This document shows positions 1-64,000 of a stretch of 64,000 nt of DNA, piece by piece; position 1 is the stretch's first letter; the number at the start of each line of letters is the position of its first letter. Where the stretch lies: positions 22,349 through 86,348 of the IMG/VR virus record IMGVR_UViG_3300047554_000447; one strand, 5' to 3'. This stretch comes from a virus. The notes under the pieces were generated by a model. The model saw only the letters and a program-made list of their open reading frames with translations, ran no database searches and had not been told where the DNA came from. A program made the position numbers and the translations under genes.

Positions 1-1189
1 ACTAGATCCAATGATCACATTTGGACTCAAACAAATTCCGGAGAAAACAAATGAAGATGGTACTGGGCTACCTTGGGATGGTTTTATTAGTGTTGTTAAG
101 CGTTTGGCTAATCGTGAACTCACCGGTAACGTTGCTCGGAGTGCCGTTGAGGCATTGATGAACACTGCCACTAAGGCAGAGTGGAATGGCTGGTATCGTC
201 GCATCCTTATTAAAGATCTTCGTTGCGGTGTTTCAGAAAAGACCGTTAACAAAGTCGTAGAAAAGAAAAATCCAAATTATGCAGTTCCTGTTTTTAGTTG
301 CCAGCTTGCTCATGATAGTGCTAATCATGAAGGCAAGGTCGGAGGGGAAAAACTTATTGAAGTCAAGCTCGATGGTGTTCGGGTTATTACTATTGTCTAT
401 CCAAATGGGCGTGTTGATCAATTTAGTCGCAATGGTAAAGAGTTGGTAAACTTTGAGACTATCAAAGAACAAATGTCCAAGACCGCAGGCCACTATAATG
501 TACCTATGGTCTTTGATGGCGAAGTAATGTCTAGCAGTTTCCAAGACTTAATGAAGCAGGTGCATCGCAAGAGTGATGTTAAGGCCGATGATGCTATTTT
601 GCATCTTTTTGATATCCTAACACTTGAAGACTTCGAAGCTGGCGTTGCTCATGTTCCCCAACTGTTAAGAAGTGAAACCCTAATCGGTTGGCACAATACC
701 AATAAGGCACTATTGCCTAACGTTGAAGTAGTAGCTCACGAAGTTGTTAATATCAGCGAACCTGAAGGTGCTGAAAGGTTTAAAGCTATCAATCAAATGG
801 CCATCGAAGGTGGCTATGAAGGCATTATGATTAAAGAAATTAATGCTCCGTACGAATGTAAAAGAACTGTTAATTGGCTTAAACTCAAACCGTTTATTGA
901 GGTAAGTCTTAATGTTGTTGCTGTAGAAGAAGGTACAGGCAAGAACGTTGGTCGGTTAGGTGCATTAGTTTGTGAGGGTGAAGATGACGGAAAAAGAATT
1001 CGTGTTAATGTGGGGTCTGGGTTTTCTGATGATTCCCGTAATGATTATTGGATTTCCCGTGATAAAGTGGTTGGGAAGATCGTTGAAGTCCGTGCCGATG
1101 CGATTACGCAAAATCAAGATGGAAGTTACTCTTTACGCTTTCCGCGCTTCTTACATTTTAGAGGGTTTGCCAATGGCGAGAAAATTTGA
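1..1189 (+). CDS. lig: ATP-dependent DNA ligase (probably 5'-truncated by window edge)
   Basis: KLDGVR adenylation motif, FDGE, EGIMIK, WLKLKP, SLRFPRF OB-fold end; frame is open to the window start. Confidence 0.93.
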   Translation, partial: LDPMITFGLKQIPEKTNEDGTGLPWDGFISVVKRLANRELTGNVARSAVEALMNTATKAEWNGWYRRILIKDLRCGVSEKTVNKVVEKKNPNYAVPVFSCQLAHDSANHEGKVGGEKLIEVKLDGVRVITIVYPNGRVDQFSRNGKELVNFETIKEQMSKTAGHYNVPMVFDGEVMSSSFQDLMKQVHRKSDVKADDAILHLFDILTLEDFEAGVAHVPQLLRSETLIGWHNTNKALLPNVEVVAHEVVNISEPEGAERFKAINQMAIEGGYEGIMIKEINAPYECKRTVNWLKLKPFIEVSLNVVAVEEGTGKNVGRLGALVCEGEDDGKRIRVNVGSGFSDDSRNDYWISRDKVVGKIVEVRADAITQNQDGSYSLRFPRFLHFRGFANGEKI

Positions 1190-1421
1190 TATACGTCGGT
1201 CAATGCACAAAGACATGCTCTATGGTGCTTTGCTAGAGCTGAGTCAAAATGCTAGAGTTTGGCATGAAAGCTCTGTAAGTCCAGAGTACAGTCACTTGAC
1301 AGAGGATGGCAAGTCCGCTATCATACACGTCGTTGAAGAAATGTTTCGTGGATTGCAGACTATCCACAAACAAGAAGTCAAAGAAGAGGCTAAGAACCAA
1401 ATGATGGATGCATTAAAATGA
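1173..1421 (+). CDS. hypothetical protein (82 aa)
   Basis: ATG at 1173 (MARKFDIRR) overlapping the ligase end; the 972 start would overlap the ligase by 218 nt. Confidence 0.7.
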   Translation: MARKFDIRRSMHKDMLYGALLELSQNARVWHESSVSPEYSHLTEDGKSAIIHVVEEMFRGLQTIHKQEVKEEAKNQMMDALK

Positions 1422-1606
1422 AAGTTAAAAAAGAAGAACTATGGCAAAGTCCAAATCAGACTGAGTTTTATGTAGACGATGTTAGAGATGTTGACGGCGA
1501 ACGCTGGATCTATTACACTAACACTTTTACAAAACAGACTTATAGCTGTTTGGAATTAGCATTTATTGAAAGATTTCAACCGATTTTAAACAGGAGTTAT
1601 CGATGA
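1418..1606 (+). CDS. hypothetical protein
   Basis: ATGA-coupled to neighbours. Confidence 0.7.
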   Translation: MKVKKEELWQSPNQTEFYVDDVRDVDGERWIYYTNTFTKQTYSCLELAFIERFQPILNRSYR

Positions 1607-1749
1607 ACTGTACCGGACAACCGTTGTCAAATACTACTGCTCAATATATTGAGTTTTGGAATCTATACTGTCAATATAACACAGCGTGGATTGAAGTGTA
1701 TTTAAATATGTATAAGTGGTGGATGCCACTAATGAATAAAGGAGAATAA
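1603..1749 (+). CDS. small Trp/Tyr-rich hypothetical protein (48 aa, below ORF-track cutoff)
   Basis: AGGAG SD at 1592-1596, ATGA overlap with upstream gene, fills the gap exactly: MNCTGQPLSN...YKWWMPLMNKGE. Confidence 0.6.
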   Translation: MNCTGQPLSNTTAQYIEFWNLYCQYNTAWIEVYLNMYKWWMPLMNKGE

Positions 1750-1750
1750 A

Positions 1751-2422
1751 ATGTACGCAGTAACCTATAGGTCAGCTACAGAAATTAATTCAGCTATGGG
1801 CCGAGTCTACGGCCACATGGGTCTAGCTGTTCTAACTAGCATGATTATCAGCTATCTCGTTGGTACTAATGCTTCACTTTTAGAATTTTTCTTTACTGGT
1901 GCTATGAAATGGATTGTAATTTTTGCGCCGTTGATTGCGATTCTAGGTGTTAGTGTTGCTATGGAAAAGATGAGTAAGCCTGCCTTACAAATTTTTTTAC
2001 ACGGGTTTGCCGCGCTGATGGGTTTGAGCTTCGCTACAATCTTTGCTGTTTACAACATGGGTAGTATCGTAAGCGCATTTATGAGTGCCGCAGTATTGTT
2101 TGGTGTCATGAGCTTCTACGGATATTTTACTAAAAAGAATCTAGATAGCATCGGGCAATTCATGTTCATTGGATTGATTGCTATTATCATTGCTAGTATT
2201 ATTAACATCTTTATCGGTAGTACTGTATTCCAAATGGTTATTAGTGCTATTGCTGTTATTGTGTTCCTTGGCTTAACTGCCTATGACACACAAAAAATTC
2301 GAGAAATTGTCAGTTACGACAATGACGGTAAAGCTGAGGTAATGGGTGCGTTAACACTTTATCTCGATTTTATCAACTTGTTCTTAAGTCTATTACAACT
2401 GTTTGGCGGAAAGAAAGACTGA
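1751..2422 (+). CDS. Bax inhibitor-1/YccA family membrane protein
   Basis: about 7 TM helices, AYDTQKI and GALTLYLDFINLF signature; AAGGAG SD. Confidence 0.92.
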   Translation: MYAVTYRSATEINSAMGRVYGHMGLAVLTSMIISYLVGTNASLLEFFFTGAMKWIVIFAPLIAILGVSVAMEKMSKPALQIFLHGFAALMGLSFATIFAVYNMGSIVSAFMSAAVLFGVMSFYGYFTKKNLDSIGQFMFIGLIAIIIASIINIFIGSTVFQMVISAIAVIVFLGLTAYDTQKIREIVSYDNDGKAEVMGALTLYLDFINLFLSLLQLFGGKKD

Positions 2423-2423
2423 A

Positions 2424-3257
2424 ATGCGTAATCACTATTGGACCTGCTCTAAGTTTGCTGACTGGCTTCGTGGCACCACTAAGGGCGGAGCCAAGACTAG
2501 TGAAGGCTGGGACGAATGGGAAGCTCGTGCCAAGGCCGCATATCCCATTCGTTGGTGGCTAGCCGAAGAAGGCTTAGACTACCTACAGCGAATCGTTTAC
2601 TTTATTCCGGACACATTATACAGTGCAAAATACTATATTAATAACCGCTGGGTTACTCGTACTCATGCTCTTACTGCTCATCCTCGGGATATCAAGCCTG
2701 GTACTTGGTCAGATGTTGGGCACCGTTTTCTCCCATGTCTTTTCAATGAGCTTCAAGATTTTGTAGAAGTTGAACTAGCATGGTGGCACATTGCCTGGGC
2801 AGATCCTGCCGAAAAGGCAAAGTATAACGCACCATTCTGGGCCACTGGTTGGTTCCGTTGGCGTACTTGGCGTTGCCCACAAGCAGGTCTTGATAATCTC
2901 AAGTGGCAAAGCGAGCTTCGTCATACTGTTGACGACGGCTGGGAAGAAGGCGATCCAAATGTTGGCACACCTACTCCGCAGGCCGAAAGAGCCCTAGAAA
3001 TACTAGCACTTTACAAGTGGTGGACTGAAGTTTATCGTAATCGTCCAGATCCTCACGATGCTAGCGGGTGGAGTGAATACTGCGAACGCAAACGCGAGGA
3101 AGGCGGTAGTTTTATCGGAGAAGCCAAAGATCCAGAACTTCGTGCGTTCGGTGAGGCGGCTCTGAAGAAAACGCACGAAATTGAACAAGCATATGAAGCA
3201 GAAGACGAAGCTATGTTAATTCGTCTTATCAAAGTGAGACATGCACTTTGGACATAA
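2424..3257 (+). CDS. hypothetical Trp-rich phage protein
   Basis: long ORF; ATG at 2424 directly after upstream stop. Confidence 0.75.
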   Translation: MRNHYWTCSKFADWLRGTTKGGAKTSEGWDEWEARAKAAYPIRWWLAEEGLDYLQRIVYFIPDTLYSAKYYINNRWVTRTHALTAHPRDIKPGTWSDVGHRFLPCLFNELQDFVEVELAWWHIAWADPAEKAKYNAPFWATGWFRWRTWRCPQAGLDNLKWQSELRHTVDDGWEEGDPNVGTPTPQAERALEILALYKWWTEVYRNRPDPHDASGWSEYCERKREEGGSFIGEAKDPELRAFGEAALKKTHEIEQAYEAEDEAMLIRLIKVRHALWT

Positions 3258-3282
3258 ATATTTTTGAAAGGAGGTTGTTACT

Positions 3283-3528
3283 ATGAAACAACTATTAATC
3301 GCAGTAGGTCTAGCAGTAGCATTTGCAGGTACCGCAGTAGCCAAGGAAGAAACTAAAGATGTTAAAGCCAATGGCAAGACAGTAGAAGTTAGGGTTCCAA
3401 AAAGCTCTAAGATTGATTGCAAAGTCGAGGCTAACAAAGCTAAGACAGAGTGCAAGAAACCTACTAAGGAAATGCCTAAGGTTGAAAAACCAAAAGCTGA
3501 AGCACCAAAAGACGCACCTAAGAAGTAA
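3283..3528 (+). CDS. small secreted/periplasmic Lys-rich protein
   Basis: Sec signal peptide (AVA|KEE), AGGAGG SD, TAAATA late box at 3255-3260. Confidence 0.75.
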   Translation: MKQLLIAVGLAVAFAGTAVAKEETKDVKANGKTVEVRVPKSSKIDCKVEANKAKTECKKPTKEMPKVEKPKAEAPKDAPKK

Positions 3529-3530
3529 AT

Positions 3531-3576
3531 AAGGCCCGCTCCTCTATGACTTAGTCACACGAGCGGGTTTTCTTTT
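3531..3576 (+). terminator. intrinsic terminator
   Basis: GGCCCGCTC/GAGCGGGTT stem with inner TGAC-TTA-GTCA hairpin, followed by T-rich tract. Confidence 0.7.
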
Positions 3577-3597
3577 GGCCACAAGATAATTAACTAT

Positions 3598-4353
3598 ATG
3601 TATTTTGATAACTGTAAGAGGCTTGTTGTATTCGGCGATTCGTTAACCTACGGTCACGGTCTTCCAGATGCCGATAATTTAAAATTTGAAAAGCCAAGCA
3701 GTTTGTCTTGGGCTAACACAGTGGCTATGAATTACGGCCTTGAATTATATAATAAGGCGATACCCGGAAGTGGTAATGATTCAATGTTTCGAGCCTTTAA
3801 CGAATATTTAATTGGTATATTTGCCAACGATCACCATAATGCTACTCGTAGATTTTCAGCAGTCTACAAGCCTGGCGATGCTGTAATCATTGGTTTAAGC
3901 AATCTATGGCGCACTGAAGTTTATGATTTTAGACATCAACGATACGAAAGAATACTAGTCAACAGCGAATATTTTTATGATCCTGATCTAGAAAAATCTG
4001 TTAGGTACATTATGGCCGCTGAAAGCGAGGATAGTCTAATTTCAAAGATGCTACAACAGATACACAATATAGTTTCAATGTGTAGACATTATAATATACC
4101 GGTGTTGTTATTCCATGCTCTGCCACCAATCGATCATAAAACTAACAGCGACATTATCAATCAAACATATATCCCACCATCGTGCCAATCAATGTTAAAA
4201 CGTACAAATTGTCGAGAGTGGCTCACTGAAGTTATGCACAACGAAATATCTTTAAAGTTAGGTAGAGATCATTTTTTACCCTGCGGACACCCTAGTGCAT
4301 CCGGTCAAGACTTCTGGGGTAAAAGATTAATCAATTATATTGAGGATTTATGA
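3598..4353 (+). CDS. SGNH/GDSL hydrolase-like protein
   Basis: FGDSLTYG block I, PGSGND block II, GHPS block V. Confidence 0.75.
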   Translation: MYFDNCKRLVVFGDSLTYGHGLPDADNLKFEKPSSLSWANTVAMNYGLELYNKAIPGSGNDSMFRAFNEYLIGIFANDHHNATRRFSAVYKPGDAVIIGLSNLWRTEVYDFRHQRYERILVNSEYFYDPDLEKSVRYIMAAESEDSLISKMLQQIHNIVSMCRHYNIPVLLFHALPPIDHKTNSDIINQTYIPPSCQSMLKRTNCREWLTEVMHNEISLKLGRDHFLPCGHPSASGQDFWGKRLINYIEDL

Positions 4354-5549
4354 AAGTAAAAATATTTGTAGAAGAAGGCGATCGAGTTCCGTATGTGAAC
4401 GGATTTAAAAAAGAAATCGCTGAAAAAATTATCATACCTCAGTATTATCCCGAAGGATTTTTTGGTCTATACGGCCCTCCATTCTTTAGAACATACGAAC
4501 CTGTAAATGCTATTCCCGAAGATAAATTCTATTATCCAATAATTGTTAGTTTATGGTTGATCATTGATAATATTGAGCACCTCGAAATACCAACTGAAAT
4601 TATTTCTTGTATTAAATCTCAACAGGCAAAGATATTATTAGTAAATCCATTTGAGGGTTGGGAGTGGAGTTACTGGGAATCTCTAGTAGAGAAAATCGCA
4701 GATAAATTTAATTTATCATCAGACGATTTTGTCTGCCTAACAGGCAATCACTCTCCTCTAACTAATTTAAAATCTATCGTGTTTAATTTTTGGGAGTTTG
4801 GTTATCAATATAATCTCTTAGAAGAACATAGATTAAAATTTATCGAATCAGTTAAGAATCTAGACGCTAAACCTTATAAGTTTATCTGTCTAAATCGCAG
4901 GCCTCATTTTCACAGACTGGCTCTAGTACAGATGTTGTTTGATATCAAAGATCAAGGAATCCTAACCTGTGCAAAACAAGGAGCAATCGCACCCGAATAT
5001 TTTACTATGCATCTTAATAGATTGCAAAAATACGACGAAGGAATACATGATCGATTCGTTAAAAATATACTTCCAGTATTGCCGTTGACCGTCGACGACG
5101 GCATTGATGTTGAGATAGAAAATCCTGCACTGGATACTAAGTATGATAAATTTTTCGATAGTTATATTCATATAGTAACAGAAACATTTTTTGAACAACT
5201 CAATAATAGAATGTTTTTCAGTGAAAAGGCTTTTAAGCCGATGGCTATGTTACAGCCATTTGTGTTTGTTGGTCAACGTCACTCATTAAAAACTCTCAGA
5301 GACTTAGGATACAAAACATTTCAACCATATATAGATGAAAGCTACGATGAAATCGTCGATGACCACGACCGTATGCAGGCTGTGGTAAAAGAGATAAAAA
5401 GATTAACGGCTCTTGAACATGATCAGCTATGGGTACTAATACAGCGTATTCGCCCTATTATTGAACATAATTTTCTGCACATTTATACTAGAGCTGATAT
5501 TATCAAAGAACAATTAAAATCTGAATTAATTAAAGGATTAGAAAAATGA
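4350..5549 (+). CDS. putative glycosyltransferase-like phage protein
   Basis: CLNRRPHFHR, IVTET, FSEKAFKP, LGYKTF..YIDESYD motifs typical of GT-B-like phage proteins; adjacent to a sugar dehydrogenase. Confidence 0.55.
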   Translation: MKVKIFVEEGDRVPYVNGFKKEIAEKIIIPQYYPEGFFGLYGPPFFRTYEPVNAIPEDKFYYPIIVSLWLIIDNIEHLEIPTEIISCIKSQQAKILLVNPFEGWEWSYWESLVEKIADKFNLSSDDFVCLTGNHSPLTNLKSIVFNFWEFGYQYNLLEEHRLKFIESVKNLDAKPYKFICLNRRPHFHRLALVQMLFDIKDQGILTCAKQGAIAPEYFTMHLNRLQKYDEGIHDRFVKNILPVLPLTVDDGIDVEIENPALDTKYDKFFDSYIHIVTETFFEQLNNRMFFSEKAFKPMAMLQPFVFVGQRHSLKTLRDLGYKTFQPYIDESYDEIVDDHDRMQAVVKEIKRLTALEHDQLWVLIQRIRPIIEHNFLHIYTRADIIKEQLKSELIKGLEK

Positions 5550-6775
5550 AAATTGCGATGATTGGTTGCGGCAAATTAGGTTTACCCTGCGCCGAAGTGA
5601 TGAGTCAACACTACGACGTAGTTGGCTACGATGTTGTTAAGGACCCGACTGCACAAATACCTTTACTGGATTCCATTAAGGAAGCAGTCACTGGAAAAGA
5701 TTTAATTTTCGTTGCAGTTCCCACGCCTCATGACCCAGAATACGGCGGTAGTAAACCTATCGCTGAAATGCCTTCTAAAGATTTTGACTACACTATAGTT
5801 AAGCAGGTATTATCCGATATCAATCAATATGTAAACAAGAATCAGTTAGTGGTACTAATTTCTACAGTGCTTCCGGGAACAGTAAGAGAACATCTCGCAC
5901 CGAGGATCACTAATGCTAGATTTATCTATAATCCTTATTTGATTGCTATGGGATCGGTTAAATGGGACATGGTCAACCCAGAATGTCTAATCGTTGGTAC
6001 AGAAGACGGCTCACGCACTGGTGACGCAGGACTATTGATTGATTTTTACAAGCCGATCATGGAAAATGATCCTCAGATTAATGTAGGCACATGGGACGAA
6101 GCAGAAGCTATTAAGATCTTTTATAACACATTTATTTCAGCTAAGATTGGTTTGGTTAACATGATCCAAGATGTTGCTGAAAAGAATGGTAACATTAATG
6201 TAGACGTAGTAACTGATGCACTCAAGGCCGCAACACAAAGGATTACCGGGCCTCGTTATCTAACTGCTGGTATGGGAGATGGTGGTGCTTGTCATCCTCG
6301 AGACAACATCGCTTTAAGGTATCTAGCAGAAAGATTAGATCTAGGCTACGACTTATTCCATGCAATTATGCACAGCCGAGACATGCAGGCTAAGAACATG
6401 GCTTTAAAATTAGTCAACTTGGCTAAAGAACATAAGCTACCTGTGGTCATACACGGTCGTGCTTATAAGCCCTATGTTCCATATACCATCGGATCTTACT
6501 CAGAATTAGTTGCTCATTTCGTTATGGATGAGGGTGTAGAACTACAGTATGCAGATCCAGAAACTGGAGACTTTGTCCAGAATGGTTTGGCGGCTGTTAT
6601 TCTTTTAGCCCATAACCCAACCGTAACCTATTTTGGTACTGGTGTTGCTGTAAAACCACATGATTTCTATTTTGAGCCCGGAATTGGTTCTGTATTTTTG
6701 GACCCGTGGCGCATGACGCCGGATATTACTGGAATGACTGTTATCCATTACGGAAATACCCGAGTCCAAAAGTGA
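5546..6775 (+). CDS. ugd: UDP-glucose/GDP-mannose dehydrogenase family protein
   Basis: GCGKLG Rossmann fold, FVAVPTP, STVLPGT, EAIKIFYN catalytic Lys, GDGGAC catalytic Cys. Confidence 0.9.
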   Translation: MKIAMIGCGKLGLPCAEVMSQHYDVVGYDVVKDPTAQIPLLDSIKEAVTGKDLIFVAVPTPHDPEYGGSKPIAEMPSKDFDYTIVKQVLSDINQYVNKNQLVVLISTVLPGTVREHLAPRITNARFIYNPYLIAMGSVKWDMVNPECLIVGTEDGSRTGDAGLLIDFYKPIMENDPQINVGTWDEAEAIKIFYNTFISAKIGLVNMIQDVAEKNGNINVDVVTDALKAATQRITGPRYLTAGMGDGGACHPRDNIALRYLAERLDLGYDLFHAIMHSRDMQAKNMALKLVNLAKEHKLPVVIHGRAYKPYVPYTIGSYSELVAHFVMDEGVELQYADPETGDFVQNGLAAVILLAHNPTVTYFGTGVAVKPHDFYFEPGIGSVFLDPWRMTPDITGMTVIHYGNTRVQK

Positions 6776-6804
6776 TTGACACAAATATCAAATGGTCGTA
6801 TAAT
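6776..6804 (+). promoter_or_regulatory. sigma70-type promoter
   Basis: perfect TTGACA-N17-TATAAT. Confidence 0.9.
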
Positions 6805-6838
6805 ATAGATATTGTTAATAACAACGGAGCAATCAAAA

Positions 6839-8041
6839 ATGGCTAAAGCCGCAACCAAAACTCGTGTTACTAAAAAGCAAGTTCAAGCCCACCGTACTCG
6901 TGCCGTAAAAGACACTAGTCCGAATTGGGAGGGTTGCGAATCATGGGATGGCGATAAGTTTCACAAGTATTTTCGTCATGCTATGGACTACCATCGTCTT
7001 GAGAGCGAAATTAAAACCTACAAACCTATCGTAGTTAAATGGATGGAAAGCCAAGGTTGCGCTAAAGCAGACATCGCCGCTATCAAGAAAGTTAAAGATA
7101 ATCGCATCAGCACTACTATGGGAGCTGTTGCTCACTGTCTTACTCGCGGTATGACCCCTCAACGTGCAGATTTTAATAACGGACGTGATACTGCTGAATG
7201 GTTACGTGCAGAAATTGTCAAGGTTATCGCCGACGGTAAAGACGACATTGACCCGGAAGTTGCGGCCGCTGAAAAAGAAGCGTCAAAGGCCAATGTCTAT
7301 GTTCCAACTATTCAAGAACGTGTTCGCGAAGCCGCTTCACGAATGACTGAGGAGATTGAAGACGCTCTCGAGAGCTTTAACGCAGATGCAGAAAACTTTG
7401 ATCCTAAAGCGTTCAAACTGCTAAACCTTCTCAAAGGTAAAGGTGTAAAGGCCGCACATGCTCGTATTATTAAAGACTTCTACTCTAGAGATTTAGACGA
7501 GCTTCTTGAGTTAGCTAGTGGCAAAGCAGATGAGCAACTTCGTGAAGGTTACAGTCACCGTAGTCGCAAACAGATTAAGAACTTGATAGTGTTCTATCAA
7601 GAAATCCATGCGGCCTGTGACATGCTCATGCAAGAAGCAAAGGTTAACAAAAAGCCGCGAGCTCGCAAGACAGTTCCAGCTGAAAAGATCGTAGGTAAGC
7701 TCAAGTACATGAAAACCAACGAGCCTCTCAAGTTAGTCTCTATCAATCCTACAGATATTTTGGGTGCTAAAGAATTGTGGATTTACAATACTAAGACTCG
7801 TAAACTGGGCAAATATGTAGCTTCAGAATTTAACGATCTTGGCGTTAAAGGTACTTCAATTACCGGGTTTGATGAGAATGCCAGCATACAAAAGACTCTG
7901 CGTAAGCCTGAAGAAAAGCTCAAAGAGTTTAAAGCGGCTGGCAAGGTCGCATTACGCAAGTTCTTAGAGGATATCAACGCTGTTGATACCAAAATGAACG
8001 GCCGCATTAACGAAGAAACTATCCTTTTAAAAGTAGCGTAA
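6839..8041 (+). CDS. conserved hypothetical T4-like phage protein
   Basis: GGAG SD then ATG 6839; C-terminal LVSINP..ILGA..LW.YNTKTRKL..KTLRKP domain recognisable from large T4-like phages. Confidence 0.8.
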   Translation: MAKAATKTRVTKKQVQAHRTRAVKDTSPNWEGCESWDGDKFHKYFRHAMDYHRLESEIKTYKPIVVKWMESQGCAKADIAAIKKVKDNRISTTMGAVAHCLTRGMTPQRADFNNGRDTAEWLRAEIVKVIADGKDDIDPEVAAAEKEASKANVYVPTIQERVREAASRMTEEIEDALESFNADAENFDPKAFKLLNLLKGKGVKAAHARIIKDFYSRDLDELLELASGKADEQLREGYSHRSRKQIKNLIVFYQEIHAACDMLMQEAKVNKKPRARKTVPAEKIVGKLKYMKTNEPLKLVSINPTDILGAKELWIYNTKTRKLGKYVASEFNDLGVKGTSITGFDENASIQKTLRKPEEKLKEFKAAGKVALRKFLEDINAVDTKMNGRINEETILLKVA

Positions 8042-8048
8042 GGTTCGG

Positions 8049-8095
8049 TAGGGCCATAAGATAAATACTCGAAAGAGAGTATTCTTATGGCCCTA
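8049..8095 (+). promoter_or_regulatory. late promoter (TAAATA 8062-8067) inside an RBS/start-occluding hairpin
   Basis: TAGGGCCATAAG/CTTATGGCCCTA 12-bp stem plus AATACTC/GAGTATT 7-bp stem. Confidence 0.8.
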
Positions 8096-9463
8096 AACAT
8101 CTATGAACCTATGAAATTTCGTAGTCAAGGTATTGAAGACCTTGCTACGCACGAAACGCTAGTTATCACTAACGGAAAAATCACTGTCGACACAGTCGAG
8201 CCTAAAAAAGCGGTGTCTTTTGCGGGTGCGAATTTTGCTGAAATCGAAGGTAATGGCATCCGCTGGACTGACGGTCGCAAGGCAAAAACACTAGCATTTA
8301 AGGAATCAAAGCTCTGGACAGATTTAACTCTTAATCTAGACGAAGAACAAGAATACCAAATCAATAACACTACAGTTTTGAGCTTCACAGAGCTAGGCTC
8401 AACTGTTACTAAAAGTAACCTAAAACAAGTAGGTGTTCTTAAAAATCTAAGAGTAGCCGGAAATGCGTCCTTTGGAGACTTTGCCTATGCTATGGGCAGT
8501 CTAAATCGCTTTGGTATTAACACAGATGCGCCGGGTGCGGCTCTAGGCATTGTTGAAAATTCTGTAGAGATTTTGCTAGGAAGTTTAAAACAAGACACAG
8601 CGATCTTTGGAACACACAGCAACGATCATTTAGAAATCATCACTGATAATACTACTAGAATAACTGTTACAAATTCTGGTGAAGTTGTTATCGGGTCTGC
8701 TAATCATAAGAACGGAATACTTCGTGTAAATGGTACCCTGTATGCTGATGCGATCGTTACAGAAAGATCTAGTCCATTAGTTTTTAAAGAATCAGACACT
8801 AGCTCAAACTACGGTAAAGGAATTATTTGGGCAGGTAAAACTGGTCCAAACAAACAGCTAGTATATCAGGCTAACCCAGATCGCATTTGGTCAACTGATA
8901 TTATTGACCTAGCACAAGAGAAATACTTTGCTATTGAAAACCAGATGGTCTTAAGCAAGACTAGCCTAGGCACTAGCGTAGTTGAAAGCTCATTAACAAA
9001 ATTAGGTATACTTAAAGATCTACAAGTTGCTGGCGATGCGGCGATCACTAGAAAACTTTCAACTAGCAGAATCGAAATAGGCAAGTTCGCTGTCGATGAA
9101 AACCGTTTAGAGTTTGATAGAAACTTTAGCATCCAGCAAGGTACACTAAGTGAATTTAGAATCGGATCAGATATCACTATCGGTAACAGCGACAACACAA
9201 CTAGAGCCGTATCAGTTTACGGTAGACTCGCAGTCGGAACTGCTAGACCCGGTGATGATGTTTCATTAACTGTGTCAGGACCTGTTAGTTTTGAAAACAA
9301 GAAGTTTAAGGTAGGATCTGGAATCCCAACATTTGGTGATTACAACAAAGGAGATGTTGTTTGGAATGACGATCCAAAGGCCGGCAGTCACATAGGCTGG
9401 GTCTGTATCACTGCTGGTTCTCCAGGATTCTGGTTGCCGTTCGGCTATATCGGCTCACGATGA
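8087..9463 (+). CDS. putative virion structural (fibre-like) protein
   Basis: beta-rich, internal duplication, C-terminal GDVVWN..P..G..IGWVC..G.PG.W motif; late promoter. Confidence 0.65.
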   Translation: MALNIYEPMKFRSQGIEDLATHETLVITNGKITVDTVEPKKAVSFAGANFAEIEGNGIRWTDGRKAKTLAFKESKLWTDLTLNLDEEQEYQINNTTVLSFTELGSTVTKSNLKQVGVLKNLRVAGNASFGDFAYAMGSLNRFGINTDAPGAALGIVENSVEILLGSLKQDTAIFGTHSNDHLEIITDNTTRITVTNSGEVVIGSANHKNGILRVNGTLYADAIVTERSSPLVFKESDTSSNYGKGIIWAGKTGPNKQLVYQANPDRIWSTDIIDLAQEKYFAIENQMVLSKTSLGTSVVESSLTKLGILKDLQVAGDAAITRKLSTSRIEIGKFAVDENRLEFDRNFSIQQGTLSEFRIGSDITIGNSDNTTRAVSVYGRLAVGTARPGDDVSLTVSGPVSFENKKFKVGSGIPTFGDYNKGDVVWNDDPKAGSHIGWVCITAGSPGFWLPFGYIGSR

Positions 9464-9464
9464 T

Positions 9465-10055
9465 GTGAAAAATATATGGGTAGTAGGCAACGGTCAGAGT
9501 AGATCTAGCGTTGCCCTAAATCAATTAAACGGTCTCGTTATTGGTTGTAACGCAATTCATAGAGATCATATCTGTGATGAATATGTTGCTGTAGATCGTA
9601 GAATGGTCGACGAAATACTCAACAACGAATTAAATCACAACATTCCAGTTTACACTAGACCAGACTGGATAAACTATTATCAAGAAACTCCTAGCGTAAA
9701 GGAGTTGCCAAGACTTCCTTTTGATGGAACAAACAAAGCAGATCAAGCATTTCATTGGAACTCGGGACCATACGCTGTATTAGTTGCCGCAAATAAAGCA
9801 CCTGAAAACATTCATCTCGTAGGCTTCGACCTATGGAGTAAGACTAGTTTTGTCAATAACATTTATAAAAACACACAAAACTATGCGGCGCACGATTCGA
9901 GAAAAGTAAGTCCAGATTTTTGGATCTACCAATTAAAAAAATTATTTGAACACTTTGATGAAATAGAATTTATACAACATCAACAAACAGATTGGCAAAT
10001 TCCCAAGCCTTGGATGGCGATCAAGAACTTGACAATTAGATACGATATTGTATAA
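9465..10055 (+). CDS. MptE/DUF115-like (GT29-like fold) protein
   Basis: VVGNGQSR, IGCNA, AVD, NSG, LVGFD motifs; GTG start. Confidence 0.55.
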   Translation: MKNIWVVGNGQSRSSVALNQLNGLVIGCNAIHRDHICDEYVAVDRRMVDEILNNELNHNIPVYTRPDWINYYQETPSVKELPRLPFDGTNKADQAFHWNSGPYAVLVAANKAPENIHLVGFDLWSKTSFVNNIYKNTQNYAAHDSRKVSPDFWIYQLKKLFEHFDEIEFIQHQQTDWQIPKPWMAIKNLTIRYDIV

Positions 10056-10056
10056 T
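10029..10056 (+). promoter_or_regulatory. sigma70-type promoter for queD
   Basis: TTGACA-N16-TATAAT. Confidence 0.75.
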
Positions 10057-10063
10057 TACTATT

Positions 10064-10110
10064 AGAGGACTTCGACGTTCACCCCTCTTTAAATACTCTG
10101 CATGTCATCA
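10064..10110 (+). ncRNA. candidate preQ1-I-like riboswitch leader
   Basis: AGAGG/CCTCT P1, loop ending CACC, A-rich tail, located at the predicted TSS upstream of queD. Confidence 0.45.
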
Positions 10111-10139
10111 AACTTGCTACTTTTATAAGGAGACTAGAG

Positions 10140-10664
10140 ATGGCAAAATATCTTTCTACAAAAACATACGGCAATGACCGAGGTCTTAGTTGTTGCTTTA
10201 GACAATGGCGTTCGACACATAGTCATTGCTCATTACTACATGGATACTCAATCGGTATCAAACTAATTTTTGAATCAGAAACACTAGACGACCGTAACTG
10301 GGTCATGGACTTCGGTGGGCTTAAGGCATTCAAAGAGTGGAGCGAGTATATGTTCGATCATACTCTTGTAATCGCAGAAGACGATCCTCATCGAGCTATG
10401 TTCGAAAAAATGGCTGAACTTGGTCTCCAAGATCAAGGAGGTGTCTGTGATATTCGTATCGTTCCTGCTGTGGGCTGTGAGAAGTTTTCCGAACTTGCTT
10501 ATAAAGAAATGGAAACGATCTTACACATTTTCAAAACCGGCAACGACTATTATTGCCCTAATGGACAAATATTCAAAGCAAGATATCCTGTTGGTCAAGG
10601 TGTTAAACTTCGTTCAGTTGAAGTTTTTGAACACGCAGGTAATTCCGCAGTATACGAGATCTAA
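10140..10664 (+). CDS. queD: 6-carboxy-5,6,7,8-tetrahydropterin synthase (QueD/PTPS family)
   Basis: CSLLHGY, VMDFG, FDH, CE, V.E motifs; AAGGAG SD. Confidence 0.88.
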   Translation: MAKYLSTKTYGNDRGLSCCFRQWRSTHSHCSLLHGYSIGIKLIFESETLDDRNWVMDFGGLKAFKEWSEYMFDHTLVIAEDDPHRAMFEKMAELGLQDQGGVCDIRIVPAVGCEKFSELAYKEMETILHIFKTGNDYYCPNGQIFKARYPVGQGVKLRSVEVFEHAGNSAVYEI

Positions 10665-10665
10665 T

Positions 10666-10803
10666 ATGATATACATATCAATTTTAGTTCTTGTAATATA
10701 TGCTTTAATCTCTATAGACTACACAGCTCTAAAAATATATCTTGAAAAATTTGAAGAGGAATATATTTTAGAAATGCTAGCAGACTACGCAAGGACTAGA
10801 TGA
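10666..10803 (+). CDS. small membrane-anchored hypothetical protein (45 aa)
   Basis: ATG 10666, hydrophobic N-terminus, ATGA overlap with next gene. Confidence 0.5.
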   Translation: MIYISILVLVIYALISIDYTALKIYLEKFEEEYILEMLADYARTR

Positions 10804-11495
10804 ATAAGTGGATTGTTTGCCTTAAACATGGGCAGAAATATTCTGTTGATTATGTAAACAGACTCTACAACATGACTAAACGGCATTCCACTGTGCCGTT
10901 TGGTTTTGCTTGTATCACGGAGGATCCAAGCGGAATGGATCCAAACATCGTACATATACCACTACCAAATCATAAGTTATCTGGTTGGTGGTATAAACCC
11001 TGGGTTTTCAGCAAAGAGATTCCTCTGGACGGAACACTATTGTTCATGGATCTAGATTTGGTTATCATTAAGAACATTGACAACCTTTGGTCTTACAGGC
11101 CTGGAAATTTCTGTATCATACGCGACTTTAATCGCAGTAGTATCAAAGATTGGCGTAAATTCAATAGTTCAGTCTTTAGGATAGAAAAAGGACAGCACCC
11201 CCAAGTTTGGGAAAATCTGATCAAAGATCTTGATCAGACAAAACGTATGCATGGAGATCAAGATTGGATTTTCAGTCAACTGAGAAATTCTCATGTGTTT
11301 TGGCCCGAAGAATGGATTCAAAGTTATAAATGGGAAGTCCGAAACAAATCCGACGTAGTCAGAGTTGGTAACAAAAGAATCTTTAAAGATGTAGCCAATC
11401 CACCTATACACGGTGACACCAACATCCTAGTATTCCACGGCGATCCAAAACCCGAAGAAGTCCAAGATCCTGTAGTCGTTCAAAACTGGCGATAA
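10800..11495 (+). CDS. GT-A fold glycosyltransferase
   Basis: G.KY...YV..L, WW.K, FMDLD (DxD), NSSV, GDQ, FHG.PKP. Confidence 0.8.
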   Translation: MNKWIVCLKHGQKYSVDYVNRLYNMTKRHSTVPFGFACITEDPSGMDPNIVHIPLPNHKLSGWWYKPWVFSKEIPLDGTLLFMDLDLVIIKNIDNLWSYRPGNFCIIRDFNRSSIKDWRKFNSSVFRIEKGQHPQVWENLIKDLDQTKRMHGDQDWIFSQLRNSHVFWPEEWIQSYKWEVRNKSDVVRVGNKRIFKDVANPPIHGDTNILVFHGDPKPEEVQDPVVVQNWR

Positions 11496-11498
11496 CTC

Positions 11499-11527
11499 TT
11501 GACCTGCTGTCTTTGTTATGCTATAAT
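11499..11527 (+). promoter_or_regulatory. sigma70-type promoter, extended -10, leaderless
   Basis: TTGACC-N17-TATAAT with TGn; ATG 5 nt downstream. Confidence 0.8.
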
Positions 11528-11532
11528 AAGGT

Positions 11533-12150
11533 ATGAACTACGGTCACTATCCAATTTTCCCAACGCTAGTTAGTTGTTTCGATCTCAGCGATCATCCGGC
11601 GTTGCCTAGCGTAGTGGACATTATCGAAAATGGAGATCACAGTCTTCGACCTCACGGATTACTTAATAATGGTCTCAGCAGTATTGGAAATACCGATTTC
11701 CTTGCATCGGCTGAATTAAAGGATATTAAAAGTGCTATTCAAGACGCTGTTAATATCTATACACAAGAAGCTGGTCTAGAATCCTGCACCGTGGCTCACA
11801 GCTGGTTTAATATTTTACATTCAGGGCATGAGGTAAAGCCCCATCGACACGAAGGTAGCGTAGTCAGCGGAGCATTTTATCCTTTTGTAGAAGAAGGTAG
11901 CGTGGGATTAAATTTTGAAAGTCCGTTGAAACCTGTAAAGATGAATGATATCGCAGAAAAGCAAACACAGTATACGTCTTATACTAGTACTATTCAAGTT
12001 AAGTCGGGTCTGTTGATTATTTTTCCTAGCTGGTTAATCCATTATACAGAACAAAATCAAACTTCAAAAAGATTCACCATTAGCTTTAACACTATTAGAA
12101 ATTCACTAAGAGACAATATCATTAAACTTTCTAAGGAAATCGATGACTAA
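11533..12150 (+). CDS. 2OG-Fe(II) oxygenase (TIGR02466-like)
   Basis: SWFN, HRH, VSG.FY, FPSWL.H, R.TISFN. Confidence 0.85.
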   Translation: MNYGHYPIFPTLVSCFDLSDHPALPSVVDIIENGDHSLRPHGLLNNGLSSIGNTDFLASAELKDIKSAIQDAVNIYTQEAGLESCTVAHSWFNILHSGHEVKPHRHEGSVVSGAFYPFVEEGSVGLNFESPLKPVKMNDIAEKQTQYTSYTSTIQVKSGLLIIFPSWLIHYTEQNQTSKRFTISFNTIRNSLRDNIIKLSKEIDD

Positions 12151-13159
12151 AAAAATTGGCTTTGCCTGCAAGTGGATTGACGAACCGAGACAGGTAGACG
12201 GCATTCGGCCCAAGGATCCTGCTAAGGTTTACAATACGGGTGCTACAACTGTGGCTTGGCTTAATCGTCAGACTCAAGATGTAGCAGAAGATAAACTGTG
12301 GAGCCTAATGGAACAAAACATTGAGGCTACTAGAAAATTAGTTGAAAAGGTAGGGGGATTAAATGAACATCTTAGAATGGTACGTATCAGTTCTGATATC
12401 CTACCAGTTTACACTGAGCCTTCTTGGTGTTATTTTTGGCGTAAGCCTGACGTTAGGAATTATCTCGAAAAACACTTTAGTGAGGTTGGCAGGGTGGCTA
12501 GGAGTAGTGATGTCCGTTTATCTTTTCATCCCGGCCAGTTTACAGTTTTGGCAAGTGATAATGCAGACATTGTTACTCGGAGTATCGACGAATTTGAATA
12601 TCACGTAGATATGGCTCGATGGATGGGCTACGGACAGAAGTTTCAAGATATGAAGATTAATGTTCATATTGCCGGTCGACAAGGTCCAGACGGCATCAGA
12701 CGTGCATATCAACGACTAAGTCCAGAAGCACGTAACACACTAACTATCGAAAATGAAGAAATTACACATAATCTTGACACCTGCTTGGAACTTGCTGATC
12801 TCGTTCCGATTGTACTTGACATACACCATCACTGGATTAATTCCGGAGAGTATATTGATCCCGCTGATAGCCGTGTTAAGAAGGTTATTGATTCTTGGCG
12901 TGGTGTTCGTCCTACTTGCCACTTTAGTGTTTCACGGGAAGAATATTTTGATGGCCATTCCGGACACCAGCGCCCCGATCTTCGGACGCTACTAGAATCA
13001 GGACACAAAAAAGCAAAACTCAGAGCACATTCTGATTTCTACTGGAATACAGCAGTTAACGAATGGGCGCTGAGTTTTTGGGATAACTTTGATATCATGT
13101 GCGAAAGCAAGGCTAAGAATCTAGCCAGCTTCACACTCTTCGAACAATCTAAAAAATAA
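12143..13159 (+). CDS. uvsE: UV-damage endonuclease UvsE/UvdE
   Basis: IGFACK, RISSD, HPGQF, N.H, IEN, LDIHHH, AHSD, ESKAK. Confidence 0.92.
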   Translation: MTKKIGFACKWIDEPRQVDGIRPKDPAKVYNTGATTVAWLNRQTQDVAEDKLWSLMEQNIEATRKLVEKVGGLNEHLRMVRISSDILPVYTEPSWCYFWRKPDVRNYLEKHFSEVGRVARSSDVRLSFHPGQFTVLASDNADIVTRSIDEFEYHVDMARWMGYGQKFQDMKINVHIAGRQGPDGIRRAYQRLSPEARNTLTIENEEITHNLDTCLELADLVPIVLDIHHHWINSGEYIDPADSRVKKVIDSWRGVRPTCHFSVSREEYFDGHSGHQRPDLRTLLESGHKKAKLRAHSDFYWNTAVNEWALSFWDNFDIMCESKAKNLASFTLFEQSKK

Positions 13160-13163
13160 TAAA

Positions 13164-13421
13164 TTATTCAGCTGTTGAAGTTTTAGCTTTAGGTTTACGA
13201 CCGCCCTTTTTTGCTCCGCCAGCCGCTGGCTTTTTACCTTGTGGCTTTTTTGCAGGCTTAGGTTTTGGTTCTTCGATTGGAAGAGCCACTGCCGGTGCAG
13301 TTTCAACAACGGGTGGTTGTTCTACTTTAGCTTCGGGTGTAGTTTCAACCTTATATGGGCATTCCTCTTTAACAGGTTCTGCTGGTTTGCCCACAAAGAA
13401 TTCTTTAATTGCTTTGAACAT
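13164..13421 (-). CDS. Lys/Pro-rich hypothetical protein
   Basis: AGGAGG SD and TATAAATA late box (13442-13449, minus strand). Confidence 0.75.
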   Translation of the reverse strand: MFKAIKEFFVGKPAEPVKEECPYKVETTPEAKVEQPPVVETAPAVALPIEEPKPKPAKKPQGKKPAAGGAKKGGRKPKAKTSTAE

Positions 13422-13441
13422 AATGTTCCTCCTTGTGAAAT

Positions 13442-13457
13442 TATTTATAACTAAATA
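13442..13457. promoter_or_regulatory. back-to-back late promoters
   Basis: TATAAATA on minus (13442-13449), TAAATA on plus (13452-13457). Confidence 0.7.
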
Positions 13458-13462
13458 TTACT

Positions 13463-14029
13463 ATGGCTTATAATTTCATCAAAAACGTTATCCTAAACGA
13501 AAATACACCTAGTAAAAAATTAGAATTACTGCCTTTACCTTACAGTAAAGGCGACTTAGAGCCTGCGATTTCTGAAGAAACTATCAATTATCATTATAGC
13601 AAACTAGCCAAAGCATATGTTGATCGTTATAATGATCGAGAAGGCGACCTAGACTTCAATGAAGCGGGTGCGTTTTTACACAATTTGTTGTTCCCTCAAT
13701 ATAAAAAAGCAGAGGGAAAAAACGATCCTGATGGATCTGCCGGGGAATTCATTATCAAGAAATATAAAACTTTTGAAAAATTTAAAGAAGAATTTTCAAA
13801 GGTAGCCATGGGTATACAAGGCAGTGGATGGGTGTACTTGGCTAAGAACGGCGAGATTAAAACCATTAAAAATCACCAGATTAAAAATGATATAATTCTA
13901 CTTATTGATTGGTGGGAACATGCATGGGCCTTAGACTATCAATCAGATAAGAAAAAGTATCTAGAAAATCAGTGGAAGATTATTAACTGGAACGTGATTA
14001 GTTCTAGGGTCGGGCTTACAAGCGACTGA
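13463..14029 (+). CDS. sod: Fe/Mn superoxide dismutase
   Basis: LPLPY...LEP.IS, YHY, LHN, GSGWV, DWWEHA; all four metal ligands present. Confidence 0.9.
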   Translation: MAYNFIKNVILNENTPSKKLELLPLPYSKGDLEPAISEETINYHYSKLAKAYVDRYNDREGDLDFNEAGAFLHNLLFPQYKKAEGKNDPDGSAGEFIIKKYKTFEKFKEEFSKVAMGIQGSGWVYLAKNGEIKTIKNHQIKNDIILLIDWWEHAWALDYQSDKKKYLENQWKIINWNVISSRVGLTSD

Positions 14030-14303
14030 TATCCGCAGTACTAGATACTGGCATATCCCAAATAGTGCGCCGCTCGGCGCCTTTTTTTTGAGCAAATCTT
14101 TTCGCATCACAGTTATCGCAACAGTGAAAATAATTATTACTGAGTCGCTTTGGATCCATAGATCCTTTTAACCTTTTAAAAAATTCCCCGCAGTTGTCGC
14201 AACGAAATATCGCATAAGTGCGATATCTAGAATAAGCATGCTCGTGACCTAGCTTACTTGTTCTAGTGTATTTGTGTAGATCTTGCTCTGTTTTGATGAA
14301 CAT
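14016..14303 (-). CDS. small Zn-finger-like protein
   Basis: CDNC...CCDNC; TAAATA 4 nt upstream on minus strand. Confidence 0.7.
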   Translation of the reverse strand: MFIKTEQDLHKYTRTSKLGHEHAYSRYRTYAIFRCDNCGEFFKRLKGSMDPKRLSNNYFHCCDNCDAKRFAQKKGAERRTIWDMPVSSTADISRL

Positions 14304-14340
14304 ATTGTATTTACATTAAGGTTATAAAATTAAAAGGTAA

Positions 14341-21753
<7,413 letters not shown>

Positions 21754-21765
21754 TCGGAGCGTGTA

Positions 21766-24498
21766 ATGTCACAACAATTAATTAATATAGGTACAGCAGA
21801 TCAAGGTAACGGCGACCCTATTCGCACAGCATTTAACAAAGTAAATGAAAACTTTACTGAGCTGTTTGAACAAGTGTCGGCTAGCGTAGTAGTAGATACT
21901 ACACCTCCGGCAGCACCTAGTGAAGGAAACCTATGGTGGGATCCCGAAGGCGGTAGACTTTATATTTCATATGATTCTAATTGGATCGATGCTAGTCCAG
22001 TTGATGGTGTTGGCATTAGTTCAACTAATGAATTAGTTAATGGTGCTTACACAGTTAGCCTAGGTAGTAATGGAACTGTAACTTTTCCAGATTTGCTCAC
22101 TATTGCTAACAGCGTTATTGGAAAATCAAGTTCAGTTACAGTTACTGAAGAAACCACAGACGGAACTATTAGTCAGACTACAACTACAGAATCACAGATT
22201 GAAATAGAAGCCGAAAGTATTGTTATTGCAAAAAGAGTTAGGCAGGTCACAGATGACACAGTTGTTGTTACCACTGACGAAGCAGGTTCTTCTGTAACAG
22301 TAAACAACTCGGGCGTCTTTATTAAGAAGTATGCGGAACCTGACGGTCCTAATAATACTTCCTACTTTCAAGTCAGAACAAACAACGGTGCTATATTAGA
22401 AGCCGTTGAAGAAAATGTTGCTGACGAAACCTACGGTAGGGTCATCGCCGCACAGGGCGTAGTTGAAATCGCTACCAGAGCAGATGGCGTTGAAAAGAAT
22501 TGGGGATTTAGCTATGACGGTACTATGGTCGTTCCAACTAACAGTACCGTCCTAGGAACAAATGATCTTACTATTAGAACTGAAAGTGATGGGAATTCGG
22601 GTCTGTTCCTTAACAGTAGTCCGTTAGTTGGCACAGCAGTCCTATATGCTACCAATAATGCTATAATCACTGCTGACTACGATGGCAATCGCAAAGATTG
22701 GAACTTTGACAAGTCGGGAACAATAACAGTTCCATTACTACTGCCAAAGATATTTACAGCAGTACTGGATGAAGAACATATGGTTGTGCCTATTACGCTT
22801 GAGGGAGATCCTTGGCAGTATGGTGTAGAGTTTGCTGTAAACCCAGACGGGTCTGTACAAACACAAATGGATGATCCTAATCCTACTGTAGATCCTGGAT
22901 ATGTACAAGGTTCTGTTTTTAGATTCACTGAAGCGGATCACGGCATTCCCGGTTACACATTTGACATAACACTTAATTTTACTTTTGACGAAGAAGCTGA
23001 AGTATTTGTTACTAATCCATCAGTTACTGCACCTCCGGAGTATCCCGCAACTGTAGAATCACCGGGTGCTATTAAACTTAGTGCAACTGGGTCAACTGTT
23101 GTTCCTGGACAGCAAATTATAGCTAGTGACGCACAAGGTGGTATTACCAATGATTATATAACTGTGTGGGTAGAAGGCGGTGGCACAAACTATCCCGAGA
23201 TAGTTGCAGTACAGCCTGGCTGGACTGTAGTAGGCGAAGGACTTAACTATGTAAGCGTCACCAATGCAGAACTGATTACTCAATTTCCAGGTTCTGTTAT
23301 ATATAGAATAACCACTGCCATTTCTAGTGCAAAAATGGGATATGAATATACCTTTATTGAGCCCGACAGTTCAGAACCAGATCTACAAAATTGGGTATTT
23401 GGCACAGATGGTCAACTAACCGTTCCTGGTGCAATCTTTAGAGATGGCGGATTGTATATGAACAGTAGCGGGTCTACAACTGCCGCATCTGTTTTTGTAA
23501 GCGGTAATTCTGGTGGTGTAATTCTAAGAACAGCAGATAACGCCCAACAAGTCAGTTACGACTTAACATTAGATGTCAACGGCGAAACATCATTTCCAGG
23601 TAGATTGAATTTTTCAGATGGGTCTACACTTGGTGACAACATACTAACAGGTGCTGTTGACAGTGATCTAGGACTAGAAATCAAGCGTATGGTTACAGTT
23701 TCTGGTGCACATATGGGACCAAATAGTCCAGACGTATTACTAGTGGATATAACAGAAGATGATGACATCACGATAGTACAGGCGGGTTGGGAATTAAATA
23801 CTGGTTCAGAAATTGCACCAATTTGGTTACCTGTAGAAACTGTTAGCCGTAATGAAAACATTTACTATTTGATAGCAGTCTCTGGTGTTACGTTTGAAAC
23901 TGGTGTTACCTATACCTTTAGAAATCCTGTACCAGAGTCACAAACATGGTTCATCAGAAATCAAACTGGTGGACTAGTGGCGCCAGGCGGTGCTATCATT
24001 ACTAACGAAACAGCACCATTAGGCGGTGGTGGTACTTACAGAGAGTTAGCTATTGAACTGCCTACACCAGACGAATTAAATGAACACCGCTGGGTGTTTG
24101 ACAATGACGGTGACTTTACTACTCCAGGTAACATTACAGTAACAGGAGGACTATTCACAACCTACGGTGTTGTAGTTGATGTTGCTGTTAATGCTGACAA
24201 CTATCTTGGCCTACACGCTAATCCTAATGCCGGAGTACTGGTAAGATCGTCTGATACAGAGTTAAACTACTCAGATTGGAAATTTGAGGTAGGCGGCAGT
24301 GTAACATTCCCAGACACAAGTGTACAAACAACAGCATATCCTGGCACACTGGCCGCGGCAAGACTTCCGTATTATGATAATACCGAGGCAAGAGATACAG
24401 CGATCACTAGTCCAGAGAACGGCATGATAGTCATAGTCGGTGGTGATGTGTATTTCTACGGTGCGGCACAGTGGCGTCAACTCACAGTAGCGGCTTAA
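21766..24498 (+). CDS. tail fibre-like protein
   Basis: same N-terminal motif, repeated W.F..DG.L..P linkers. Confidence 0.8.
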   Translation: MSQQLINIGTADQGNGDPIRTAFNKVNENFTELFEQVSASVVVDTTPPAAPSEGNLWWDPEGGRLYISYDSNWIDASPVDGVGISSTNELVNGAYTVSLGSNGTVTFPDLLTIANSVIGKSSSVTVTEETTDGTISQTTTTESQIEIEAESIVIAKRVRQVTDDTVVVTTDEAGSSVTVNNSGVFIKKYAEPDGPNNTSYFQVRTNNGAILEAVEENVADETYGRVIAAQGVVEIATRADGVEKNWGFSYDGTMVVPTNSTVLGTNDLTIRTESDGNSGLFLNSSPLVGTAVLYATNNAIITADYDGNRKDWNFDKSGTITVPLLLPKIFTAVLDEEHMVVPITLEGDPWQYGVEFAVNPDGSVQTQMDDPNPTVDPGYVQGSVFRFTEADHGIPGYTFDITLNFTFDEEAEVFVTNPSVTAPPEYPATVESPGAIKLSATGSTVVPGQQIIASDAQGGITNDYITVWVEGGGTNYPEIVAVQPGWTVVGEGLNYVSVTNAELITQFPGSVIYRITTAISSAKMGYEYTFIEPDSSEPDLQNWVFGTDGQLTVPGAIFRDGGLYMNSSGSTTAASVFVSGNSGGVILRTADNAQQVSYDLTLDVNGETSFPGRLNFSDGSTLGDNILTGAVDSDLGLEIKRMVTVSGAHMGPNSPDVLLVDITEDDDITIVQAGWELNTGSEIAPIWLPVETVSRNENIYYLIAVSGVTFETGVTYTFRNPVPESQTWFIRNQTGGLVAPGGAIITNETAPLGGGGTYRELAIELPTPDELNEHRWVFDNDGDFTTPGNITVTGGLFTTYGVVVDVAVNADNYLGLHANPNAGVLVRSSDTELNYSDWKFEVGGSVTFPDTSVQTTAYPGTLAAARLPYYDNTEARDTAITSPENGMIVIVGGDVYFYGAAQWRQLTVAA

Positions 24499-24528
24499 CC
24501 AATAAATATAAGATACGGAGCAAATTAA

Positions 24529-26130
24529 ATGACAGTACTAACATTTCCAAGTAATCCAACAGAGGGTCAGATATATGATGCTCCAAATGGAATACAATAC
24601 GTCTACGATGGCGTTAAGTGGGCAGGAGAAACCACAACTTCTTCGTCTGTAGCAGTTACAGGTGCCACGCAAGATCGCGTTGCTCCTATGTTTGTTAACG
24701 GTAACAACAATGGAATTACTTTTACATACGATGACGTTACAAACACAATGACTGCAACTGTTACTTCAACAGTTGGAGATACATTATCAAATAACAGTCA
24801 CGAGTTTACTTTAGAAAGTGACGGTACTCTAACATTAGACGGCGAACCGTTTGCTATTCCGGACGTTAGTAACTTTATCACAAGTTCGGCATTAACTGGC
24901 TATGCAACAGAAAATTATGTAACTACTAGAGGATACATTACTAGCAACGGATTGCCAAGTCAAACAAATAATAGTGGAAAATATCTAACCACCGACGGAA
25001 CGACTTTAAGTTGGGGTACTGTTGCTAGTGGAACTACTGATAGTTTAACTAACGGTTCTAATCAAGTTGTACTTGAAGCAGACGGTAGTATCACATTCCC
25101 AACACTGACAACTACTAACTGGAACGACAACGAAAACGATGTAAGTGGCCCTACACTAAAATTAGGTAACGATCCTACAAGTCAAGTTGTTATTACAGGA
25201 CCTACACCTAACAGCGATAATGCTAGTGCCCAACGATTAGTCATACAAGGCCAACAGGGCTATGGCGGTGAAAACAATACCAAAGGCGAAGGTGGCGACG
25301 TTTATATCTGGGCAGGGTCAGGCGGCGATGGCGGAGCTATTGATCCGCGAGGCAATGGCGGTGACGTTAAACTTCGTGGCGGACTAGGTGGTAACGAGGG
25401 TGGATACATTCGCATAGAATCAGGTGATGCTCAAGCAGACAGTGGCTACGGTGGATTCCTAGATCTCAACGCAGGCAATGCTGGTGCTACAGGCGGCACT
25501 GGTGGCAATGTTAATATTAATGCTGGCGGCGGCAACGCACTCGGCGGTAATGTTAATATTAATGCCGGTCAAGGAGATACTAACACTGGCGGTACCATCA
25601 ACATCAGTGGTGGCTACGGTAGTGTTACTGGTGGCAATGTTGAAATCGTTGCAGGCGGTGGCACAACTTCAGGTAATGTTTCTGTATCCACAGGTAACGG
25701 TGGCTGGGTATTTAAGCAGGATGGCTCATTTAGCCTTAACTACGATGAAGTACACATTGCCACTAACAACTGGGGCATAGGAGTAGGCGGCGGAACTGGA
25801 GCAACTGGCGTAGTTTATACGGCTAAGAATTCAGATCTTTCCAGCATTAGAGTTCATGCTACTATTGAAGGTGATGAAGACGGTGATGCTACTGGATTTC
25901 ACATACAGGCCTGTGACATGATGATTGTTAGAAGAATATCAAATACTAATGTTAATACTGTTGACTCTGTGGTATACGGTGTTATCTACACTGGCGCAGG
26001 TCCGTTGGCCTCATTAGACGCACAATGGAACAGTGTATCAAATAAGATTGAAATTACAGCAACCCCAACTAGCACAACCAACAATGTGTATGTAAAAATA
26101 TATGCTACAGAAGTAGCCCGTGGCGATTAA
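24529..26130 (+). CDS. tail fibre-like glycine-rich protein
   Basis: FPSNP..GQ N-terminus, LPSQT.NSGKYLTTDGT.LSW motif, GG.V.I.AG repeats; late box 24503-24508. Confidence 0.8.
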   Translation: MTVLTFPSNPTEGQIYDAPNGIQYVYDGVKWAGETTTSSSVAVTGATQDRVAPMFVNGNNNGITFTYDDVTNTMTATVTSTVGDTLSNNSHEFTLESDGTLTLDGEPFAIPDVSNFITSSALTGYATENYVTTRGYITSNGLPSQTNNSGKYLTTDGTTLSWGTVASGTTDSLTNGSNQVVLEADGSITFPTLTTTNWNDNENDVSGPTLKLGNDPTSQVVITGPTPNSDNASAQRLVIQGQQGYGGENNTKGEGGDVYIWAGSGGDGGAIDPRGNGGDVKLRGGLGGNEGGYIRIESGDAQADSGYGGFLDLNAGNAGATGGTGGNVNINAGGGNALGGNVNINAGQGDTNTGGTINISGGYGSVTGGNVEIVAGGGTTSGNVSVSTGNGGWVFKQDGSFSLNYDEVHIATNNWGIGVGGGTGATGVVYTAKNSDLSSIRVHATIEGDEDGDATGFHIQACDMMIVRRISNTNVNTVDSVVYGVIYTGAGPLASLDAQWNSVSNKIEITATPTSTTNNVYVKIYATEVARGD

Positions 26131-26145
26131 AAGGAATAATATAAC

Positions 26146-29100
26146 ATGGCAAAGAAAGCATTTGAAATTCAAAGTAGCGACCTAAAGTTAGGTGGTGTTA
26201 ATCTACAAGCAGGTACAACTGGTGTTGTTATTCCTGGAGTTACACAAGCAACAAACTATCGTGTAGAAGAAGTTAATGACAACGGTGACCAAACTACAAC
26301 ATTTACTAGTGCTCCTATTGTTATTGACTATGTAACATACTTAGATTATGATAACAACGGAACATCAACAGGTAGAGCAGAATATATTGTAGAAGAACTA
26401 GATGACGATGGGTATATTGACGAAATTGAGGTAACTGATCAAGGATCATATACAAGCCAAGAACTCTACAATGAAGGTAATGATTTATATGCCTACACTG
26501 GTTTAGAAAGTAATCCGTTTACATCATTTGTTGGTTCAGATTGGACACAGATTCCTTTCCGTCCTAAGATGCGAGCCGGTGAAGTTGAAAACATTGGCGG
26601 AGGAGGCATTGGTGACCTAAGTATTGGTGACAACGATGAATCTATTCTGTCAGACAATGGCGATACCTTTGTTAACTTTAACGGCTTTGATGGCAAACTT
26701 GTTATTGGAACGAACGCAGATAAAAACCTGATAGTTAGTTTGAATGAAAACAATACATCCAAAGAATGGGAATTTGGCACAGACGGTAGTCTAACATTCC
26801 CAGATGGAACGGTTCAAACAACCGCCTACACTGGACAAACTAGTAGTACAGGTCTGCAATATCGTGGATTCTACGCTAGCCTAAACCAAGTATCTGAACA
26901 GGACGAAGATCCATCTATCAATCAGATTGTGTTAAGTCGCAGTAGCAGTATGGTAGGTAGCAACACCGATACAGATACCGGCAACGAAGGGTTTACTGTT
27001 TCAGGGTTGAGCGGTAGCAACATAGTAGCAACTATTAATCTCTACGGTGCTGACCCAGACAACTATATAGACAGCAGTGACATTGTATCTTTTATCACAG
27101 AATATGTTGACAGAGTTCTGTACAATGGTAATACCGTTCGCACATCAGTGTCCAGCATACAATCAGCGTTTAACAGCAATCAAACAGCACTGATTAACAG
27201 CTTGCCCGACAACACTCTAAAAGAGGAAGTAAACTTTCGCGGTATACAAAGCGTATTTGACACTACCGAATTTACCAACACTGGTTCTGGTACTGGGGCT
27301 GTGTTTTTCTTTGCTGGTGATCCCGAGTATGGTAACACCTTAACTTATGATAATCAACTCCAGAGTAAAATAGTTGTTATTCCAGGATCAGGTTATCAAG
27401 TAAATGATGTAATCACTGTACCGGGCACAACCTTGGGAGGTGCTACACCAAGCGATGATATGAGCATCACGGTATCGGTCATTAACGGATCGGGAGGTAT
27501 TGTAGAATTTACAATATCAGGGCAGATGACTGCTGAAAACTATTCCAACTGCTATGTCAAGCACTATATCGAAGCTGGTGCCGATGACGCCTATGACCAG
27601 GGTAACTTTATTGGCACCAACCTCAATCGTTGTGTGTTTACAGCTAGTTCTACTAATCAAAATGAGCTAGTGGTCAGTAGTGTGGATTCAGGTAGTTTAG
27701 CACCATTCATGGTAATCAACCAGTCCGATGCCCCCGGTGACTGGCCTATGATTCTATGGCAAAAGAGCGGTACCCCTGGCGGAGTGGGAACTTATATCAC
27801 AGGTGGATATGATAGTTTAGAAGCCGGTCAATCATCAAAGACCTATACAGCCTATGGTCTATACTACGGTATCAACGAAGTAGTTTCCGGATCAGACACT
27901 GATTGGGGCACAGATAGTAGCTATGGCAGTATGGTCAACAACTCAGTGGGCATATTCTCTACCGTGGCTGTAAACTGCAATATATCCAGCTTTGTGTATC
28001 GTGGTGAATTTGGTGCGGATGATGATGGTGTTAAAACACTAACATCTCAGCTGGCCCTAGGTGGCGTATCAGATATTGGAGATGGTAGTGTATATCAAGT
28101 AGCTAATGGTAATCTAATAGCCGCCTATAATAATACCCTAACTGACGGTAGACCAACTTGGTTGTCTATCACTCCAAGAAGCCCAGATCGTGAAACACTG
28201 GACACACACTATGGCTTTGACAGTAACGGTATGTGGTTTACAGGTGACAATGAAGATACAGCAGAACAACAGCCAGCATATCCAATACACACCACTGCCA
28301 GTTTCCCAGCAGATGCCAAGACAGTGGTAGAATTTGATATCAGTTTAGTCAGTGGCAACGAAGACTGGGGCGTTTGCGTTTACCCAGCAGATGGCATTCC
28401 AGTTTGGTCTTGGCAACCGCATCCATCAAGAATTGCCGCTACGGTTGACACTGACACTGAGGATGATATTGTAGCACAAGCAGAATTAAACGGCTTAAGT
28501 GATAATGCTTCAGGTGCTTTTGTACTACCTGCGGCGATTGACCGAGCAAGATTTACCTACGATCCTTTAGCAGAATTAACTACATTTGAATTGTTAAACG
28601 CAGATGGGTTGACAACATCTAGATGTCAAGTACCAGGACGCCTTGCTCCAGGTAAGGAATATAAGATCGGTTTTGACGCAGACTGGGACAACGCAGGTGT
28701 TGGAGAGAAGAGTTACTTTACTAACTTGAACATTACTGTAGGTGACACTAGTGTTACTAAGACCACAGAGTTTACTATCTCTGGTGAAGTTAAGTTACCT
28801 AACACCATCAAAGGCTTTGTCAACATGCAGGGTCCTTGGAGTAACAGTGAAAACGACACTGAGTTTCAATGTGTAACCACACACGATGGCTTTGCCTATA
28901 TGGGCGGTGAAACAGATTGGATCGATAATAACAACGGAAGAATAGACAAGTACTCATTGACCACAGGTGAACTAGTATGGTCAAAAATAATAGGTGCTGG
29001 TCGCAATGCTCAATTCAACATCAGTTGGACAGGTGGTGCTTATACTTTAGACAGCGTTTCGTTCAGCGGCGAAGGATATCGTACAGGCGAACTACTATAC

Positions 29101-31638
29101 ATAGCCGGCGACAATTTTACCGGTGGTGACGCTGTAGTAAACCGTGCCACAATCACAGTAACAGAAGCAACAACTGACTCTGGCAACATTGTTTCAGCCA
29201 CTATCGCAGGTACAGCACCTAGTGGTACTGGTACTGTTACAAATATTGGTGAAAATTTTCCAGACGCAATGGGGTTTCCTATTTCGCTAGAGTATGACGC
29301 AGTCAACGACAATCTTGTAGTGTTAAGTTATCAAACAAGTTTGTCAGGTGATGCTACTGATATGTACTTAGATCAAGCCACAGTACTTAGACTAGACCCA
29401 GCAAGTGGAGATGTTGTTGACAATGTAACGCTAACTGACCAGGGAGATATGTACCCTTATGATGTGGCTACACACCCAACAACAGGTGCTGCCGCAGTAG
29501 TTGGAGAAAAATTTAACGAGTACATTCAGTTTGGCACACTAACTATGTTGGCCACAGGCAACGGTTACTTTGACATATTGAAATCTAATCTAGACGAAGA
29601 ACACTGGCCAGGTAATCTAATACCAAGTGAACCTGTGGGCAATTTCTTGATTACTGGAACAGGTATTACTGGAACAGCAAGCATTAGTACAGTTAACTAC
29701 TATCCAGGTATAGCCTGTACACCACGACAAGGATCAGGTGCTGTATTTGATGTCATAGCTAATGATGGTGATCCTGGCATTTATTCTGTTACTGTAACTA
29801 ATGGCGGTTCTAACTATCTTGTTGGACATAAGATTAAGATTTTAGGAAGTCAACTAGGCGGCACAGATGTTACTAACGATTTAATTCTTACAGTGACTGC
29901 GATTAATCCAGCAGTTACAGTAAGTGTAAGTGGAACCGCAGATGGCGGAGCACAAACAACCTATACTGGAGTTAGTGGATCTAACTACCAGGTAGGCAGC
30001 GGATTGGTTTTAGATATTAATGTTGACACAATATCTGGCTCAATAACAACTAATATCATGACTGCGGGTTCCAACTATGTAAGCGGCGATGTGGCTATCA
30101 TTGATGGTGCAACCTATGCCAACGGTGTTACAACAACAGACGATACTGAAGTAACAGTTGTTGGCGTAGGCGGTAGCGGTGATGTAACCAGTGTTGCTAC
30201 AAGTAACACTCCTCCAACTGATGCTGTTAGAATCCGTGTTGACGGCATTGACTTTACCACAGTTGGCGGTTCTTGGTCAATGAAACTGAACCTACAAGGT
30301 GAAGCCTTTGTATGGACCCCAGACTGGAACAAAGCCATTGGCGGCGGCGTCAACGATCTATTCCAAGCAGTTGTTTACAGCAAGAACGGTGATAGTATAT
30401 ACGCTGTAGGTAATGGATATTATGAAGTTGGTTATAGTCAAAGTCTAGTGGTCAAGTTTGCCACTAGCGATGGTACTATTGACTTTAGCAAGTATCTTAA
30501 CAGTGATGAAGTAGATGCCTATGCTACTGGTGTAGCCACAATAGGCACTAGCGACATTGTAGTTTCTGGTTATGAATATGTTGTTAGTCTTTCTAGACCT
30601 CAACAATTTGTTGCTAGAATGACTTCAAGCGGCACAGTTGTTTGGAAGAAATTCTACGGTGACGGTAACTGGGGAAATTGGCTGGACGACAACTGTGATG
30701 TACAAGTAGACAGTGACGACAATATCTATGTCACACTTGATTTAGGCGATGACAATCCTAATTGGTCTAATACTGGATTTACTGTGACTAAACTAGATTC
30801 AAATGGTAATCTAATATGGAGTAGATGTCTAAGCGGTAACGACAGTTCCTACCTAGGCAACACCAACGGCAATCGCTGGAGCAGTATCCACGGTGATCAG
30901 TTAATAGTAGCGGGTTACACCAATGAAACAGACGATAACTACCACAACGGCTTATGGGCCAGTTTCCCCACAGACGGATTTGCCTACTTAGGTGGAGAAG
31001 GTGAGTTTGTTCAAATGGGAGCATTCCGTTTCAGCCAGGGTAGAATAAAAGACGGAGAATTAACTACATTCACAGGCGGCAGTTTTACCGCGTCGGAACA
31101 GCCGCAAAACATCACAGCCGTTGCTGACCTTAGAGGATATGCTACTAGAGATCCTCAGGATTCGTTACCACAACATCTACACAAGATGGTAGATCTTAAC
31201 CACGGTGGACTAGTGTTTGGTGATGGTACTAAACAGATCACTGCCGCAGATCAAGTTCCGCAGATTAGAGCAGACAATGACTATTATATTACTGTCAACG
31301 ACAGTGGCAAGCACATCTACTTTAGAAACAACGGCGGCACTGTTTATATCCCAGGATGGTGGTCTAAGAGTTTACCTGTAGGATTTACATTTACTATTGT
31401 TAACCGTGCAGGCGAGGATTGTTATGTAAGTTTAGAAGATGGCGGACCTATTACAACAGGTACAATCCTTGGTGCTGGTAGAAATCTAGAATATCCATCG
31501 TGGGGTATTCCAGACAGCGGTACGGGCAGTATGGTAACACTGATCAAAATAGAAGATGGACACAACTATGATAATGGTAGCCAAGACGGACAAGTTTGGA
31601 TGATCAGTGGTCCTAGCGACACTTACATCAACGACTAA
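26146..31638 (+). CDS. large fibre/adhesin-like structural protein with C-terminal beta-propeller-like repeats
   Basis: 1830 aa, GS.Y..GD...I.G..LGG repeats, VDSDDNIYV / K.DSNGNL.W propeller repeats. Confidence 0.75.
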   Translation: MAKKAFEIQSSDLKLGGVNLQAGTTGVVIPGVTQATNYRVEEVNDNGDQTTTFTSAPIVIDYVTYLDYDNNGTSTGRAEYIVEELDDDGYIDEIEVTDQGSYTSQELYNEGNDLYAYTGLESNPFTSFVGSDWTQIPFRPKMRAGEVENIGGGGIGDLSIGDNDESILSDNGDTFVNFNGFDGKLVIGTNADKNLIVSLNENNTSKEWEFGTDGSLTFPDGTVQTTAYTGQTSSTGLQYRGFYASLNQVSEQDEDPSINQIVLSRSSSMVGSNTDTDTGNEGFTVSGLSGSNIVATINLYGADPDNYIDSSDIVSFITEYVDRVLYNGNTVRTSVSSIQSAFNSNQTALINSLPDNTLKEEVNFRGIQSVFDTTEFTNTGSGTGAVFFFAGDPEYGNTLTYDNQLQSKIVVIPGSGYQVNDVITVPGTTLGGATPSDDMSITVSVINGSGGIVEFTISGQMTAENYSNCYVKHYIEAGADDAYDQGNFIGTNLNRCVFTASSTNQNELVVSSVDSGSLAPFMVINQSDAPGDWPMILWQKSGTPGGVGTYITGGYDSLEAGQSSKTYTAYGLYYGINEVVSGSDTDWGTDSSYGSMVNNSVGIFSTVAVNCNISSFVYRGEFGADDDGVKTLTSQLALGGVSDIGDGSVYQVANGNLIAAYNNTLTDGRPTWLSITPRSPDRETLDTHYGFDSNGMWFTGDNEDTAEQQPAYPIHTTASFPADAKTVVEFDISLVSGNEDWGVCVYPADGIPVWSWQPHPSRIAATVDTDTEDDIVAQAELNGLSDNASGAFVLPAAIDRARFTYDPLAELTTFELLNADGLTTSRCQVPGRLAPGKEYKIGFDADWDNAGVGEKSYFTNLNITVGDTSVTKTTEFTISGEVKLPNTIKGFVNMQGPWSNSENDTEFQCVTTHDGFAYMGGETDWIDNNNGRIDKYSLTTGELVWSKIIGAGRNAQFNISWTGGAYTLDSVSFSGEGYRTGELLYIAGDNFTGGDAVVNRATITVTEATTDSGNIVSATIAGTAPSGTGTVTNIGENFPDAMGFPISLEYDAVNDNLVVLSYQTSLSGDATDMYLDQATVLRLDPASGDVVDNVTLTDQGDMYPYDVATHPTTGAAAVVGEKFNEYIQFGTLTMLATGNGYFDILKSNLDEEHWPGNLIPSEPVGNFLITGTGITGTASISTVNYYPGIACTPRQGSGAVFDVIANDGDPGIYSVTVTNGGSNYLVGHKIKILGSQLGGTDVTNDLILTVTAINPAVTVSVSGTADGGAQTTYTGVSGSNYQVGSGLVLDINVDTISGSITTNIMTAGSNYVSGDVAIIDGATYANGVTTTDDTEVTVVGVGGSGDVTSVATSNTPPTDAVRIRVDGIDFTTVGGSWSMKLNLQGEAFVWTPDWNKAIGGGVNDLFQAVVYSKNGDSIYAVGNGYYEVGYSQSLVVKFATSDGTIDFSKYLNSDEVDAYATGVATIGTSDIVVSGYEYVVSLSRPQQFVARMTSSGTVVWKKFYGDGNWGNWLDDNCDVQVDSDDNIYVTLDLGDDNPNWSNTGFTVTKLDSNGNLIWSRCLSGNDSSYLGNTNGNRWSSIHGDQLIVAGYTNETDDNYHNGLWASFPTDGFAYLGGEGEFVQMGAFRFSQGRIKDGELTTFTGGSFTASEQPQNITAVADLRGYATRDPQDSLPQHLHKMVDLNHGGLVFGDGTKQITAADQVPQIRADNDYYITVNDSGKHIYFRNNGGTVYIPGWWSKSLPVGFTFTIVNRAGEDCYVSLEDGGPITTGTILGAGRNLEYPSWGIPDSGTGSMVTLIKIEDGHNYDNGSQDGQVWMISGPSDTYIND

Positions 31639-31647
31639 GGAACTAGG

Positions 31648-32319
31648 ATGAGTATTATACAAACATTGATGACGTCTACATTGGGAGGGCCTGTAGCAGA
31701 CGGAGCAGTTGGAGATTACGTCTGGGACATTACAAACGAATCTTATACCAGACCAAGCGGTGGTACTGATCCAGTATTGACATCACTGCTGATGCCAAAT
31801 AATTCAACTAAAAATGTACACGTCTTTAGTGGAACTAACTATATTTCAACACAAGGGCACGGTATTGCTTCGTTTTATTTTAACATATGGTTTTATCCTA
31901 CCGGCAACCATGTGGGACTAATGACTGAACAAGGCGGTCCTGTTGAAAATACTGTTTACTTTTACAATGCTCTTGAAATAGGTCTATCAGGAAATATCAA
32001 CGCAGGAGTATGGAATGGAGGAAATATCACCTACGTTACTACTACAGAGTCTGTTACACTAAACGCATGGAATCATTTGTATTTTTATTACAACAACGGT
32101 GCTACTGAGATAGGTGTTGCATTAAATGGTAATCCCCCTCACTTAACCAATGTAACTCGACAAGCCCCGACTACTTCCTACTTCTTATTTGGTGCTCAAT
32201 GCTCAACCTATATGACAAGTAATGTTAGGTTTGCTGGAAAACTAGGAGATGTTACGGGCAGTTCCTATATTCCAGGATCTACTTACAACGACACTAAGAC
32301 TGTTTACGGACTAACTTAA
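31648..32319 (+). CDS. LamG/concanavalin A-like lectin domain protein
   Basis: FSGTNY, WFYP, LNAWNHL, F.G.L motifs. Confidence 0.7.
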   Translation: MSIIQTLMTSTLGGPVADGAVGDYVWDITNESYTRPSGGTDPVLTSLLMPNNSTKNVHVFSGTNYISTQGHGIASFYFNIWFYPTGNHVGLMTEQGGPVENTVYFYNALEIGLSGNINAGVWNGGNITYVTTTESVTLNAWNHLYFYYNNGATEIGVALNGNPPHLTNVTRQAPTTSYFLFGAQCSTYMTSNVRFAGKLGDVTGSSYIPGSTYNDTKTVYGLT

Positions 32320-32906
32320 CGAATACCCTGTTCTTTGAGTTTACGACAAGTATCGCATCTTCCGCAAGGTGCGATATTTTTTTCTGTGTAGATTGGACGA
32401 CGGCAGGACCAAAACATATTCTTCAATGTGTCTGGTAGGCTGTCATAAATCTCACGCTTGGTCATATCCAGTACAGGATAGATTTTACTTACAGGTGTGA
32501 ACGCGGCCAGTATTTTGTCAGCACGTTTACGGCGTTCTTCAAGTGCGTGATTACCATCGTTGGCCTGCATACCCATGGCAACTTTTACTATGTTAGGATT
32601 TGCTGAACAGATGTAACCAGCAAAGAAGTTCATAGTATCACTGTCGTATAAAAAGTTAAGTCCATAAGGTTGTGTACCTATTTCGCTTTCACTGTAGTCA
32701 AACTTAAACCCTAGGCGTTTAAGTTCTTTTAGAACCATAGGAACTACAATGCCTTCAGCACGATCTCTAAGTTCTATATTCTTGTTATGTACGTGATGTA
32801 TATGGACAGCATAGTCTTTATATTCATCTTCGGTGAGTAACTTGTATATCATACCCAGGCTGTCTAAGCCGCCTGAGTACATGGCTAGGATTGTAGGTTG
32901 TTCCAT
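32316..32906 (-). CDS. QueC-like PP-loop adenine nucleotide alpha-hydrolase
   Basis: YSGGLDS PP-loop, TK.EI, SC...PCGRCDTC Zn site. Confidence 0.75.
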   Translation of the reverse strand: MEQPTILAMYSGGLDSLGMIYKLLTEDEYKDYAVHIHHVHNKNIELRDRAEGIVVPMVLKELKRLGFKFDYSESEIGTQPYGLNFLYDSDTMNFFAGYICSANPNIVKVAMGMQANDGNHALEERRKRADKILAAFTPVSKIYPVLDMTKREIYDSLPDTLKNMFWSCRRPIYTEKNIAPCGRCDTCRKLKEQGIR

Positions 32907-33340
32907 ATGTAAAATGTGTAAACTTCGTTAATAGGGTGTTCTTTTGGCTCGGGTGTTAGATCATTAGCACGGGGGAAGTAACAGGCATACTTTGTGGGCC
33001 AGTTAGGATTTAAGAACGCACGGGCTACAAACCTATCACAGTTAGGTAGCACAACTTCTAGCAATCTTTTACAGTAATCTTCACCAAATGCTAGAGCACC
33101 ATCTACTATAATTGTGTCCCAGTGTTCATCTAATGTAAACCAATCACGGTTCTTAATTTTGGGATTATTGTACTTGGGTTCTAAATCCCAAGCTTCATCT
33201 GCTAATGGCAGAAGTAACTGTGTGCTACCTAATAGTAGAACACTTCCAGTACAGTAGTGTTCAAATACTGAATAATCGTTGTTATTAGGGGCCGCAGGCC
33301 ACTTTAGTGTGGTCCAATAAGGATCTGTATGCACATTCAT
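32885..33340 (-). CDS. degenerate SAM-methyltransferase-like protein
   Basis: VLLLGST, WD, RDWF, WDTIIVDG Rossmann-like pattern; leaderless late box. Confidence 0.45.
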   Translation of the reverse strand: MNVHTDPYWTTLKWPAAPNNNDYSVFEHYCTGSVLLLGSTQLLLPLADEAWDLEPKYNNPKIKNRDWFTLDEHWDTIIVDGALAFGEDYCKRLLEVVLPNCDRFVARAFLNPNWPTKYACYFPRANDLTPEPKEHPINEVYTFYIWNNLQS

Positions 33341-33345
33341 ACGGA

Positions 33346-33363
33346 TATTTATAGGGTTAAATA
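33346..33363. promoter_or_regulatory. back-to-back late promoters in a 27-bp divergent gap
   Basis: TAAATA minus 33346-33351 (5 nt to ATG), TAAATA plus 33358-33363 (4 nt to ATG). Confidence 0.7.
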
Positions 33364-33367
33364 CTAG

Positions 33368-34075
33368 ATGATAATATTTTTAATGACACTAGTGCTCACG
33401 CACATTACCATTGCCTGTGTTACACTTTATCTGCATCGCAGTCAAGCACACAGAGCAGTAGAATTTAATCCAGTAGTTGCACACTTTATGCGTTTTTGGC
33501 TGTGGCTAACTACAGGAATGGTTACAAAACAATGGGTTGCCATACACCGCAAACACCATAGATTTACAGATCAAGAGGGAGATCCGCACAGTCCCTTAGT
33601 CTATGGCATCAAGCGTGTGTTCTTCAAAGGTGCCGGACTTTATCATTCCGCTAGTAAAGATCGCGAAATGGTGGAACAGTACGGTATAGGCACACCTAGT
33701 GACTGGATTGAACGGAATTTGTACAGCTCACATAGCCGCCTCGGTATTCTTCTAATGCTGATCATAGATCTACTGTTCTTTGGACCGTGGGGCTTAATAG
33801 TGTGGGCTGTACAAATGCTATGGATTCCGTTTTGGGCGGCTGGAGTAGTAAACGGTATCGGACATTGGTGGGGATATCGCAACGGTGAAACTAAAGATGC
33901 TAGCCGTAACATCAGTCCTTGGGGCATTATTATTGGTGGTGAAGAATTGCACAACAATCATCATCTTGCACCAGCTAGTGCTAAACTAAGTGCAAAACCC
34001 TGGGAATTTGATCTAGGATGGTTTTATATACGCACTTTAAGCCTGCTAGGTTTAGCAAAAGTGCGAACCAGCTAA
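33368..34075 (+). CDS. desA: delta-9-type membrane fatty acid desaturase
   Basis: His boxes HRSQAH, HRKHH, HNNHH; WE.D.GW. Confidence 0.9.
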   Translation: MIIFLMTLVLTHITIACVTLYLHRSQAHRAVEFNPVVAHFMRFWLWLTTGMVTKQWVAIHRKHHRFTDQEGDPHSPLVYGIKRVFFKGAGLYHSASKDREMVEQYGIGTPSDWIERNLYSSHSRLGILLMLIIDLLFFGPWGLIVWAVQMLWIPFWAAGVVNGIGHWWGYRNGETKDASRNISPWGIIIGGEELHNNHHLAPASAKLSAKPWEFDLGWFYIRTLSLLGLAKVRTS

Positions 34076-34098
34076 ATATACTATAATGAGAGCGAGAT

Positions 34099-34677
34099 AT
34101 GGCATTACAGACTGTTAATCTAGGAACATACGCTAACGACGGCACAGGTGACGATCTTCGCACGGCGTTTGAGAAAGTTAATTCTAATTTATCTGAACTT
34201 TTTGGTTCTTTGTATGGAGCTAACGTTGGTTCTACTCCACCAACTTCGGGCGTAGAAGAAGGCGAACTATGGTGGAACACAGTCGACGGGCGATTATACA
34301 TACGTTACGGATCTGTATGGGTTGAAGCAAGCCCACGAGAAATACCCCCAGCATCTATTAACAATCTAGTCGAGGATACTAGTCCTGAACTAGGAGGAAA
34401 TTTAAACCTTAACGGGTTTAATATACAAGGAACTGGTTCTATCATTGGCGAGTTAACAGGTAATGCATCTACTGCATCTGCATGGGTAACTCCAAGAACA
34501 TTAACTCTAGCTGGGGACGTCACTGGTTCAGCTACAGTCGACGGAAGTCAAAATATCACATTAAATGCTACTGTAGTAGGTGGCACGGGCGGCGGAACTA
34601 TTGAACTAGGTGGAGACCTAGACTTTGGTACATTTACCGAGCCTTTAGAATTTGCGCTAGATGCAGGAACATTTTAA
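34099..34677 (+). CDS. short fibre/baseplate adaptor protein
   Basis: ANDGTGDDLRTAF.KVN N-terminus, DTSPELGGNLNLNG, TPRTLTLAGDVTGS; late box 34073-34078. Confidence 0.75.
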   Translation: MALQTVNLGTYANDGTGDDLRTAFEKVNSNLSELFGSLYGANVGSTPPTSGVEEGELWWNTVDGRLYIRYGSVWVEASPREIPPASINNLVEDTSPELGGNLNLNGFNIQGTGSIIGELTGNASTASAWVTPRTLTLAGDVTGSATVDGSQNITLNATVVGGTGGGTIELGGDLDFGTFTEPLEFALDAGTF

Positions 34678-34694
34678 GGATTTAGGAGAACACA

Positions 34695-36734
34695 ATGGCT
34701 TTAAAAATTAGAAGAGGCCTTGAATCAGACAGATTAGGTTTTACACCTGCAGAAGGTGAGCTTCTCTATACTACTGATCAGAAAAGACTGTACGTCGGCG
34801 ACGGTACCACTGCTGGCGGAACACTAGTCACAGGTAGTGGCGGAAGTGGTTACATCAACACCGGAACTGCGGAACAATTAGCATTTTATCCTGTCAACGG
34901 TGCAGAAATTGATAGCGTAAGTGCAGTGACCTGGGATGGTGACGTACTTGATGTCGATTCTCCGTTAACTGTTTCAGCTCTTGGTGCTGAAAAGTTAAGA
35001 ATGTATGCTTATACCACAGATGCATTCATCGAAACTGCTACAGATATTGATTTAAGAATTAAATCAAGAGTCATCGATTTCGGTGACGAATCAGATAATA
35101 CCAGTAACAGGATCAGAATCCTAAACGGTGCCTCCGGCGTTAGTCTAGCTTTTTTAAAGTCATCAGTTACTAGTGCAGAAACTCCAAGTTTACTCACTCT
35201 TAATAGATCAAGAGGAACGCTGAGCGCACCACTAACTGTTGCCAACGGCGACAAACTATTTGATCTAAGATACACAGCTTTTGACGGTACAGATGATGTA
35301 GCTGTTAGTGCTGTACGAACTGAAGTGTCCGGAACAGTATCAACTGGTAAAGTACCAGGCAGATTGAGATTCTTAACTGCTAATGCAACCACTGGTGCGT
35401 TAACTACAGCATTTGTTGTTGAATCAGATCAGACTGTTAAGTTTACGCAGGGTGTTATATTCGACGCCGCACCTTCTGGTCTAGTGTTTACCAACACTGA
35501 CGAGACACATAATCATTATTCTAGTAACTCATCTAGCCGCAACTTTACCTTTGCTAAACACAGAGGAAGTTCTAGCGCACCAACTACTGTTCAAAATAAC
35601 GATACACTCTATACTGTTAGATTCCAGGGCTATGACGGAACAGCCTTGCAGACTGCCGCGTTTATTAGAGGCGAAGTCAACGGTGCGCCAGGTACTGGTC
35701 GAGTCCCGGGAAGAATAAGATTCTCTACTACAGACATAAACGGTGTTACTGCGACTGCTATGGTTATTAATAATCAGCAGGATGTTTACATTACAAATAA
35801 TGCTGTAGTTGGTGGTAACATTGATAACGGTCAAATTAGACTTAGCGGTAATTACATATCAACTTATGTGTCAAATGCTAACTTAGAATTAAGAGCTAAC
35901 GGTTCTGGAAAGGTTATCATTGAAGGACTACAATATCCAAACACAGACGGAACCAATGGTCAAGTTCTTACCACTAACGGTGCTGGACTTTTATCGTGGA
36001 CTAGTGTAAGTGGATCTGGAACTGGGTCGGTTACATTTACCGGATCAAATATTGATACTACAGATTCTTCAGGTATTAGCTTTACACCGGCAGTAGTTTT
36101 TAATTCCGATGTTCTAGTCGATAATGATCTTAGAGTTTCTAATACAGTATATGCAGAAGAATTCGTTAGCACATCTGTTGGTACTCCAGAAATTACATCA
36201 GCTACTACTATCGATCTAAATGCAGGTGTTGCTGTAAGAATTACTGGTGGAACCTTAAGACTTAAGAGCTACAGTAGCACAGAAAGAAATGCGCTGGTTG
36301 CCGCAAACGGTGATGCAATCTATAACAGCACAACAAATGCAGTTGAATTTTATCAAAACGGTGTATGGGGCGGACCGACTGCTTCATTAAGTGGAACCAT
36401 TGTTATCACCGACGGTGGTGGTATTACTCTTGACGGTACTGGACCACATTTAATCGGTGCTCTAGATGATTTAGAAATTTCATCAGGAACAAGTATTAGT
36501 TTAGTTTCTCTAGGTGTTATGAGTTTATCATCAGTCGGACCAATCGATATTGATTCCGGCACTGGCAGCAATCCTATCACTATTAAGAGTGGACCACTAA
36601 TTTTAGAAACATCTCTTCCTCCTGCAACAGCAAGTTCAACCGGAGTTCGAGGAACTATTGCATGGGATGCGGACTATGTCTATGTCTGTACTGCAACCAA
36701 TACATGGAAACGTTCAGCACTAACAACTTGGTAA
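34695..36734 (+). CDS. tail fibre with Mtd_N-like N-terminal domain
   Basis: IRRG..TPAEGELLYTTD.KRLYVGDG.TAGG; C-terminal G..G.IAWD..Y.YVC.ATNTWKR. Confidence 0.8.
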   Translation: MALKIRRGLESDRLGFTPAEGELLYTTDQKRLYVGDGTTAGGTLVTGSGGSGYINTGTAEQLAFYPVNGAEIDSVSAVTWDGDVLDVDSPLTVSALGAEKLRMYAYTTDAFIETATDIDLRIKSRVIDFGDESDNTSNRIRILNGASGVSLAFLKSSVTSAETPSLLTLNRSRGTLSAPLTVANGDKLFDLRYTAFDGTDDVAVSAVRTEVSGTVSTGKVPGRLRFLTANATTGALTTAFVVESDQTVKFTQGVIFDAAPSGLVFTNTDETHNHYSSNSSSRNFTFAKHRGSSSAPTTVQNNDTLYTVRFQGYDGTALQTAAFIRGEVNGAPGTGRVPGRIRFSTTDINGVTATAMVINNQQDVYITNNAVVGGNIDNGQIRLSGNYISTYVSNANLELRANGSGKVIIEGLQYPNTDGTNGQVLTTNGAGLLSWTSVSGSGTGSVTFTGSNIDTTDSSGISFTPAVVFNSDVLVDNDLRVSNTVYAEEFVSTSVGTPEITSATTIDLNAGVAVRITGGTLRLKSYSSTERNALVAANGDAIYNSTTNAVEFYQNGVWGGPTASLSGTIVITDGGGITLDGTGPHLIGALDDLEISSGTSISLVSLGVMSLSSVGPIDIDSGTGSNPITIKSGPLILETSLPPATASSTGVRGTIAWDADYVYVCTATNTWKRSALTTW

Positions 36735-36738
36735 TATT

Positions 36739-38298
36739 ATGGAAAAAGAATACATTGTCAGTCTTAAAAAAGGTGTTGACTATGATGCATTTTGGAACGA
36801 GATTGAAAATGCATCAGACGAGGACGGGTTTGTTCCTAGTCGCAGAGTCGATATTGTAAACAATAGAGATGCTAGTCTGCGTAGTTGTCACTACGCTCTA
36901 ACTGACAGTGAAGCAGAATTACTACGACAAGATCCAAGAGTATTTGGTGTTGAGATTCCGCCACAACAGCGTGACGATCTAGTTATTGGACACAATGCTA
37001 GACAGTCTTCAAATTTTACTAAAACAACCAGTGACAGTGGAAACTATGTCAATTGGGGGTTAAGACGTTGTATTTCGCAGAGTAATCCCTACGGAACTTC
37101 TACAACAGTTTCCGGTGACTACACTTACACTCTCGACGGTACAGGCGTTGATGTTGTCATCCACGATTCTGGACTGCAAGTCGATCATCCAGAATTCACA
37201 GATGCCAATGGTACAAGCAGAGTGCAATTAATAGATTGGTATTCTGCTAGCGGTGTATCTGGAACACAATCAGTTAATCACTATAGAGACTACGACGGAC
37301 ACGGAACACACGTTGGCGGAATCGTAGCTGGAAAAACCTACGGATGGGCCAAGAACGCTAGGATATATTCTTTAAAGGTCAATGGTTTAGAAGGCTCCGG
37401 TGATACAGGTACTGGTATTAGCATCACCGACTGTTTTGATGTTGTCAAATTATGGCACAGAAATAAACCTGTCGATCCAGTCACTGGTTACAAAAGACCT
37501 ACTATAGTAAACATGAGCTGGGGATATGGCTCGTATTTTTCTAACATCACGGGTGGTTCTTATAGAGGAGTCACATGGACTGGAACATCTAGAGACACTA
37601 GCAAAGGTATGATCGGTTCTTCCTCGTTATTTGGATACAGACACTCTGTAAGAGTTTCATCAGTTGATTCCGATCTACAGGAATTAATCGACGAAGGAGT
37701 CCATGTTTGTATTGCGGCAGGTAACAGTTATCAAAAGATAGATGTATCCGGAGGTCTTGACTACGACAACTATTATACTAGCTCTTTGTATGGCAATGTT
37801 TATTACCATAGAGGATCTAGTCCTTACAGTACAGAAGCATTTATGGTAGGCAGCATTGACTCTACTTCTTATTCCTCAGCATTAGATCAAAAGAGTGTGT
37901 TTAGCGAATCGGGTCCGGGCGTTGACATCTATGCGCCAGGTTCAGACATCATGAGTTCTTGTAGCACCACTAATGCGTTTGGTGCATTATCGTATTACCT
38001 AAACAGTAGTTACAAACAAACAAACATCAGCGGAACTAGCATGGCTAGTCCTCAGGTCTGTGGTGTTGGCGCATTATACCTACAATTATATCCTCAGGCC
38101 AGCAATGAACAATTAAAGACACTAGTACACAATAGTACTGTTACTAGTACCATGTATGATACTGGCCTAGACAATGATTATACTAATCAAAGATCTATAC
38201 GAGGCGGTCCAACAAGATATCTTTACATGCCTTACAACAGCGAAGTCGGCGTAAGGACCTCTGGAAGTGTTTCCTTATTGAATATAAATTTTAGGTAA
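36739..38298 (+). CDS. subtilisin-like S8 serine protease
   Basis: triad VVIHDSG / HGTHVGG / GTSMASP, AAGN oxyanion, I9-like propeptide. Confidence 0.93.
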   Translation: MEKEYIVSLKKGVDYDAFWNEIENASDEDGFVPSRRVDIVNNRDASLRSCHYALTDSEAELLRQDPRVFGVEIPPQQRDDLVIGHNARQSSNFTKTTSDSGNYVNWGLRRCISQSNPYGTSTTVSGDYTYTLDGTGVDVVIHDSGLQVDHPEFTDANGTSRVQLIDWYSASGVSGTQSVNHYRDYDGHGTHVGGIVAGKTYGWAKNARIYSLKVNGLEGSGDTGTGISITDCFDVVKLWHRNKPVDPVTGYKRPTIVNMSWGYGSYFSNITGGSYRGVTWTGTSRDTSKGMIGSSSLFGYRHSVRVSSVDSDLQELIDEGVHVCIAAGNSYQKIDVSGGLDYDNYYTSSLYGNVYYHRGSSPYSTEAFMVGSIDSTSYSSALDQKSVFSESGPGVDIYAPGSDIMSSCSTTNAFGALSYYLNSSYKQTNISGTSMASPQVCGVGALYLQLYPQASNEQLKTLVHNSTVTSTMYDTGLDNDYTNQRSIRGGPTRYLYMPYNSEVGVRTSGSVSLLNINFR

Positions 38299-38302
38299 AA
38301 CA

Positions 38303-40657
38303 ATGGCACTGGCAATATGGACAGAAAAATCAGGATACAGCCTTGGAACTATCAACGAACGAAGTGTTGTGGATCTAGCTTTACCGATAACCTATGAAAA
38401 TACGTTTGACGACAGTAGCCTAGTTACCTTCCAAGTTATCACTGGATCTTTGCCGCCAGGACTTCGAATAGACGAAGATAGGATCGTTGGAACACCGTTT
38501 GAAGTTGCAAGGACAACTGATTTCAAATTTGTTATACGTGCTTCTTACAATGGTCAAATTTCAGACAGAACATTTATAATAACCATTGAAGGTCCAGACG
38601 AACCAGCATGGTTAACCGCTGACGGGTCGTTGCCCATTGGTCCAAATGATGCTTATTATATTTTAGATAGTTCATACATAGATTTCCAATTGTCAGTGAT
38701 CGATCGAGACACTGCGGCCGGGCAAGAATTAAAATTTTTCATAGCCAGTGATGACGGAGAATTACCTCCGGGTCTGGTATTAACAGATTCAGGAAGAATA
38801 GTTGGGTGGGTGCAGCCAGCACTAGCTATCGGCCTAAATGACGGTAACGGATTCTTTGACACAGGTCTCTACGATACAGTTGCCTACGATTTCGGTTATA
38901 GATCATCAAACGGTTATGACAGTTATGTATATGATTTAAGCATCTATGATTTTAGCGCACCTAGTCAGAGTCCAAAAAAATTAAACAGAAACTACGAATT
39001 TATCGTCACAGTAACAGACGGTGATTCTGTAACAAAAAGAAAATTTAGAATATATGTCGTCGGTGATGATTTCTTTAGAGCTGACAACGTTATCACTACT
39101 TCGGGAACAGGAGTATTTACTGCTGACATAACTTATGTACGTGCTCCTATATGGGTGACTCCGGCGGATCTAGGAATTAGACGAGCTAACAATTACCAAA
39201 CATTTAAATTAGAAACCTACGAAGACTTAGATCTAGGACCAGTTGTCTACTCTTTAGATACTACAAATCCAGATCTGACTGCTAGTCGATTGCCACCGGG
39301 TATGCAATTTGATCCTGGCTCAGCAGAAGTGTTCGGGGTGATTCCTTATCAACCAGCGATCACTAAAACTTATAGATTTACCGTGACTGCAACACGCCTT
39401 AGCGAAACCGAAGAAGTTGCTATTAGTAAAAGAACGTTCACTGTTCAAGTCATCGGTGAAGTCGATAGTGTGATGTCTTGGACTACTAGTGAAGATCTCG
39501 GATCCATTGGGGCTAACTACATCAGCAACTTATCTGTAACAGCTACCAGCACTCTTGTAGATTCTGTGATTATCTATACTATACAAAGTGGATCTCTACC
39601 TCCAGGATTAACACTAAATCTCGACGGCGAAATCGTAGGTAAAGTGAATCAGTTTGGTTCTGTTGAAGATCCTGGAATAATTACTTTCGATGGCGGAGAT
39701 CTAACCTTTGATGTAAACGAAACTACCTTTGACAAAGTTTATGTGTTTACGATTTTAGCTAGAGACATCGCAGGCTATAGTGCTATATCACAGACATTTA
39801 CTCTAACTATAGAAACACCCAACGATAGACTTTACAGCAATATCTTTACGAGACCTTTCTTAAAACAAGATCAGAGAACCTTGTTTAAGTCGTTCATCAC
39901 TGATGCTGATGTGTTTGACATCACCGCAATTTATAGACCAAGTGATCCGAACTTTGGTGTGCAACCAGATTTAAAAATGTTAGTATATGGCGGTATCGAA
40001 ACTAAAACTGCCGCACAGTATGTTTCAGTAATTGGCCAAAATCACAAGAAAAAACGATTTATATTCGGTGATATTAAAAAAGCCAAGGCTAATCTTCCAG
40101 GTACAACAGATACAGTCTACGAAGTGGTCTACATTGAAATGATCGACCCGCTAGAAAAAGACGGAGTATATCTAGATCCAGCGACTGCTACCGAATTTAG
40201 TCCTTTTGCTATCACTGTTGATCAGACTAATATATTCTACGGCGGCCCCTATGATTATTCAATTAGGAACTGGGGCGAGCCAAAACCGTTTTCTGTAAGT
40301 GCAGATAGAAGCGACATGTTTGCAGGTGACCCAAAAACTATATTAAAACAGCCATCGAGTATTTCGTTATGGAGATATAGGATCGAGCAGTTAGGGCTAA
40401 CTGAACGTAATTATCTACCTCTTTGGATGAGAACCATACAAGACGGTTCGGTCCAAGAACTTGGCTACACCCCAGCTATACCCCTATGCTACTGCAAACC
40501 AGGAAGAGCTGACGATATTATATTAAATATCAAGAATAAGGCTTTTGATTTTAGCCAAATTGACTACACCATTGACAGATACATAATAGATTCTGTCACC
40601 GGTGATAACACAGATAAATATCTCGTGTTTAGAAACGACAGGACAACAATATCATGA
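38303..40657 (+). CDS. putative-Ig (He_PIG) repeat structural protein
   Basis: four G.LPPGL...G.I.G repeats. Confidence 0.75.
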   Translation: MALAIWTEKSGYSLGTINERSVVDLALPITYENTFDDSSLVTFQVITGSLPPGLRIDEDRIVGTPFEVARTTDFKFVIRASYNGQISDRTFIITIEGPDEPAWLTADGSLPIGPNDAYYILDSSYIDFQLSVIDRDTAAGQELKFFIASDDGELPPGLVLTDSGRIVGWVQPALAIGLNDGNGFFDTGLYDTVAYDFGYRSSNGYDSYVYDLSIYDFSAPSQSPKKLNRNYEFIVTVTDGDSVTKRKFRIYVVGDDFFRADNVITTSGTGVFTADITYVRAPIWVTPADLGIRRANNYQTFKLETYEDLDLGPVVYSLDTTNPDLTASRLPPGMQFDPGSAEVFGVIPYQPAITKTYRFTVTATRLSETEEVAISKRTFTVQVIGEVDSVMSWTTSEDLGSIGANYISNLSVTATSTLVDSVIIYTIQSGSLPPGLTLNLDGEIVGKVNQFGSVEDPGIITFDGGDLTFDVNETTFDKVYVFTILARDIAGYSAISQTFTLTIETPNDRLYSNIFTRPFLKQDQRTLFKSFITDADVFDITAIYRPSDPNFGVQPDLKMLVYGGIETKTAAQYVSVIGQNHKKKRFIFGDIKKAKANLPGTTDTVYEVVYIEMIDPLEKDGVYLDPATATEFSPFAITVDQTNIFYGGPYDYSIRNWGEPKPFSVSADRSDMFAGDPKTILKQPSSISLWRYRIEQLGLTERNYLPLWMRTIQDGSVQELGYTPAIPLCYCKPGRADDIILNIKNKAFDFSQIDYTIDRYIIDSVTGDNTDKYLVFRNDRTTIS

Positions 40658-41229
40658 CAAGTGCTATTTCATACGAATCTATAGATGAAAATTACCCGGT
40701 AGCGGGACAAGACAATAACAGCCAAGGATTTAGGGATAATTTCTCTTATATCAAAGATGGCCTAGCTACTGCGGCTAGTGAGTTAACTGATCTTCAAACT
40801 AAATCGGTGCTGACAGCTGAATTAGGTGTCGACGGAGGCCCTGCTGCCAACGACCTAAACGGGAGTATCATTTTTAATGTAGAAACTCGACAAGTGTACG
40901 GAACAGTAAGATCAGCCACTGATGACAATACTATTTCTCTAGCCGATGCAGAATATCATCTATTGAGTTTTAATTCGTCGACAACGATAACACTTAGCGG
41001 TTGGCCAGTTGACGGATCTTTATGGACTAAGATTCGTTTAGAACTTAAAAACATTTCCTCGTCACCTGTAACCATTGACTTTACTGCTCCCGGCGGTGCG
41101 GCTATAAAAACCAATGCGGAATCTCTACCAATTGAACTAGCAGTGGGCGACAGCTCGTACTTTGTTGAAGCATGGTCTGCTGATAACGGTTCAACTGTGT
41201 TTATTAACTATATCGGCGAGTTTGTATAA
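40654..41229 (+). CDS. putative structural protein
   Basis: YPVAGQDN.SQGFRDNF N-terminal motif; TAAATA at 40615-40620. Confidence 0.65.
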   Translation: MTSAISYESIDENYPVAGQDNNSQGFRDNFSYIKDGLATAASELTDLQTKSVLTAELGVDGGPAANDLNGSIIFNVETRQVYGTVRSATDDNTISLADAEYHLLSFNSSTTITLSGWPVDGSLWTKIRLELKNISSSPVTIDFTAPGGAAIKTNAESLPIELAVGDSSYFVEAWSADNGSTVFINYIGEFV

Positions 41230-41459
41230 TGCATCCATTAGCTGAAGATTTTTCCAAATTAAAAGATGCTGAGATCGAATCAAGAATTCAAGATCTCAGC
41301 AAAAAATATTGGCAATCACACAATCCAGCTATTCAACAGCAGATCACTCTTTTCTTAGACATATACCAAGAAGAGTTACGATCTCGTAGAGCTAAACTTT
41401 GGCAACAAGAATTCCAAAAACGCGACAAAGGACTTGACGAACTGATCAAAGTCAACTAA
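41229..41459 (+). CDS. hypothetical protein
   Basis: translationally coupled, helical. Confidence 0.7.
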   Translation: MHPLAEDFSKLKDAEIESRIQDLSKKYWQSHNPAIQQQITLFLDIYQEELRSRRAKLWQQEFQKRDKGLDELIKVN

Positions 41460-41462
41460 AAT
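41434..41462 (+). promoter_or_regulatory. sigma70-type promoter, leaderless
   Basis: TTGACG-N17-TAAAAT, ATG 6 nt downstream. Confidence 0.7.
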
Positions 41463-41468
41463 AGTTAG

Positions 41469-41978
41469 ATGAAATCTGACTATTACAGTAATCCAATATT
41501 TCAAGACGCTGACATCTTTGAGTTATTATACAAGGGTGATCTCAATTCTCTTGGCAATATTATTGCAGATGCTAGTACCGATGTTGAGAAACTCAAAGAA
41601 TTATCAGATATTAAACTAATACTGTCTACTCAAATACCCGACTCTGTTGATATTAAAGAATTTGATACAGCATGTCAGGCTAATTGGTTTATTCCCGAAT
41701 CTTACAAAAATTTCAACATTGTTGATTATGTAAAAAGCCTTTGTTCAAATCCTAACGAAATCGCCAGAGTTGACGAAGAATTAAAAGAATTTGAAGCACG
41801 AAATATGATTGGATTATTACGTGTTTTAAAGTACGTTGTTGACACCCTTAGAGAAAATAACACTATATGGGGTGTAGGTAGAGGATCTAGTGTAGCCAGT
41901 TATGTGCTTTTTTTGCTAGGAGTACATAAAATTGACAGTATGAAATATAATTTAGACTGGCGTGAATTCCTGAGATAA
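41469..41978 (+). CDS. dnaE: stand-alone fragment of DNA polymerase III alpha (split DnaE)
   Basis: R..EEL, WGVGRGSSVASYVL.LLGVHKID..KYNL...FL matches the DnaE GPGRGS region. Confidence 0.8.
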   Translation: MKSDYYSNPIFQDADIFELLYKGDLNSLGNIIADASTDVEKLKELSDIKLILSTQIPDSVDIKEFDTACQANWFIPESYKNFNIVDYVKSLCSNPNEIARVDEELKEFEARNMIGLLRVLKYVVDTLRENNTIWGVGRGSSVASYVLFLLGVHKIDSMKYNLDWREFLR

Positions 41979-42006
41979 GTACATATATAACCATAAGGAG
42001 ATTATT

Positions 42007-42303
42007 ATGGCAATGAAACCAGCCGCTCGCAAAGTTTATAAATCAATGCAGGGCAAAGAAATTGACTTAGATAAACTAAGAGCTAAAAACGAACTAACTC
42101 TAGCTGTAGGAAATGCAAGAGTTAATGCCCGAGGGGACGAATTAGGACCTGGTGGTAAAATCATCAAAAAGCGTGAAGACGTAATGTCAGAATATTACAG
42201 TAAACATCCAGATGCTGTTCCTGCAAAACAAAAGACTGCGGTTTCAAAAACTAAGACAGTTGAAGATCAGGATCCATTTGGTGAGGAAGATTTGGAGGCT
42301 TAA
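42007..42303 (+). CDS. hypothetical protein
   Basis: AAGGAG SD, TAAGTA late box 41976-41981. Confidence 0.8.
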   Translation: MAMKPAARKVYKSMQGKEIDLDKLRAKNELTLAVGNARVNARGDELGPGGKIIKKREDVMSEYYSKHPDAVPAKQKTAVSKTKTVEDQDPFGEEDLEA

Positions 42304-42650
42304 TGAGCTATACCCCCGTTGAAGGAAAAATTAGAGCTATTCGTGATCATGTGTTAATCACAGACATGGAGTTTGATGAAGTTAAAACAGAATCAGGTAT
42401 TGTATTACCTAGCCAGGACGGTAAAGATACTGGTATCAGACCACGATGGGGCAAGGTCTATGCCATTGGTCCAGAACAAAAAGATGTACAAGTGGGAGAA
42501 TGGATCTACGTAGAACACGGACGCTGGACTCGTGGGATCAAAGTTAAAGATGAATCAGGCGAAGAATTAGTAATACGACGAGTAGACACTGATAACATTT
42601 TATTACAATCAGACGAAAAACCTTCAGACATTTATATGGCAAAACTATGA
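42303..42650 (+). CDS. groES: GroES-like co-chaperonin
   Basis: IRD.VL, KTESGIVLP mobile loop, G.V.AIGP, V.VG. Confidence 0.85.
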   Translation: MSYTPVEGKIRAIRDHVLITDMEFDEVKTESGIVLPSQDGKDTGIRPRWGKVYAIGPEQKDVQVGEWIYVEHGRWTRGIKVKDESGEELVIRRVDTDNILLQSDEKPSDIYMAKL

Positions 42651-43048
42651 CAAATCCGTTTAGAGATCAAGAAAAATTCATGAAGGCCTGCGATCAAACA
42701 GTGGGCGAACACAACGAATCACAGTACAAACTCTACCTCGACCTTATGGAAGAGGAATGGAAAGAACTAAAGCTAGCATTAGACAATGGAGATCGTGTAG
42801 AACAATTAGATGCACTGCTCGATTTTATTGTTGTCACAACTGGCGCTATCCATAGCGCCGGGTTCGATGGCGAAGGCGGATGGAAAGAAGTTATGCGTAC
42901 CAACTTTGCTAAGATTGATAAAGAAACTGGCAAGGTTCGCAAGCGTGAGGATGGCAAGGTCTTGAAGCCACTAGGTTGGGAACCACCTAATCTTAAAAAC
43001 TTTACTAGCAAAGAAGAATCGTTACTAAAACAGGGCTTTGAAGGATAA
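42647..43048 (+). CDS. MazG-like NTP pyrophosphohydrolase
   Basis: EE..EL, LDAL.D, V..TN..K, REDGKVLKP..W.PP. Confidence 0.85.
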   Translation: MTNPFRDQEKFMKACDQTVGEHNESQYKLYLDLMEEEWKELKLALDNGDRVEQLDALLDFIVVTTGAIHSAGFDGEGGWKEVMRTNFAKIDKETGKVRKREDGKVLKPLGWEPPNLKNFTSKEESLLKQGFEG

Positions 43049-43064
43049 AAAATCTATTCTGGCT

Positions 43065-43103
43065 AAAAAGGGTCTTGACGGACCCTTTTTTAACCTCTAT
43101 AAT
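43065..43103 (+). terminator. bidirectional terminator overlapping a sigma70 promoter
   Basis: AAAAAGGGTC-TTGACG-GACCCTTTTT; the loop TTGACG lies 17 nt before TATAAT (43098-43103). Confidence 0.75.
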
Positions 43104-43119
43104 AAGTTAAAGGATTATT

Positions 43120-43560
43120 ATGAAAATAGGATTTACTTGTTCAACTTTTGACTTGTTCCACGCAGGTCATATCATAATGCTTAAAGAAGCAAAATCACAG
43201 TGCGACTATTTGATCTGTGGATTACAGACTGATCCAACTATCGATCGTCCTGATACAAAAAATAAACCAGTTCAAAGTATGTTTGAACGGTTTGTACAAT
43301 TAGAGGCCTGTAAGTATGTGGACGAAATTATTCCGTATTCCACAGAAAAAGAACTAATAGATATTCTGCTGTCATATCCTATCAACCTTCGTATTTTAGG
43401 AGAAGAATACGAACATAAGGGGTTCACTGGTAGACAAGAATGTATTGATCGAAACATAAAATTTTATTTTAACAAACGTCAGCACACTTTTTCCACTACT
43501 GAATTAAGACAGCGTGTAGTGGACGTAGAATCAGAGAAATTTCTCAAAAGGATAGTATAA
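43120..43560 (+). CDS. glycerol-3-phosphate cytidylyltransferase-like (TagD family)
   Basis: FDLFHAGH, K.KPVQ..ER, YVDEI, R.H.FSTT. Confidence 0.85.
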   Translation: MKIGFTCSTFDLFHAGHIIMLKEAKSQCDYLICGLQTDPTIDRPDTKNKPVQSMFERFVQLEACKYVDEIIPYSTEKELIDILLSYPINLRILGEEYEHKGFTGRQECIDRNIKFYFNKRQHTFSTTELRQRVVDVESEKFLKRIV

Positions 43561-44276
43561 TGTTGTTTTGGAAAAAATCACCTAAACTAAAAGTAAGGTG
43601 TTATAACGCTAGTAAAAATCTCATGGATTTGTTTCCAGTTGAGGAAGCTAGAAAATTTTACCCGGAATGGTGGAACAATCTTCCTACATTTGTAGATGTT
43701 GGAATGGGAAGAAAGATTCCCACTTCTAAAGTCTGCCCTGGTATTAACGATTTGTTCAAACGAGGATTCGTTGTTCCCATGTGGCGAGAGCATGTCATAA
43801 CATGGTCAGATCAAAATCTAATCAGTATTGATGCACCTGGCGCACAAATGGACGAGCTAAATCGTTCTCATCCTCCCGAACAGGTAGGAGAAGGATTTAA
43901 GGGTTGGACACATGCTAAACTTATCAATCCGTGGTTCTTTGAAACAGATCGTCCGGTACCTTTCTTAATGATGGATTGTGCATGGAATAGATCTACGCAT
44001 CAAGACTATGTTATACCTCCAGGTGTTTTAGAGTTTAAGTATCAAGGTGCGGCACATATTAATATGTTCCTAAGTCCAGTTGCAGGAGGACACAAAGAAC
44101 TGTTTATTTCAGCTGGACAACCAATGGCTCAATTTATTCCCCTAGAGGCTGTACAATTAGAGTTAGAACTTATAGAAATGGATCAAAAGAAATTTAATAG
44201 TTTCTTTCACTATCCTTGGACATTTCATAATGTATATCTCAAGACTAAAAAAATATTAGAAGGAAAAGGCAAATGA
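43560..44276 (+). CDS. hypothetical protein (paralogue of 46195-46959)
   Basis: K.CPG..D...GFV.P.W, KL.NPW, G.P..Q.IP. Confidence 0.7.
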   Translation: MLFWKKSPKLKVRCYNASKNLMDLFPVEEARKFYPEWWNNLPTFVDVGMGRKIPTSKVCPGINDLFKRGFVVPMWREHVITWSDQNLISIDAPGAQMDELNRSHPPEQVGEGFKGWTHAKLINPWFFETDRPVPFLMMDCAWNRSTHQDYVIPPGVLEFKYQGAAHINMFLSPVAGGHKELFISAGQPMAQFIPLEAVQLELELIEMDQKKFNSFFHYPWTFHNVYLKTKKILEGKGK

Positions 44277-45193
44277 AAGAATTATGGACAGAAAAGTACA
44301 GACCAAAAACAGTTGACGGTTATGTATTCAGAGACGAACATCAACGAGAACAAGTACAGCGTTGGATCAAAGAAGGAAGCATCCCTCACTTGCTGTTAAG
44401 TGGCAATGCAGGTATTGGCAAGACTACACTTGCTAAAATCTTGTTTAACGAGTTAGAGATCAATGATCTAGACATCATGGAGATCAACGCTAGTCGTGAA
44501 AACAACGCAGAAACTATTCGCGATAAGATCACTAACTTTGTGCGTATGATTCCGTTCGGTGATTTTAAGATTGTGTTGCTCGACGAAGCTGATTATTTGA
44601 CTCCAAACGCACAGGCTATCTTGCGTGGAGTTATGGAAGAGTATCACACTACTGCTCGATTTATTTTAACCTGTAACTACCCTAATCGTATCATTCCGGC
44701 GATCCATAGTCGTTGTCAAGGATTTCATGTCGAGCGAGTTGATCTCAACGAGTTTACTGCTCGAGTGGCTACTATTTTAGTAGAAGAAAGTGTTGAATTT
44801 GATCTTGACACATTAGATACATTCGTTAAAGCCACATATCCAGACCTTCGCAAATGTATTAATCTAGTGCAGATGAATAGTTTAGATGGCAAGTTGCACA
44901 TGCCAGAAAAAGGAGATACCAGTGAAGCAGATTACAAGCTCGAAATGGTCGAGCTGTTCAAGAAGGGCAAGATTAGCGAGGCCCGTAAACTCGTCTGCGG
45001 TCAGGCTCGCCCAGAGGAGATGGAAGAAATTTATAGATGGCTCTACGATAACATTGCCATTTTTGGAGACACAGAGAAACAAGACAAAGCTATTCTTATT
45101 ATCAAGCAAGGTCTTGTTGATCACACATTGGTCATTGATCCGGAAATTAACCTCGCGGCAACGCTAATTCGTCTTTCTCACCTAAATGGATAA
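44273..45193 (+). CDS. clamp loader small subunit (RFC/gp44-like AAA+)
   Basis: LWTEKYRP, GNAGIGKTT Walker A, DEAD, SRC motif. Confidence 0.92.
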   Translation: MKELWTEKYRPKTVDGYVFRDEHQREQVQRWIKEGSIPHLLLSGNAGIGKTTLAKILFNELEINDLDIMEINASRENNAETIRDKITNFVRMIPFGDFKIVLLDEADYLTPNAQAILRGVMEEYHTTARFILTCNYPNRIIPAIHSRCQGFHVERVDLNEFTARVATILVEESVEFDLDTLDTFVKATYPDLRKCINLVQMNSLDGKLHMPEKGDTSEADYKLEMVELFKKGKISEARKLVCGQARPEEMEEIYRWLYDNIAIFGDTEKQDKAILIIKQGLVDHTLVIDPEINLAATLIRLSHLNG

Positions 45194-45680
45194 AAAAGAA
45201 ACTCCAAATTCTGCTAAAGGTCAAAACAGTTTCGATGCAGAAATTGGTACTAGTCTTGTTGCATTTTTTAATAAAAATGTTACTCCCTATCCTACAGACA
45301 TAGGAGCACCTGCCTTTGATCTTATACCCGTTGAGAGACAAAAGGATATAATGATTAATGTTGCTCGCATGCACGGGCAACAAGAATATAACCGTATTAT
45401 GGAATTAGTTGCGGTTCTACAAAAACAAGCCGCCAGTATTAAACGAAGACTAGAAGTTACAGATTGGGTACATGCCGCAAAATATCAATTTCAGATCGCC
45501 CACGGTCAATGCTACTGGTTAGCATTTGATACATGGAAGGGCGGTACTATATTGACCATGCACGGACCTCATGACTGGTCTTCTAGTGCGCCGGATTGGT
45601 ATAATTATATCTGTAGGGTAAAATGGTTAGGCGATTATACTTGGATAGAAGTAGACGACGAAGGCAATCCAATAGAATGA
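45186..45680 (+). CDS. DUF2452-like hypothetical protein
   Basis: PYP.D.GAPAF, AKY.F, P..W..V....D.TW pattern. Confidence 0.55.
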   Translation: MDKKETPNSAKGQNSFDAEIGTSLVAFFNKNVTPYPTDIGAPAFDLIPVERQKDIMINVARMHGQQEYNRIMELVAVLQKQAASIKRRLEVTDWVHAAKYQFQIAHGQCYWLAFDTWKGGTILTMHGPHDWSSSAPDWYNYICRVKWLGDYTWIEVDDEGNPIE

Positions 45681-46195
45681 AAACAAAACTTAAACGTGCA
45701 TACATGAAAACTGCGAAAACATTCGCAGAACTTTCACATGCCCGTAGGCTACATGTAGGTGCTATCGTTGTCAAAGACGATCGTATTATTAGTATTGGTT
45801 ACAATGGAATGCCCGCAGGTTGGGATAACAACTGCGAGGATAAAGAATGGATGGATCGCGATGCTGGAGGTTGGTTAAGTCCCGAAGAAATTTATGAACG
45901 TTGGCCTCATGTTGAATACAACGAAGACGCTGAAGAAGAATACAGATATCGATTAAAAACCAAACCAGAGGTATTACATGCGGAAAGCAACGCGATTTCA
46001 AAACTTGCACGTAGCTCGGAGTCTGGGCTTGGTGCTGATATATTCATTACTCATAGCCCTTGTCTGGATTGTGCCAAGCTCATTTATCAAAGCGGCATTA
46101 AGCGTGTTTATTTTGGTATGGCTTATCGAAGCACTGAAGGTATTGAATTCCTTAGGCAATCGGGAATAGAAGTAGAAAAATTAGAGGACGAATAA
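45677..46195 (+). CDS. dCMP deaminase
   Basis: VGA.VV, GYNG.P.G, HAE.NAI, PCLDC; ATG 45677 overlaps upstream stop. Confidence 0.92.
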   Translation: MKTKLKRAYMKTAKTFAELSHARRLHVGAIVVKDDRIISIGYNGMPAGWDNNCEDKEWMDRDAGGWLSPEEIYERWPHVEYNEDAEEEYRYRLKTKPEVLHAESNAISKLARSSESGLGADIFITHSPCLDCAKLIYQSGIKRVYFGMAYRSTEGIEFLRQSGIEVEKLEDE

Positions 46196-46959
46196 TGTGG
46201 CCGTTTAAGAAAAAACAAGAACATCAAATATTTTTTACCTGCGAAGACTGGGCTATTAGAAAATATGCACCCATACAGCCCGCAAAAAATTTCTTACCAA
46301 AGAAATTTAAAGATATGCAGACCTATGTCAAGCAGGAAAAATATCCAATTGACAGTATTAAAACTGTAAAGTCATGCCCAGGTATTATTGATTACTGTTC
46401 TGCAGGATTTGTTATTCCAGCTTGGTGCGATATTGAACTAACACCCTCCCCCGATGGCATGGTTGTCGAACAACGATATAGCAGTAAAAAGTTTCGTGCA
46501 GGGCATCATCCAATTGATCAACTACAAGATTTTTTAATTAAAAAATTTACAGTAAGGATGGTAGCAAAATTAGATAATCCATGGAAGATGTGGGCGGCTC
46601 CGGGATATAGCCTACTGTATCAACCTATGTATTTCTACGACGAAGATCGCAACTGGGAAGCTGTTCCTGGATGGGTAGACCACGATGTTGGTGCTGTGGG
46701 AAACCCTATCAATGTTATGCTGAAGGAAAACAAACCAGTATTGATTAAGATGGGTGAACCTTTAGTACAGGTTATCCCTATCAAACGAGAACCAATTGTA
46801 GCCTATACCGGAGAATCCGGACCAACTACATGGAAGAGATACAACGGACTTTCATATATGTATGATATGACTTTTAATACTTGGGTCAAATATATGAAAG
46901 ATAAAAAGTCCTACACCGTGGATGAACACGATGTAGAACTTCCATATAAGGTAGATTAA
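46195..46959 (+). CDS. hypothetical protein (paralogue of 43560-44276)
   Basis: KSCPGIIDY...GFVIPAW, KLDNPW, GEPLVQVIP. Confidence 0.7.
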   Translation: MWPFKKKQEHQIFFTCEDWAIRKYAPIQPAKNFLPKKFKDMQTYVKQEKYPIDSIKTVKSCPGIIDYCSAGFVIPAWCDIELTPSPDGMVVEQRYSSKKFRAGHHPIDQLQDFLIKKFTVRMVAKLDNPWKMWAAPGYSLLYQPMYFYDEDRNWEAVPGWVDHDVGAVGNPINVMLKENKPVLIKMGEPLVQVIPIKREPIVAYTGESGPTTWKRYNGLSYMYDMTFNTWVKYMKDKKSYTVDEHDVELPYKVD

Positions 46960-47669
46960 TCTCCGTAGATTTCTAATACCTCTCTAACAGCATCGTGACG
47001 CTCGATGTCATGGCTATCGAAATGTACAACATCTATATGTTGATATCTGTGACCTTTGATTTTGTCAATAAAGTCTATCAAGCCGTTGTCTTTTAATCTG
47101 TCGGCTTGTGCCAAGTCACCTGTTACTACCATTTTAGAATTTTCTCCTAATCTAGTTAGTAACATTTTCATTTGGTTTTGTGTAGCATTTTGCATTTCGT
47201 CCGCTATAACGTAAGCATTCTTAAACGTGCGGCCGCGCATATACGCAAGTGGGCTTATCTCTATGACTCCTTCATAGAGCATGTTTTCTATGTCTTTTTG
47301 CTGATAATACTCTCCTAGTACGTCAAAGATTGGTCTAGTCCAGGGTGCCATCTTTTCATTTAGCGTACCTGGTAAAAATCCTAGATCTTCATCAACTGAA
47401 ACGGCGGGTCTCGTGACTATGATCTTATCCACTTTACCTTCTTGAAACAACTTGATACCCATCTGTACAGCTAGCAGAGTCTTGCCCGTGCCGGCAGGAC
47501 CAATAGCAAATAGAATATTTTTGCTATCGTCGTTTAGCTTGAATAGATAAGTTTCTTGGTGTTTGTTGCGAGGTAACAGATTTACCCTCTGCTTCTTCGC
47601 AGGAAGATATGTATGAAAATCAATCACGTTCACGTCTGAAGTAAAACGTTTCTTCACTCTTTTACTCAT
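46956..47669 (-). CDS. phoH: PhoH-like ATPase
   Basis: GPAGTGKT, RPAV, LGFLPG, YMRGRT, DEMQN, GD..Q.D. Confidence 0.95.
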   Translation of the reverse strand: MSKRVKKRFTSDVNVIDFHTYLPAKKQRVNLLPRNKHQETYLFKLNDDSKNILFAIGPAGTGKTLLAVQMGIKLFQEGKVDKIIVTRPAVSVDEDLGFLPGTLNEKMAPWTRPIFDVLGEYYQQKDIENMLYEGVIEISPLAYMRGRTFKNAYVIADEMQNATQNQMKMLLTRLGENSKMVVTGDLAQADRLKDNGLIDFIDKIKGHRYQHIDVVHFDSHDIERHDAVREVLEIYGD

Positions 47670-47692
47670 TAAGGTTGTCTCCCACTATAAAA

Positions 47693-47747
47693 GTAGGACC
47701 CTTGTAGCGACCGCCCAGTTACTACAGTGGTCCTACACAATTACTTA
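47693..47747 (-). promoter_or_regulatory. phoH late promoter (TAAGTA) and 5' leader hairpin
   Basis: GTAGGACC/GGTCCTAC and TGTAG/CTACA stems begin 5 nt after TAAGTA (47742-47747). Confidence 0.55.
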
Positions 47748-47826
47748 TATCTTTTGGACTAAAGTAAACCGATAACATATGATTTACGACTAGCTAAATA
47801 AGTATAGAAATTTCTTGGAACTAACA

Positions 47827-48387
47827 ATGCGCGATATTTTAGACGTCATTAAAAACGTAGAATCAATCTACAGCACAAATTCTAGCTTATCTGTACTCAA
47901 AGACTTTGAAAGAGTACTAGATGAGATGGATATGTACGTATATAAAAACTGGCAGGACGGTGAACTAGCGGAAGGACCTAAGGTTGATCGCTACTGGATT
48001 ACTGCTAGTTTTATGTGGCCACGTGAAAAAATGCCTGATCCTATGGCTGCTAAAAGGCTGTTAGATTACGGTTGTAAAGTTAGGTACGAAAAAACACACT
48101 TGCTCGAACCTAGAAAAATTAAAAGCCCGGATGATCTAAGACCCGGAACTAAGAAAGGTAAGTTAGATCGCACACCAGTGTGGTTAGTAGAAATCACGAT
48201 GCCTAAGAAATTAGTTGGAGATATTTTCAACGGTTACATGGGTAAGATGAAAGAAGATATGGGCATTGGAAGAAATGAAAGAGTAGATGCGGCGCCTGCA
48301 CAACCTGCAGACCAAGCGGCAGCTCAACCGCCTGCGGCAGCTCCTGCGGCAGCACCAACAGAAGGAGCACCAAGTGCAACAGCTTAA
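47827..48387 (+). CDS. hypothetical late protein with Pro/Ala-rich tail
   Basis: TAAATA 47795-47800; ATG 47827. Confidence 0.75.
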   Translation: MRDILDVIKNVESIYSTNSSLSVLKDFERVLDEMDMYVYKNWQDGELAEGPKVDRYWITASFMWPREKMPDPMAAKRLLDYGCKVRYEKTHLLEPRKIKSPDDLRPGTKKGKLDRTPVWLVEITMPKKLVGDIFNGYMGKMKEDMGIGRNERVDAAPAQPADQAAAQPPAAAPAAAPTEGAPSATA

Positions 48388-49108
48388 TGAAAGTCTATTG
48401 GCTGGAGACCTTCGAGATCTTGTCAGCAACATATTTGAAGTTGACAACTATCAATCAAAGATGGGGTCTGATAAAGATATCGTAGTCTTATCTTTCACAG
48501 TCGAGCAACAAGATCCGGCTAAAGACCTTGTAAATTTTATTGAGAGAGGCTATGACTTTGTGTTAGATGCAGATGCCACTCCTGGAGAACTTAGTGACGG
48601 TCGTTATAAAGTTTTTGTAGAAATCGAAAGAAATAGAAGAATAGCAGATCAAATCATCGAAGTATTGAACGGTGTAAAACAACTTACAAACATTGAAGGG
48701 TTTAGATTTAGATATCACAAAGACTTTCACAGTCAAGAAGCTACTGCTGATGCTCTTAGAGAAACTGTTCCGTCTGACAAAGGTACCTATGAATCAAAGA
48801 TGACTCAAGAATCTTTAAACAACTTCGGAAACTTCTTTGGTCGTAGTTATCTTGAAAGTATCTCAGTAGACAATGAGGATCTTATATTTCAAAAGAAATA
48901 TGCAGAGCCTTTAAGGATGCGAATTAAAGATTTTGGTCCTACTAATGAAGTGTATCAAAGAACACAAGGACCGATAATGTTAGAAAGTAATTCTATTGCT
49001 GAAGTAATGTTCCTCACAAAATACATTGGCAATTTTAATATTACTAAAGTAGGTTCTAATTTTATTTTTGAAAATAAAAACTTTGCAGTTGTATTGGAGA
49101 AAATCTGA
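48374..49108 (+). CDS. hypothetical protein
   Basis: GAAGGAG SD then GTG 48374 (MQQLNESL). Confidence 0.75.
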   Translation: MQQLNESLLAGDLRDLVSNIFEVDNYQSKMGSDKDIVVLSFTVEQQDPAKDLVNFIERGYDFVLDADATPGELSDGRYKVFVEIERNRRIADQIIEVLNGVKQLTNIEGFRFRYHKDFHSQEATADALRETVPSDKGTYESKMTQESLNNFGNFFGRSYLESISVDNEDLIFQKKYAEPLRMRIKDFGPTNEVYQRTQGPIMLESNSIAEVMFLTKYIGNFNITKVGSNFIFENKNFAVVLEKI

Positions 49109-49584
49109 TGTGGCAATTAATGTGGATTTTTGGATTAATTCCTGACTGGATTTGGTTAGCCTTGTTGGGCATTGGTGTTGTTGGCATCTTTGCTGGCACA
49201 ATTTTAAAATTTATTCCTTTCGTTAGTCAATATAGATACCCAATAAAGGTTGTAGGATTTGTATTAACTATTGTTAGTATTTGGTTCTTAGGTGGAGCAG
49301 CCAATGAAGCTAAATGGCAGGCAAAATCGAGAGAACTAGAAGAAAAAGTTAAGATTGCCGAACAGCAGGCCACAGAAGCTAACAATAAAGTTGAAATTAA
49401 AGTTGTTGAAAAAACTAAAGTAGTCAAAGAGAAAGGCAAGGATGTTATCAAGTATATTGATCGAGAAGTAGTTAAGAAAGAAGAAATAGTCAAGTACATT
49501 GAAAACTGCCCTGTTCCTAAAGAAATCATTGATATTCATAATCAAGCAACCGAACTAAACAAGGCTGCGGAGGGTAAAAAATGA
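49108..49584 (+). CDS. putative i-spanin (Rz-like)
   Basis: N-terminal TM helices, coiled coil, C-terminal Cys; directly followed by a lipoprotein. Confidence 0.65.
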   Translation: MWQLMWIFGLIPDWIWLALLGIGVVGIFAGTILKFIPFVSQYRYPIKVVGFVLTIVSIWFLGGAANEAKWQAKSRELEEKVKIAEQQATEANNKVEIKVVEKTKVVKEKGKDVIKYIDREVVKKEEIVKYIENCPVPKEIIDIHNQATELNKAAEGKK

Positions 49585-49847
49585 AACCCGTTGCACTACT
49601 AATTCCGTTGTTATTAACTGGTTGCTTTGCTACAGTCCCAGTAAAACAAAAATTCCCAGAGGCTCCCAAGACACTAACTGAAAAGTGTGAAAACCTTAAA
49701 AAGGTAGAGGGAGATCGTGTAGCAATAACTGAGATGTTAAAAGTTGTTGTTGAAAACTATTCATTATACTACGAATGTTCTGCTAAAGTAGAAGGTTGGA
49801 ACGAATGGTATAACGAACAGAAAAGAATCTACGAAAGTGTAAAATGA
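49581..49847 (+). CDS. putative o-spanin (Rz1-like lipoprotein)
   Basis: LLTG|C lipobox, P..P..L...C..L, NY..Y.EC. Confidence 0.7.
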   Translation: MKPVALLIPLLLTGCFATVPVKQKFPEAPKTLTEKCENLKKVEGDRVAITEMLKVVVENYSLYYECSAKVEGWNEWYNEQKRIYESVK

Positions 49848-50068
49848 AAGTAGGAATACTTCTAGCATTAGTCATATTATCAGGCTGTGCATCTATCAGC
49901 CCCGATGTACAAAAATCTGTATCAAGAGATCAAACAATGGAAAAAATGGCTAAGAGTGCTTTAATAGCAGAAATGCTACAAAGTCCCGATCCTGTTGTTA
50001 GATCTAAAGGTGCAGAGATAGCTAAAGAATTTATTAAACAAGAAAAAAAGAGTTTTTTTAATTTTTGA
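49844..50068 (+). CDS. small lipoprotein
   Basis: ILSG|C lipobox. Confidence 0.65.
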   Translation: MKVGILLALVILSGCASISPDVQKSVSRDQTMEKMAKSALIAEMLQSPDPVVRSKGAEIAKEFIKQEKKSFFNF

Positions 50069-50092
50069 CATTTAATTAATAAGGAGCAATAA

Positions 50093-50656
50093 ATGGCATT
50101 ACACGAATCAATCCTAAAATTGATCAACAAAGACCCTAAAGAATCAGATACACCAAAACCAGCACCGGGTTCCAGAAGTGAGCGAGAAGCAAAGATCAAA
50201 GATAAAGCAGGTATGGTAATTTCTGTATTTGCATTGTTCTTAGCAGTGAACTCGTGGTACGGTGGCAAGTTGTCTAGCACAGTATTAAACAATACACTAG
50301 GTGCTAATAATGCTTGGGCACAATATCAAGCAAAGAACAATCGTTTAGTCAGTTATGAGATTGCCAGCAAGACCGCTAGTGATCCTGCTCTGAAGAAAGA
50401 ATTTAAAGCAGAAGCCGAGCGTATGGAGGCAGACAAGAAAGAGATTGCTGTCAATGCTCGCAAGATGGAGGCAGATCGTGAACTAGCAAAGAAGTCTAGT
50501 CCCTGGATTGGCTATGCATCAACAGCATATCAACTTGCTATCGTTGTATTATCAGCAAGTATCCTTGCAGTTAGCATGCCAATGTTCTGGGCAAGTTTTG
50601 CCGTAGCAGGTGTAGGGCTGGTATTATCAGCTAATGGTTTATTTTTATTCTTCTAA
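50093..50656 (+). CDS. DUF4337-like membrane protein
   Basis: TM, WA.YQAK, coiled coil, Q.AIVV.SAS, two C-terminal TMs. Confidence 0.7.
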   Translation: MALHESILKLINKDPKESDTPKPAPGSRSEREAKIKDKAGMVISVFALFLAVNSWYGGKLSSTVLNNTLGANNAWAQYQAKNNRLVSYEIASKTASDPALKKEFKAEAERMEADKKEIAVNARKMEADRELAKKSSPWIGYASTAYQLAIVVLSASILAVSMPMFWASFAVAGVGLVLSANGLFLFF

Positions 50657-50665
50657 GGAAATATT

Positions 50666-51436
50666 ATGGGATTTAATCCGTTTAAAAAATCAAGTTGGGA
50701 CAAAGCTGTAAAAGACACTAAAAAAGCTGTTGTCGATCCAGTAGTTAAAGAAACTACTAAGGCAGTTGATACTGTTGCCAACGAAACTACCAAGGCTTAT
50801 AATGCTACTAAAGACTTTGCAGAAAGTCTAGCTAAAGATACTACCAAAGCCGTTGCTCATACAACCGCAGTCTGTGAAAAGAATGCCAACGAATATGCCA
50901 AGCAAGGATTTGATGTCACTTCGGATGCTTGGAAACAAGGCACTGGCGAAGTTATCAAGTATACTAAAGAGGGTGTTGAATATGTAGAATTTGCGGCCAC
51001 AGAAGCTTACAAATGGGCCGATGCTAATGCCTGTTATATCGGATTAAACTTAGCACTGACTACAGGATGCGTTCTATACTTTACGCCTAAGCCAGATCCA
51101 GCAGAACCTGGTACTGTTACATCAACTGCTATCAGTTCAACATACTTAGGATATATTGCTGTACAAGGATCGAATACAGCGATGGCCATGGCTGTTGGCG
51201 AAATCATTACCAAGTCGTTCTTGCTAATTCCAGGCGTTAAAGGCAACGTCGACGAAAAGATGCTAAACAGAGTAATTGTTAATGCTATTGCAACCTGCAA
51301 TCCTGCTATGTTAACTGTGAGTCTTGCCACTCCAGCTGGTGTAGGAATATTTGTTGGTTCGGTACTTTCCCCGATCGTAGCACAATTAGTCTGTGAAAAG
51401 ACAGCACCAAAGGGCTTAACAAAAGCTATATCATAA
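50666..51436 (+). CDS. hypothetical protein with amphipathic repeats and hydrophobic C-terminus
   Basis: (K/N)(E/D)TTKA repeats; AAGGA SD. Confidence 0.7.
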   Translation: MGFNPFKKSSWDKAVKDTKKAVVDPVVKETTKAVDTVANETTKAYNATKDFAESLAKDTTKAVAHTTAVCEKNANEYAKQGFDVTSDAWKQGTGEVIKYTKEGVEYVEFAATEAYKWADANACYIGLNLALTTGCVLYFTPKPDPAEPGTVTSTAISSTYLGYIAVQGSNTAMAMAVGEIITKSFLLIPGVKGNVDEKMLNRVIVNAIATCNPAMLTVSLATPAGVGIFVGSVLSPIVAQLVCEKTAPKGLTKAIS

Positions 51437-51458
51437 TCAATATAATAGGAGCGAACAA

Positions 51459-52037
51459 ATGGCAACAGCAGAAGATTATGCAAAAATGAGTGATTCAGAA
51501 AAGAAAAAAGAAGATTGGATGAACAGTAAATGGCGTCCAATGATGGGCTGGTTATACATGGGTACCTGTTTCTTTGACTTTGTATTATTCCCAGTACTAT
51601 GGAGTTTACTACAATCTGTTAAAGGAATCCCAGTAACACAATGGCAACCGTTAACATTACAAGGTGCAGGATTGTACCACATCGCAATGGGTGCTGTACT
51701 TGGACTAGCCGCATGGGGACGTACACAAGAAAAACTAAACGGAGCAAACAATGGCGGTATACAATCAATGGGATCTAGTAGCCCAACAGCATTTGGCTCT
51801 TCGACAACAGGTGGCTTCGGTTCCGGTGGCTTCGGTGCAACACCAACGCCAGCAACAAGTAATTTTGGCGGAAGCGGAATTGGAGGCACACCTCGCCAAA
51901 GTCCAAGCTTCGGAGCGCCAGCAGTAGCTGGAACAGCAATGGTAGGTGGAGCAGTAGCCGCTACTGCTATGCCCGCTGTGAGCAGGCCAATGCCTAGTAG
52001 GCCGCCAATTGACGAAGATATGCCTGAATTAGAATGA
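51459..52037 (+). CDS. 3TM-type (GTA-like) holin
   Basis: WRPMMGW.Y, W.PLTL, LG..AWGRT.EK, low-complexity tail. Confidence 0.7.
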   Translation: MATAEDYAKMSDSEKKKEDWMNSKWRPMMGWLYMGTCFFDFVLFPVLWSLLQSVKGIPVTQWQPLTLQGAGLYHIAMGAVLGLAAWGRTQEKLNGANNGGIQSMGSSSPTAFGSSTTGGFGSGGFGATPTPATSNFGGSGIGGTPRQSPSFGAPAVAGTAMVGGAVAATAMPAVSRPMPSRPPIDEDMPELE

Positions 52038-52062
52038 CAATATGTCCATAGTGCTATATAAT
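52034..52062 (+). promoter_or_regulatory. sigma70-type promoter, leaderless
   Basis: ATGACA-N17-TATAAT, ATG 7 nt downstream, no SD. Confidence 0.6.
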
Positions 52063-52069
52063 AGTTACT

Positions 52070-52918
52070 ATGGACTATTATCAAATTTTAGGTGTTCCGC
52101 GGACTGCAAGTCAGGATGAAATTAAAAAGGCTTATCGCAAACTTGCGATGAAGCATCATCCTGACAAAGGCGGAAACGAAGAAAAGTTCAAAGAAATCTC
52201 AACTGCTTACGACATTCTAAGCAATCCAGAAAAAAGATCCGAATACGATAATCCTCAACAAGGGTTTAATCCATTTTCTCAAAACATGGGTCCGGGGTGG
52301 CACGATGTTAGCGAAATGTTTGGATTTAGTTTTGGACCTGGGTTTGAAGGGTTCACTGGCCGACCACATGCTCGAAGTCGAAGAAACCGTGACGTAACTA
52401 TCAACATCACAATAAATTTAAAACAAAGCTATCTAGGAACACAACTAGAAGCAAGATATAAAACTCCATCCGGAAAAAACAATACGGTTATAATAGATGT
52501 ACCTGCCGGAGTGACCGCAGGACAAACTATTCGATACGGTGGACTGGGAGATGACACGATACCCGATGCCCCTAGAGGAAACCTAAATGTTAATGTTATG
52601 GTTTCAGATGATGAAAATTTTAGACGTCAAGGAAACGATCTCTGTACTAGATTAGATCTAACATTAATTGAAGCAATGACCGGTTGCACAAAAACTGTTA
52701 AATCGTTAGATGGTAATTCATATCCAGTAAAAATTAGACCAGGTATACAAGCTGGCACAGAGTTTGCCAGCGAAGGTCGAGGATTTAGAGATTTAAATAA
52801 TGGACGGACTGGTAGACTTGTTATAACTATTGATGTTAATATACCAGCAGTAACTGATCCTGATATGATTAAGAAAATGGAAGATATCTATGCTGAAATT
52901 AGTAAAACATCCAAATAA
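52070..52918 (+). CDS. dnaJ: DnaJ-class chaperone (no Zn finger, CbpA-like)
   Basis: DYY.ILGV, HPD, G/F linker, C-terminal DnaJ domain. Confidence 0.92.
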
Positions 52919-53423
52919 TATATTAAAAGAAACCTTGCCTGACTTTGATTTTTCAAATCCCGTGATGGACCCTAGAGATTTGGAAGAACAAATGGTACAG
53001 TTAATGATGCTAGAAAATGGACGAGGCTTGGCTGCTAACCAAGTAGACGTTAGAGCTAGAGTATTTGTTATCAAAACAGAAAAGCTAAACGGAGTAACTA
53101 CACCATTTGCGGTTTTTAATCCAAAAATTCTAGCCGAAGACGAAGAACAAGTTTTAGACTACGAAGGATGTCTAAGTTTCCCCAATCTATTCTTACAGGT
53201 AAAACGTCCAAAACATATTGTAGTCGAATTCCTTGACAGAGACGGAAATCAGTGTATAATAAGATTAGACGACATCGATGCCAGGTGCTTCTTACATGAG
53301 TTAGATCATTTGAACGGTGTGTGTTTTACAGATGGTATTAGTAAATTAAAATTAGACCTAGCACTAAAAAGACAAAGGAAATTAAATGGTAGAACCAAGC
53401 AACGAACTTCAGTTGGTATTTGA
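52890..53423 (+). CDS. def: peptide deformylase
   Basis: G.GLAANQ, EGCLS, HELDH. Confidence 0.95.
53233..53260 (+). promoter_or_regulatory. sigma70-type promoter internal to def
   Basis: TTGACA-N16-TATAAT about 125 nt upstream of clpA. Confidence 0.6.
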
Positions 53424-55653
53424 AAAAGCAATCGACGTAGCTAAAAAATTACGTCACGAATACCTAACATTAGAGCACCTGCTGTTCGCGATGCTCTGCG
53501 AAGAATCATTTCACAAATGTGTAACTGGGTATGGTGCTGATGCAGACTTTGTTAAGAAAAGTCTTGAACATTATCTTAAAACTAAATTACAGGATATTAC
53601 CCTAGAAGTTGAAGGAGCGAAACCTAAAAAAACCCAAGCCGTTGAAAGAGTACTGAACAGAGCGTTTACACAAGTGCTTTTTAATGGTCGTCAAAAGATT
53701 GAACCAACAGATGTATTCTTAGCAATGATGAGCGAAAAACGTTCATATGCTAACTACTACATTCAACAAGCAGAAATCGACAAAGAAAAATTTGCAGACT
53801 ATCTCAATTCAGAAATGGAAGAAGTTACTGAAGAAGAGCAACAACCGAGAGATAGCCAAGCTGAGAGAGCCCTGAGGTCCTTTAGCACTAACCTTAATGA
53901 ATCAGTTAAGAAGAACAAAGTTGATCCGGTCATTGGCCGCGTTGACGAGCTTGAAAATATTGCTCTAGCATTAGGTCGCAGAAGCAAGTCGAACGTTATC
54001 CTTGTGGGGGATCCAGGCGTAGGCAAGACTGCTATCGCGGAAGGACTTGCTTACAATATCGTTAAAGGTGCTGTTCCAGACTTCCTTAAAGACTATACTG
54101 TCTATAATCTAGATGTAAGTGCTATGTTGGCAGGTAGTAAATACCGCGGAGACTTTGAAGAAAGATTTAAACTGGTTCTCAAAGCCTTAGATAAAAAAGG
54201 TAAAACTGTCTTGTTCATTGACGAAGCACATATGATCAGCGGTGCTGGCGCGGCAGGCGGAAATAGTGCTAACGATCTAAGCAATATGATGAAGCCTGCT
54301 CTTAGCAAGGGTAATATCAAGGTCATTGCTTCAACTACCTGGGAAGAGTATCGCAAGTACTTCGAAAAGGATCGTGCTCTAATGCGCCGCTTCCAGCGCA
54401 TCACGGTTGATGAGCCTAGTAAAGAAATGGCTACGCAGATCCTCAAAGGAATTCGAAAGTACTATGAGCAACATCATAATGTAAAAATTAAAGATGATGC
54501 GATTAATGCGGCTATCAAACTCAGTGTCAAATATCAAACAGATAAGAAATTGCCAGATAAGGCCATTGACTTAATTGACTGCGCATGTTCTAGATTTAAT
54601 TTAAAATCATCTGAAGATCGTGTTGTCGACGAAGCATCAATTCAGTTTGAGTTAAGCAAGATGGTGAACATTCCAGCTGAAACCATTGCCGAACAAGAAT
54701 CGAGCAATCTTGCTAATTTAGAATCTCATCTACAAGAAGAAATCTACGGGCAGGACTCTGCTATCACTGAAATCGTAGATAAAATTCTTGTTAGCCGTGC
54801 AGGACTTAAACCTGAGAATCGACCAGTGGGGGCATTTGTGTTTATGGGCCCAACTGGTACAGGTAAGACTGAAACTGCAAAGTCTCTGGCTAAGAATTTA
54901 GGCGTCAAACTTGTGCGATTTGATATGAGTGAATATCAGGAAAAACACTCAGTATCTAAGCTAATTGGTTCGCCTCCAGGTTATGTTGGCTTTGAAGAAA
55001 ATGCTGGTTTGTTGATCACTAAGATCCAAGAGAATCCTAACTGTGTTCTATTGCTAGACGAAATCGAAAAGTCACATCCTGATGTTTCAACTATCCTATT
55101 ACAGATGATGGATAACGGATTCATTACAGGATCAAATGGAAAACAAGCCGATTGCCGTAATTTAATTCTTATTATCACAACTAATGCTGGCGCACAAGAT
55201 GCTGAAAAACTTAAGATTGGTTTTGGTGAGCAAGAGAAGCAATACAGCGATGATGCTTTGAAGAAATTCTTTGCTCCAGAATTCCGCAATCGTTTAGATG
55301 CAGTTGTAACCTTTGGTAAGCTCACTAAGGAAACAATGATTAAAATCGTTGGCAAGTTTATGCTTGAAGTCCGTGAGCAGGTTAAAGAAAAAGGAATTAA
55401 AGTTAAAATCTCCGATGAAGCAATTGACTGGCTGATTGAAAAGGGCTTTGATTCTAAGATGGGTGCAAGACCGTTACAACGAGTTATTGATAAAGAAATC
55501 AAGCGTCCTCTAGCAAGAATGATGCTGTTTGGAGATCTCAAGAACGGTGGTAATTTAAATATTACTGCCAACGAAACTGGTTTGGCCCTGGCTGTTAAAG
55601 TAAAGACACCTAAGGTTGTAGAAAATGAAGATACCAAAGTCAGTCAAGACTAA
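53386..55653 (+). CDS. clpA: ATP-dependent Clp protease ATPase subunit ClpA
   Basis: Clp N-domain, GDPGVGKT, GPTGTGKT, RFDMSEY, IGF loop, GARPL; no ClpB M-domain. Confidence 0.93.
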   Translation: MVEPSNELQLVFEKAIDVAKKLRHEYLTLEHLLFAMLCEESFHKCVTGYGADADFVKKSLEHYLKTKLQDITLEVEGAKPKKTQAVERVLNRAFTQVLFNGRQKIEPTDVFLAMMSEKRSYANYYIQQAEIDKEKFADYLNSEMEEVTEEEQQPRDSQAERALRSFSTNLNESVKKNKVDPVIGRVDELENIALALGRRSKSNVILVGDPGVGKTAIAEGLAYNIVKGAVPDFLKDYTVYNLDVSAMLAGSKYRGDFEERFKLVLKALDKKGKTVLFIDEAHMISGAGAAGGNSANDLSNMMKPALSKGNIKVIASTTWEEYRKYFEKDRALMRRFQRITVDEPSKEMATQILKGIRKYYEQHHNVKIKDDAINAAIKLSVKYQTDKKLPDKAIDLIDCACSRFNLKSSEDRVVDEASIQFELSKMVNIPAETIAEQESSNLANLESHLQEEIYGQDSAITEIVDKILVSRAGLKPENRPVGAFVFMGPTGTGKTETAKSLAKNLGVKLVRFDMSEYQEKHSVSKLIGSPPGYVGFEENAGLLITKIQENPNCVLLLDEIEKSHPDVSTILLQMMDNGFITGSNGKQADCRNLILIITTNAGAQDAEKLKIGFGEQEKQYSDDALKKFFAPEFRNRLDAVVTFGKLTKETMIKIVGKFMLEVREQVKEKGIKVKISDEAIDWLIEKGFDSKMGARPLQRVIDKEIKRPLARMMLFGDLKNGGNLNITANETGLALAVKVKTPKVVENEDTKVSQD

Positions 55654-56278
55654 GAATACAACTAGATTATTTTTCAACCAATACAAGTATAAAATTGTAT
55701 TGGTTTGTGCGGCGGCGCATTTCTTTAGAGGAAATAATCTAGAGTATGCTAAAGAACGAGTTGACTTTCTTAAAGCAACTAATACTGTGCCTTCTGGGTG
55801 GAACAAAAAGGTTCTTAATAAAGAAGAAATTGACTTTGCAGAATCTCTGATTAAAAACTTTTCTAACATGTCTGATTATTCTGTAAGGGTAGAATCTCCA
55901 TTGTTGAGTTTTTATACTAACTCTGATAAGGATGCTGAACTAGTTTTAAAATTAGATACTAGTAAAGTCAAATATTTTAGCTATCCAGAATCCGTTGAAA
56001 CAGAGACTAATCTAGGAACTAACAAAGTTCTAACTAAAAAGATAGATTTTGATTACAAAATTACTATGGGCAGGACTCGTGATAGTTTTATAAGTTTCCT
56101 AGACTGGTGTGAAAATAATCCTAAGATACGCATGCCTAAACGTGCGAAACGAGATTTAGAAAGAAGTCACAGCTGGGGTGGTTCTTATTTCTACGTAAAA
56201 GACGCTAAAACGCTAACTTTAGTAAAGTTATTCGTAGGTAGTTACATAAACAAAGTAGAAAACGTAGTAAAAATCTAA
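55625..56278 (+). CDS. hypothetical protein
   Basis: LFF..YKYKI pattern; overlaps the clpA end. Confidence 0.7.
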   Translation: MKIPKSVKTKNTTRLFFNQYKYKIVLVCAAAHFFRGNNLEYAKERVDFLKATNTVPSGWNKKVLNKEEIDFAESLIKNFSNMSDYSVRVESPLLSFYTNSDKDAELVLKLDTSKVKYFSYPESVETETNLGTNKVLTKKIDFDYKITMGRTRDSFISFLDWCENNPKIRMPKRAKRDLERSHSWGGSYFYVKDAKTLTLVKLFVGSYINKVENVVKI

Positions 56279-56290
56279 AAATACAAAGAC

Positions 56291-56346
56291 TCTTAGCTGA
56301 TCCCTCTTACGATAAATATTGTAAGAGGGATTTCTTATGACTAAGA
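56291..56346 (+). promoter_or_regulatory. late promoter (TAAATA 56313-56318) in the loop of an SD-occluding hairpin
   Basis: ATCCCTCTTACGAT/ATTGTAAGAGGGAT stem, outer TCTTAG/CTAAGA. Confidence 0.8.
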
Positions 56347-56786
56347 CACTTTTAGAGTACATTGAAGAAGTTGAACTAGCTGGAGACGAAAGCGATATTT
56401 CAGCAGGTGACGGCTTTGACATTGAAATCAGCGAAGATGCTGTTATTGAAACTACTGTTATCGACTCATGGGATGACAGCATTCTTATCAGTCTAGATTC
56501 TACAGCGATCGCTATGCTGTCAGAAGCTAACATCGAACTTATCACCGAAGCAGAATATCAGGGCAGAAAAGTACCGTTAGGTAAGCCTATGAAGGGTGAT
56601 GTTAAAAAATCTAAGGTTTATGTAAAAGGCCCTAAAGGTAATGTAGTCAAAGTTAACTTTGGCGACAAAAAGTTGAGCATTAAAAAGCATATTCCAGGAA
56701 GACGTAAAAATTTCCGGGCTCGTCATAATTGCGATAATCCAGGTCCACGCTGGAAAGCAAGATACTGGTCTTGTAGGGCATGGTGA
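56337..56786 (+). CDS. putative internal head protein (acidic N-half, basic C-domain after ITE|A)
   Basis: MTKTLLEYIEE N-terminus; ITEAEYQGRKV...RARHNC...ARYWSCRAW. Confidence 0.65.
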   Translation: MTKTLLEYIEEVELAGDESDISAGDGFDIEISEDAVIETTVIDSWDDSILISLDSTAIAMLSEANIELITEAEYQGRKVPLGKPMKGDVKKSKVYVKGPKGNVVKVNFGDKKLSIKKHIPGRRKNFRARHNCDNPGPRWKARYWSCRAW

Positions 56787-56787
56787 T

Positions 56788-57123
56788 ATGAAAGTATTTG
56801 AAATCTTTAGTCAAAATATAGAAGATAAAAAGATCGACTTTGATCTTGCGGATGACGTTATCTATTTCATGAACAACGATCCGGAATTCTATAGAAAAGA
56901 ATATTTTCCATTTCTAACTAAATTCCAGCATCATTGCGATGCTGGCCGCCAGGTAACTCCAAAAGCATTTTTCCCAGTAGTTAAACGAGCAGTCGAAAAT
57001 TACAAATTAAAGTTTCCAATGAATGAACTTGAAGAAGCATTAAACGATGGACAAATTACAGAAATCTGTGAAAAACTACAAACACAAGAGCTAGCTAATT
57101 ACCACAATCAAAAAGAGAAATGA
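56788..57123 (+). CDS. hypothetical (putative internal head) protein
   Basis: MKVFEIF N-terminus. Confidence 0.65.
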   Translation: MKVFEIFSQNIEDKKIDFDLADDVIYFMNNDPEFYRKEYFPFLTKFQHHCDAGRQVTPKAFFPVVKRAVENYKLKFPMNELEEALNDGQITEICEKLQTQELANYHNQKEK

Positions 57124-57124
57124 T

Positions 57125-58423
57125 ATGTTATTAAGAGAAATGTTTGAAGATAAAGGCCAAAGTGTTGGTTTAATATTTGGTCGTTTTAATCCTCCGCATC
57201 GTGGACACAGAGCCGCTTGGGAATTAGCTAGCGAAAATGAGCATTGGTTTGTTGGCACTAACGAAAGCACACAAGGTCCTAAAGACCCACTACCATTTAA
57301 AATAAAAGTAGAAGCTATGAAAACAATCTGGCCTGATGTAGACGGTCATATCGTAGCTGATACTAGTTGGTTAACTCTTGCCAGTAAGATTTACAAAAAG
57401 TTTGGCGATGTGACTCTAAATGTCTATACTGACGAAGATTGGGTTACAAAAACTATTCAACAGTATAACGGCAAAGAAGGTCCACACGGAGTTTATAAAT
57501 TTTCAAAAATTAATCAAGTTCCTACTCCTAGACTAAGTTCTGCTACTGCTCTAAGAGCGGCTGTACAGTCTGGAGATAGAGAAGCATTTTCAAGAGCCGC
57601 AGGCGTTCCTGCAGATACAGAAGTTGCTGGACAACCATTCTTTGATCTGGTTGCAGAATATCTGTTACCTTATGCCGAAAAAGAAAAAGCCAAAGCTGAA
57701 AAGAAAAAGAAAAAAGAACCGGTAGCAACAGAAGGCGTTATCAATATGATGGAGTTAGCTAAGAAAGCTAAATCTATGCTAAACAATGGTATGTCTGAAC
57801 AGCAAGTTCAATCGGAACTTGTTAAAAGTGGCGTTCCTTCTAGACTTGCCGCACAAGCTGTTCAAATGGCACAGATGCAAGAGACTGTAGCTTTAGAAGC
57901 ACCTATCGAAATGGATCCAGCTGATCCAATGGATCCAATGATCTACGGACACGAAAAAGCTAATCCAGGAAAACTAAAATATCGAATGATGCGAGCCGAA
58001 CGTCAATTGTCTGATCTTGCTGATCGCGCTAAGAATGCCAGTCCAGCAGAATGGCAACTTATCAGCAGACAGTTCAGCGAACTAGCGATGAACATTAATC
58101 AAATTAAACACGGCCTAGAAGAGTTAGCTAAAGTAAGACGCAAAGGCGGAGTTCGTAGTCGAGGTATAGATACAATGATTGATAGCGTAAGCGAACGAGT
58201 AAGAGATCCGGAAGATTGGGATGAAGGCAATACTGAGCCTCCCAATAATTTTGCTGTTTATATCAATGGTAAGAAGTGGAAAGTATTTCCAGGCAGAGGC
58301 CGTTATGCCGATGACGAAAGAGAAAGAAAACAGTATTATGATCTTAGAGCATGGGCTCAACGTAAATCCGAAGCCACTGGTAAAAAGTGGACTGTTTCTA
58401 TTACCGGTGAATCACCAACTTAA
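57125..58423 (+). CDS. HxGH nucleotidyltransferase-domain multi-module protein
   Basis: MLLREMFE, FGRFNPPHRGH, K.PL, SSAT.LR; further modules after ATE|G, LE|A, SE|R. Confidence 0.7.
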   Translation: MLLREMFEDKGQSVGLIFGRFNPPHRGHRAAWELASENEHWFVGTNESTQGPKDPLPFKIKVEAMKTIWPDVDGHIVADTSWLTLASKIYKKFGDVTLNVYTDEDWVTKTIQQYNGKEGPHGVYKFSKINQVPTPRLSSATALRAAVQSGDREAFSRAAGVPADTEVAGQPFFDLVAEYLLPYAEKEKAKAEKKKKKEPVATEGVINMMELAKKAKSMLNNGMSEQQVQSELVKSGVPSRLAAQAVQMAQMQETVALEAPIEMDPADPMDPMIYGHEKANPGKLKYRMMRAERQLSDLADRAKNASPAEWQLISRQFSELAMNINQIKHGLEELAKVRRKGGVRSRGIDTMIDSVSERVRDPEDWDEGNTEPPNNFAVYINGKKWKVFPGRGRYADDERERKQYYDLRAWAQRKSEATGKKWTVSITGESPT

Positions 58424-58425
58424 TT

Positions 58426-58641
58426 ATGGAACTGAACGAATTAAAACGCCTAGCTGGCATAAACGAATTCAAAGGGTACATAAAGTACGACCCTGTTGAT
58501 CCTATGGGCGGTAGTAATGTTAGTCTTACCGGCAACGAGAAAGGCGAACTAATGAAAAAACATAATATTAAACCAGGTACCCCCGATTGGTTTAAGTTAT
58601 GGTTTAGCTTGCCTTTTATGACAGGGGAAAAACCTGTATGA
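58426..58641 (+). CDS. hypothetical (putative internal head) protein
   Basis: MELNELKRLAGINE; IKPGT..WF.LWF. Confidence 0.7.
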   Translation: MELNELKRLAGINEFKGYIKYDPVDPMGGSNVSLTGNEKGELMKKHNIKPGTPDWFKLWFSLPFMTGEKPV

Positions 58642-59072
58642 AAATTATAGAAATAATTTCAGAGAGCGTTGAACTCGATGAAAGAAAAAAGAAAAAACGT
58701 AAAAAAGTAAAGTCTGCGGCCTATGGTCCAGGACCTTACGGTATGTACGGAACTGCTGTAGGTTACAGCGGAGAAGGTGGTGATGGTGGCGGAGTTGGCG
58801 AGGGATTAGAAGAACATAAGAAAGGTGTTCGTGCAAGAATCTATAATAAAAAACCAAAGGCATATATCGAACCACCGAAAACTCCAAAAGTTGAAGAAAA
58901 CTTTGCGGATGGAAAAAATCCGCAGGATAAAGGTGACAGTAAGCGTCACGGAATACCAAAGGGTGCTAGTATATCACAGCTTAAAAAGATAAGAAGCAGT
59001 GACTCTGCCAGTCCACGCAAGAAACAGCTTGCACACTGGCAAATTAACATGAGACAAGGAAAACAAAAATGA
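58638..59072 (+). CDS. modular basic hypothetical (putative internal head) protein
   Basis: MKIIEIISE; modules separated by LDE, LEE, VEE. Confidence 0.65.
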   Translation: MKIIEIISESVELDERKKKKRKKVKSAAYGPGPYGMYGTAVGYSGEGGDGGGVGEGLEEHKKGVRARIYNKKPKAYIEPPKTPKVEENFADGKNPQDKGDSKRHGIPKGASISQLKKIRSSDSASPRKKQLAHWQINMRQGKQK

Positions 59073-59701
59073 GCTTTGAATTTGATTTCACTTTAGACAA
59101 ATTAACAGAATGTGTTCATAAGAACAAAGAACCAGAACTATGGTACAACGCTCTTTGTGAGTATCTACCACAGTTTCAAATTACGACTCCTGCTAGAGTA
59201 GCAGGATTTATCGCACAATGCCAACACGAAAGTTTAGATTTTACATTCCTACAAGAAAATTTAAATTATAGTGCCAAAGGCTTAATGGGAATTTTTAAAA
59301 AGTATTTCCCTACAGAGGATATAGCTAATGCTTATGCTCGTAAACCTCAAATGATTGCTAATCGTGTTTATTCGAGTCGTATGGGCAACGGAGACGAAGC
59401 CAGCGGCGACGGTTGGAGATTTAGAGGCAGAGGCATTCTTCAAATCACAGGAAGATCAAATTATACACAGTGTTCGAGAGATCTATTTCAAGATGATACA
59501 CTTGTAAACGATCCTGATCTGCTAAGAACACCAGAATACGCTGTATTAACAGCCTGTTGGTTCTGGCACAAGAACGGATTAAATCAGATCTGTGACAAGG
59601 GCGATATTGTATTATTAAGTAAACGCATCAACGGCGGTACTATCGGTTTAGAAGATCGTATTGCACATTGGAACATTGCCCTGGACTTATTTGAGGCTTA
59701 A
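59069..59701 (+). CDS. GH19 chitinase-like endolysin
   Basis: FIAQ..HES, ENLNYS, FRGRG.LQITG..NY, RINGG..GL.DR. Confidence 0.92.
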   Translation: MSFEFDFTLDKLTECVHKNKEPELWYNALCEYLPQFQITTPARVAGFIAQCQHESLDFTFLQENLNYSAKGLMGIFKKYFPTEDIANAYARKPQMIANRVYSSRMGNGDEASGDGWRFRGRGILQITGRSNYTQCSRDLFQDDTLVNDPDLLRTPEYAVLTACWFWHKNGLNQICDKGDIVLLSKRINGGTIGLEDRIAHWNIALDLFEA

Positions 59702-59702
59702 G

Positions 59703-59960
59703 ATGCTGATAAAAGAAATCGTTACAGAAACTGCAACTCCTGGATCTACAAGTGCAGGTAATATTGCGACTGTAGTCAGTCCTCATATTGCTATAGGTAA
59801 GGATAGAGGTAATAAAAGCTACACAGGCAGTCCAGGAAAATCAGGTACTAAAGCACCTCGAGTTCCCAAGGTTAAACAGGCTAAAAACGCAGACGGAACT
59901 GCTAAGAACGCACTAGATATGGATAAAAACATTTTCGGTGAAGGCGCTTTAAAACGATAA
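59703..59960 (+). CDS. hypothetical (putative internal head) protein
   Basis: ATG 59703, MLIKEIVTE|TAT.GSTSAGNIA. Confidence 0.65.
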   Translation: MLIKEIVTETATPGSTSAGNIATVVSPHIAIGKDRGNKSYTGSPGKSGTKAPRVPKVKQAKNADGTAKNALDMDKNIFGEGALKR

Positions 59961-59986
59961 ATACAACGATATTGGAGAATTCCCAA

Positions 59987-61132
59987 ATGCACGACGACTT
60001 AATGAACAGACCAGAAAATCACGAAGCCGCAATGGCCCGTGCCGACCTTTACAAACTAGCAAACTACAGCATGAAGCTGTTTAAAATGATCCACGAAGGA
60101 CAAGAGCTAGAAGGTTGGGTACAAGCTAAAATTACTAAATCAGCAGATTACATCGCATCTGTTTATCATTTCATGGAATATGAAATGAAAGTTTCAGAGT
60201 ACGGTGAAAAATTAGAAAATGCAGATGTTTACTCAGAGTCTGTTCGTAGGGCGTTTGCACAAAAATTAACCGAAGCCAAACAAAAAATGGCTAAGATGAA
60301 AAAGAAGAACGAAAAAGATGTCACTGAAGAACTTAAAAATGTTGGAGATACTGCTAAGACACACAAAGGCGGTACTGTAACTAAGACATCAACTGGTGTC
60401 AAGCACGAAAGAGATCCTGACAGTTACGACGACGGTGGTGATGATAGCGATGAAAAATCAGGCAAAGGCAAGAAGAGCCATGCTAAATCTCAGTCAGCCG
60501 CTGAAAAGAAAGCCAAGGCTCCTGCACAGAAAAAATCTAAGTCAGGTACTTGGGGTATGGAAGGTGGCGAAAAGTTTGACAACAGAAAAGTAAAAGAAGC
60601 TACAATGGTTCCATCTCCGGCAGATGGCGCAACTGCTCCTCCACCAAAAGGCAAGGATGGCAAATATCCATTCGTAGTTTCTGGACCGCACAAAGGCAAG
60701 CGTTGGAGTCCACAAACTCCAGGCCCAACAAACCCTGCATTTAAAGAATCTAGTCATCAAGAAAAGACTACAATGAAGCACGTTAAGAATCCTACAGCAG
60801 GTGAAAAGAAAGCCGCTAAGGATATCAAGCCAGGTATTGCAGGTTATAAAGATCGTGTCGACATGTTAAAGAGTGCTGAAAAAGACGGTCGTTTAAAAGA
60901 AGGTTCTAAACCAGACTTCTTAGACATGGACAAAGACGGCAACAAGAAAGAGCCAATGAAGAAAGCTCTTAAAGATAAAAAAGTTAAAGAATCATCTAAG
61001 CTAGATGTAGATAAAAACGATCCCAACTTAGATGTAAAGAAGACAGGTTCAGATACTCAAGTAACTTCTAAAACAGGTAGAGTTAGAACTTCAGTAGAAA
61101 AAGATAAAATGAGCGTAACTTCTGCGAAATAA
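59987..61132 (+). CDS. Lys-rich modular hypothetical (putative internal head polyprotein)
   Basis: TAAATA 59958-59963, GGAG SD, ATG 59987; LEGWVQ.KIT...DYI domain, then modules after LTE, VTE, VKE, FKE, LKE, VKE. Confidence 0.7.
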   Translation: MHDDLMNRPENHEAAMARADLYKLANYSMKLFKMIHEGQELEGWVQAKITKSADYIASVYHFMEYEMKVSEYGEKLENADVYSESVRRAFAQKLTEAKQKMAKMKKKNEKDVTEELKNVGDTAKTHKGGTVTKTSTGVKHERDPDSYDDGGDDSDEKSGKGKKSHAKSQSAAEKKAKAPAQKKSKSGTWGMEGGEKFDNRKVKEATMVPSPADGATAPPPKGKDGKYPFVVSGPHKGKRWSPQTPGPTNPAFKESSHQEKTTMKHVKNPTAGEKKAAKDIKPGIAGYKDRVDMLKSAEKDGRLKEGSKPDFLDMDKDGNKKEPMKKALKDKKVKESSKLDVDKNDPNLDVKKTGSDTQVTSKTGRVRTSVEKDKMSVTSAK

Positions 61133-61134
61133 TT

Positions 61135-61938
61135 ATGGACATGAAAAAAATTCTACAGGCTTTTGATGGTGCGTCTTCATCTAAGACGCCCGAAGGCTCT
61201 AATGACATGAAAAAATTCATGCAGATTGTAGAGGGCACGGGCCCTCTTAATCGTTTAACTGCCGCAGAATCAATGGCTGTACAACATTTTCAGCAAGAAA
61301 AAACAATTACACCTCCTGTATTGAATGTTGCTAAAGATGCTAAACCCAGCATGGTTGGCAAATATTTCAAAGCTATTGAACAAGAACTAGCAGAAGCTGA
61401 GCAACGATTTAATGATCAAAAATCCGTTCGTGCTAAAAAATTAGCAGAACGTGTTATTGAACGTGTAGTACCCGGACAAGAAACACCTCCAGGTATTAAT
61501 AGATTAACCGGTAAACCAATTGAGCCACAAGCACCAGCACAACCAGCACCTGCACCTGCTGCCGGTCCTAGAGGTAGCAATTTAAAATATAGTGTGCTTA
61601 AACAATTACAAGCTGGAACTTACAAAGGATTCGCTCCTAGATTAAGTCCAGAGGAATTAGATGCGGCTATCCAATGGAAAGAAGCCAACGGAGAAACTAA
61701 CGAAAGTATTAACGAAGCTGATGCTATTGATACAGTAAAGTTAGATGTTCCTTTATTATTAAGAGTAATGGAATATGCTAAAGAAGATGCTCAGGACGAT
61801 ATGGCTCTCCATGATGTTGCACAAAAATTAATTGAATTGAGTAAAGAGAACGATGTATTAACTATGGATCACTATGATGCTATAGTCGGCGATCAAGAAT
61901 TATTACCAGCACCAGATGCTGACAAGGACACACCTTAG
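61135..61938 (+). CDS. modular hypothetical (putative internal head) protein
   Basis: MDMKKIL; C-terminal D.VKLDVPLLLR.MEYAKEDA..DM.LH module after INE|A. Confidence 0.7.
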   Translation: MDMKKILQAFDGASSSKTPEGSNDMKKFMQIVEGTGPLNRLTAAESMAVQHFQQEKTITPPVLNVAKDAKPSMVGKYFKAIEQELAEAEQRFNDQKSVRAKKLAERVIERVVPGQETPPGINRLTGKPIEPQAPAQPAPAPAAGPRGSNLKYSVLKQLQAGTYKGFAPRLSPEELDAAIQWKEANGETNESINEADAIDTVKLDVPLLLRVMEYAKEDAQDDMALHDVAQKLIELSKENDVLTMDHYDAIVGDQELLPAPDADKDTP

Positions 61939-62022
61939 GACCGGTATTAAGTTACCGAAAGTGTGCGCCGGCTGCTGGCGCGAAGAAAACGATTCGCTAC
62001 CGTAGACTTCGAAAGTGAGCAC
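61929..62022 (+). ncRNA. candidate structured RNA (three stems plus pseudoknot)
   Basis: CACAC/GTGTG + CGGTA/TACCG; GCGCCG/TGGCGC; CGAAG/CTTCG + ACG/CGT; loop TTCGCT complementary to AGTGAG. Confidence 0.6.
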
Positions 62023-62042
62023 GAATTTCGGGGAAGAAAAAC

Positions 62043-62942
62043 ATGGACTTAAAATCATTAATGCAAAAGTTAGAAACACTAGATAAAAAACAAGTTCTAA
62101 CTGAATCAGTACAAGAGCAAACTGAGATGATCAACGAAACTGTTTCAACAGAAACAAAAAAAGTTACCTCAGTTGAAGAAACATTTAGTAGTGCTATTGC
62201 ACAGGCTTTATTAAAAGAATTTGGTTACAGTAACGACGAAGTTACAGAAGCAGATGATTTTAAGTTTAGTCCAGAACAAGAAAAATGGTTAGGTGGTGCT
62301 AATCGCCAAGACCCTTACATTATTGCAAGAATGCCCGGTCCTAAGCCTCCATTAACATATTTTAAAGATCCCGAAGATCAAGCTATTGCCAAACAAATGA
62401 ATATTGGCCAAGGTAACATGAACGCTATCAAAGGCGCTCTAGGAATGCAAAAAGGTGATGATCAAGTATATTCTGATCCAACTACTGCTAAACCAGCTAG
62501 CGGTCAAGCCGCACAGCCAGCTACCCCACAAGCAACTGATCAACGTGTAAATCCAGATAGTCAGCAAGGTCAAATGTTAGCAAAGCAGACTATGGGCATG
62601 GATGAGCCACAATCGGGTGTAGCAGGTGTCCAAGGTGGTAGCGAACAAGATCGTCAACTTGCCGCACAGACAGCAGGTATGGATGCTCCAGAAAAAGGAC
62701 AAGCCGCACAGCCAGCAACACCAGCAGATCAAGGAACTATTGATCCAGCTAAGGTAGCAAGATTTAAAGCATTACTAGCTAAAGCTAGCGGAGGACAGGC
62801 CGCACAACCGGCAGCTGGTGGTAAAGGTGTTACACCCCCTACTAAACCGGCAGCTCCTGGAATGGGAGGCGGTACAGGCATAACTCCTAATGCAAACACT
62901 ACAGTTACTGGTGCTCCAATAAATCCGCAAGCTAGAAAATAA
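62043..62942 (+). CDS. Gln/Ala/Pro-rich hypothetical (putative internal head) protein
   Basis: MDLKSLMQKLE; VTE|A; GQAAQPA repeats. Confidence 0.7.
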   Translation: MDLKSLMQKLETLDKKQVLTESVQEQTEMINETVSTETKKVTSVEETFSSAIAQALLKEFGYSNDEVTEADDFKFSPEQEKWLGGANRQDPYIIARMPGPKPPLTYFKDPEDQAIAKQMNIGQGNMNAIKGALGMQKGDDQVYSDPTTAKPASGQAAQPATPQATDQRVNPDSQQGQMLAKQTMGMDEPQSGVAGVQGGSEQDRQLAAQTAGMDAPEKGQAAQPATPADQGTIDPAKVARFKALLAKASGGQAAQPAAGGKGVTPPTKPAAPGMGGGTGITPNANTTVTGAPINPQARK

Positions 62943-62951
62943 GGAAAAATC

Positions 62952-63938
62952 ATGAAAGATATTATTTTAGAATCATTAAACAAAATTCGAGAAATTGAAT
63001 CTCGTCAGATTATTTCCGAAGCACTAACCCCCGAAGAACAAAAAGAATTAGATGCTCTAGCAAAAGAACTAGAACCACACATGGGTCGTTCTCCTGAAGT
63101 TGATGCGCTATTGTTACAACATCAAAAAGTAGCCAGTGGCGGCCAGGCTGCACAACCAGCTAAAGCAGGAACTCCTGCAATGGATCCCGAAAAGCTAAAA
63201 GCATATCAAACAAAATTAGGTGTCACAGCCGATGGTAAAATGGGTCCTGAAACTAAGGCCGCTATTCAAAAGTTCCAAAAAGACAACGGACTAGCAGTCG
63301 ACGGAATCATCGGACCACAAACTAGCGCGGCTTTAGATAAGCAACCGGCAGCTGGTCAAGCCGCACAGCCAGCCGCTGGTGCAAAAGGTCCAGATGCAAT
63401 TCCAGCAACTGCTGACAAGAAAAAGCCTTATTGGGTAGGCGGTACACGTTACGAGTGGAAAACAACAGGCGGGGGTCGTGGACAACCTGCTACTGGTAGC
63501 TGGCAAGTTACTGCAACGCCAGATGATAAGCTTCAGTGGAACGCTACTAGGGCGAGATCGTCTAGTGGATTTACAGGAGCAGATGACGAGTTTCAAGGTA
63601 CTCAAACAGCAAAAGCACCTGCCGCTCAACCAGCAGGTCAAACCGCTCAACCAGCAGGTCAAGCCGCACAACCAGCTCAGAGCGCACCAGCAGGAACTAA
63701 GACAACTTCCAGCACTCAAGTATCTGGTACATTGAAAATGGGTAAACCGGAAGGGCCAATCCAGTATAACGGAAAAACTGTAAATCCTGGAGATCCAGAT
63801 TATGCGGCCGCAAGTCAAGCATTAATTCAATCTCAACAGAAAGCACAGCAGTCTAGGAGCGATTGGAAATCTAAATCTACTGCATCAACGGCGCCAGTAC
63901 AACAAGGCGCTACAAACGCAGATAGAAGAGATATGTAA
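62952..63938 (+). CDS. peptidoglycan-binding (PG_binding_1) domain protein
   Basis: Q.KLG...DG.MGPET.AAI..FQ..NGL.VDGIIGPQT; GQAAQPA repeats; AAGGA SD. Confidence 0.8.
   Translation: MKDIILESLNKIREIESRQIISEALTPEEQKELDALAKELEPHMGRSPEVDALLLQHQKVASGGQAAQPAKAGTPAMDPEKLKAYQTKLGVTADGKMGPETKAAIQKFQKDNGLAVDGIIGPQTSAALDKQPAAGQAAQPAAGAKGPDAIPATADKKKPYWVGGTRYEWKTTGGGRGQPATGSWQVTATPDDKLQWNATRARSSSGFTGADDEFQGTQTAKAPAAQPAGQTAQPAGQAAQPAQSAPAGTKTTSSTQVSGTLKMGKPEGPIQYNGKTVNPGDPDYAAASQALIQSQQKAQQSRSDWKSKSTASTAPVQQGATNADRRDM
63622..63676 (+). repeat. 21-bp coding tandem repeat (AQPAGQ(T/A))
   Basis: CCGCTCAACCAGCAGGTCAA(A/G) repeated about 2.6 times. Confidence 0.75.
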
Positions 63939-63940
63939 AG

Positions 63941-63966
63941 AAAAACCACCCTAGGGTGGTTTTTTT
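63941..63966. terminator. bidirectional intrinsic terminator
   Basis: AAAAACCACC-CTAG-GGTGGTTTTTTT. Confidence 0.88.
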
Positions 63967-64000
63967 AATGCCAGTTACCTTGGAAACAATGTCTAACTTC
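63965..64000 (-). CDS. 3' end of a convergent gene (…EVRHCFQGNWH*)
   Basis: open minus-strand frame ending at TAA next to the bidirectional terminator. Confidence 0.4.
   Translation of the reverse strand, partial: EVRHCFQGNWH

Follow-up and report, generated by a model that had tools for sequence, protein, structure and literature searches.

The locus is an array of 11 genes (56337-63938), all on the plus strand and nearly gap-free, within a 64,000-nucleotide stretch of DNA (hereafter the window) from a giant T4-like phage of fresh water that is uncultured. The record to which the window belongs spans 86 kb and is a fragment, 24% complete and without head genes, of what appears to be a T4-superfamily jumbo phage of about 360 kb. 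Directly upstream of the array lie genes for a ClpA/B-type ATPase, DnaJ and peptide deformylase (Table 1), and the position of the Clp gene relative to the array is kept in the relative G001, which has homologues for 30 of the 104 genes called in the window's contig and is collinear across the array. The heptamer ATAAATA occurs 8 times in the 64 kb, versus about 21 expected, and five of the six plus-strand copies stand 25-40 nt ahead of gene starts (8087, 24529, 40654, 56337 and 59987), suggesting that these cores may act as promoters. The preliminary description had listed about ten consecutive late genes; the run of genes was recovered, with 11 members, whereas the term late derives solely from the copies at 56312 and 59957.

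Table 1. Genes and features in and near the array. Genes and proteins are named by first position, and arrows mark joints or candidate cut positions.
Feature	Position	Strand	Remarks
Subtilase (Peptidase_S8)	36739-38298		
ClpA/B-type ATPase	53386-55653		directly upstream of the array
ATAAATA, T4-late-promoter-like core	56312..56318	+	25 nt ahead of 56337, first array gene
149-aa protein	56337..56786	+	loose CTS-like start MTKTLLEYIEE; acidic N-part, joint ITE↓A, basic C-domain
56337 joint ITE↓A	Glu71 codon 56547-56549		
56337 C-domain	56550-56783		78 aa, net +19
111-aa protein	56788..57123	+	leader-like start MKVFEIF...NIE
432-aa four-part protein	57125..58423	+	leader, HxGH domain, middle module, 75-aa module
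57125 leader MLLREMFE	57125-57148	+	MFE8 kept in 96% of 26 homologues
57125 HxGH nucleotidyltransferase domain	residues about 9-203	+	Pfam, PHROG
57125 joint ATE↓G	Glu203 codon 57731-57733	+	leader swap; Ala at P3
57125 middle module	residues 204-357	+	between ATE↓G and VSE↓R
57125 75-aa module	residues 358-432, 58196-58420	+	behind joint VSE↓R
71-aa protein	58426..58641	+	possible 14-residue propeptide MELNELKRLAGINE↓F
144-aa string of basic mini-modules	58638..59072	+	leader + SVELDE + three modules
58638 leader MKIIEIISE	58638-58664	+	strict pattern; then SVELDE
58638 module R16-E59	58683-58814	+	swap at E15↓R16
58638 module H60-E87	58815-58898	+	swap at E59↓H60
58638 module N88-K144	58899-59069	+	swap at E87↓N88
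GH19 endolysin	59069..59701	+	Pfam Glyco_hydro_19 (PF00182) E 1.7e-7; phrog_181 endolysin E 1.2e-76
85-aa protein	59703..59960	+	leader, capsid-like segment, basic tail
59703 leader MLIKEIVTE	59703-59729	+	VTE9 kept in 100% of 22 homologues
59703 segment T10-V24	59730-59774	+	copy of relatives' capsid-protein mature N-terminus
Second ATAAATA core	59957..59963	+	30 nt ahead of 59987
381-aa basic protein without leader	59987..61132	+	about 100-aa helical module fused to lysine-rich body
267-aa acidic protein	61135..61938	+	start MDMKKILQAF; possible 33-residue propeptide ending IVE↓G
299-aa protein	62043..62942	+	start MDLKSLMQKLE; possible 21-residue propeptide ending LTE↓S
328-aa protein	62952..63938	+	start MKDIILE↓S; GQAAQPA repeats; final gene before contig end
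62952 PG_binding_1 domain	residues 81-128, 63192-63335	+	Pfam E 1e-13

All N-termini and tripeptide sites quoted in the preliminary description are present in the genes to which they were assigned. A strict leader pattern (M, 2-4 residues, E/D/Q, two hydrophobic residues, 0-2 residues, E), which T4 IPIII fits by eye, matches 5 of the 104 genes called across the entire 86 kb of the contig. Among these five, 57125, 58638 and 59703 belong to the array and the other two to the remaining ~92 called genes (Fisher p = 0.008, entered as 3/11 versus 2/93, the gene caller having given 92 outside the array); shuffled N-termini yielded a mean of 1.07 matches. The claim that most genes start with a leader thus holds in the strict sense for 3 of 11 and loosely for 56337, 56788 and 62952, but 59069 and 59987 are without one; 61135 and 62043 begin with a different common motif, MD-hydrophobic-K. 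As in the T4-type capsid-targeting sequence (CTS), candidate N-terminal propeptides of roughly 7-19 residues with the CTS pattern are present, and those of 57125 (MFE↓D), 58638 (ISE↓S) and 59703 (VTE↓T) end in the gp21 motif. Synonymous codon use in 112 distinct leader DNA sequences is about genome-like (GAA for Glu in 80-89% versus 84% in the genome; all six Leu and all three Ile codons used), which places the constraint on the peptide and not on RNA or DNA. The leader is selected at the protein level.

Hydrophobic-x-Glu tripeptides, which the preliminary description proposed to count at module boundaries against shuffled controls and the rest of the proteome, number 61 in the 11 array proteins versus a shuffle mean of 38.6; the ratio of 1.58 compares with 1.11 in the rest of the contig and 1.15 in G001. 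Since such tripeptides turn up frequently whatever the protein (the rest of the contig has 1.8 per 100 aa), single sites inside protein bodies prove nothing, and the joints between modules carry more of the argument.

We compared nine unrelated modules, which occur either behind a leader or inside longer proteins, across 88 related loci and 118 distinct contexts. The residue directly before the module (P1) is Glu in 116 contexts, Gly in 2 and Asp in none, and P3 is V (29), L (23), I (22) or M (21) in 95, with Ala in 5 and Ser in 1, while P2 varies. After similar contexts were collapsed, 68 remained for statistics, with Glu at P1 in 64 and a hydrophobic P3 in 52 (where Glu is given, the background probability that -2 is hydrophobic is 0.32; binomial p = 8e-16). 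Leader-to-internal swaps map to five joints in the window, namely E203↓G and E357↓R of 57125 and E15↓R, E59↓H and E87↓N of 58638. As anticipated in the preliminary description, related phages have the modules again in different orders and contexts, starting right after hydrophobic-x-Glu, and this applies to ITE↓A of 56337 as well as to all four sites named for 58638. The comparison thus shows, as far as aligned sequences can, that a strict Glu at P1 and a hydrophobic P3 mark the joints across many non-homologous contexts, although the Glu could also be the first residue of each module's fold and not a cut site.

These data bear on a reading in which there is no signal at all, the leaders being ordinary Lys/Ile/Glu-rich starts such as AT-rich phage genes have, and the joints gene-fusion relics that keep old leader ends. 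Some fusions do retain a whole internal leader (e.g. ...STDMKAKEFIPAS...), the window has 38-45% G+C, and an MK start is common in phage proteins. However, the leader pattern is scarce outside the array and scarce among shuffled N-termini, internal joints differ from leaders at P4-P6 and yet keep P3 and P1, and the rule, in which Asp never replaces Glu, is common to all nine modules. This reading is strongly disfavoured, and we hold it to be highly improbable.

In the 56337 protein the switch from acidic to very basic falls exactly at ITE↓A, as first described, with a net charge of -19 for residues 1-71 and +19 for residues 72-149. The basic domain is always 78 aa long and always C-terminal in relatives, in proteins of 118-535 aa, and its joints have Glu at P1 in 29 of 29 distinct cases and L/I/V/M/F at P3 in 23. 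It matches phrog_7595, and its AF2 model is poor (pLDDT 56). The same domain stands alone in podovirus HTVC111P, where it starts M-A-K-Y, and in an archaeal spindle-shaped virus, so that the module itself is not capsid-specific. The 56788 protein has homologues in 25 loci, with starts of the form M-K/R-I/L-F-E-L-F/Y; of 12 homologues compared, 83% retain VFE5, and the position of any cut is uncertain.

The most composite protein is 57125. Its first large domain scores 21.3 bits against Pfam CTP_transf_like (PF01467, E 3.3e-4, cut-off 21), falls under the cut-off of TIGR00125 (23.9 versus 27.7 bits) and matches PHROG cytidyltransferase families; a sequence search of solved structures gave no match for it. 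PPHRGH, which we take to be the HxGH motif, and SSATALR, presumably the second, SS-x-T-x-x-R-like motif, are visible in the translation and place the domain in the HxGH nucleotidyltransferase superfamily. Stand-alone, leader-bearing counterparts of both inner joints occur in relatives (MKIDDLLE↓GVINMM and MKLKEIISE↓RVRDPEDW). Module 358-432 has Glu at P1 in 23 of 24 collapsed contexts, and its AF2 model (pLDDT 83) shows a strand-strand-helix-strand fold for which the fold search returned no PDB match. In some of its contexts Met stands at P2 instead of P3, which counts against a head-cargo reading. Against a head-cargo role of the array are also the Ala at P3 of the supported joint ATE↓G and the restriction of the strict leader to 3 of 11 genes.

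The 58638 protein would yield pieces of net charge +4, +6 and +10, and for its NFADGK module alone there are leader-bearing versions in 12 loci; full-length homologues of 58638 were few. INE14 of the preceding 58426 protein is retained by 88% of 40 homologues, but relatives showed no leader swap for it. The 59069 gene, initially counted among the cargo, lies outside the leader and joint scheme: it encodes an ordinary member of the GH19 endolysins, whose homologues are leaderless with a conserved start MSF-E/T-F, and in more distant relatives the endolysin gene lies several kb upstream of the array. The helical module of 59987 is a separate gene in many relatives, and a leader swap looked for there was not found. 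Among the six cut sites proposed for this protein, 73-91% of the 11 homologues compared retain LTE96, VTE114, LKE305 and VKE335, but VKE204 (27%) and FKE254 (18%) are not conserved. IVE33 of 61135 (7/7 homologues) and LTE21 of 62043 (5/5) hint weakly at propeptides; homologues confirm the start at 62043, and this protein has GQAAQPA-type low-complexity repeats. The 62952 protein has partial homologues in just 4 loci.

The 59703 protein stands out by another feature. It matches the G001 capsid protein by BLASTP (11/21 identical, 19/21 similar, E 3e-5), and the match spans the capsid site that aligns with the T4 gp23 cut. In relatives the capsid protein reads YL-S/A-E↓S/T-ATAGATSAGN-V/I-ATL and aligns with FLTE↓A of T4 gp23, T4 L63 and E65 falling in invariant columns. 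The motif is present in 69 of 80 capsid-protein loci and in 7 genomes that hold a capsid gene together with a 59703-family gene; in this family the string stands behind the leader and, in 59703, ahead of a tail of net charge +8. By alignment, then, this family copies the processing site of the capsid protein plus the residues behind it. Its relatives fall into 1418 clusters, all unnamed, and in the literature searched we found no description of a capsid processing site copied in a small basic protein.

Since the window's record is only a 24% fragment, the gp21-type protease and capsid genes, searched for in it and not found there, are a matter of silence rather than absence. The protease called for in the preliminary description is present in relatives: Peptidase_S77 adjoins a Gp23-family capsid gene in 8 of 10 large relatives, two of which are 364-kb records rated 100% complete, whereas the two that lack the pair are 37% and 41% complete. 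Next to the protease the relatives also encode gp22- and gp67-like proteins, and in G001 the array lies about 85-90 kb from the head genes.

Taken together, these sequence-based results suggest that the array proteins probably enter the head and are cleaved there into separate pieces. We consider it likely, though well short of certain, that the array is head cargo of a T4-superfamily jumbo phage built on the T4 internal-protein grammar. The first interpretation thus stands in part, with module recurrence and the protease of relatives in its favour and the endolysin and two of the 59987 sites against it. In such a model, the leader (8-11 residues: M, K/R/L, I/L/A, x, E/D, L/F/I, F/I/L, then E or x-E) would take the protein into the prohead by binding to the scaffolding core. 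There, a gp21-type prohead protease would cut after every exposed V/L/I/M-x-Glu, removing the leader and separating the modules. This would release basic peptides, the 78-aa basic domain (off its acidic pro-part), the folded 75-aa domain and the HxGH nucleotidyltransferase; acidic pieces would leave the head, whereas those that are basic would remain on the DNA and could be carried into the host along with it. Core binding, cutting, head retention, injection and any host role are all inferred, and the DNA-condensing, anti-defence or host-takeover functions once proposed are guesses.

The same features could instead belong to accessories of the prohead core or scaffold, cut and expelled before DNA packaging in the manner of T4 gp22, gp67 and gp68, which would shape or size the giant head and not reach the host. 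T4 core proteins are described as being cut into several pieces that mostly leave the head (PMC9026906), 59703 copies a capsid N-terminal region which, by one account of T4, is thought to contact the prohead scaffolding core (PMC9546572), and the acidic N-part of 56337 resembles acidic core proteins such as T4 gp67. However, the majority of the predicted mature pieces carry a strong positive net charge (+4 to +19), like the DNA-retained T4 internal proteins, and an enzyme and a peptidoglycan-binding domain would be odd components of a scaffold. Between relatives the gene set, moreover, varies widely, unlike core morphogenetic genes, and the relatives already possess gp22- and gp67-like genes. 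We regard a scaffold role as unlikely.

Leaders and joints might also serve another machine, such as a cytoplasmic Glu-specific protease or a ClpA/B-type unfoldase with DnaJ, no packaging being involved. The genes directly upstream, with the Clp position kept in G001, the subtilase encoded in the window and the 78-aa domain, which works without such context in podoviruses, would fit. To our knowledge, however, subtilases are not known for Glu specificity, and no Glu-specific protease besides Peptidase_S77 was found in a search that was not systematic. The motif is, in addition, that of the relatives' capsid site aligned with the T4 gp23 cut, the leaders match the T4 CTS, and gp21 has this specificity in its published description (PMC9026906); we judge such a machine quite improbable.

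Returning to the head-cargo reading, the closest known system is that of the T4 internal proteins. In the T4 record the leaders read MKTYQEFIAE↓A (IPIII, IPII), MKTFKEF...ITE↓A (IPI), MAKINELLRE↓S (gp24) and MLKEQLIAE↓A (gp22), which the array leaders resemble. Leaders of similar form are also carried by the homologous cytidylyltransferase and its neighbours in the Kyanoviridae phages S-SM2, Melnitz, HTVC008M and C48C1. According to one description, gp21 cuts after L/I-x-E to remove propeptides of 7-65 residues, and the first 10 residues of IPIII are enough for head targeting (PMC9026906). Similar to T4 IPI-III and Alt, the array combines a short N-terminal leader ending in hydrophobic-x-Glu with non-homologous, mostly basic mature parts, a gene set variable between relatives, a late-type promoter motif upstream and a gp21-family protease (here in relatives); in addition, the T4 endolysin gene e adjoins ipIII and ipII, and the array encloses its endolysin. 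Unlike in T4, one array gene can hold three or four modules with further cut motifs, at which modules are reshuffled between relatives, and Val and Met are as frequent at P3 as Leu and Ile, widening the published L/I motif. The predicted cargo moreover extends to an HxGH nucleotidyltransferase as well as a peptidoglycan-binding protein, and in one family the capsid site is copied. T4 gp22, gp67 and gp68 likewise have several internal cut motifs per chain (L/I-x-E in T4), gp22 with a leader-like start, but they are conserved morphogenetic genes beside the protease with mostly expelled products, whereas the array is variable, in G001 lies far from the head genes, and would give rise to basic or enzymatic pieces. 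We view the array as a putative variant of the known T4 internal-protein/CTS system.

Two other groups of giant phages are comparable. In phiKZ, 201phi2-1 and SPN3US cleavage behind Glu is reported for many head proteins, several of which are cleaved at multiple sites (PMC9026906). Their inner-body and ejection proteins, processed by a gp21-related protease, resemble the array proteins in coming from giant phages and in the cuts after Glu that are predicted for the array. The relatives studied here, however, carry T4-type Gp23 and Peptidase_S77 genes, and module homology with the three phages was not seen, the fold search with 358-432 listing a single 201phi2-1 protein at E 0.37. An identity as phiKZ-type inner-body proteins was rejected, their S/A-x-E motif being uncommon at the joints (P3 V/L/I/M in 95/118, Ala in 5, Ser in 1). 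Agrobacterium phage Atu_ph07 is, like the phage here, a T4-related jumbo phage with ClpB and DnaJ (PMC6102473). Ten consecutive genes of it, CDS 53-62, start M-R/K-W-x-Q-L-T/N/I-E, and CDS 43 starts MRLIDLLE; all fall inside the cluster CDS 31-76, for which 29 virion proteins were detected by mass spectrometry, a count for the whole cluster (PMC6102473). The leader wording differs from that of the array, and no module homology was found between the two.

More tentatively, and on balance doubtfully, T4-like jumbo and marine phages may share a cargo grammar of the plug-in type. A leader-bearing gene would bring to the prohead whatever module it holds behind V/L/I/M-x-Glu, the head protease would release that module, and cargo sets would evolve by cut-and-paste of modules at the protease site. 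The address of the 59703 family would be the copied capsid processing site plus N-terminal arm, which may tether a basic tail that binds DNA to the shell or the scaffold, or set the timing of capsid cleavage by competition, and an NMNAT-like enzyme would arrive ready-made with the DNA. The T4 capsid-targeting tag is known from a few small coliphage proteins. If the head-cargo reading is right, abundant uncultured freshwater and marine T4-like phages would use this tag and the head protease for general delivery and polyprotein processing, exchanging modules at the sites of cutting, a sequence rule would predict which unknown giant-phage genes reach the virion, the diversification of such cargo sets would be explained, and anyone wishing to load proteins into phage heads would have tags and linkers from nature at hand.

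The window forms the final 64 kb of an 86,348-base IMG/VR record whose CheckV completeness of 24% indicates a genome of about 360 kb, and its gene content includes giant tail-fibre genes, a DNA ligase and queuosine-type genes. Eleven + strand genes, each named here by its start coordinate, occupy 56337-63938; the array reaches the end of the contig and may extend further. All N-termini and tripeptides quoted from these genes in the preliminary description are present in the sequence. No megablast match to the array region was found among cultured phages, and Pfam, PHROGs and NCBIfam gave no names for array modules beyond a nucleotidyltransferase, an endolysin and a PG-binding domain. The first is the N-terminal HxGH domain of the 57125 protein (Pfam CTP_transf_like E 3.3e-4, barely above the cut-off; PHROG cytidyltransferase families), the second is the GH19 enzyme encoded by 59069 (family-library match) and the third is the PG_binding_1 domain of the 62952 protein. 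Compared by sequence with solved structures, the 57125 protein gave no credible match. The AlphaFold2 model of its module 358-432 predicts a confident small fold, to which we assign no function because the comparisons were uninformative (best Foldseek PDB match E 0.9; BFVD matches all uncharacterised phage proteins). The final two proteins (62043-63938) have GQAAQPA-type low-complexity repeats in common in their translations.

To follow these modules in relatives, viral contigs were scanned with the 57125 protein, yielding 127 relatives; from these, 80 loci were retained, and a comparison database of 88 loci was used. The array is syntenic in the relatives' loci, with matches in 42, 25, 80, 71, 47 and 55 of the 88 for genes 56337 to 59069 in order, and in 57, 70, 11, 5 and 4 for genes 59703 to 62952. 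The same type of short N-terminal leader also stands on unrelated proteins of these loci (MKIREIFE, MKLRELFE, MRAHEFVTE, MKTFKELFE). The 78-aa basic domain of the 56337 protein (poor AlphaFold2 model, pLDDT 56) is C-terminal in every case, within proteins of 118-535 aa whose N-terminal parts are wholly different, and in 29 of 29 distinct cases it is joined as x-x-E|A ('|' marks the proposed cut). For the final module of the 57125 protein (RVRDPEDWDEGN...), 23 of 24 collapsed contexts have Glu at P1, the residue before the proposed cut, chiefly as M/V-x-E; one stand-alone case lies behind the leader MKLKEIISE. The 58638 protein has three basic pieces, each of which occurs elsewhere as its own leader-bearing gene.

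The proposed recurrence of modules in other contexts after x-x-E was thus seen in the relatives with nine modules pooled. When contexts with more than 3 of 7 matching residues at P10-P4 were merged, Glu occupied P1 in 64 of 68 and L/I/V/M/F occupied P3, two residues further N-terminal, in 52, compared with a background chance of 0.32 for a hydrophobic residue two positions before a Glu (p = 8e-16). Of the four contexts lacking Glu at P1, two (RWT, SRV) derive from antisense ORFs and were eliminated by the tightened module-B pattern in the larger set, in which all 118 distinct contexts, leaders included, have Glu (116) or Gly (2) and never Asp at P1; P3 is mostly V/L/I/M (29, 23, 22 and 21 contexts, respectively), and P2 is free. 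Since Asp is absent from P1 before nine unrelated modules, the joint rule looks like an enzyme's specificity and less like a structural habit. A cause of the common leader at the RNA or DNA level was considered and rejected in view of codon diversity: synonymous variation in the leader codons is about as genome-wide, so that the constraint acts on the peptide.

The 78-aa domain also occurs alone in podoviruses, for example Pelagibacter podophage HTVC111P (L108 1498-1779), and stand-alone in a Nitrosopumilaceae archaeal spindle-shaped virus (hits H46, H47). Kyanoviridae myoviruses carry it after LTE|A or LEE|A, beside a cytidylyltransferase gene. This range makes it a general phage domain, which T4-like phages appear to have placed behind a pro-part. 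It is labelled 'HVA1 family protein' in Roseobacter phage records. Our literature search did not find cyanophage virion data on the 'cytitidyltransferase'.

According to passages of PMC9026906, T4 gp21 cleaves after L/I-x-E, the first 10 residues of IPIII are enough for head targeting, propeptides are 7 to 65 residues long and core proteins are each cleaved to several fragments. In the T4 record, IPIII and IPII begin MKTYQEFIAE|A, IPI MKTFKEF...ITE|A, gp24 MAKINELLRE|S and gp22 MLKEQLIAE|A; judged by their sequence, the array-type leaders are built like these. A phiKZ kind of processing was rejected, the phiKZ motif being S/A-x-E.

The gp21-type protease postulated for this genome was found in relatives: Pfam Peptidase_S77 (gp21) and Gp23 had no match in the window's own, 24% complete record, but in 8 of ten large relatives, including two complete-rated 364-kb records, a Peptidase_S77 gene adjoins a Gp23-family capsid gene. 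The ten comprise five records with a 57125-type gene and five with a 59703-type gene (69-79% identity), and the two without Peptidase_S77 are 37% and 41% complete. One protease-bearing relative, G001, has homologues of 30 of the 104 called genes of the window's contig (mean identity 49%); they are collinear over the stretch that begins with a DUF4337 gene, takes in ClpA/B and ends with the array. The block from DUF4337 to ClpA/B keeps its order beside the array in G001, and it is conceivable that its chaperones help load cargo. In G001, a 281-aa protein upstream of the protease gene (L083 2017-2862, - strand) has a helical start, a long acidic tract and, by eye, a T4 gp67-like layout; the protease gene is separated from the capsid gene by a scaffold-like coiled-coil gene of 364 aa. 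A subtilase among the window's tail-fibre-like genes, flanked by an Mtd_N-type fibre (34695) and an Ig-domain protein (38303), was weighed as processing enzyme, and no support was found.

Features of the window and of one cyanophage counterpart
Feature	Position	Strand	Remarks
ATAAATA	3254, 8061, 24502, 40614, 56312, 59957	+	
ATAAATA	13442, 33346	-	
Subtilase, 519 aa	36739-38298	+	Pfam Peptidase_S8 E 5e-31; among tail-fibre-like genes
Block of DUF4337, GTA-holin-like protein, DnaJ, peptide deformylase and ClpA/B-type ATPase	50093-56278	+	directly 5' of array
59703-family counterpart, 62 aa	L110 8019-8207		Synechococcus phage S-SM2; Glu-ended leader, capsid N-arm-like stretch, basic tail

A further tie to the head is provided by the 59703 protein. 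When the relatives' capsid protein was aligned with T4 gp23 and gp24, in which gp23 L63 and E65 are invariant columns, the string YL-S/A-E|S/T-ATAGATSAGN-V/I-ATL fell opposite gp23 FLTE|A, after residue 65; it was also found in 69 of 80 further capsid loci, the pattern missing 11. In the 59703 family (1418 clusters, none named), this string follows immediately after the leader, and members fused to the end of other proteins again have hydrophobic-x-E at the joint. The window's 59703 protein, which reads ATPGST, and the G001 capsid protein are identical at 11 and similar at 19 of 21 positions (E 3e-5; local-alignment z 6.2), and seven genomes hold both a capsid gene and a 59703-type gene with the motif. 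The S-SM2 counterpart scores z 3.1-4.6 against Kyanoviridae capsid N-arms and z 0.4 against that of G001; as it matches the N-arm of its own group, capsid mimicry seems to track lineage, on the basis of two lineages. Passages of PMC9546572 describe the equivalent part of gp23 as presumably internal to the prohead and in contact with the scaffolding core until expansion, which suggests that the copy may act as an address or help to dock the protease. A capsid-site copy and module strings of this kind were not found in the literature searched.

Taken together, the array has the sequence-level hallmarks of the T4 internal-protein/capsid targeting sequence (CTS) system, and we consider it probable that its proteins are processed and packaged; we hold it far less certain that they are delivered to the host or act against its defences. 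It differs from the T4 system in carrying several cargo modules per gene, in module exchange at the cut motif, in the frequent Val and Met at P3 and in other cargo types, including the capsid-site copy. Internal-protein genes are reported in the literature to vary between T-even phages; a search for CTS in cyanophages or variable T4-like cargo returned T4 reviews only.

Not every gene fits. The endolysin 59069 is an ordinary enzyme without a leader, and its gene is located elsewhere in more distant relatives; its place here resembles T4, where gene e adjoins ipIII and ipII. The 59987 protein also has no leader, and its gene unites two that many relatives keep apart. Among its 11 homologues, four of the six cut sites proposed for it are kept at 73-91%, but the remaining two at 18-27%, compared with 39% on average for other Glu residues. 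The 61135 and 62043 proteins share an alternative start, MD-hydrophobic-K..., and show full conservation of IVE|G at residue 33 (7 homologues) and LTE|S at residue 21 (5 homologues), respectively, which might mark longer propeptides.

Within the contig, genes were called with a crude greedy ORF picker, which mis-set the 62043 start and called one spurious ORF (58 aa) at 61903. A strict leader pattern matches 5 of the 104 called genes, three of them in the array (57125, 58638, 59703; Fisher p about 0.008, the table having entered 93 outside genes where the caller gave 92), compared with a mean of 1.07 for shuffled N-termini and 0.2% of internal Met positions. The two matches outside the array appear unrelated; one of these chance matches is a 73-aa ORF upstream of the window (G000:C1, about 14548-14769), the start of which resembles translation initiation factor IF-1 by eye. 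Hydrophobic-x-Glu tripeptides are in excess in the array, as had been anticipated (61, or 1.58 times the mean of 38.6 in shuffled sequences; the ratio is 1.11 in the rest of the contig and 1.15 in G001). Taken alone, these within-contig statistics are moderate, and lone tripeptides within a protein are of little meaning.

The earlier designation of the array as late genes agrees with a promoter motif only: ATAAATA is much rarer in the window than expected (8 copies versus about 21), and 5 of the 6 + strand copies lie 25-40 nt upstream of gene starts, including fibre genes, 56337 and 59987, a placement as for a T4-type late promoter core that fits late transcription. The full T4 late-promoter octamer TATAAATA has two copies only, both on the - strand, confining the pattern to the shorter motif.

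A comparable run of tagged genes occurs in Agrobacterium phage Atu_ph07, for which parts of PMC6102473 report 131 virion proteins by mass spectrometry, 29 of these within the cluster CDS 31-76. Reading gene starts in the first 50 kb of its record, we found that the ten consecutive CDS 53-62 (L192 39484-49507), of which eight encode about 250-270 aa, share an 8-residue N-terminal tag, M-R/K-W-x-Q-L-T/N/I-E; they lie within CDS 31-76, so that the comparison with the virion set is at the level of the cluster. CDS 43 starts with MRLIDLLE.

What the first reader, a model, noticed from the sequence alone, without database searches (positions are those of the whole stretch)
61929..62022. Unrecognised multi-stem, pseudoknot-capable RNA between two internal-protein genes
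Seen: a GC-rich 104-nt gap in an otherwise gap-free, AT-rich operon. It folds into P1 CACAC(61929-33)/GUGUG(61961-65), with an internal loop CUUAGGAC/AAA closing P1b CGGUA/UACCG. P2 is GCGCCG/UGGCGC with loop GCUGC. P3 is CGAAG/CUUCG plus ACG/CGU with loop AUUCGCUAC, whose UUCGCU can pair with downstream AGUGAG(62014-19) as an H-type pseudoknot. There is no U-tract, so it is not a terminator, and it includes the upstream gene's rare UAG stop. I do not recognise it as a known family. Inference: a novel riboswitch, ribozyme/processing element or packaged ncRNA linked to the downstream GQAAQPA/PG-binding genes.
Basis: partly seen in the sequence, partly recalled or inferred. Interest (0 to 1): 0.78.

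Follow-up and report, generated by a model that had tools for sequence, protein, structure and literature searches.

The report
Phage RNA antisense to 23S rRNA
The 104-base gap holds one copy of a small folded RNA that hundreds of uncultured lake phages and a few lab-grown Vibrio phages share, that is in no RNA catalogue, and whose most conserved exposed bases are the exact complement of a universally conserved part of the bacterial large ribosomal RNA.

Summary
On this one sequence they fold no better than shuffles (z -0.24). On 96 model-aligned copies, 20 of 21 base pairs show compensatory changes.

The pseudoknot exists, but it joins the P2 loop (GCUGCU) to the 3' tail (AGUGAGC).

Rfam 15 has no matching family, and four literature searches found nothing. 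The flanking genes differ between phages, so the element is not tied to the downstream GQAAQPA/PG-binding genes.

The element starts at, or within 25 nt after, the stop codon of whatever gene precedes it. Some variants have their own TAAATA promoter box and an intrinsic terminator, so it behaves as a small RNA gene.

Its invariant single-stranded stretch (ACCUUAGGACCG) is perfectly complementary to E. coli 23S rRNA 1920-1931, and the P3 loop to 1929-1937. Five cultured Vibrio phages carry a relative with 22 of 24 bases antisense to 1907-1930.

Best reading, at about 50%: a phage RNA that pairs with the helix 69 region of 23S rRNA. This is untested.

This scan had already met the family on at least 24 other genomes.

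The parts
61135..61938 (+). Upstream ORF (267 aa, no Pfam or PHROG family). Its stop codon is the UAG inside the conserved CCUUAGGACC.
   Evidence: Among 102 distinct homologues, 17 upstream genes likewise stop at this UAG.
61923..61928 (+). A-rich 5' lead (AAGGAC here, AAGAAC in most members). In most other phages it holds the upstream gene's TAA or TAG stop.
   Evidence: Column counts. Stop positions.
61929..61933 (+). P1, 5' strand (CACAC), pairing with 61961-61965.
   Evidence: Own-partner helices are longer than partner-shuffled ones: 5.12 against 4.33 +/- 0.06. All 5 P1 pairs are compensatory on A5.
61932..61943 (+). J1, the family's invariant single-stranded stretch ACCUUAGGACCG. It is a perfect complement of E. 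coli 23S rRNA 1920-1931.
   Evidence: In a sample anchored elsewhere, 50 of 53 copies keep CCUUAGGACC within one mismatch. Contiguous 23S complementarity is 11-16 nt in 128 of 130 members.
61942..61957 (+). P1b hairpin (CGGUA with UACCG, loop UUAAGU). It is an optional arm and is absent in short members.
   Evidence: 98.5% paired, 3 of 5 pairs compensatory. 24 of 130 members have no room for it.
61961..61965 (+). P1, 3' strand (GUGUG).
61966..61980 (+). P2 hairpin: stem CGCC with GGCG, loop GGCUGCU (61970-61976). CGGCUGCUGGC (61969-61979) is also complementary to E. coli 16S 517-527.
   Evidence: The stem is 99.6% paired with 3 of 4 pairs compensatory on 130 sequences.
61981..62011 (+). P3: outer stem CGAAG with CUUCG, inner stem ACG with CGU, loop AUUCGCUAC (61992-62000). 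UUCGCUACC (61993-62001) is complementary to E. coli 23S 1929-1937.
   Evidence: This loop sequence marks one subclass only: 15 of 53 in the sample anchored elsewhere.
62012..62021 (+). 3' tail AAAGUGAGCA. 62014-62020 pair with P2 loop 61971-61976 to form the pseudoknot, with G62017 bulged.
   Evidence: 97.8% paired, 2 of 6 pairs compensatory. An invariant G-U at one pair (118 of 127) fixes the + strand.
62022..62042 (+). Spacer with a purine-rich ribosome-binding stretch before the next gene. It has no U-tract and no TAAATA box in this copy.
   Evidence: The only strain differences seen near the element lie here: C>T at 62029 and 2 nt missing at 62041.
62043..62942 (+). Downstream ORF (299 aa, GQAAQPA repeats, no family). 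It is a neighbour in this lineage only.

Best explanation
The gap encodes one copy of an undescribed, roughly 95-nt pseudoknotted small RNA found in large tailed phages.

Shown: the fold. P1 encloses an internal loop (J1) and an optional arm (P1b). P2 has a loop that pairs with the 3' tail. P3 follows.

Shown: the RNA lies on the + strand and begins at the stop codon of whatever gene precedes it.

Shown: J1 (ACCUUAGGACCG), and in this subclass the P3 loop (UUCGCUACC), are exact antisense to adjoining stretches of 23S rRNA (E. coli 1920-1931 and 1929-1937). This is the 3' strand of helix 69 and the joint towards helix 70/71 (helix boundaries recalled).

Inferred: the RNA is transcribed as the trailer of the upstream gene, or in some relatives from its own late-type promoter. 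The helices serve as a scaffold that displays J1. J1 pairs with 23S rRNA that is free or not yet folded, in free 50S subunits or assembly intermediates. In this way the phage acts on host ribosomes (subunit joining, recycling or assembly) late in infection.
For: Real and conserved:
- Relatives L002, L017 and L003 keep a roughly 100-nt gap at the same place, 73-77% identical. In L002 and L017 the upstream gene stops before the conserved block, so the conservation is non-coding.
They gave 130 distinct members.

Structure:
- The P2 stem is 99.6% paired and the pseudoknot 97.8% paired, with 11 double changes at one pair.
- On the 27-sequence MAFFT seed, 19 of 28 pairs are compensatory. 89.8% of cells are paired, against 73.8% when shuffled and 32-43% when slid.
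- On 96 model-aligned copies, 20 of 21 pairs are compensatory, with 90.6% paired against 61.4% shuffled (this alignment is fitted to the model).

Strand: G-U pairs are invariant, and 81 of 102 members have a same-strand upstream ORF ending from 25 nt before CUUAGG up to its own UAG.

Small-RNA gene:
- 6 of 15 variant members have a TAAATA box ending exactly 10-11 nt before CUUAGG, and several end in a hairpin plus U-run.
- In the main class a run of four or more T follows the tail in 40 of 130 (background 5.5%).

Copy number: one copy in the 86-kb record and one per locus in 96 of 100 loci.

rRNA complementarity:
- Exact 12-nt and 9-nt antisense matches to adjoining 23S sites.
- 11-16 nt contiguous in 128 of 130 members. 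Subfamilies extend the match in register in either direction: CUACC on the 5' side in 48, and up to 7 further bases on the 3' side.
- J1 is kept within one mismatch in 50 of 53 copies found with an anchor that did not include it.
- The 24-nt 23S target is identical to E. coli's in 19 of 41 genomes of another phylum, at all 23 places with 0 mismatches.
- Five cultured Vibrio phages carry an architectural relative with 22 of 24 bases antisense to 23S 1907-1930. By my reading of the sequences, both differences are wobble-compatible. They also carry UCGCUACC.

Accessibility: a review reports that MazF-mt6 cuts the adjoining helix/loop 70 in 50S subunits but not in 70S ribosomes, so this neighbourhood is reachable in free subunits (passages read).
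Against: - There are no expression data. No RNA run holds this phage.
- Pairing with rRNA is inferred from sequence alone.
- In mature ribosomes 1919-1924 lie in the helix 69 stem (recalled), so J1 would have to invade a helix or act before folding.
- The two antisense segments overlap on the same GGU and stand in permuted order, which is awkward for a simple duplex.
- The P3-loop match holds for one subclass only. In the sample anchored on P2 and the tail, 31 of 53 copies have GAGUCGUGCC instead and 4 lack the inner hairpin.
- In about nine variant members CCUUAGG is paired in cis with a downstream CCUAAGG. J1 can therefore be structural or masked.
- J1 variants at its last two bases (AC in 9, CG in 8) would mismatch 23S.
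- Both retrieval patterns were built from conserved motifs, so conservation of the anchored bases is partly by construction.
- The 16S match (9-11 nt) could be chance, and that loop is occupied by the pseudoknot.
- Earlier agents of this scan reached the same reading, but that is not independent evidence.
Confidence: 0.5

Rival explanations
1. A structured 3' trailer that acts only in cis on its own transcript. It would stabilise the upstream mRNA against 3' exonucleases, mark a processing site, or insulate or terminate transcription between units. On this reading the rRNA complementarity has no function.
For: The element begins at the upstream stop codon in 81 of 102 members. A T-run follows the tail in 40 of 130, and a TAAATA box or TTGAC lies within 45 nt downstream in 32 and 19 of 130, all above background. 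In variants P3 doubles as an intrinsic terminator.
Against: A stabiliser or terminator needs helices, not an invariant 10-nt single-stranded sequence kept across very different phages. One copy per roughly 350-kb genome is odd for a general transcript-end device. The window copy has no U-tract. Chance does not explain antisense matches of 11-16 nt, or 22 of 24 in the Vibrio phages, to one rRNA site.
Confidence: 0.2
2. A cis-acting translational device. After termination at the adjoining stop codon, the element holds the ribosome or its 50S subunit by pairing with rRNA, so that the next ORF is translated. This would work like a TURBS.
For: The element is close to the stop codon. It is complementary to rRNA. 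In the window, and in some loci, a ribosome-binding site and start codon follow within 16-45 nt.
Against: Promoter-like boxes often lie between the element and the next gene, and the next gene is sometimes on the other strand or far away. There is only one copy per genome. The complementarity is to the large-subunit rRNA, and the element lies after, not before, the stop. Some variants are stand-alone genes with promoter and terminator.
Confidence: 0.1
3. A ligand-sensing riboswitch or a self-cleaving ribozyme.
For: It is a compact pseudoknotted fold with highly conserved unpaired bases in junctions and loops. It matches no known family, so a new class cannot be excluded.
Against: No constant downstream gene family exists. 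The element lies behind a gene rather than in a defined 5' leader. The P3 loop comes in three unrelated versions and P1b is optional, which is unusual for a binding pocket or catalytic core. No ribozyme model scores even at E<=10.
Confidence: 0.07
4. A protein-binding RNA or decoy. The conserved bases would be read by a phage or host protein, for example a factor that handles the helix 69 region, and the likeness to an rRNA antisense would be a by-product. A related version is that the opposite strand is made and mimics rRNA.
For: CUACC occurs twice in many members, in J1 and in the P3 loop, as a protein site might. The minus strand folds slightly better than shuffles (z -2.1).
Against: Invariant G-U pairs would be A-C mismatches on the minus strand, and the genes around the element are co-oriented with the + strand. 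No constant neighbouring protein gene was found. An antisense sequence is not a mimic of the rRNA itself.
Confidence: 0.08
5. A DNA-level element: a shared intergenic cassette that promotes recombination and gene shuffling between phages, like the promoter/stem-loop cassettes of T4-type phages (recalled, not checked in a paper).
For: Nearly identical copies sit between unrelated genes in different phages. For example L106 shares the window's P2 and P3 stems, but my crude ORF call shows different neighbours. Many carriers are T4-like, with a family B polymerase nearby.
Against: Compensatory changes that keep RNA helices, G-U pairs included, and a covarying pseudoknot are not expected of a recombination site. 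One copy per genome gives no partner for intragenomic exchange.
Confidence: 0.03

Closest known systems
Trans-acting base-pairing small RNAs with a structured scaffold and an exposed seed, including 3'-UTR-derived ones such as CpxQ and SroC (recalled, not checked in a paper)
   Same: It is about 100 nt long. It has helices plus a conserved unpaired stretch of 10-16 nt complementary to a target. It is made from the end of an mRNA or from its own promoter, and often ends in a hairpin plus U-run.
   Different: The predicted target is ribosomal RNA, not an mRNA. The fold includes a pseudoknot. It is encoded by phages, and no Hfq-type features were examined.
TURBS (termination upstream ribosome-binding site) of caliciviruses and influenza B (recalled)
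   Same: It is a viral RNA segment complementary to rRNA that lies next to a stop codon.
   Different: TURBS pairs with small-subunit rRNA, lies upstream of the stop/restart site inside the translated region, and is not a folded pseudoknot module. Here the match is to 23S, the element lies after the stop, and some members are stand-alone genes.
Ribosome-associated small non-coding RNAs, such as mRNA- or tRNA-derived fragments that bind ribosomal subunits and damp translation (recalled)
   Same: The idea is the same: a small RNA acting directly on the ribosome rather than on a message.
   Different: As I recall them, those are short unstructured fragments with no long Watson-Crick match to rRNA. 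This is a dedicated, conserved, folded gene product with an exact antisense stretch.
Protein toxins aimed at the same rRNA neighbourhood: MazF-mt6 and MazF-mt3 (helix/loop 70 of 23S, passages read) and Ribocin (helix 69 of eukaryotic ribosomes, listing and abstract start only)
   Same: The target region is the same, helix 69 to 70 at the subunit interface. The 50S-but-not-70S accessibility reported for MazF-mt6 fits action on free subunits.
   Different: Those are nucleases. This is an RNA with no sign of catalytic activity.
Promoter/stem-loop intergenic cassettes of T4-type phages (recalled)
   Same: It is a conserved intergenic element in T4-like phages, placed between a gene end and a promoter.
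   Different: As I recall, those cassettes occur many times per genome and are simple hairpins. This element occurs once or twice per genome, has four helices and a covarying pseudoknot, and has an invariant unpaired stretch.

Membership tests
Any Rfam 15 family (4227 models) | Score at or above the family's gathering threshold | tested here: not met
   There are 0 matches on the 64-kb window. At E<=10 on 61880-62080 there are only 4 hits far below threshold; the best is mir-1976 at 19.7 bits against 71. Ten other member loci give only a tRNA elsewhere.
tRNA / tmRNA | Cloverleaf or tmRNA fold recognised by ARAGORN | tested here: not met
   ARAGORN finds 0 genes in the window.
Intrinsic terminator | G+C-rich hairpin directly followed by a U-tract | tested here: not met
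   There is no + strand site in 61600-62300, and the tail is followed by CGAAUUUCGGGG. Other members do have one: a run of four or more T follows in 40 of 130, and some variants have hairpin plus U-run ends.
Riboswitch | Lies in the 5' leader of a constant set of regulated genes | tested here: not met
   Downstream genes differ between loci. A promoter-like box often lies between the element and the next gene.
Riboswitch | Binds a ligand and changes fold | not testable with these tools
   This needs in-line probing or a similar assay.
Self-cleaving ribozymes (hammerhead, twister, twister-sister, pistol, hatchet, HDV-like, hairpin, glmS) | Match to the family's covariance model | tested here: not met
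   None is listed even at E<=10.
Self-cleaving ribozymes (new class) | Site-specific self-cleavage | not testable with these tools
   This needs transcription and incubation with Mg2+.
Recoding signal (stop-codon readthrough or frameshift pseudoknot) | Fixed reading-frame relation between the stop or slip site and an extension that is translated | tested here: not met
   The upstream stop lies 4-18 nt before CUUAGG, or is its own UAG. All three frames are used: 32, 30 and 19 of 81.
Trans-acting base-pairing small RNA | Conserved unpaired seed with a complementary target | tested here: met
   J1 is kept within one mismatch in 50 of 53 copies found with an anchor that did not include it. The antisense match to 23S is 11-16 nt contiguous in 128 of 130.
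Trans-acting base-pairing small RNA | Discrete transcript with defined ends | tested here: inconclusive
   A promoter box at fixed spacing occurs in 6 of 15 variants, some with terminators. For the window copy no signals were found and there are no RNA data.
Trans-acting base-pairing small RNA | Pairing with the target shown | not testable with these tools
   This needs cross-linking, binding or genetics.
TURBS | Motif upstream of the stop/restart site, complementary to small-subunit rRNA | tested here: not met
   The element lies downstream of the stop. Its conserved match is to 23S.
T4-type promoter/stem-loop cassettes (features as recalled) | Many copies per genome flanking variable genes | tested here: not met
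   There is one hit in the 86-kb record. Three of four large carrier records have one clear hit each; the complete 353-kb genome has a second, partial one. There is one hit per locus in 96 of 100 loci.

The most novel reading that the evidence does not exclude
Large phages make a dedicated small RNA that invades helix 69 of the host's 23S rRNA in free 50S subunits or assembly intermediates. It would act as an RNA anti-association or ribosome-capture factor, giving the virus direct nucleic-acid control over how many host ribosomes can join and translate late in infection. A second, weaker contact with the 16S 530 loop would open when the pseudoknot melts.
Probability: 0.35. Interest if true: 0.92.

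Novelty: categorically new. Interest (0 to 1): 0.8.

Why it matters
Phages are known to retool host translation with proteins and tRNAs. I know of no natural RNA that targets ribosomal RNA by antisense pairing, and four full-text searches found none.

If the reading is right, this is a new way for a virus to handle the ribosome. It is aimed at helix 69, the bridge needed for subunit joining, decoding, termination and recycling (recalled).

It is nearly confined to viral contigs, with 1 hit in 185,579 species genomes. A relative is present in cultured Vibrio phages, so the hypothesis can be tested at the bench now.

Even if the rRNA reading is wrong, this is a widespread, well-supported structured RNA class that is missing from Rfam.

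Tried and rejected
Single-sequence folding. It gave no signal on the + strand. The slightly better minus-strand value was set aside because invariant G-U pairs and gene orientation fix the + strand.

RNAalifold on the 130-sequence MAFFT alignment. It found only P2, because the P1 and P3 registers shift between rows. I therefore used partner-shuffle tests, a hand-checked seed and a covariance model.

Whole-length RNAduplex against E. coli rRNAs. It gave long, loop-ridden duplexes: 23S -86.0 against -76.0 +/- 3.7 with 1 of 100 shuffles as low, and 16S no better than shuffles. I do not use it.

blastn of the window element against cultured phages. It found only a 19-nt chance match. The Vibrio relatives appeared only when the 23S antisense itself was the query. 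The top 20 rows of that search are host rRNA filed under phage names or bacterial records, and I ignored them.

Expression. No RNA holder is listed. The one run labelled metatranscriptomic laid nothing.

Strain comparison. DNA contigs of two other studies show the element unchanged while the flanks differ at 4-5 places in 1200 nt. That is too few differences to mean anything.

The 86-aa downstream neighbour. It is seen in 43 loci but has no homologue in the 86-kb record, which is only 24% complete. This is uninformative.

The 16S 530-loop match and a 9-nt match of 5 subclass P3 loops to 16S 337-345. I treat both as possibly chance.

Not done. Supplementary files of papers were not consulted. 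The metagenome-contig scan was not used. No structure, complex or protein-homology searches were needed.
Full report
WHAT IS THERE

The window is the last 64 kb of an 86,348-bp viral record with 40.1% G+C. CheckV rates the record 24% complete, so it is probably a piece of a very large tailed phage. It carries tail-fibre-like and ATP-dependent-protease-like proteins.

ORF 61135-61938 ends in TAG. ORF 62043-62942 follows after 104 nt. TAG is a rare stop here, used by 3 of 87 crude ORFs. There is no + strand terminator-like site.

On its own the sequence is unremarkable:
- The + strand MFE is no better than shuffles (z -0.24), and it is a different fold.
- The comparative fold costs -20.9 kcal/mol, against an MFE of -24.8 for the same 95 nt.
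- G+C of 0.51 is matched by nearby coding stretches.
- The element occurs once in the record.

IS IT MORE THAN CHANCE?

Yes, by comparison.

Fifteen loci encode relatives of each flanking protein. Three of them (L002, L017, L003) keep a gap of about 100 nt at the same place, 73-77% identical to the window (nhmmer E 2e-9, 4e-9, 3e-3). In L002 and L017 the upstream gene stops before the conserved block, so the conservation is not coding. More distant relatives (L018, L004, L006, L009, L014) have no gap there.

In the loci then held there were 125 matches:
- 111 also carry the extended block;
- one more (L032) is a member by eye;
- 13 look like chance.
This leaves 102 distinct sequences.

Among 101 distinct matches on new loci, 53 have a fully paired P2 stem. 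Of these, 50 carry CCUUAGGACC within one mismatch upstream (24 exact). The 48 without a stem are 3-6 mismatches away, apart from one exact.

A strict three-block pattern found one place in 185,579 species genomes. That place is a 14.6-kb contig of a metagenome-assembled genome. The family is therefore essentially viral.

STRUCTURE

On 130 distinct members aligned by MAFFT:
- The P2 stem is 99.6% paired, with double changes at 3 of 4 pairs.
- Six pairs between the P2 loop and the 3' tail are 97.8% paired. They include 11 C-G to G-C swaps at one pair and 3 double changes at another.
It fails exactly where the tail varies.

P1 and the outer P3 stem shift register between rows, so RNAalifold on that alignment saw only P2. 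Each sequence's own strands nevertheless pair better than strands swapped between sequences:
- P1: 5.12 against 4.33 +/- 0.06;
- outer P3: 5.12 against 3.61 +/- 0.07.

On a 27-sequence seed, 19 of 28 pairs have double changes. 89.8% of cells are paired, against 73.8% in shuffles and 32-43% when slid.

A covariance model built from the seed finds one copy in each of 96 of 100 loci. On that alignment, which is fitted to the model, 20 of 21 pairs have double changes (90.6% against 61.4%).

Invariant G-U pairs fix the + strand.

P1b is optional: 24 of 130 members have no room for it. The P3 loop comes in at least three versions. In the sample anchored on P2 and the tail these are GAGUCGUGCC in 31, xUCGCUA in 15, no inner hairpin in 4, and other in 3. 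The window belongs to the xUCGCUA subclass.

CONTEXT

In 81 of 102 distinct members, a same-strand open frame of at least 60 codons stops somewhere from 25 nt before CUUAGG up to its own UAG. In 17 of them, the window included, the stop is that UAG. All three frames occur, which speaks against readthrough or frameshifting.

Downstream spacing is looser. Several signals there are enriched over background:
- a run of four or more T within 12 nt of the tail in 40 of 130 (background 5.5%);
- TAAATA within 45 nt in 32 (background 1.4%);
- TTGAC in 19 (background 5%).

Neighbouring genes vary. An 86-aa protein lies downstream in 43 loci, followed by a family B DNA polymerase in 21. Elsewhere there are dCMP deaminase, ferritin-like, radical SAM and fatty acid desaturase genes. 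The window's neighbours have no family, except a PG_binding_1 domain two genes on.

Fifteen variant members lack the P2 loop/tail pseudoknot. In 6 of them a TAAATA box ends exactly 10-11 nt before CUUAGG. Several end in a long hairpin that bears the AUUCGCUAC loop and is followed by a U-run. These look like stand-alone small RNA genes.

Whole records give these copy numbers:
- a complete 352,754-bp phage with terminal repeats has one full copy (79.9 bits) and one partial copy that keeps only the 3' domain (35.2 bits);
- a 300-kb record has one clear copy and one doubtful hit;
- two further records have one copy each;
- a relative of the window's phage (L004) has none.

THE rRNA COMPLEMENTARITY

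After I had established the family, I looked up this scan's own notes. The same family had been met on at least 24 other genomes and read as antisense to 23S rRNA. That lead changed my reading, and I tested it myself.

Against E. coli rrlH and rrsH taken from NC_000913, one search shows three exact complements:
- window 61932-61943 to 23S 1920-1931;
- window 61993-62001 to 23S 1929-1937;
- window 61969-61979 to 16S 517-527.

Across 130 members, the contiguous match around J1 is 11-16 nt in 128. Subfamilies extend it in register on either side: CUACC on the 5' side in 48, and up to 7 further bases on the 3' side.

The 24-nt 23S target is letter-for-letter the same in 19 of 41 genomes sampled from another phylum. 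The rest are probably assemblies without rRNA.

I then used the antisense of 23S 1905-1950 as the query against cultured phages. Seven records of five Vibrio phages have a 22 of 24 match to 1907-1930 in unannotated DNA. The five phages are PWH3a-P1, qdvp001, vB_VpaM_R16F, vB_VibM_10AMN and P018-4. By my reading of the sequences, both differences would give G-U pairs.

The surrounding 120 nt are 88% identical among the five phages. They show the same layout: an AAGAA lead, CCUUGGGACC, a hairpin whose loop can pair with a 3' AGAGC tail, a UCGCUACC loop, and a U-run. My model scores the PWH3a-P1 copy weakly, at 15.8 bits.

A review states that MazF-mt6 cuts the adjoining helix/loop 70 in 50S subunits but not in 70S ribosomes. 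This part of the rRNA is therefore reachable in free subunits.

WHAT SPEAKS AGAINST THE rRNA READING

- There is no expression evidence.
- 1919-1924 are helical in mature ribosomes (recalled).
- The two antisense segments overlap on GGU and are in permuted order.
- The P3-loop match is confined to one subclass.
- In about nine variants CCUUAGG pairs in cis with CCUAAGG, which is the same sequence as the rRNA target. This shows J1 is built to pair with that sequence, but also that it can be masked or merely structural.
- The last two J1 bases vary in ways that would mismatch 23S.
- The 16S match could be chance, and that loop is occupied by the pseudoknot.
- Both retrieval patterns were built on conserved blocks.

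VERDICT

It is wrong to tie it to the downstream genes, and it has no support as a riboswitch, ribozyme or packaged RNA.

I am about 97% sure that it is a genuine, widespread, uncatalogued RNA family of large phages. I am about 50% sure that it works by pairing with the helix 69 region of 23S rRNA.

I found it in no paper: string and topic searches found nothing relevant, and no supplements were seen. It is in no Rfam family. The cultured Vibrio phages make the hypothesis directly testable.

Noticed in passing
window 61969-61979: The apex of P2 (CGGCUGCUGGC) is a perfect complement of E. coli 16S rRNA 517-527, the 530 loop. The 9-nt core is invariant in the main class, but it is occupied by the pseudoknot and absent in variant members, so it may be chance.
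   Followed up: partly
L268 (complete 352,754-bp phage record, 76925-77018): A second, partial copy that keeps P2, a GGUCGCUACC loop and the AAGUGAGCA tail but lacks CCUUAGGACC (35.2 bits). I did not check whether it lies inside a gene.
   Followed up: no
L034, L035, L076, L094, L114, L122, L097, L163, L213: Variant members in which CCUUAGG pairs in cis with a downstream CCUAAGG followed by a conserved GGCGUC. This cis partner has the same sequence as the 23S target, so these may be masked or switchable forms.
   Followed up: partly
L272 and L273 (Vibrio phages vB_VpaM_R16F and vB_VibM_10AMN): In these cultured phages the related element lies about 100 nt from an annotated tRNA gene (tRNA-Met, tRNA-Arg).
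   Followed up: no
L259 (contig of a MAG labelled uncultured Lishizhenia sp.): This is the only hit in 185,579 species genomes. The 14.6-kb contig may be a phage contig binned with a bacterium, or a hint at a Bacteroidota host.
   Followed up: no
window about 63940-63970: A clear intrinsic terminator (AAAAACCACCCUAGGGUGGUUUUUUU) follows the last gene (62952-63938). The run of virion-protein-like genes that contains the element therefore ends there.
   Followed up: no
window 62043-63938: The two downstream proteins share GQAAQPA repeats. The second has a PG_binding_1 domain (E 1e-13), and a glycoside hydrolase 19-type endolysin lies at 59069-59701.
   Followed up: partly
L167, L174, L185 and two more (P3 loop of the GAGUCGUGCC subclass): In five sequences GUAGGAGUC is complementary to E. 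coli 16S 337-345. At 9 nt, and in few members, this is probably chance.
   Followed up: no
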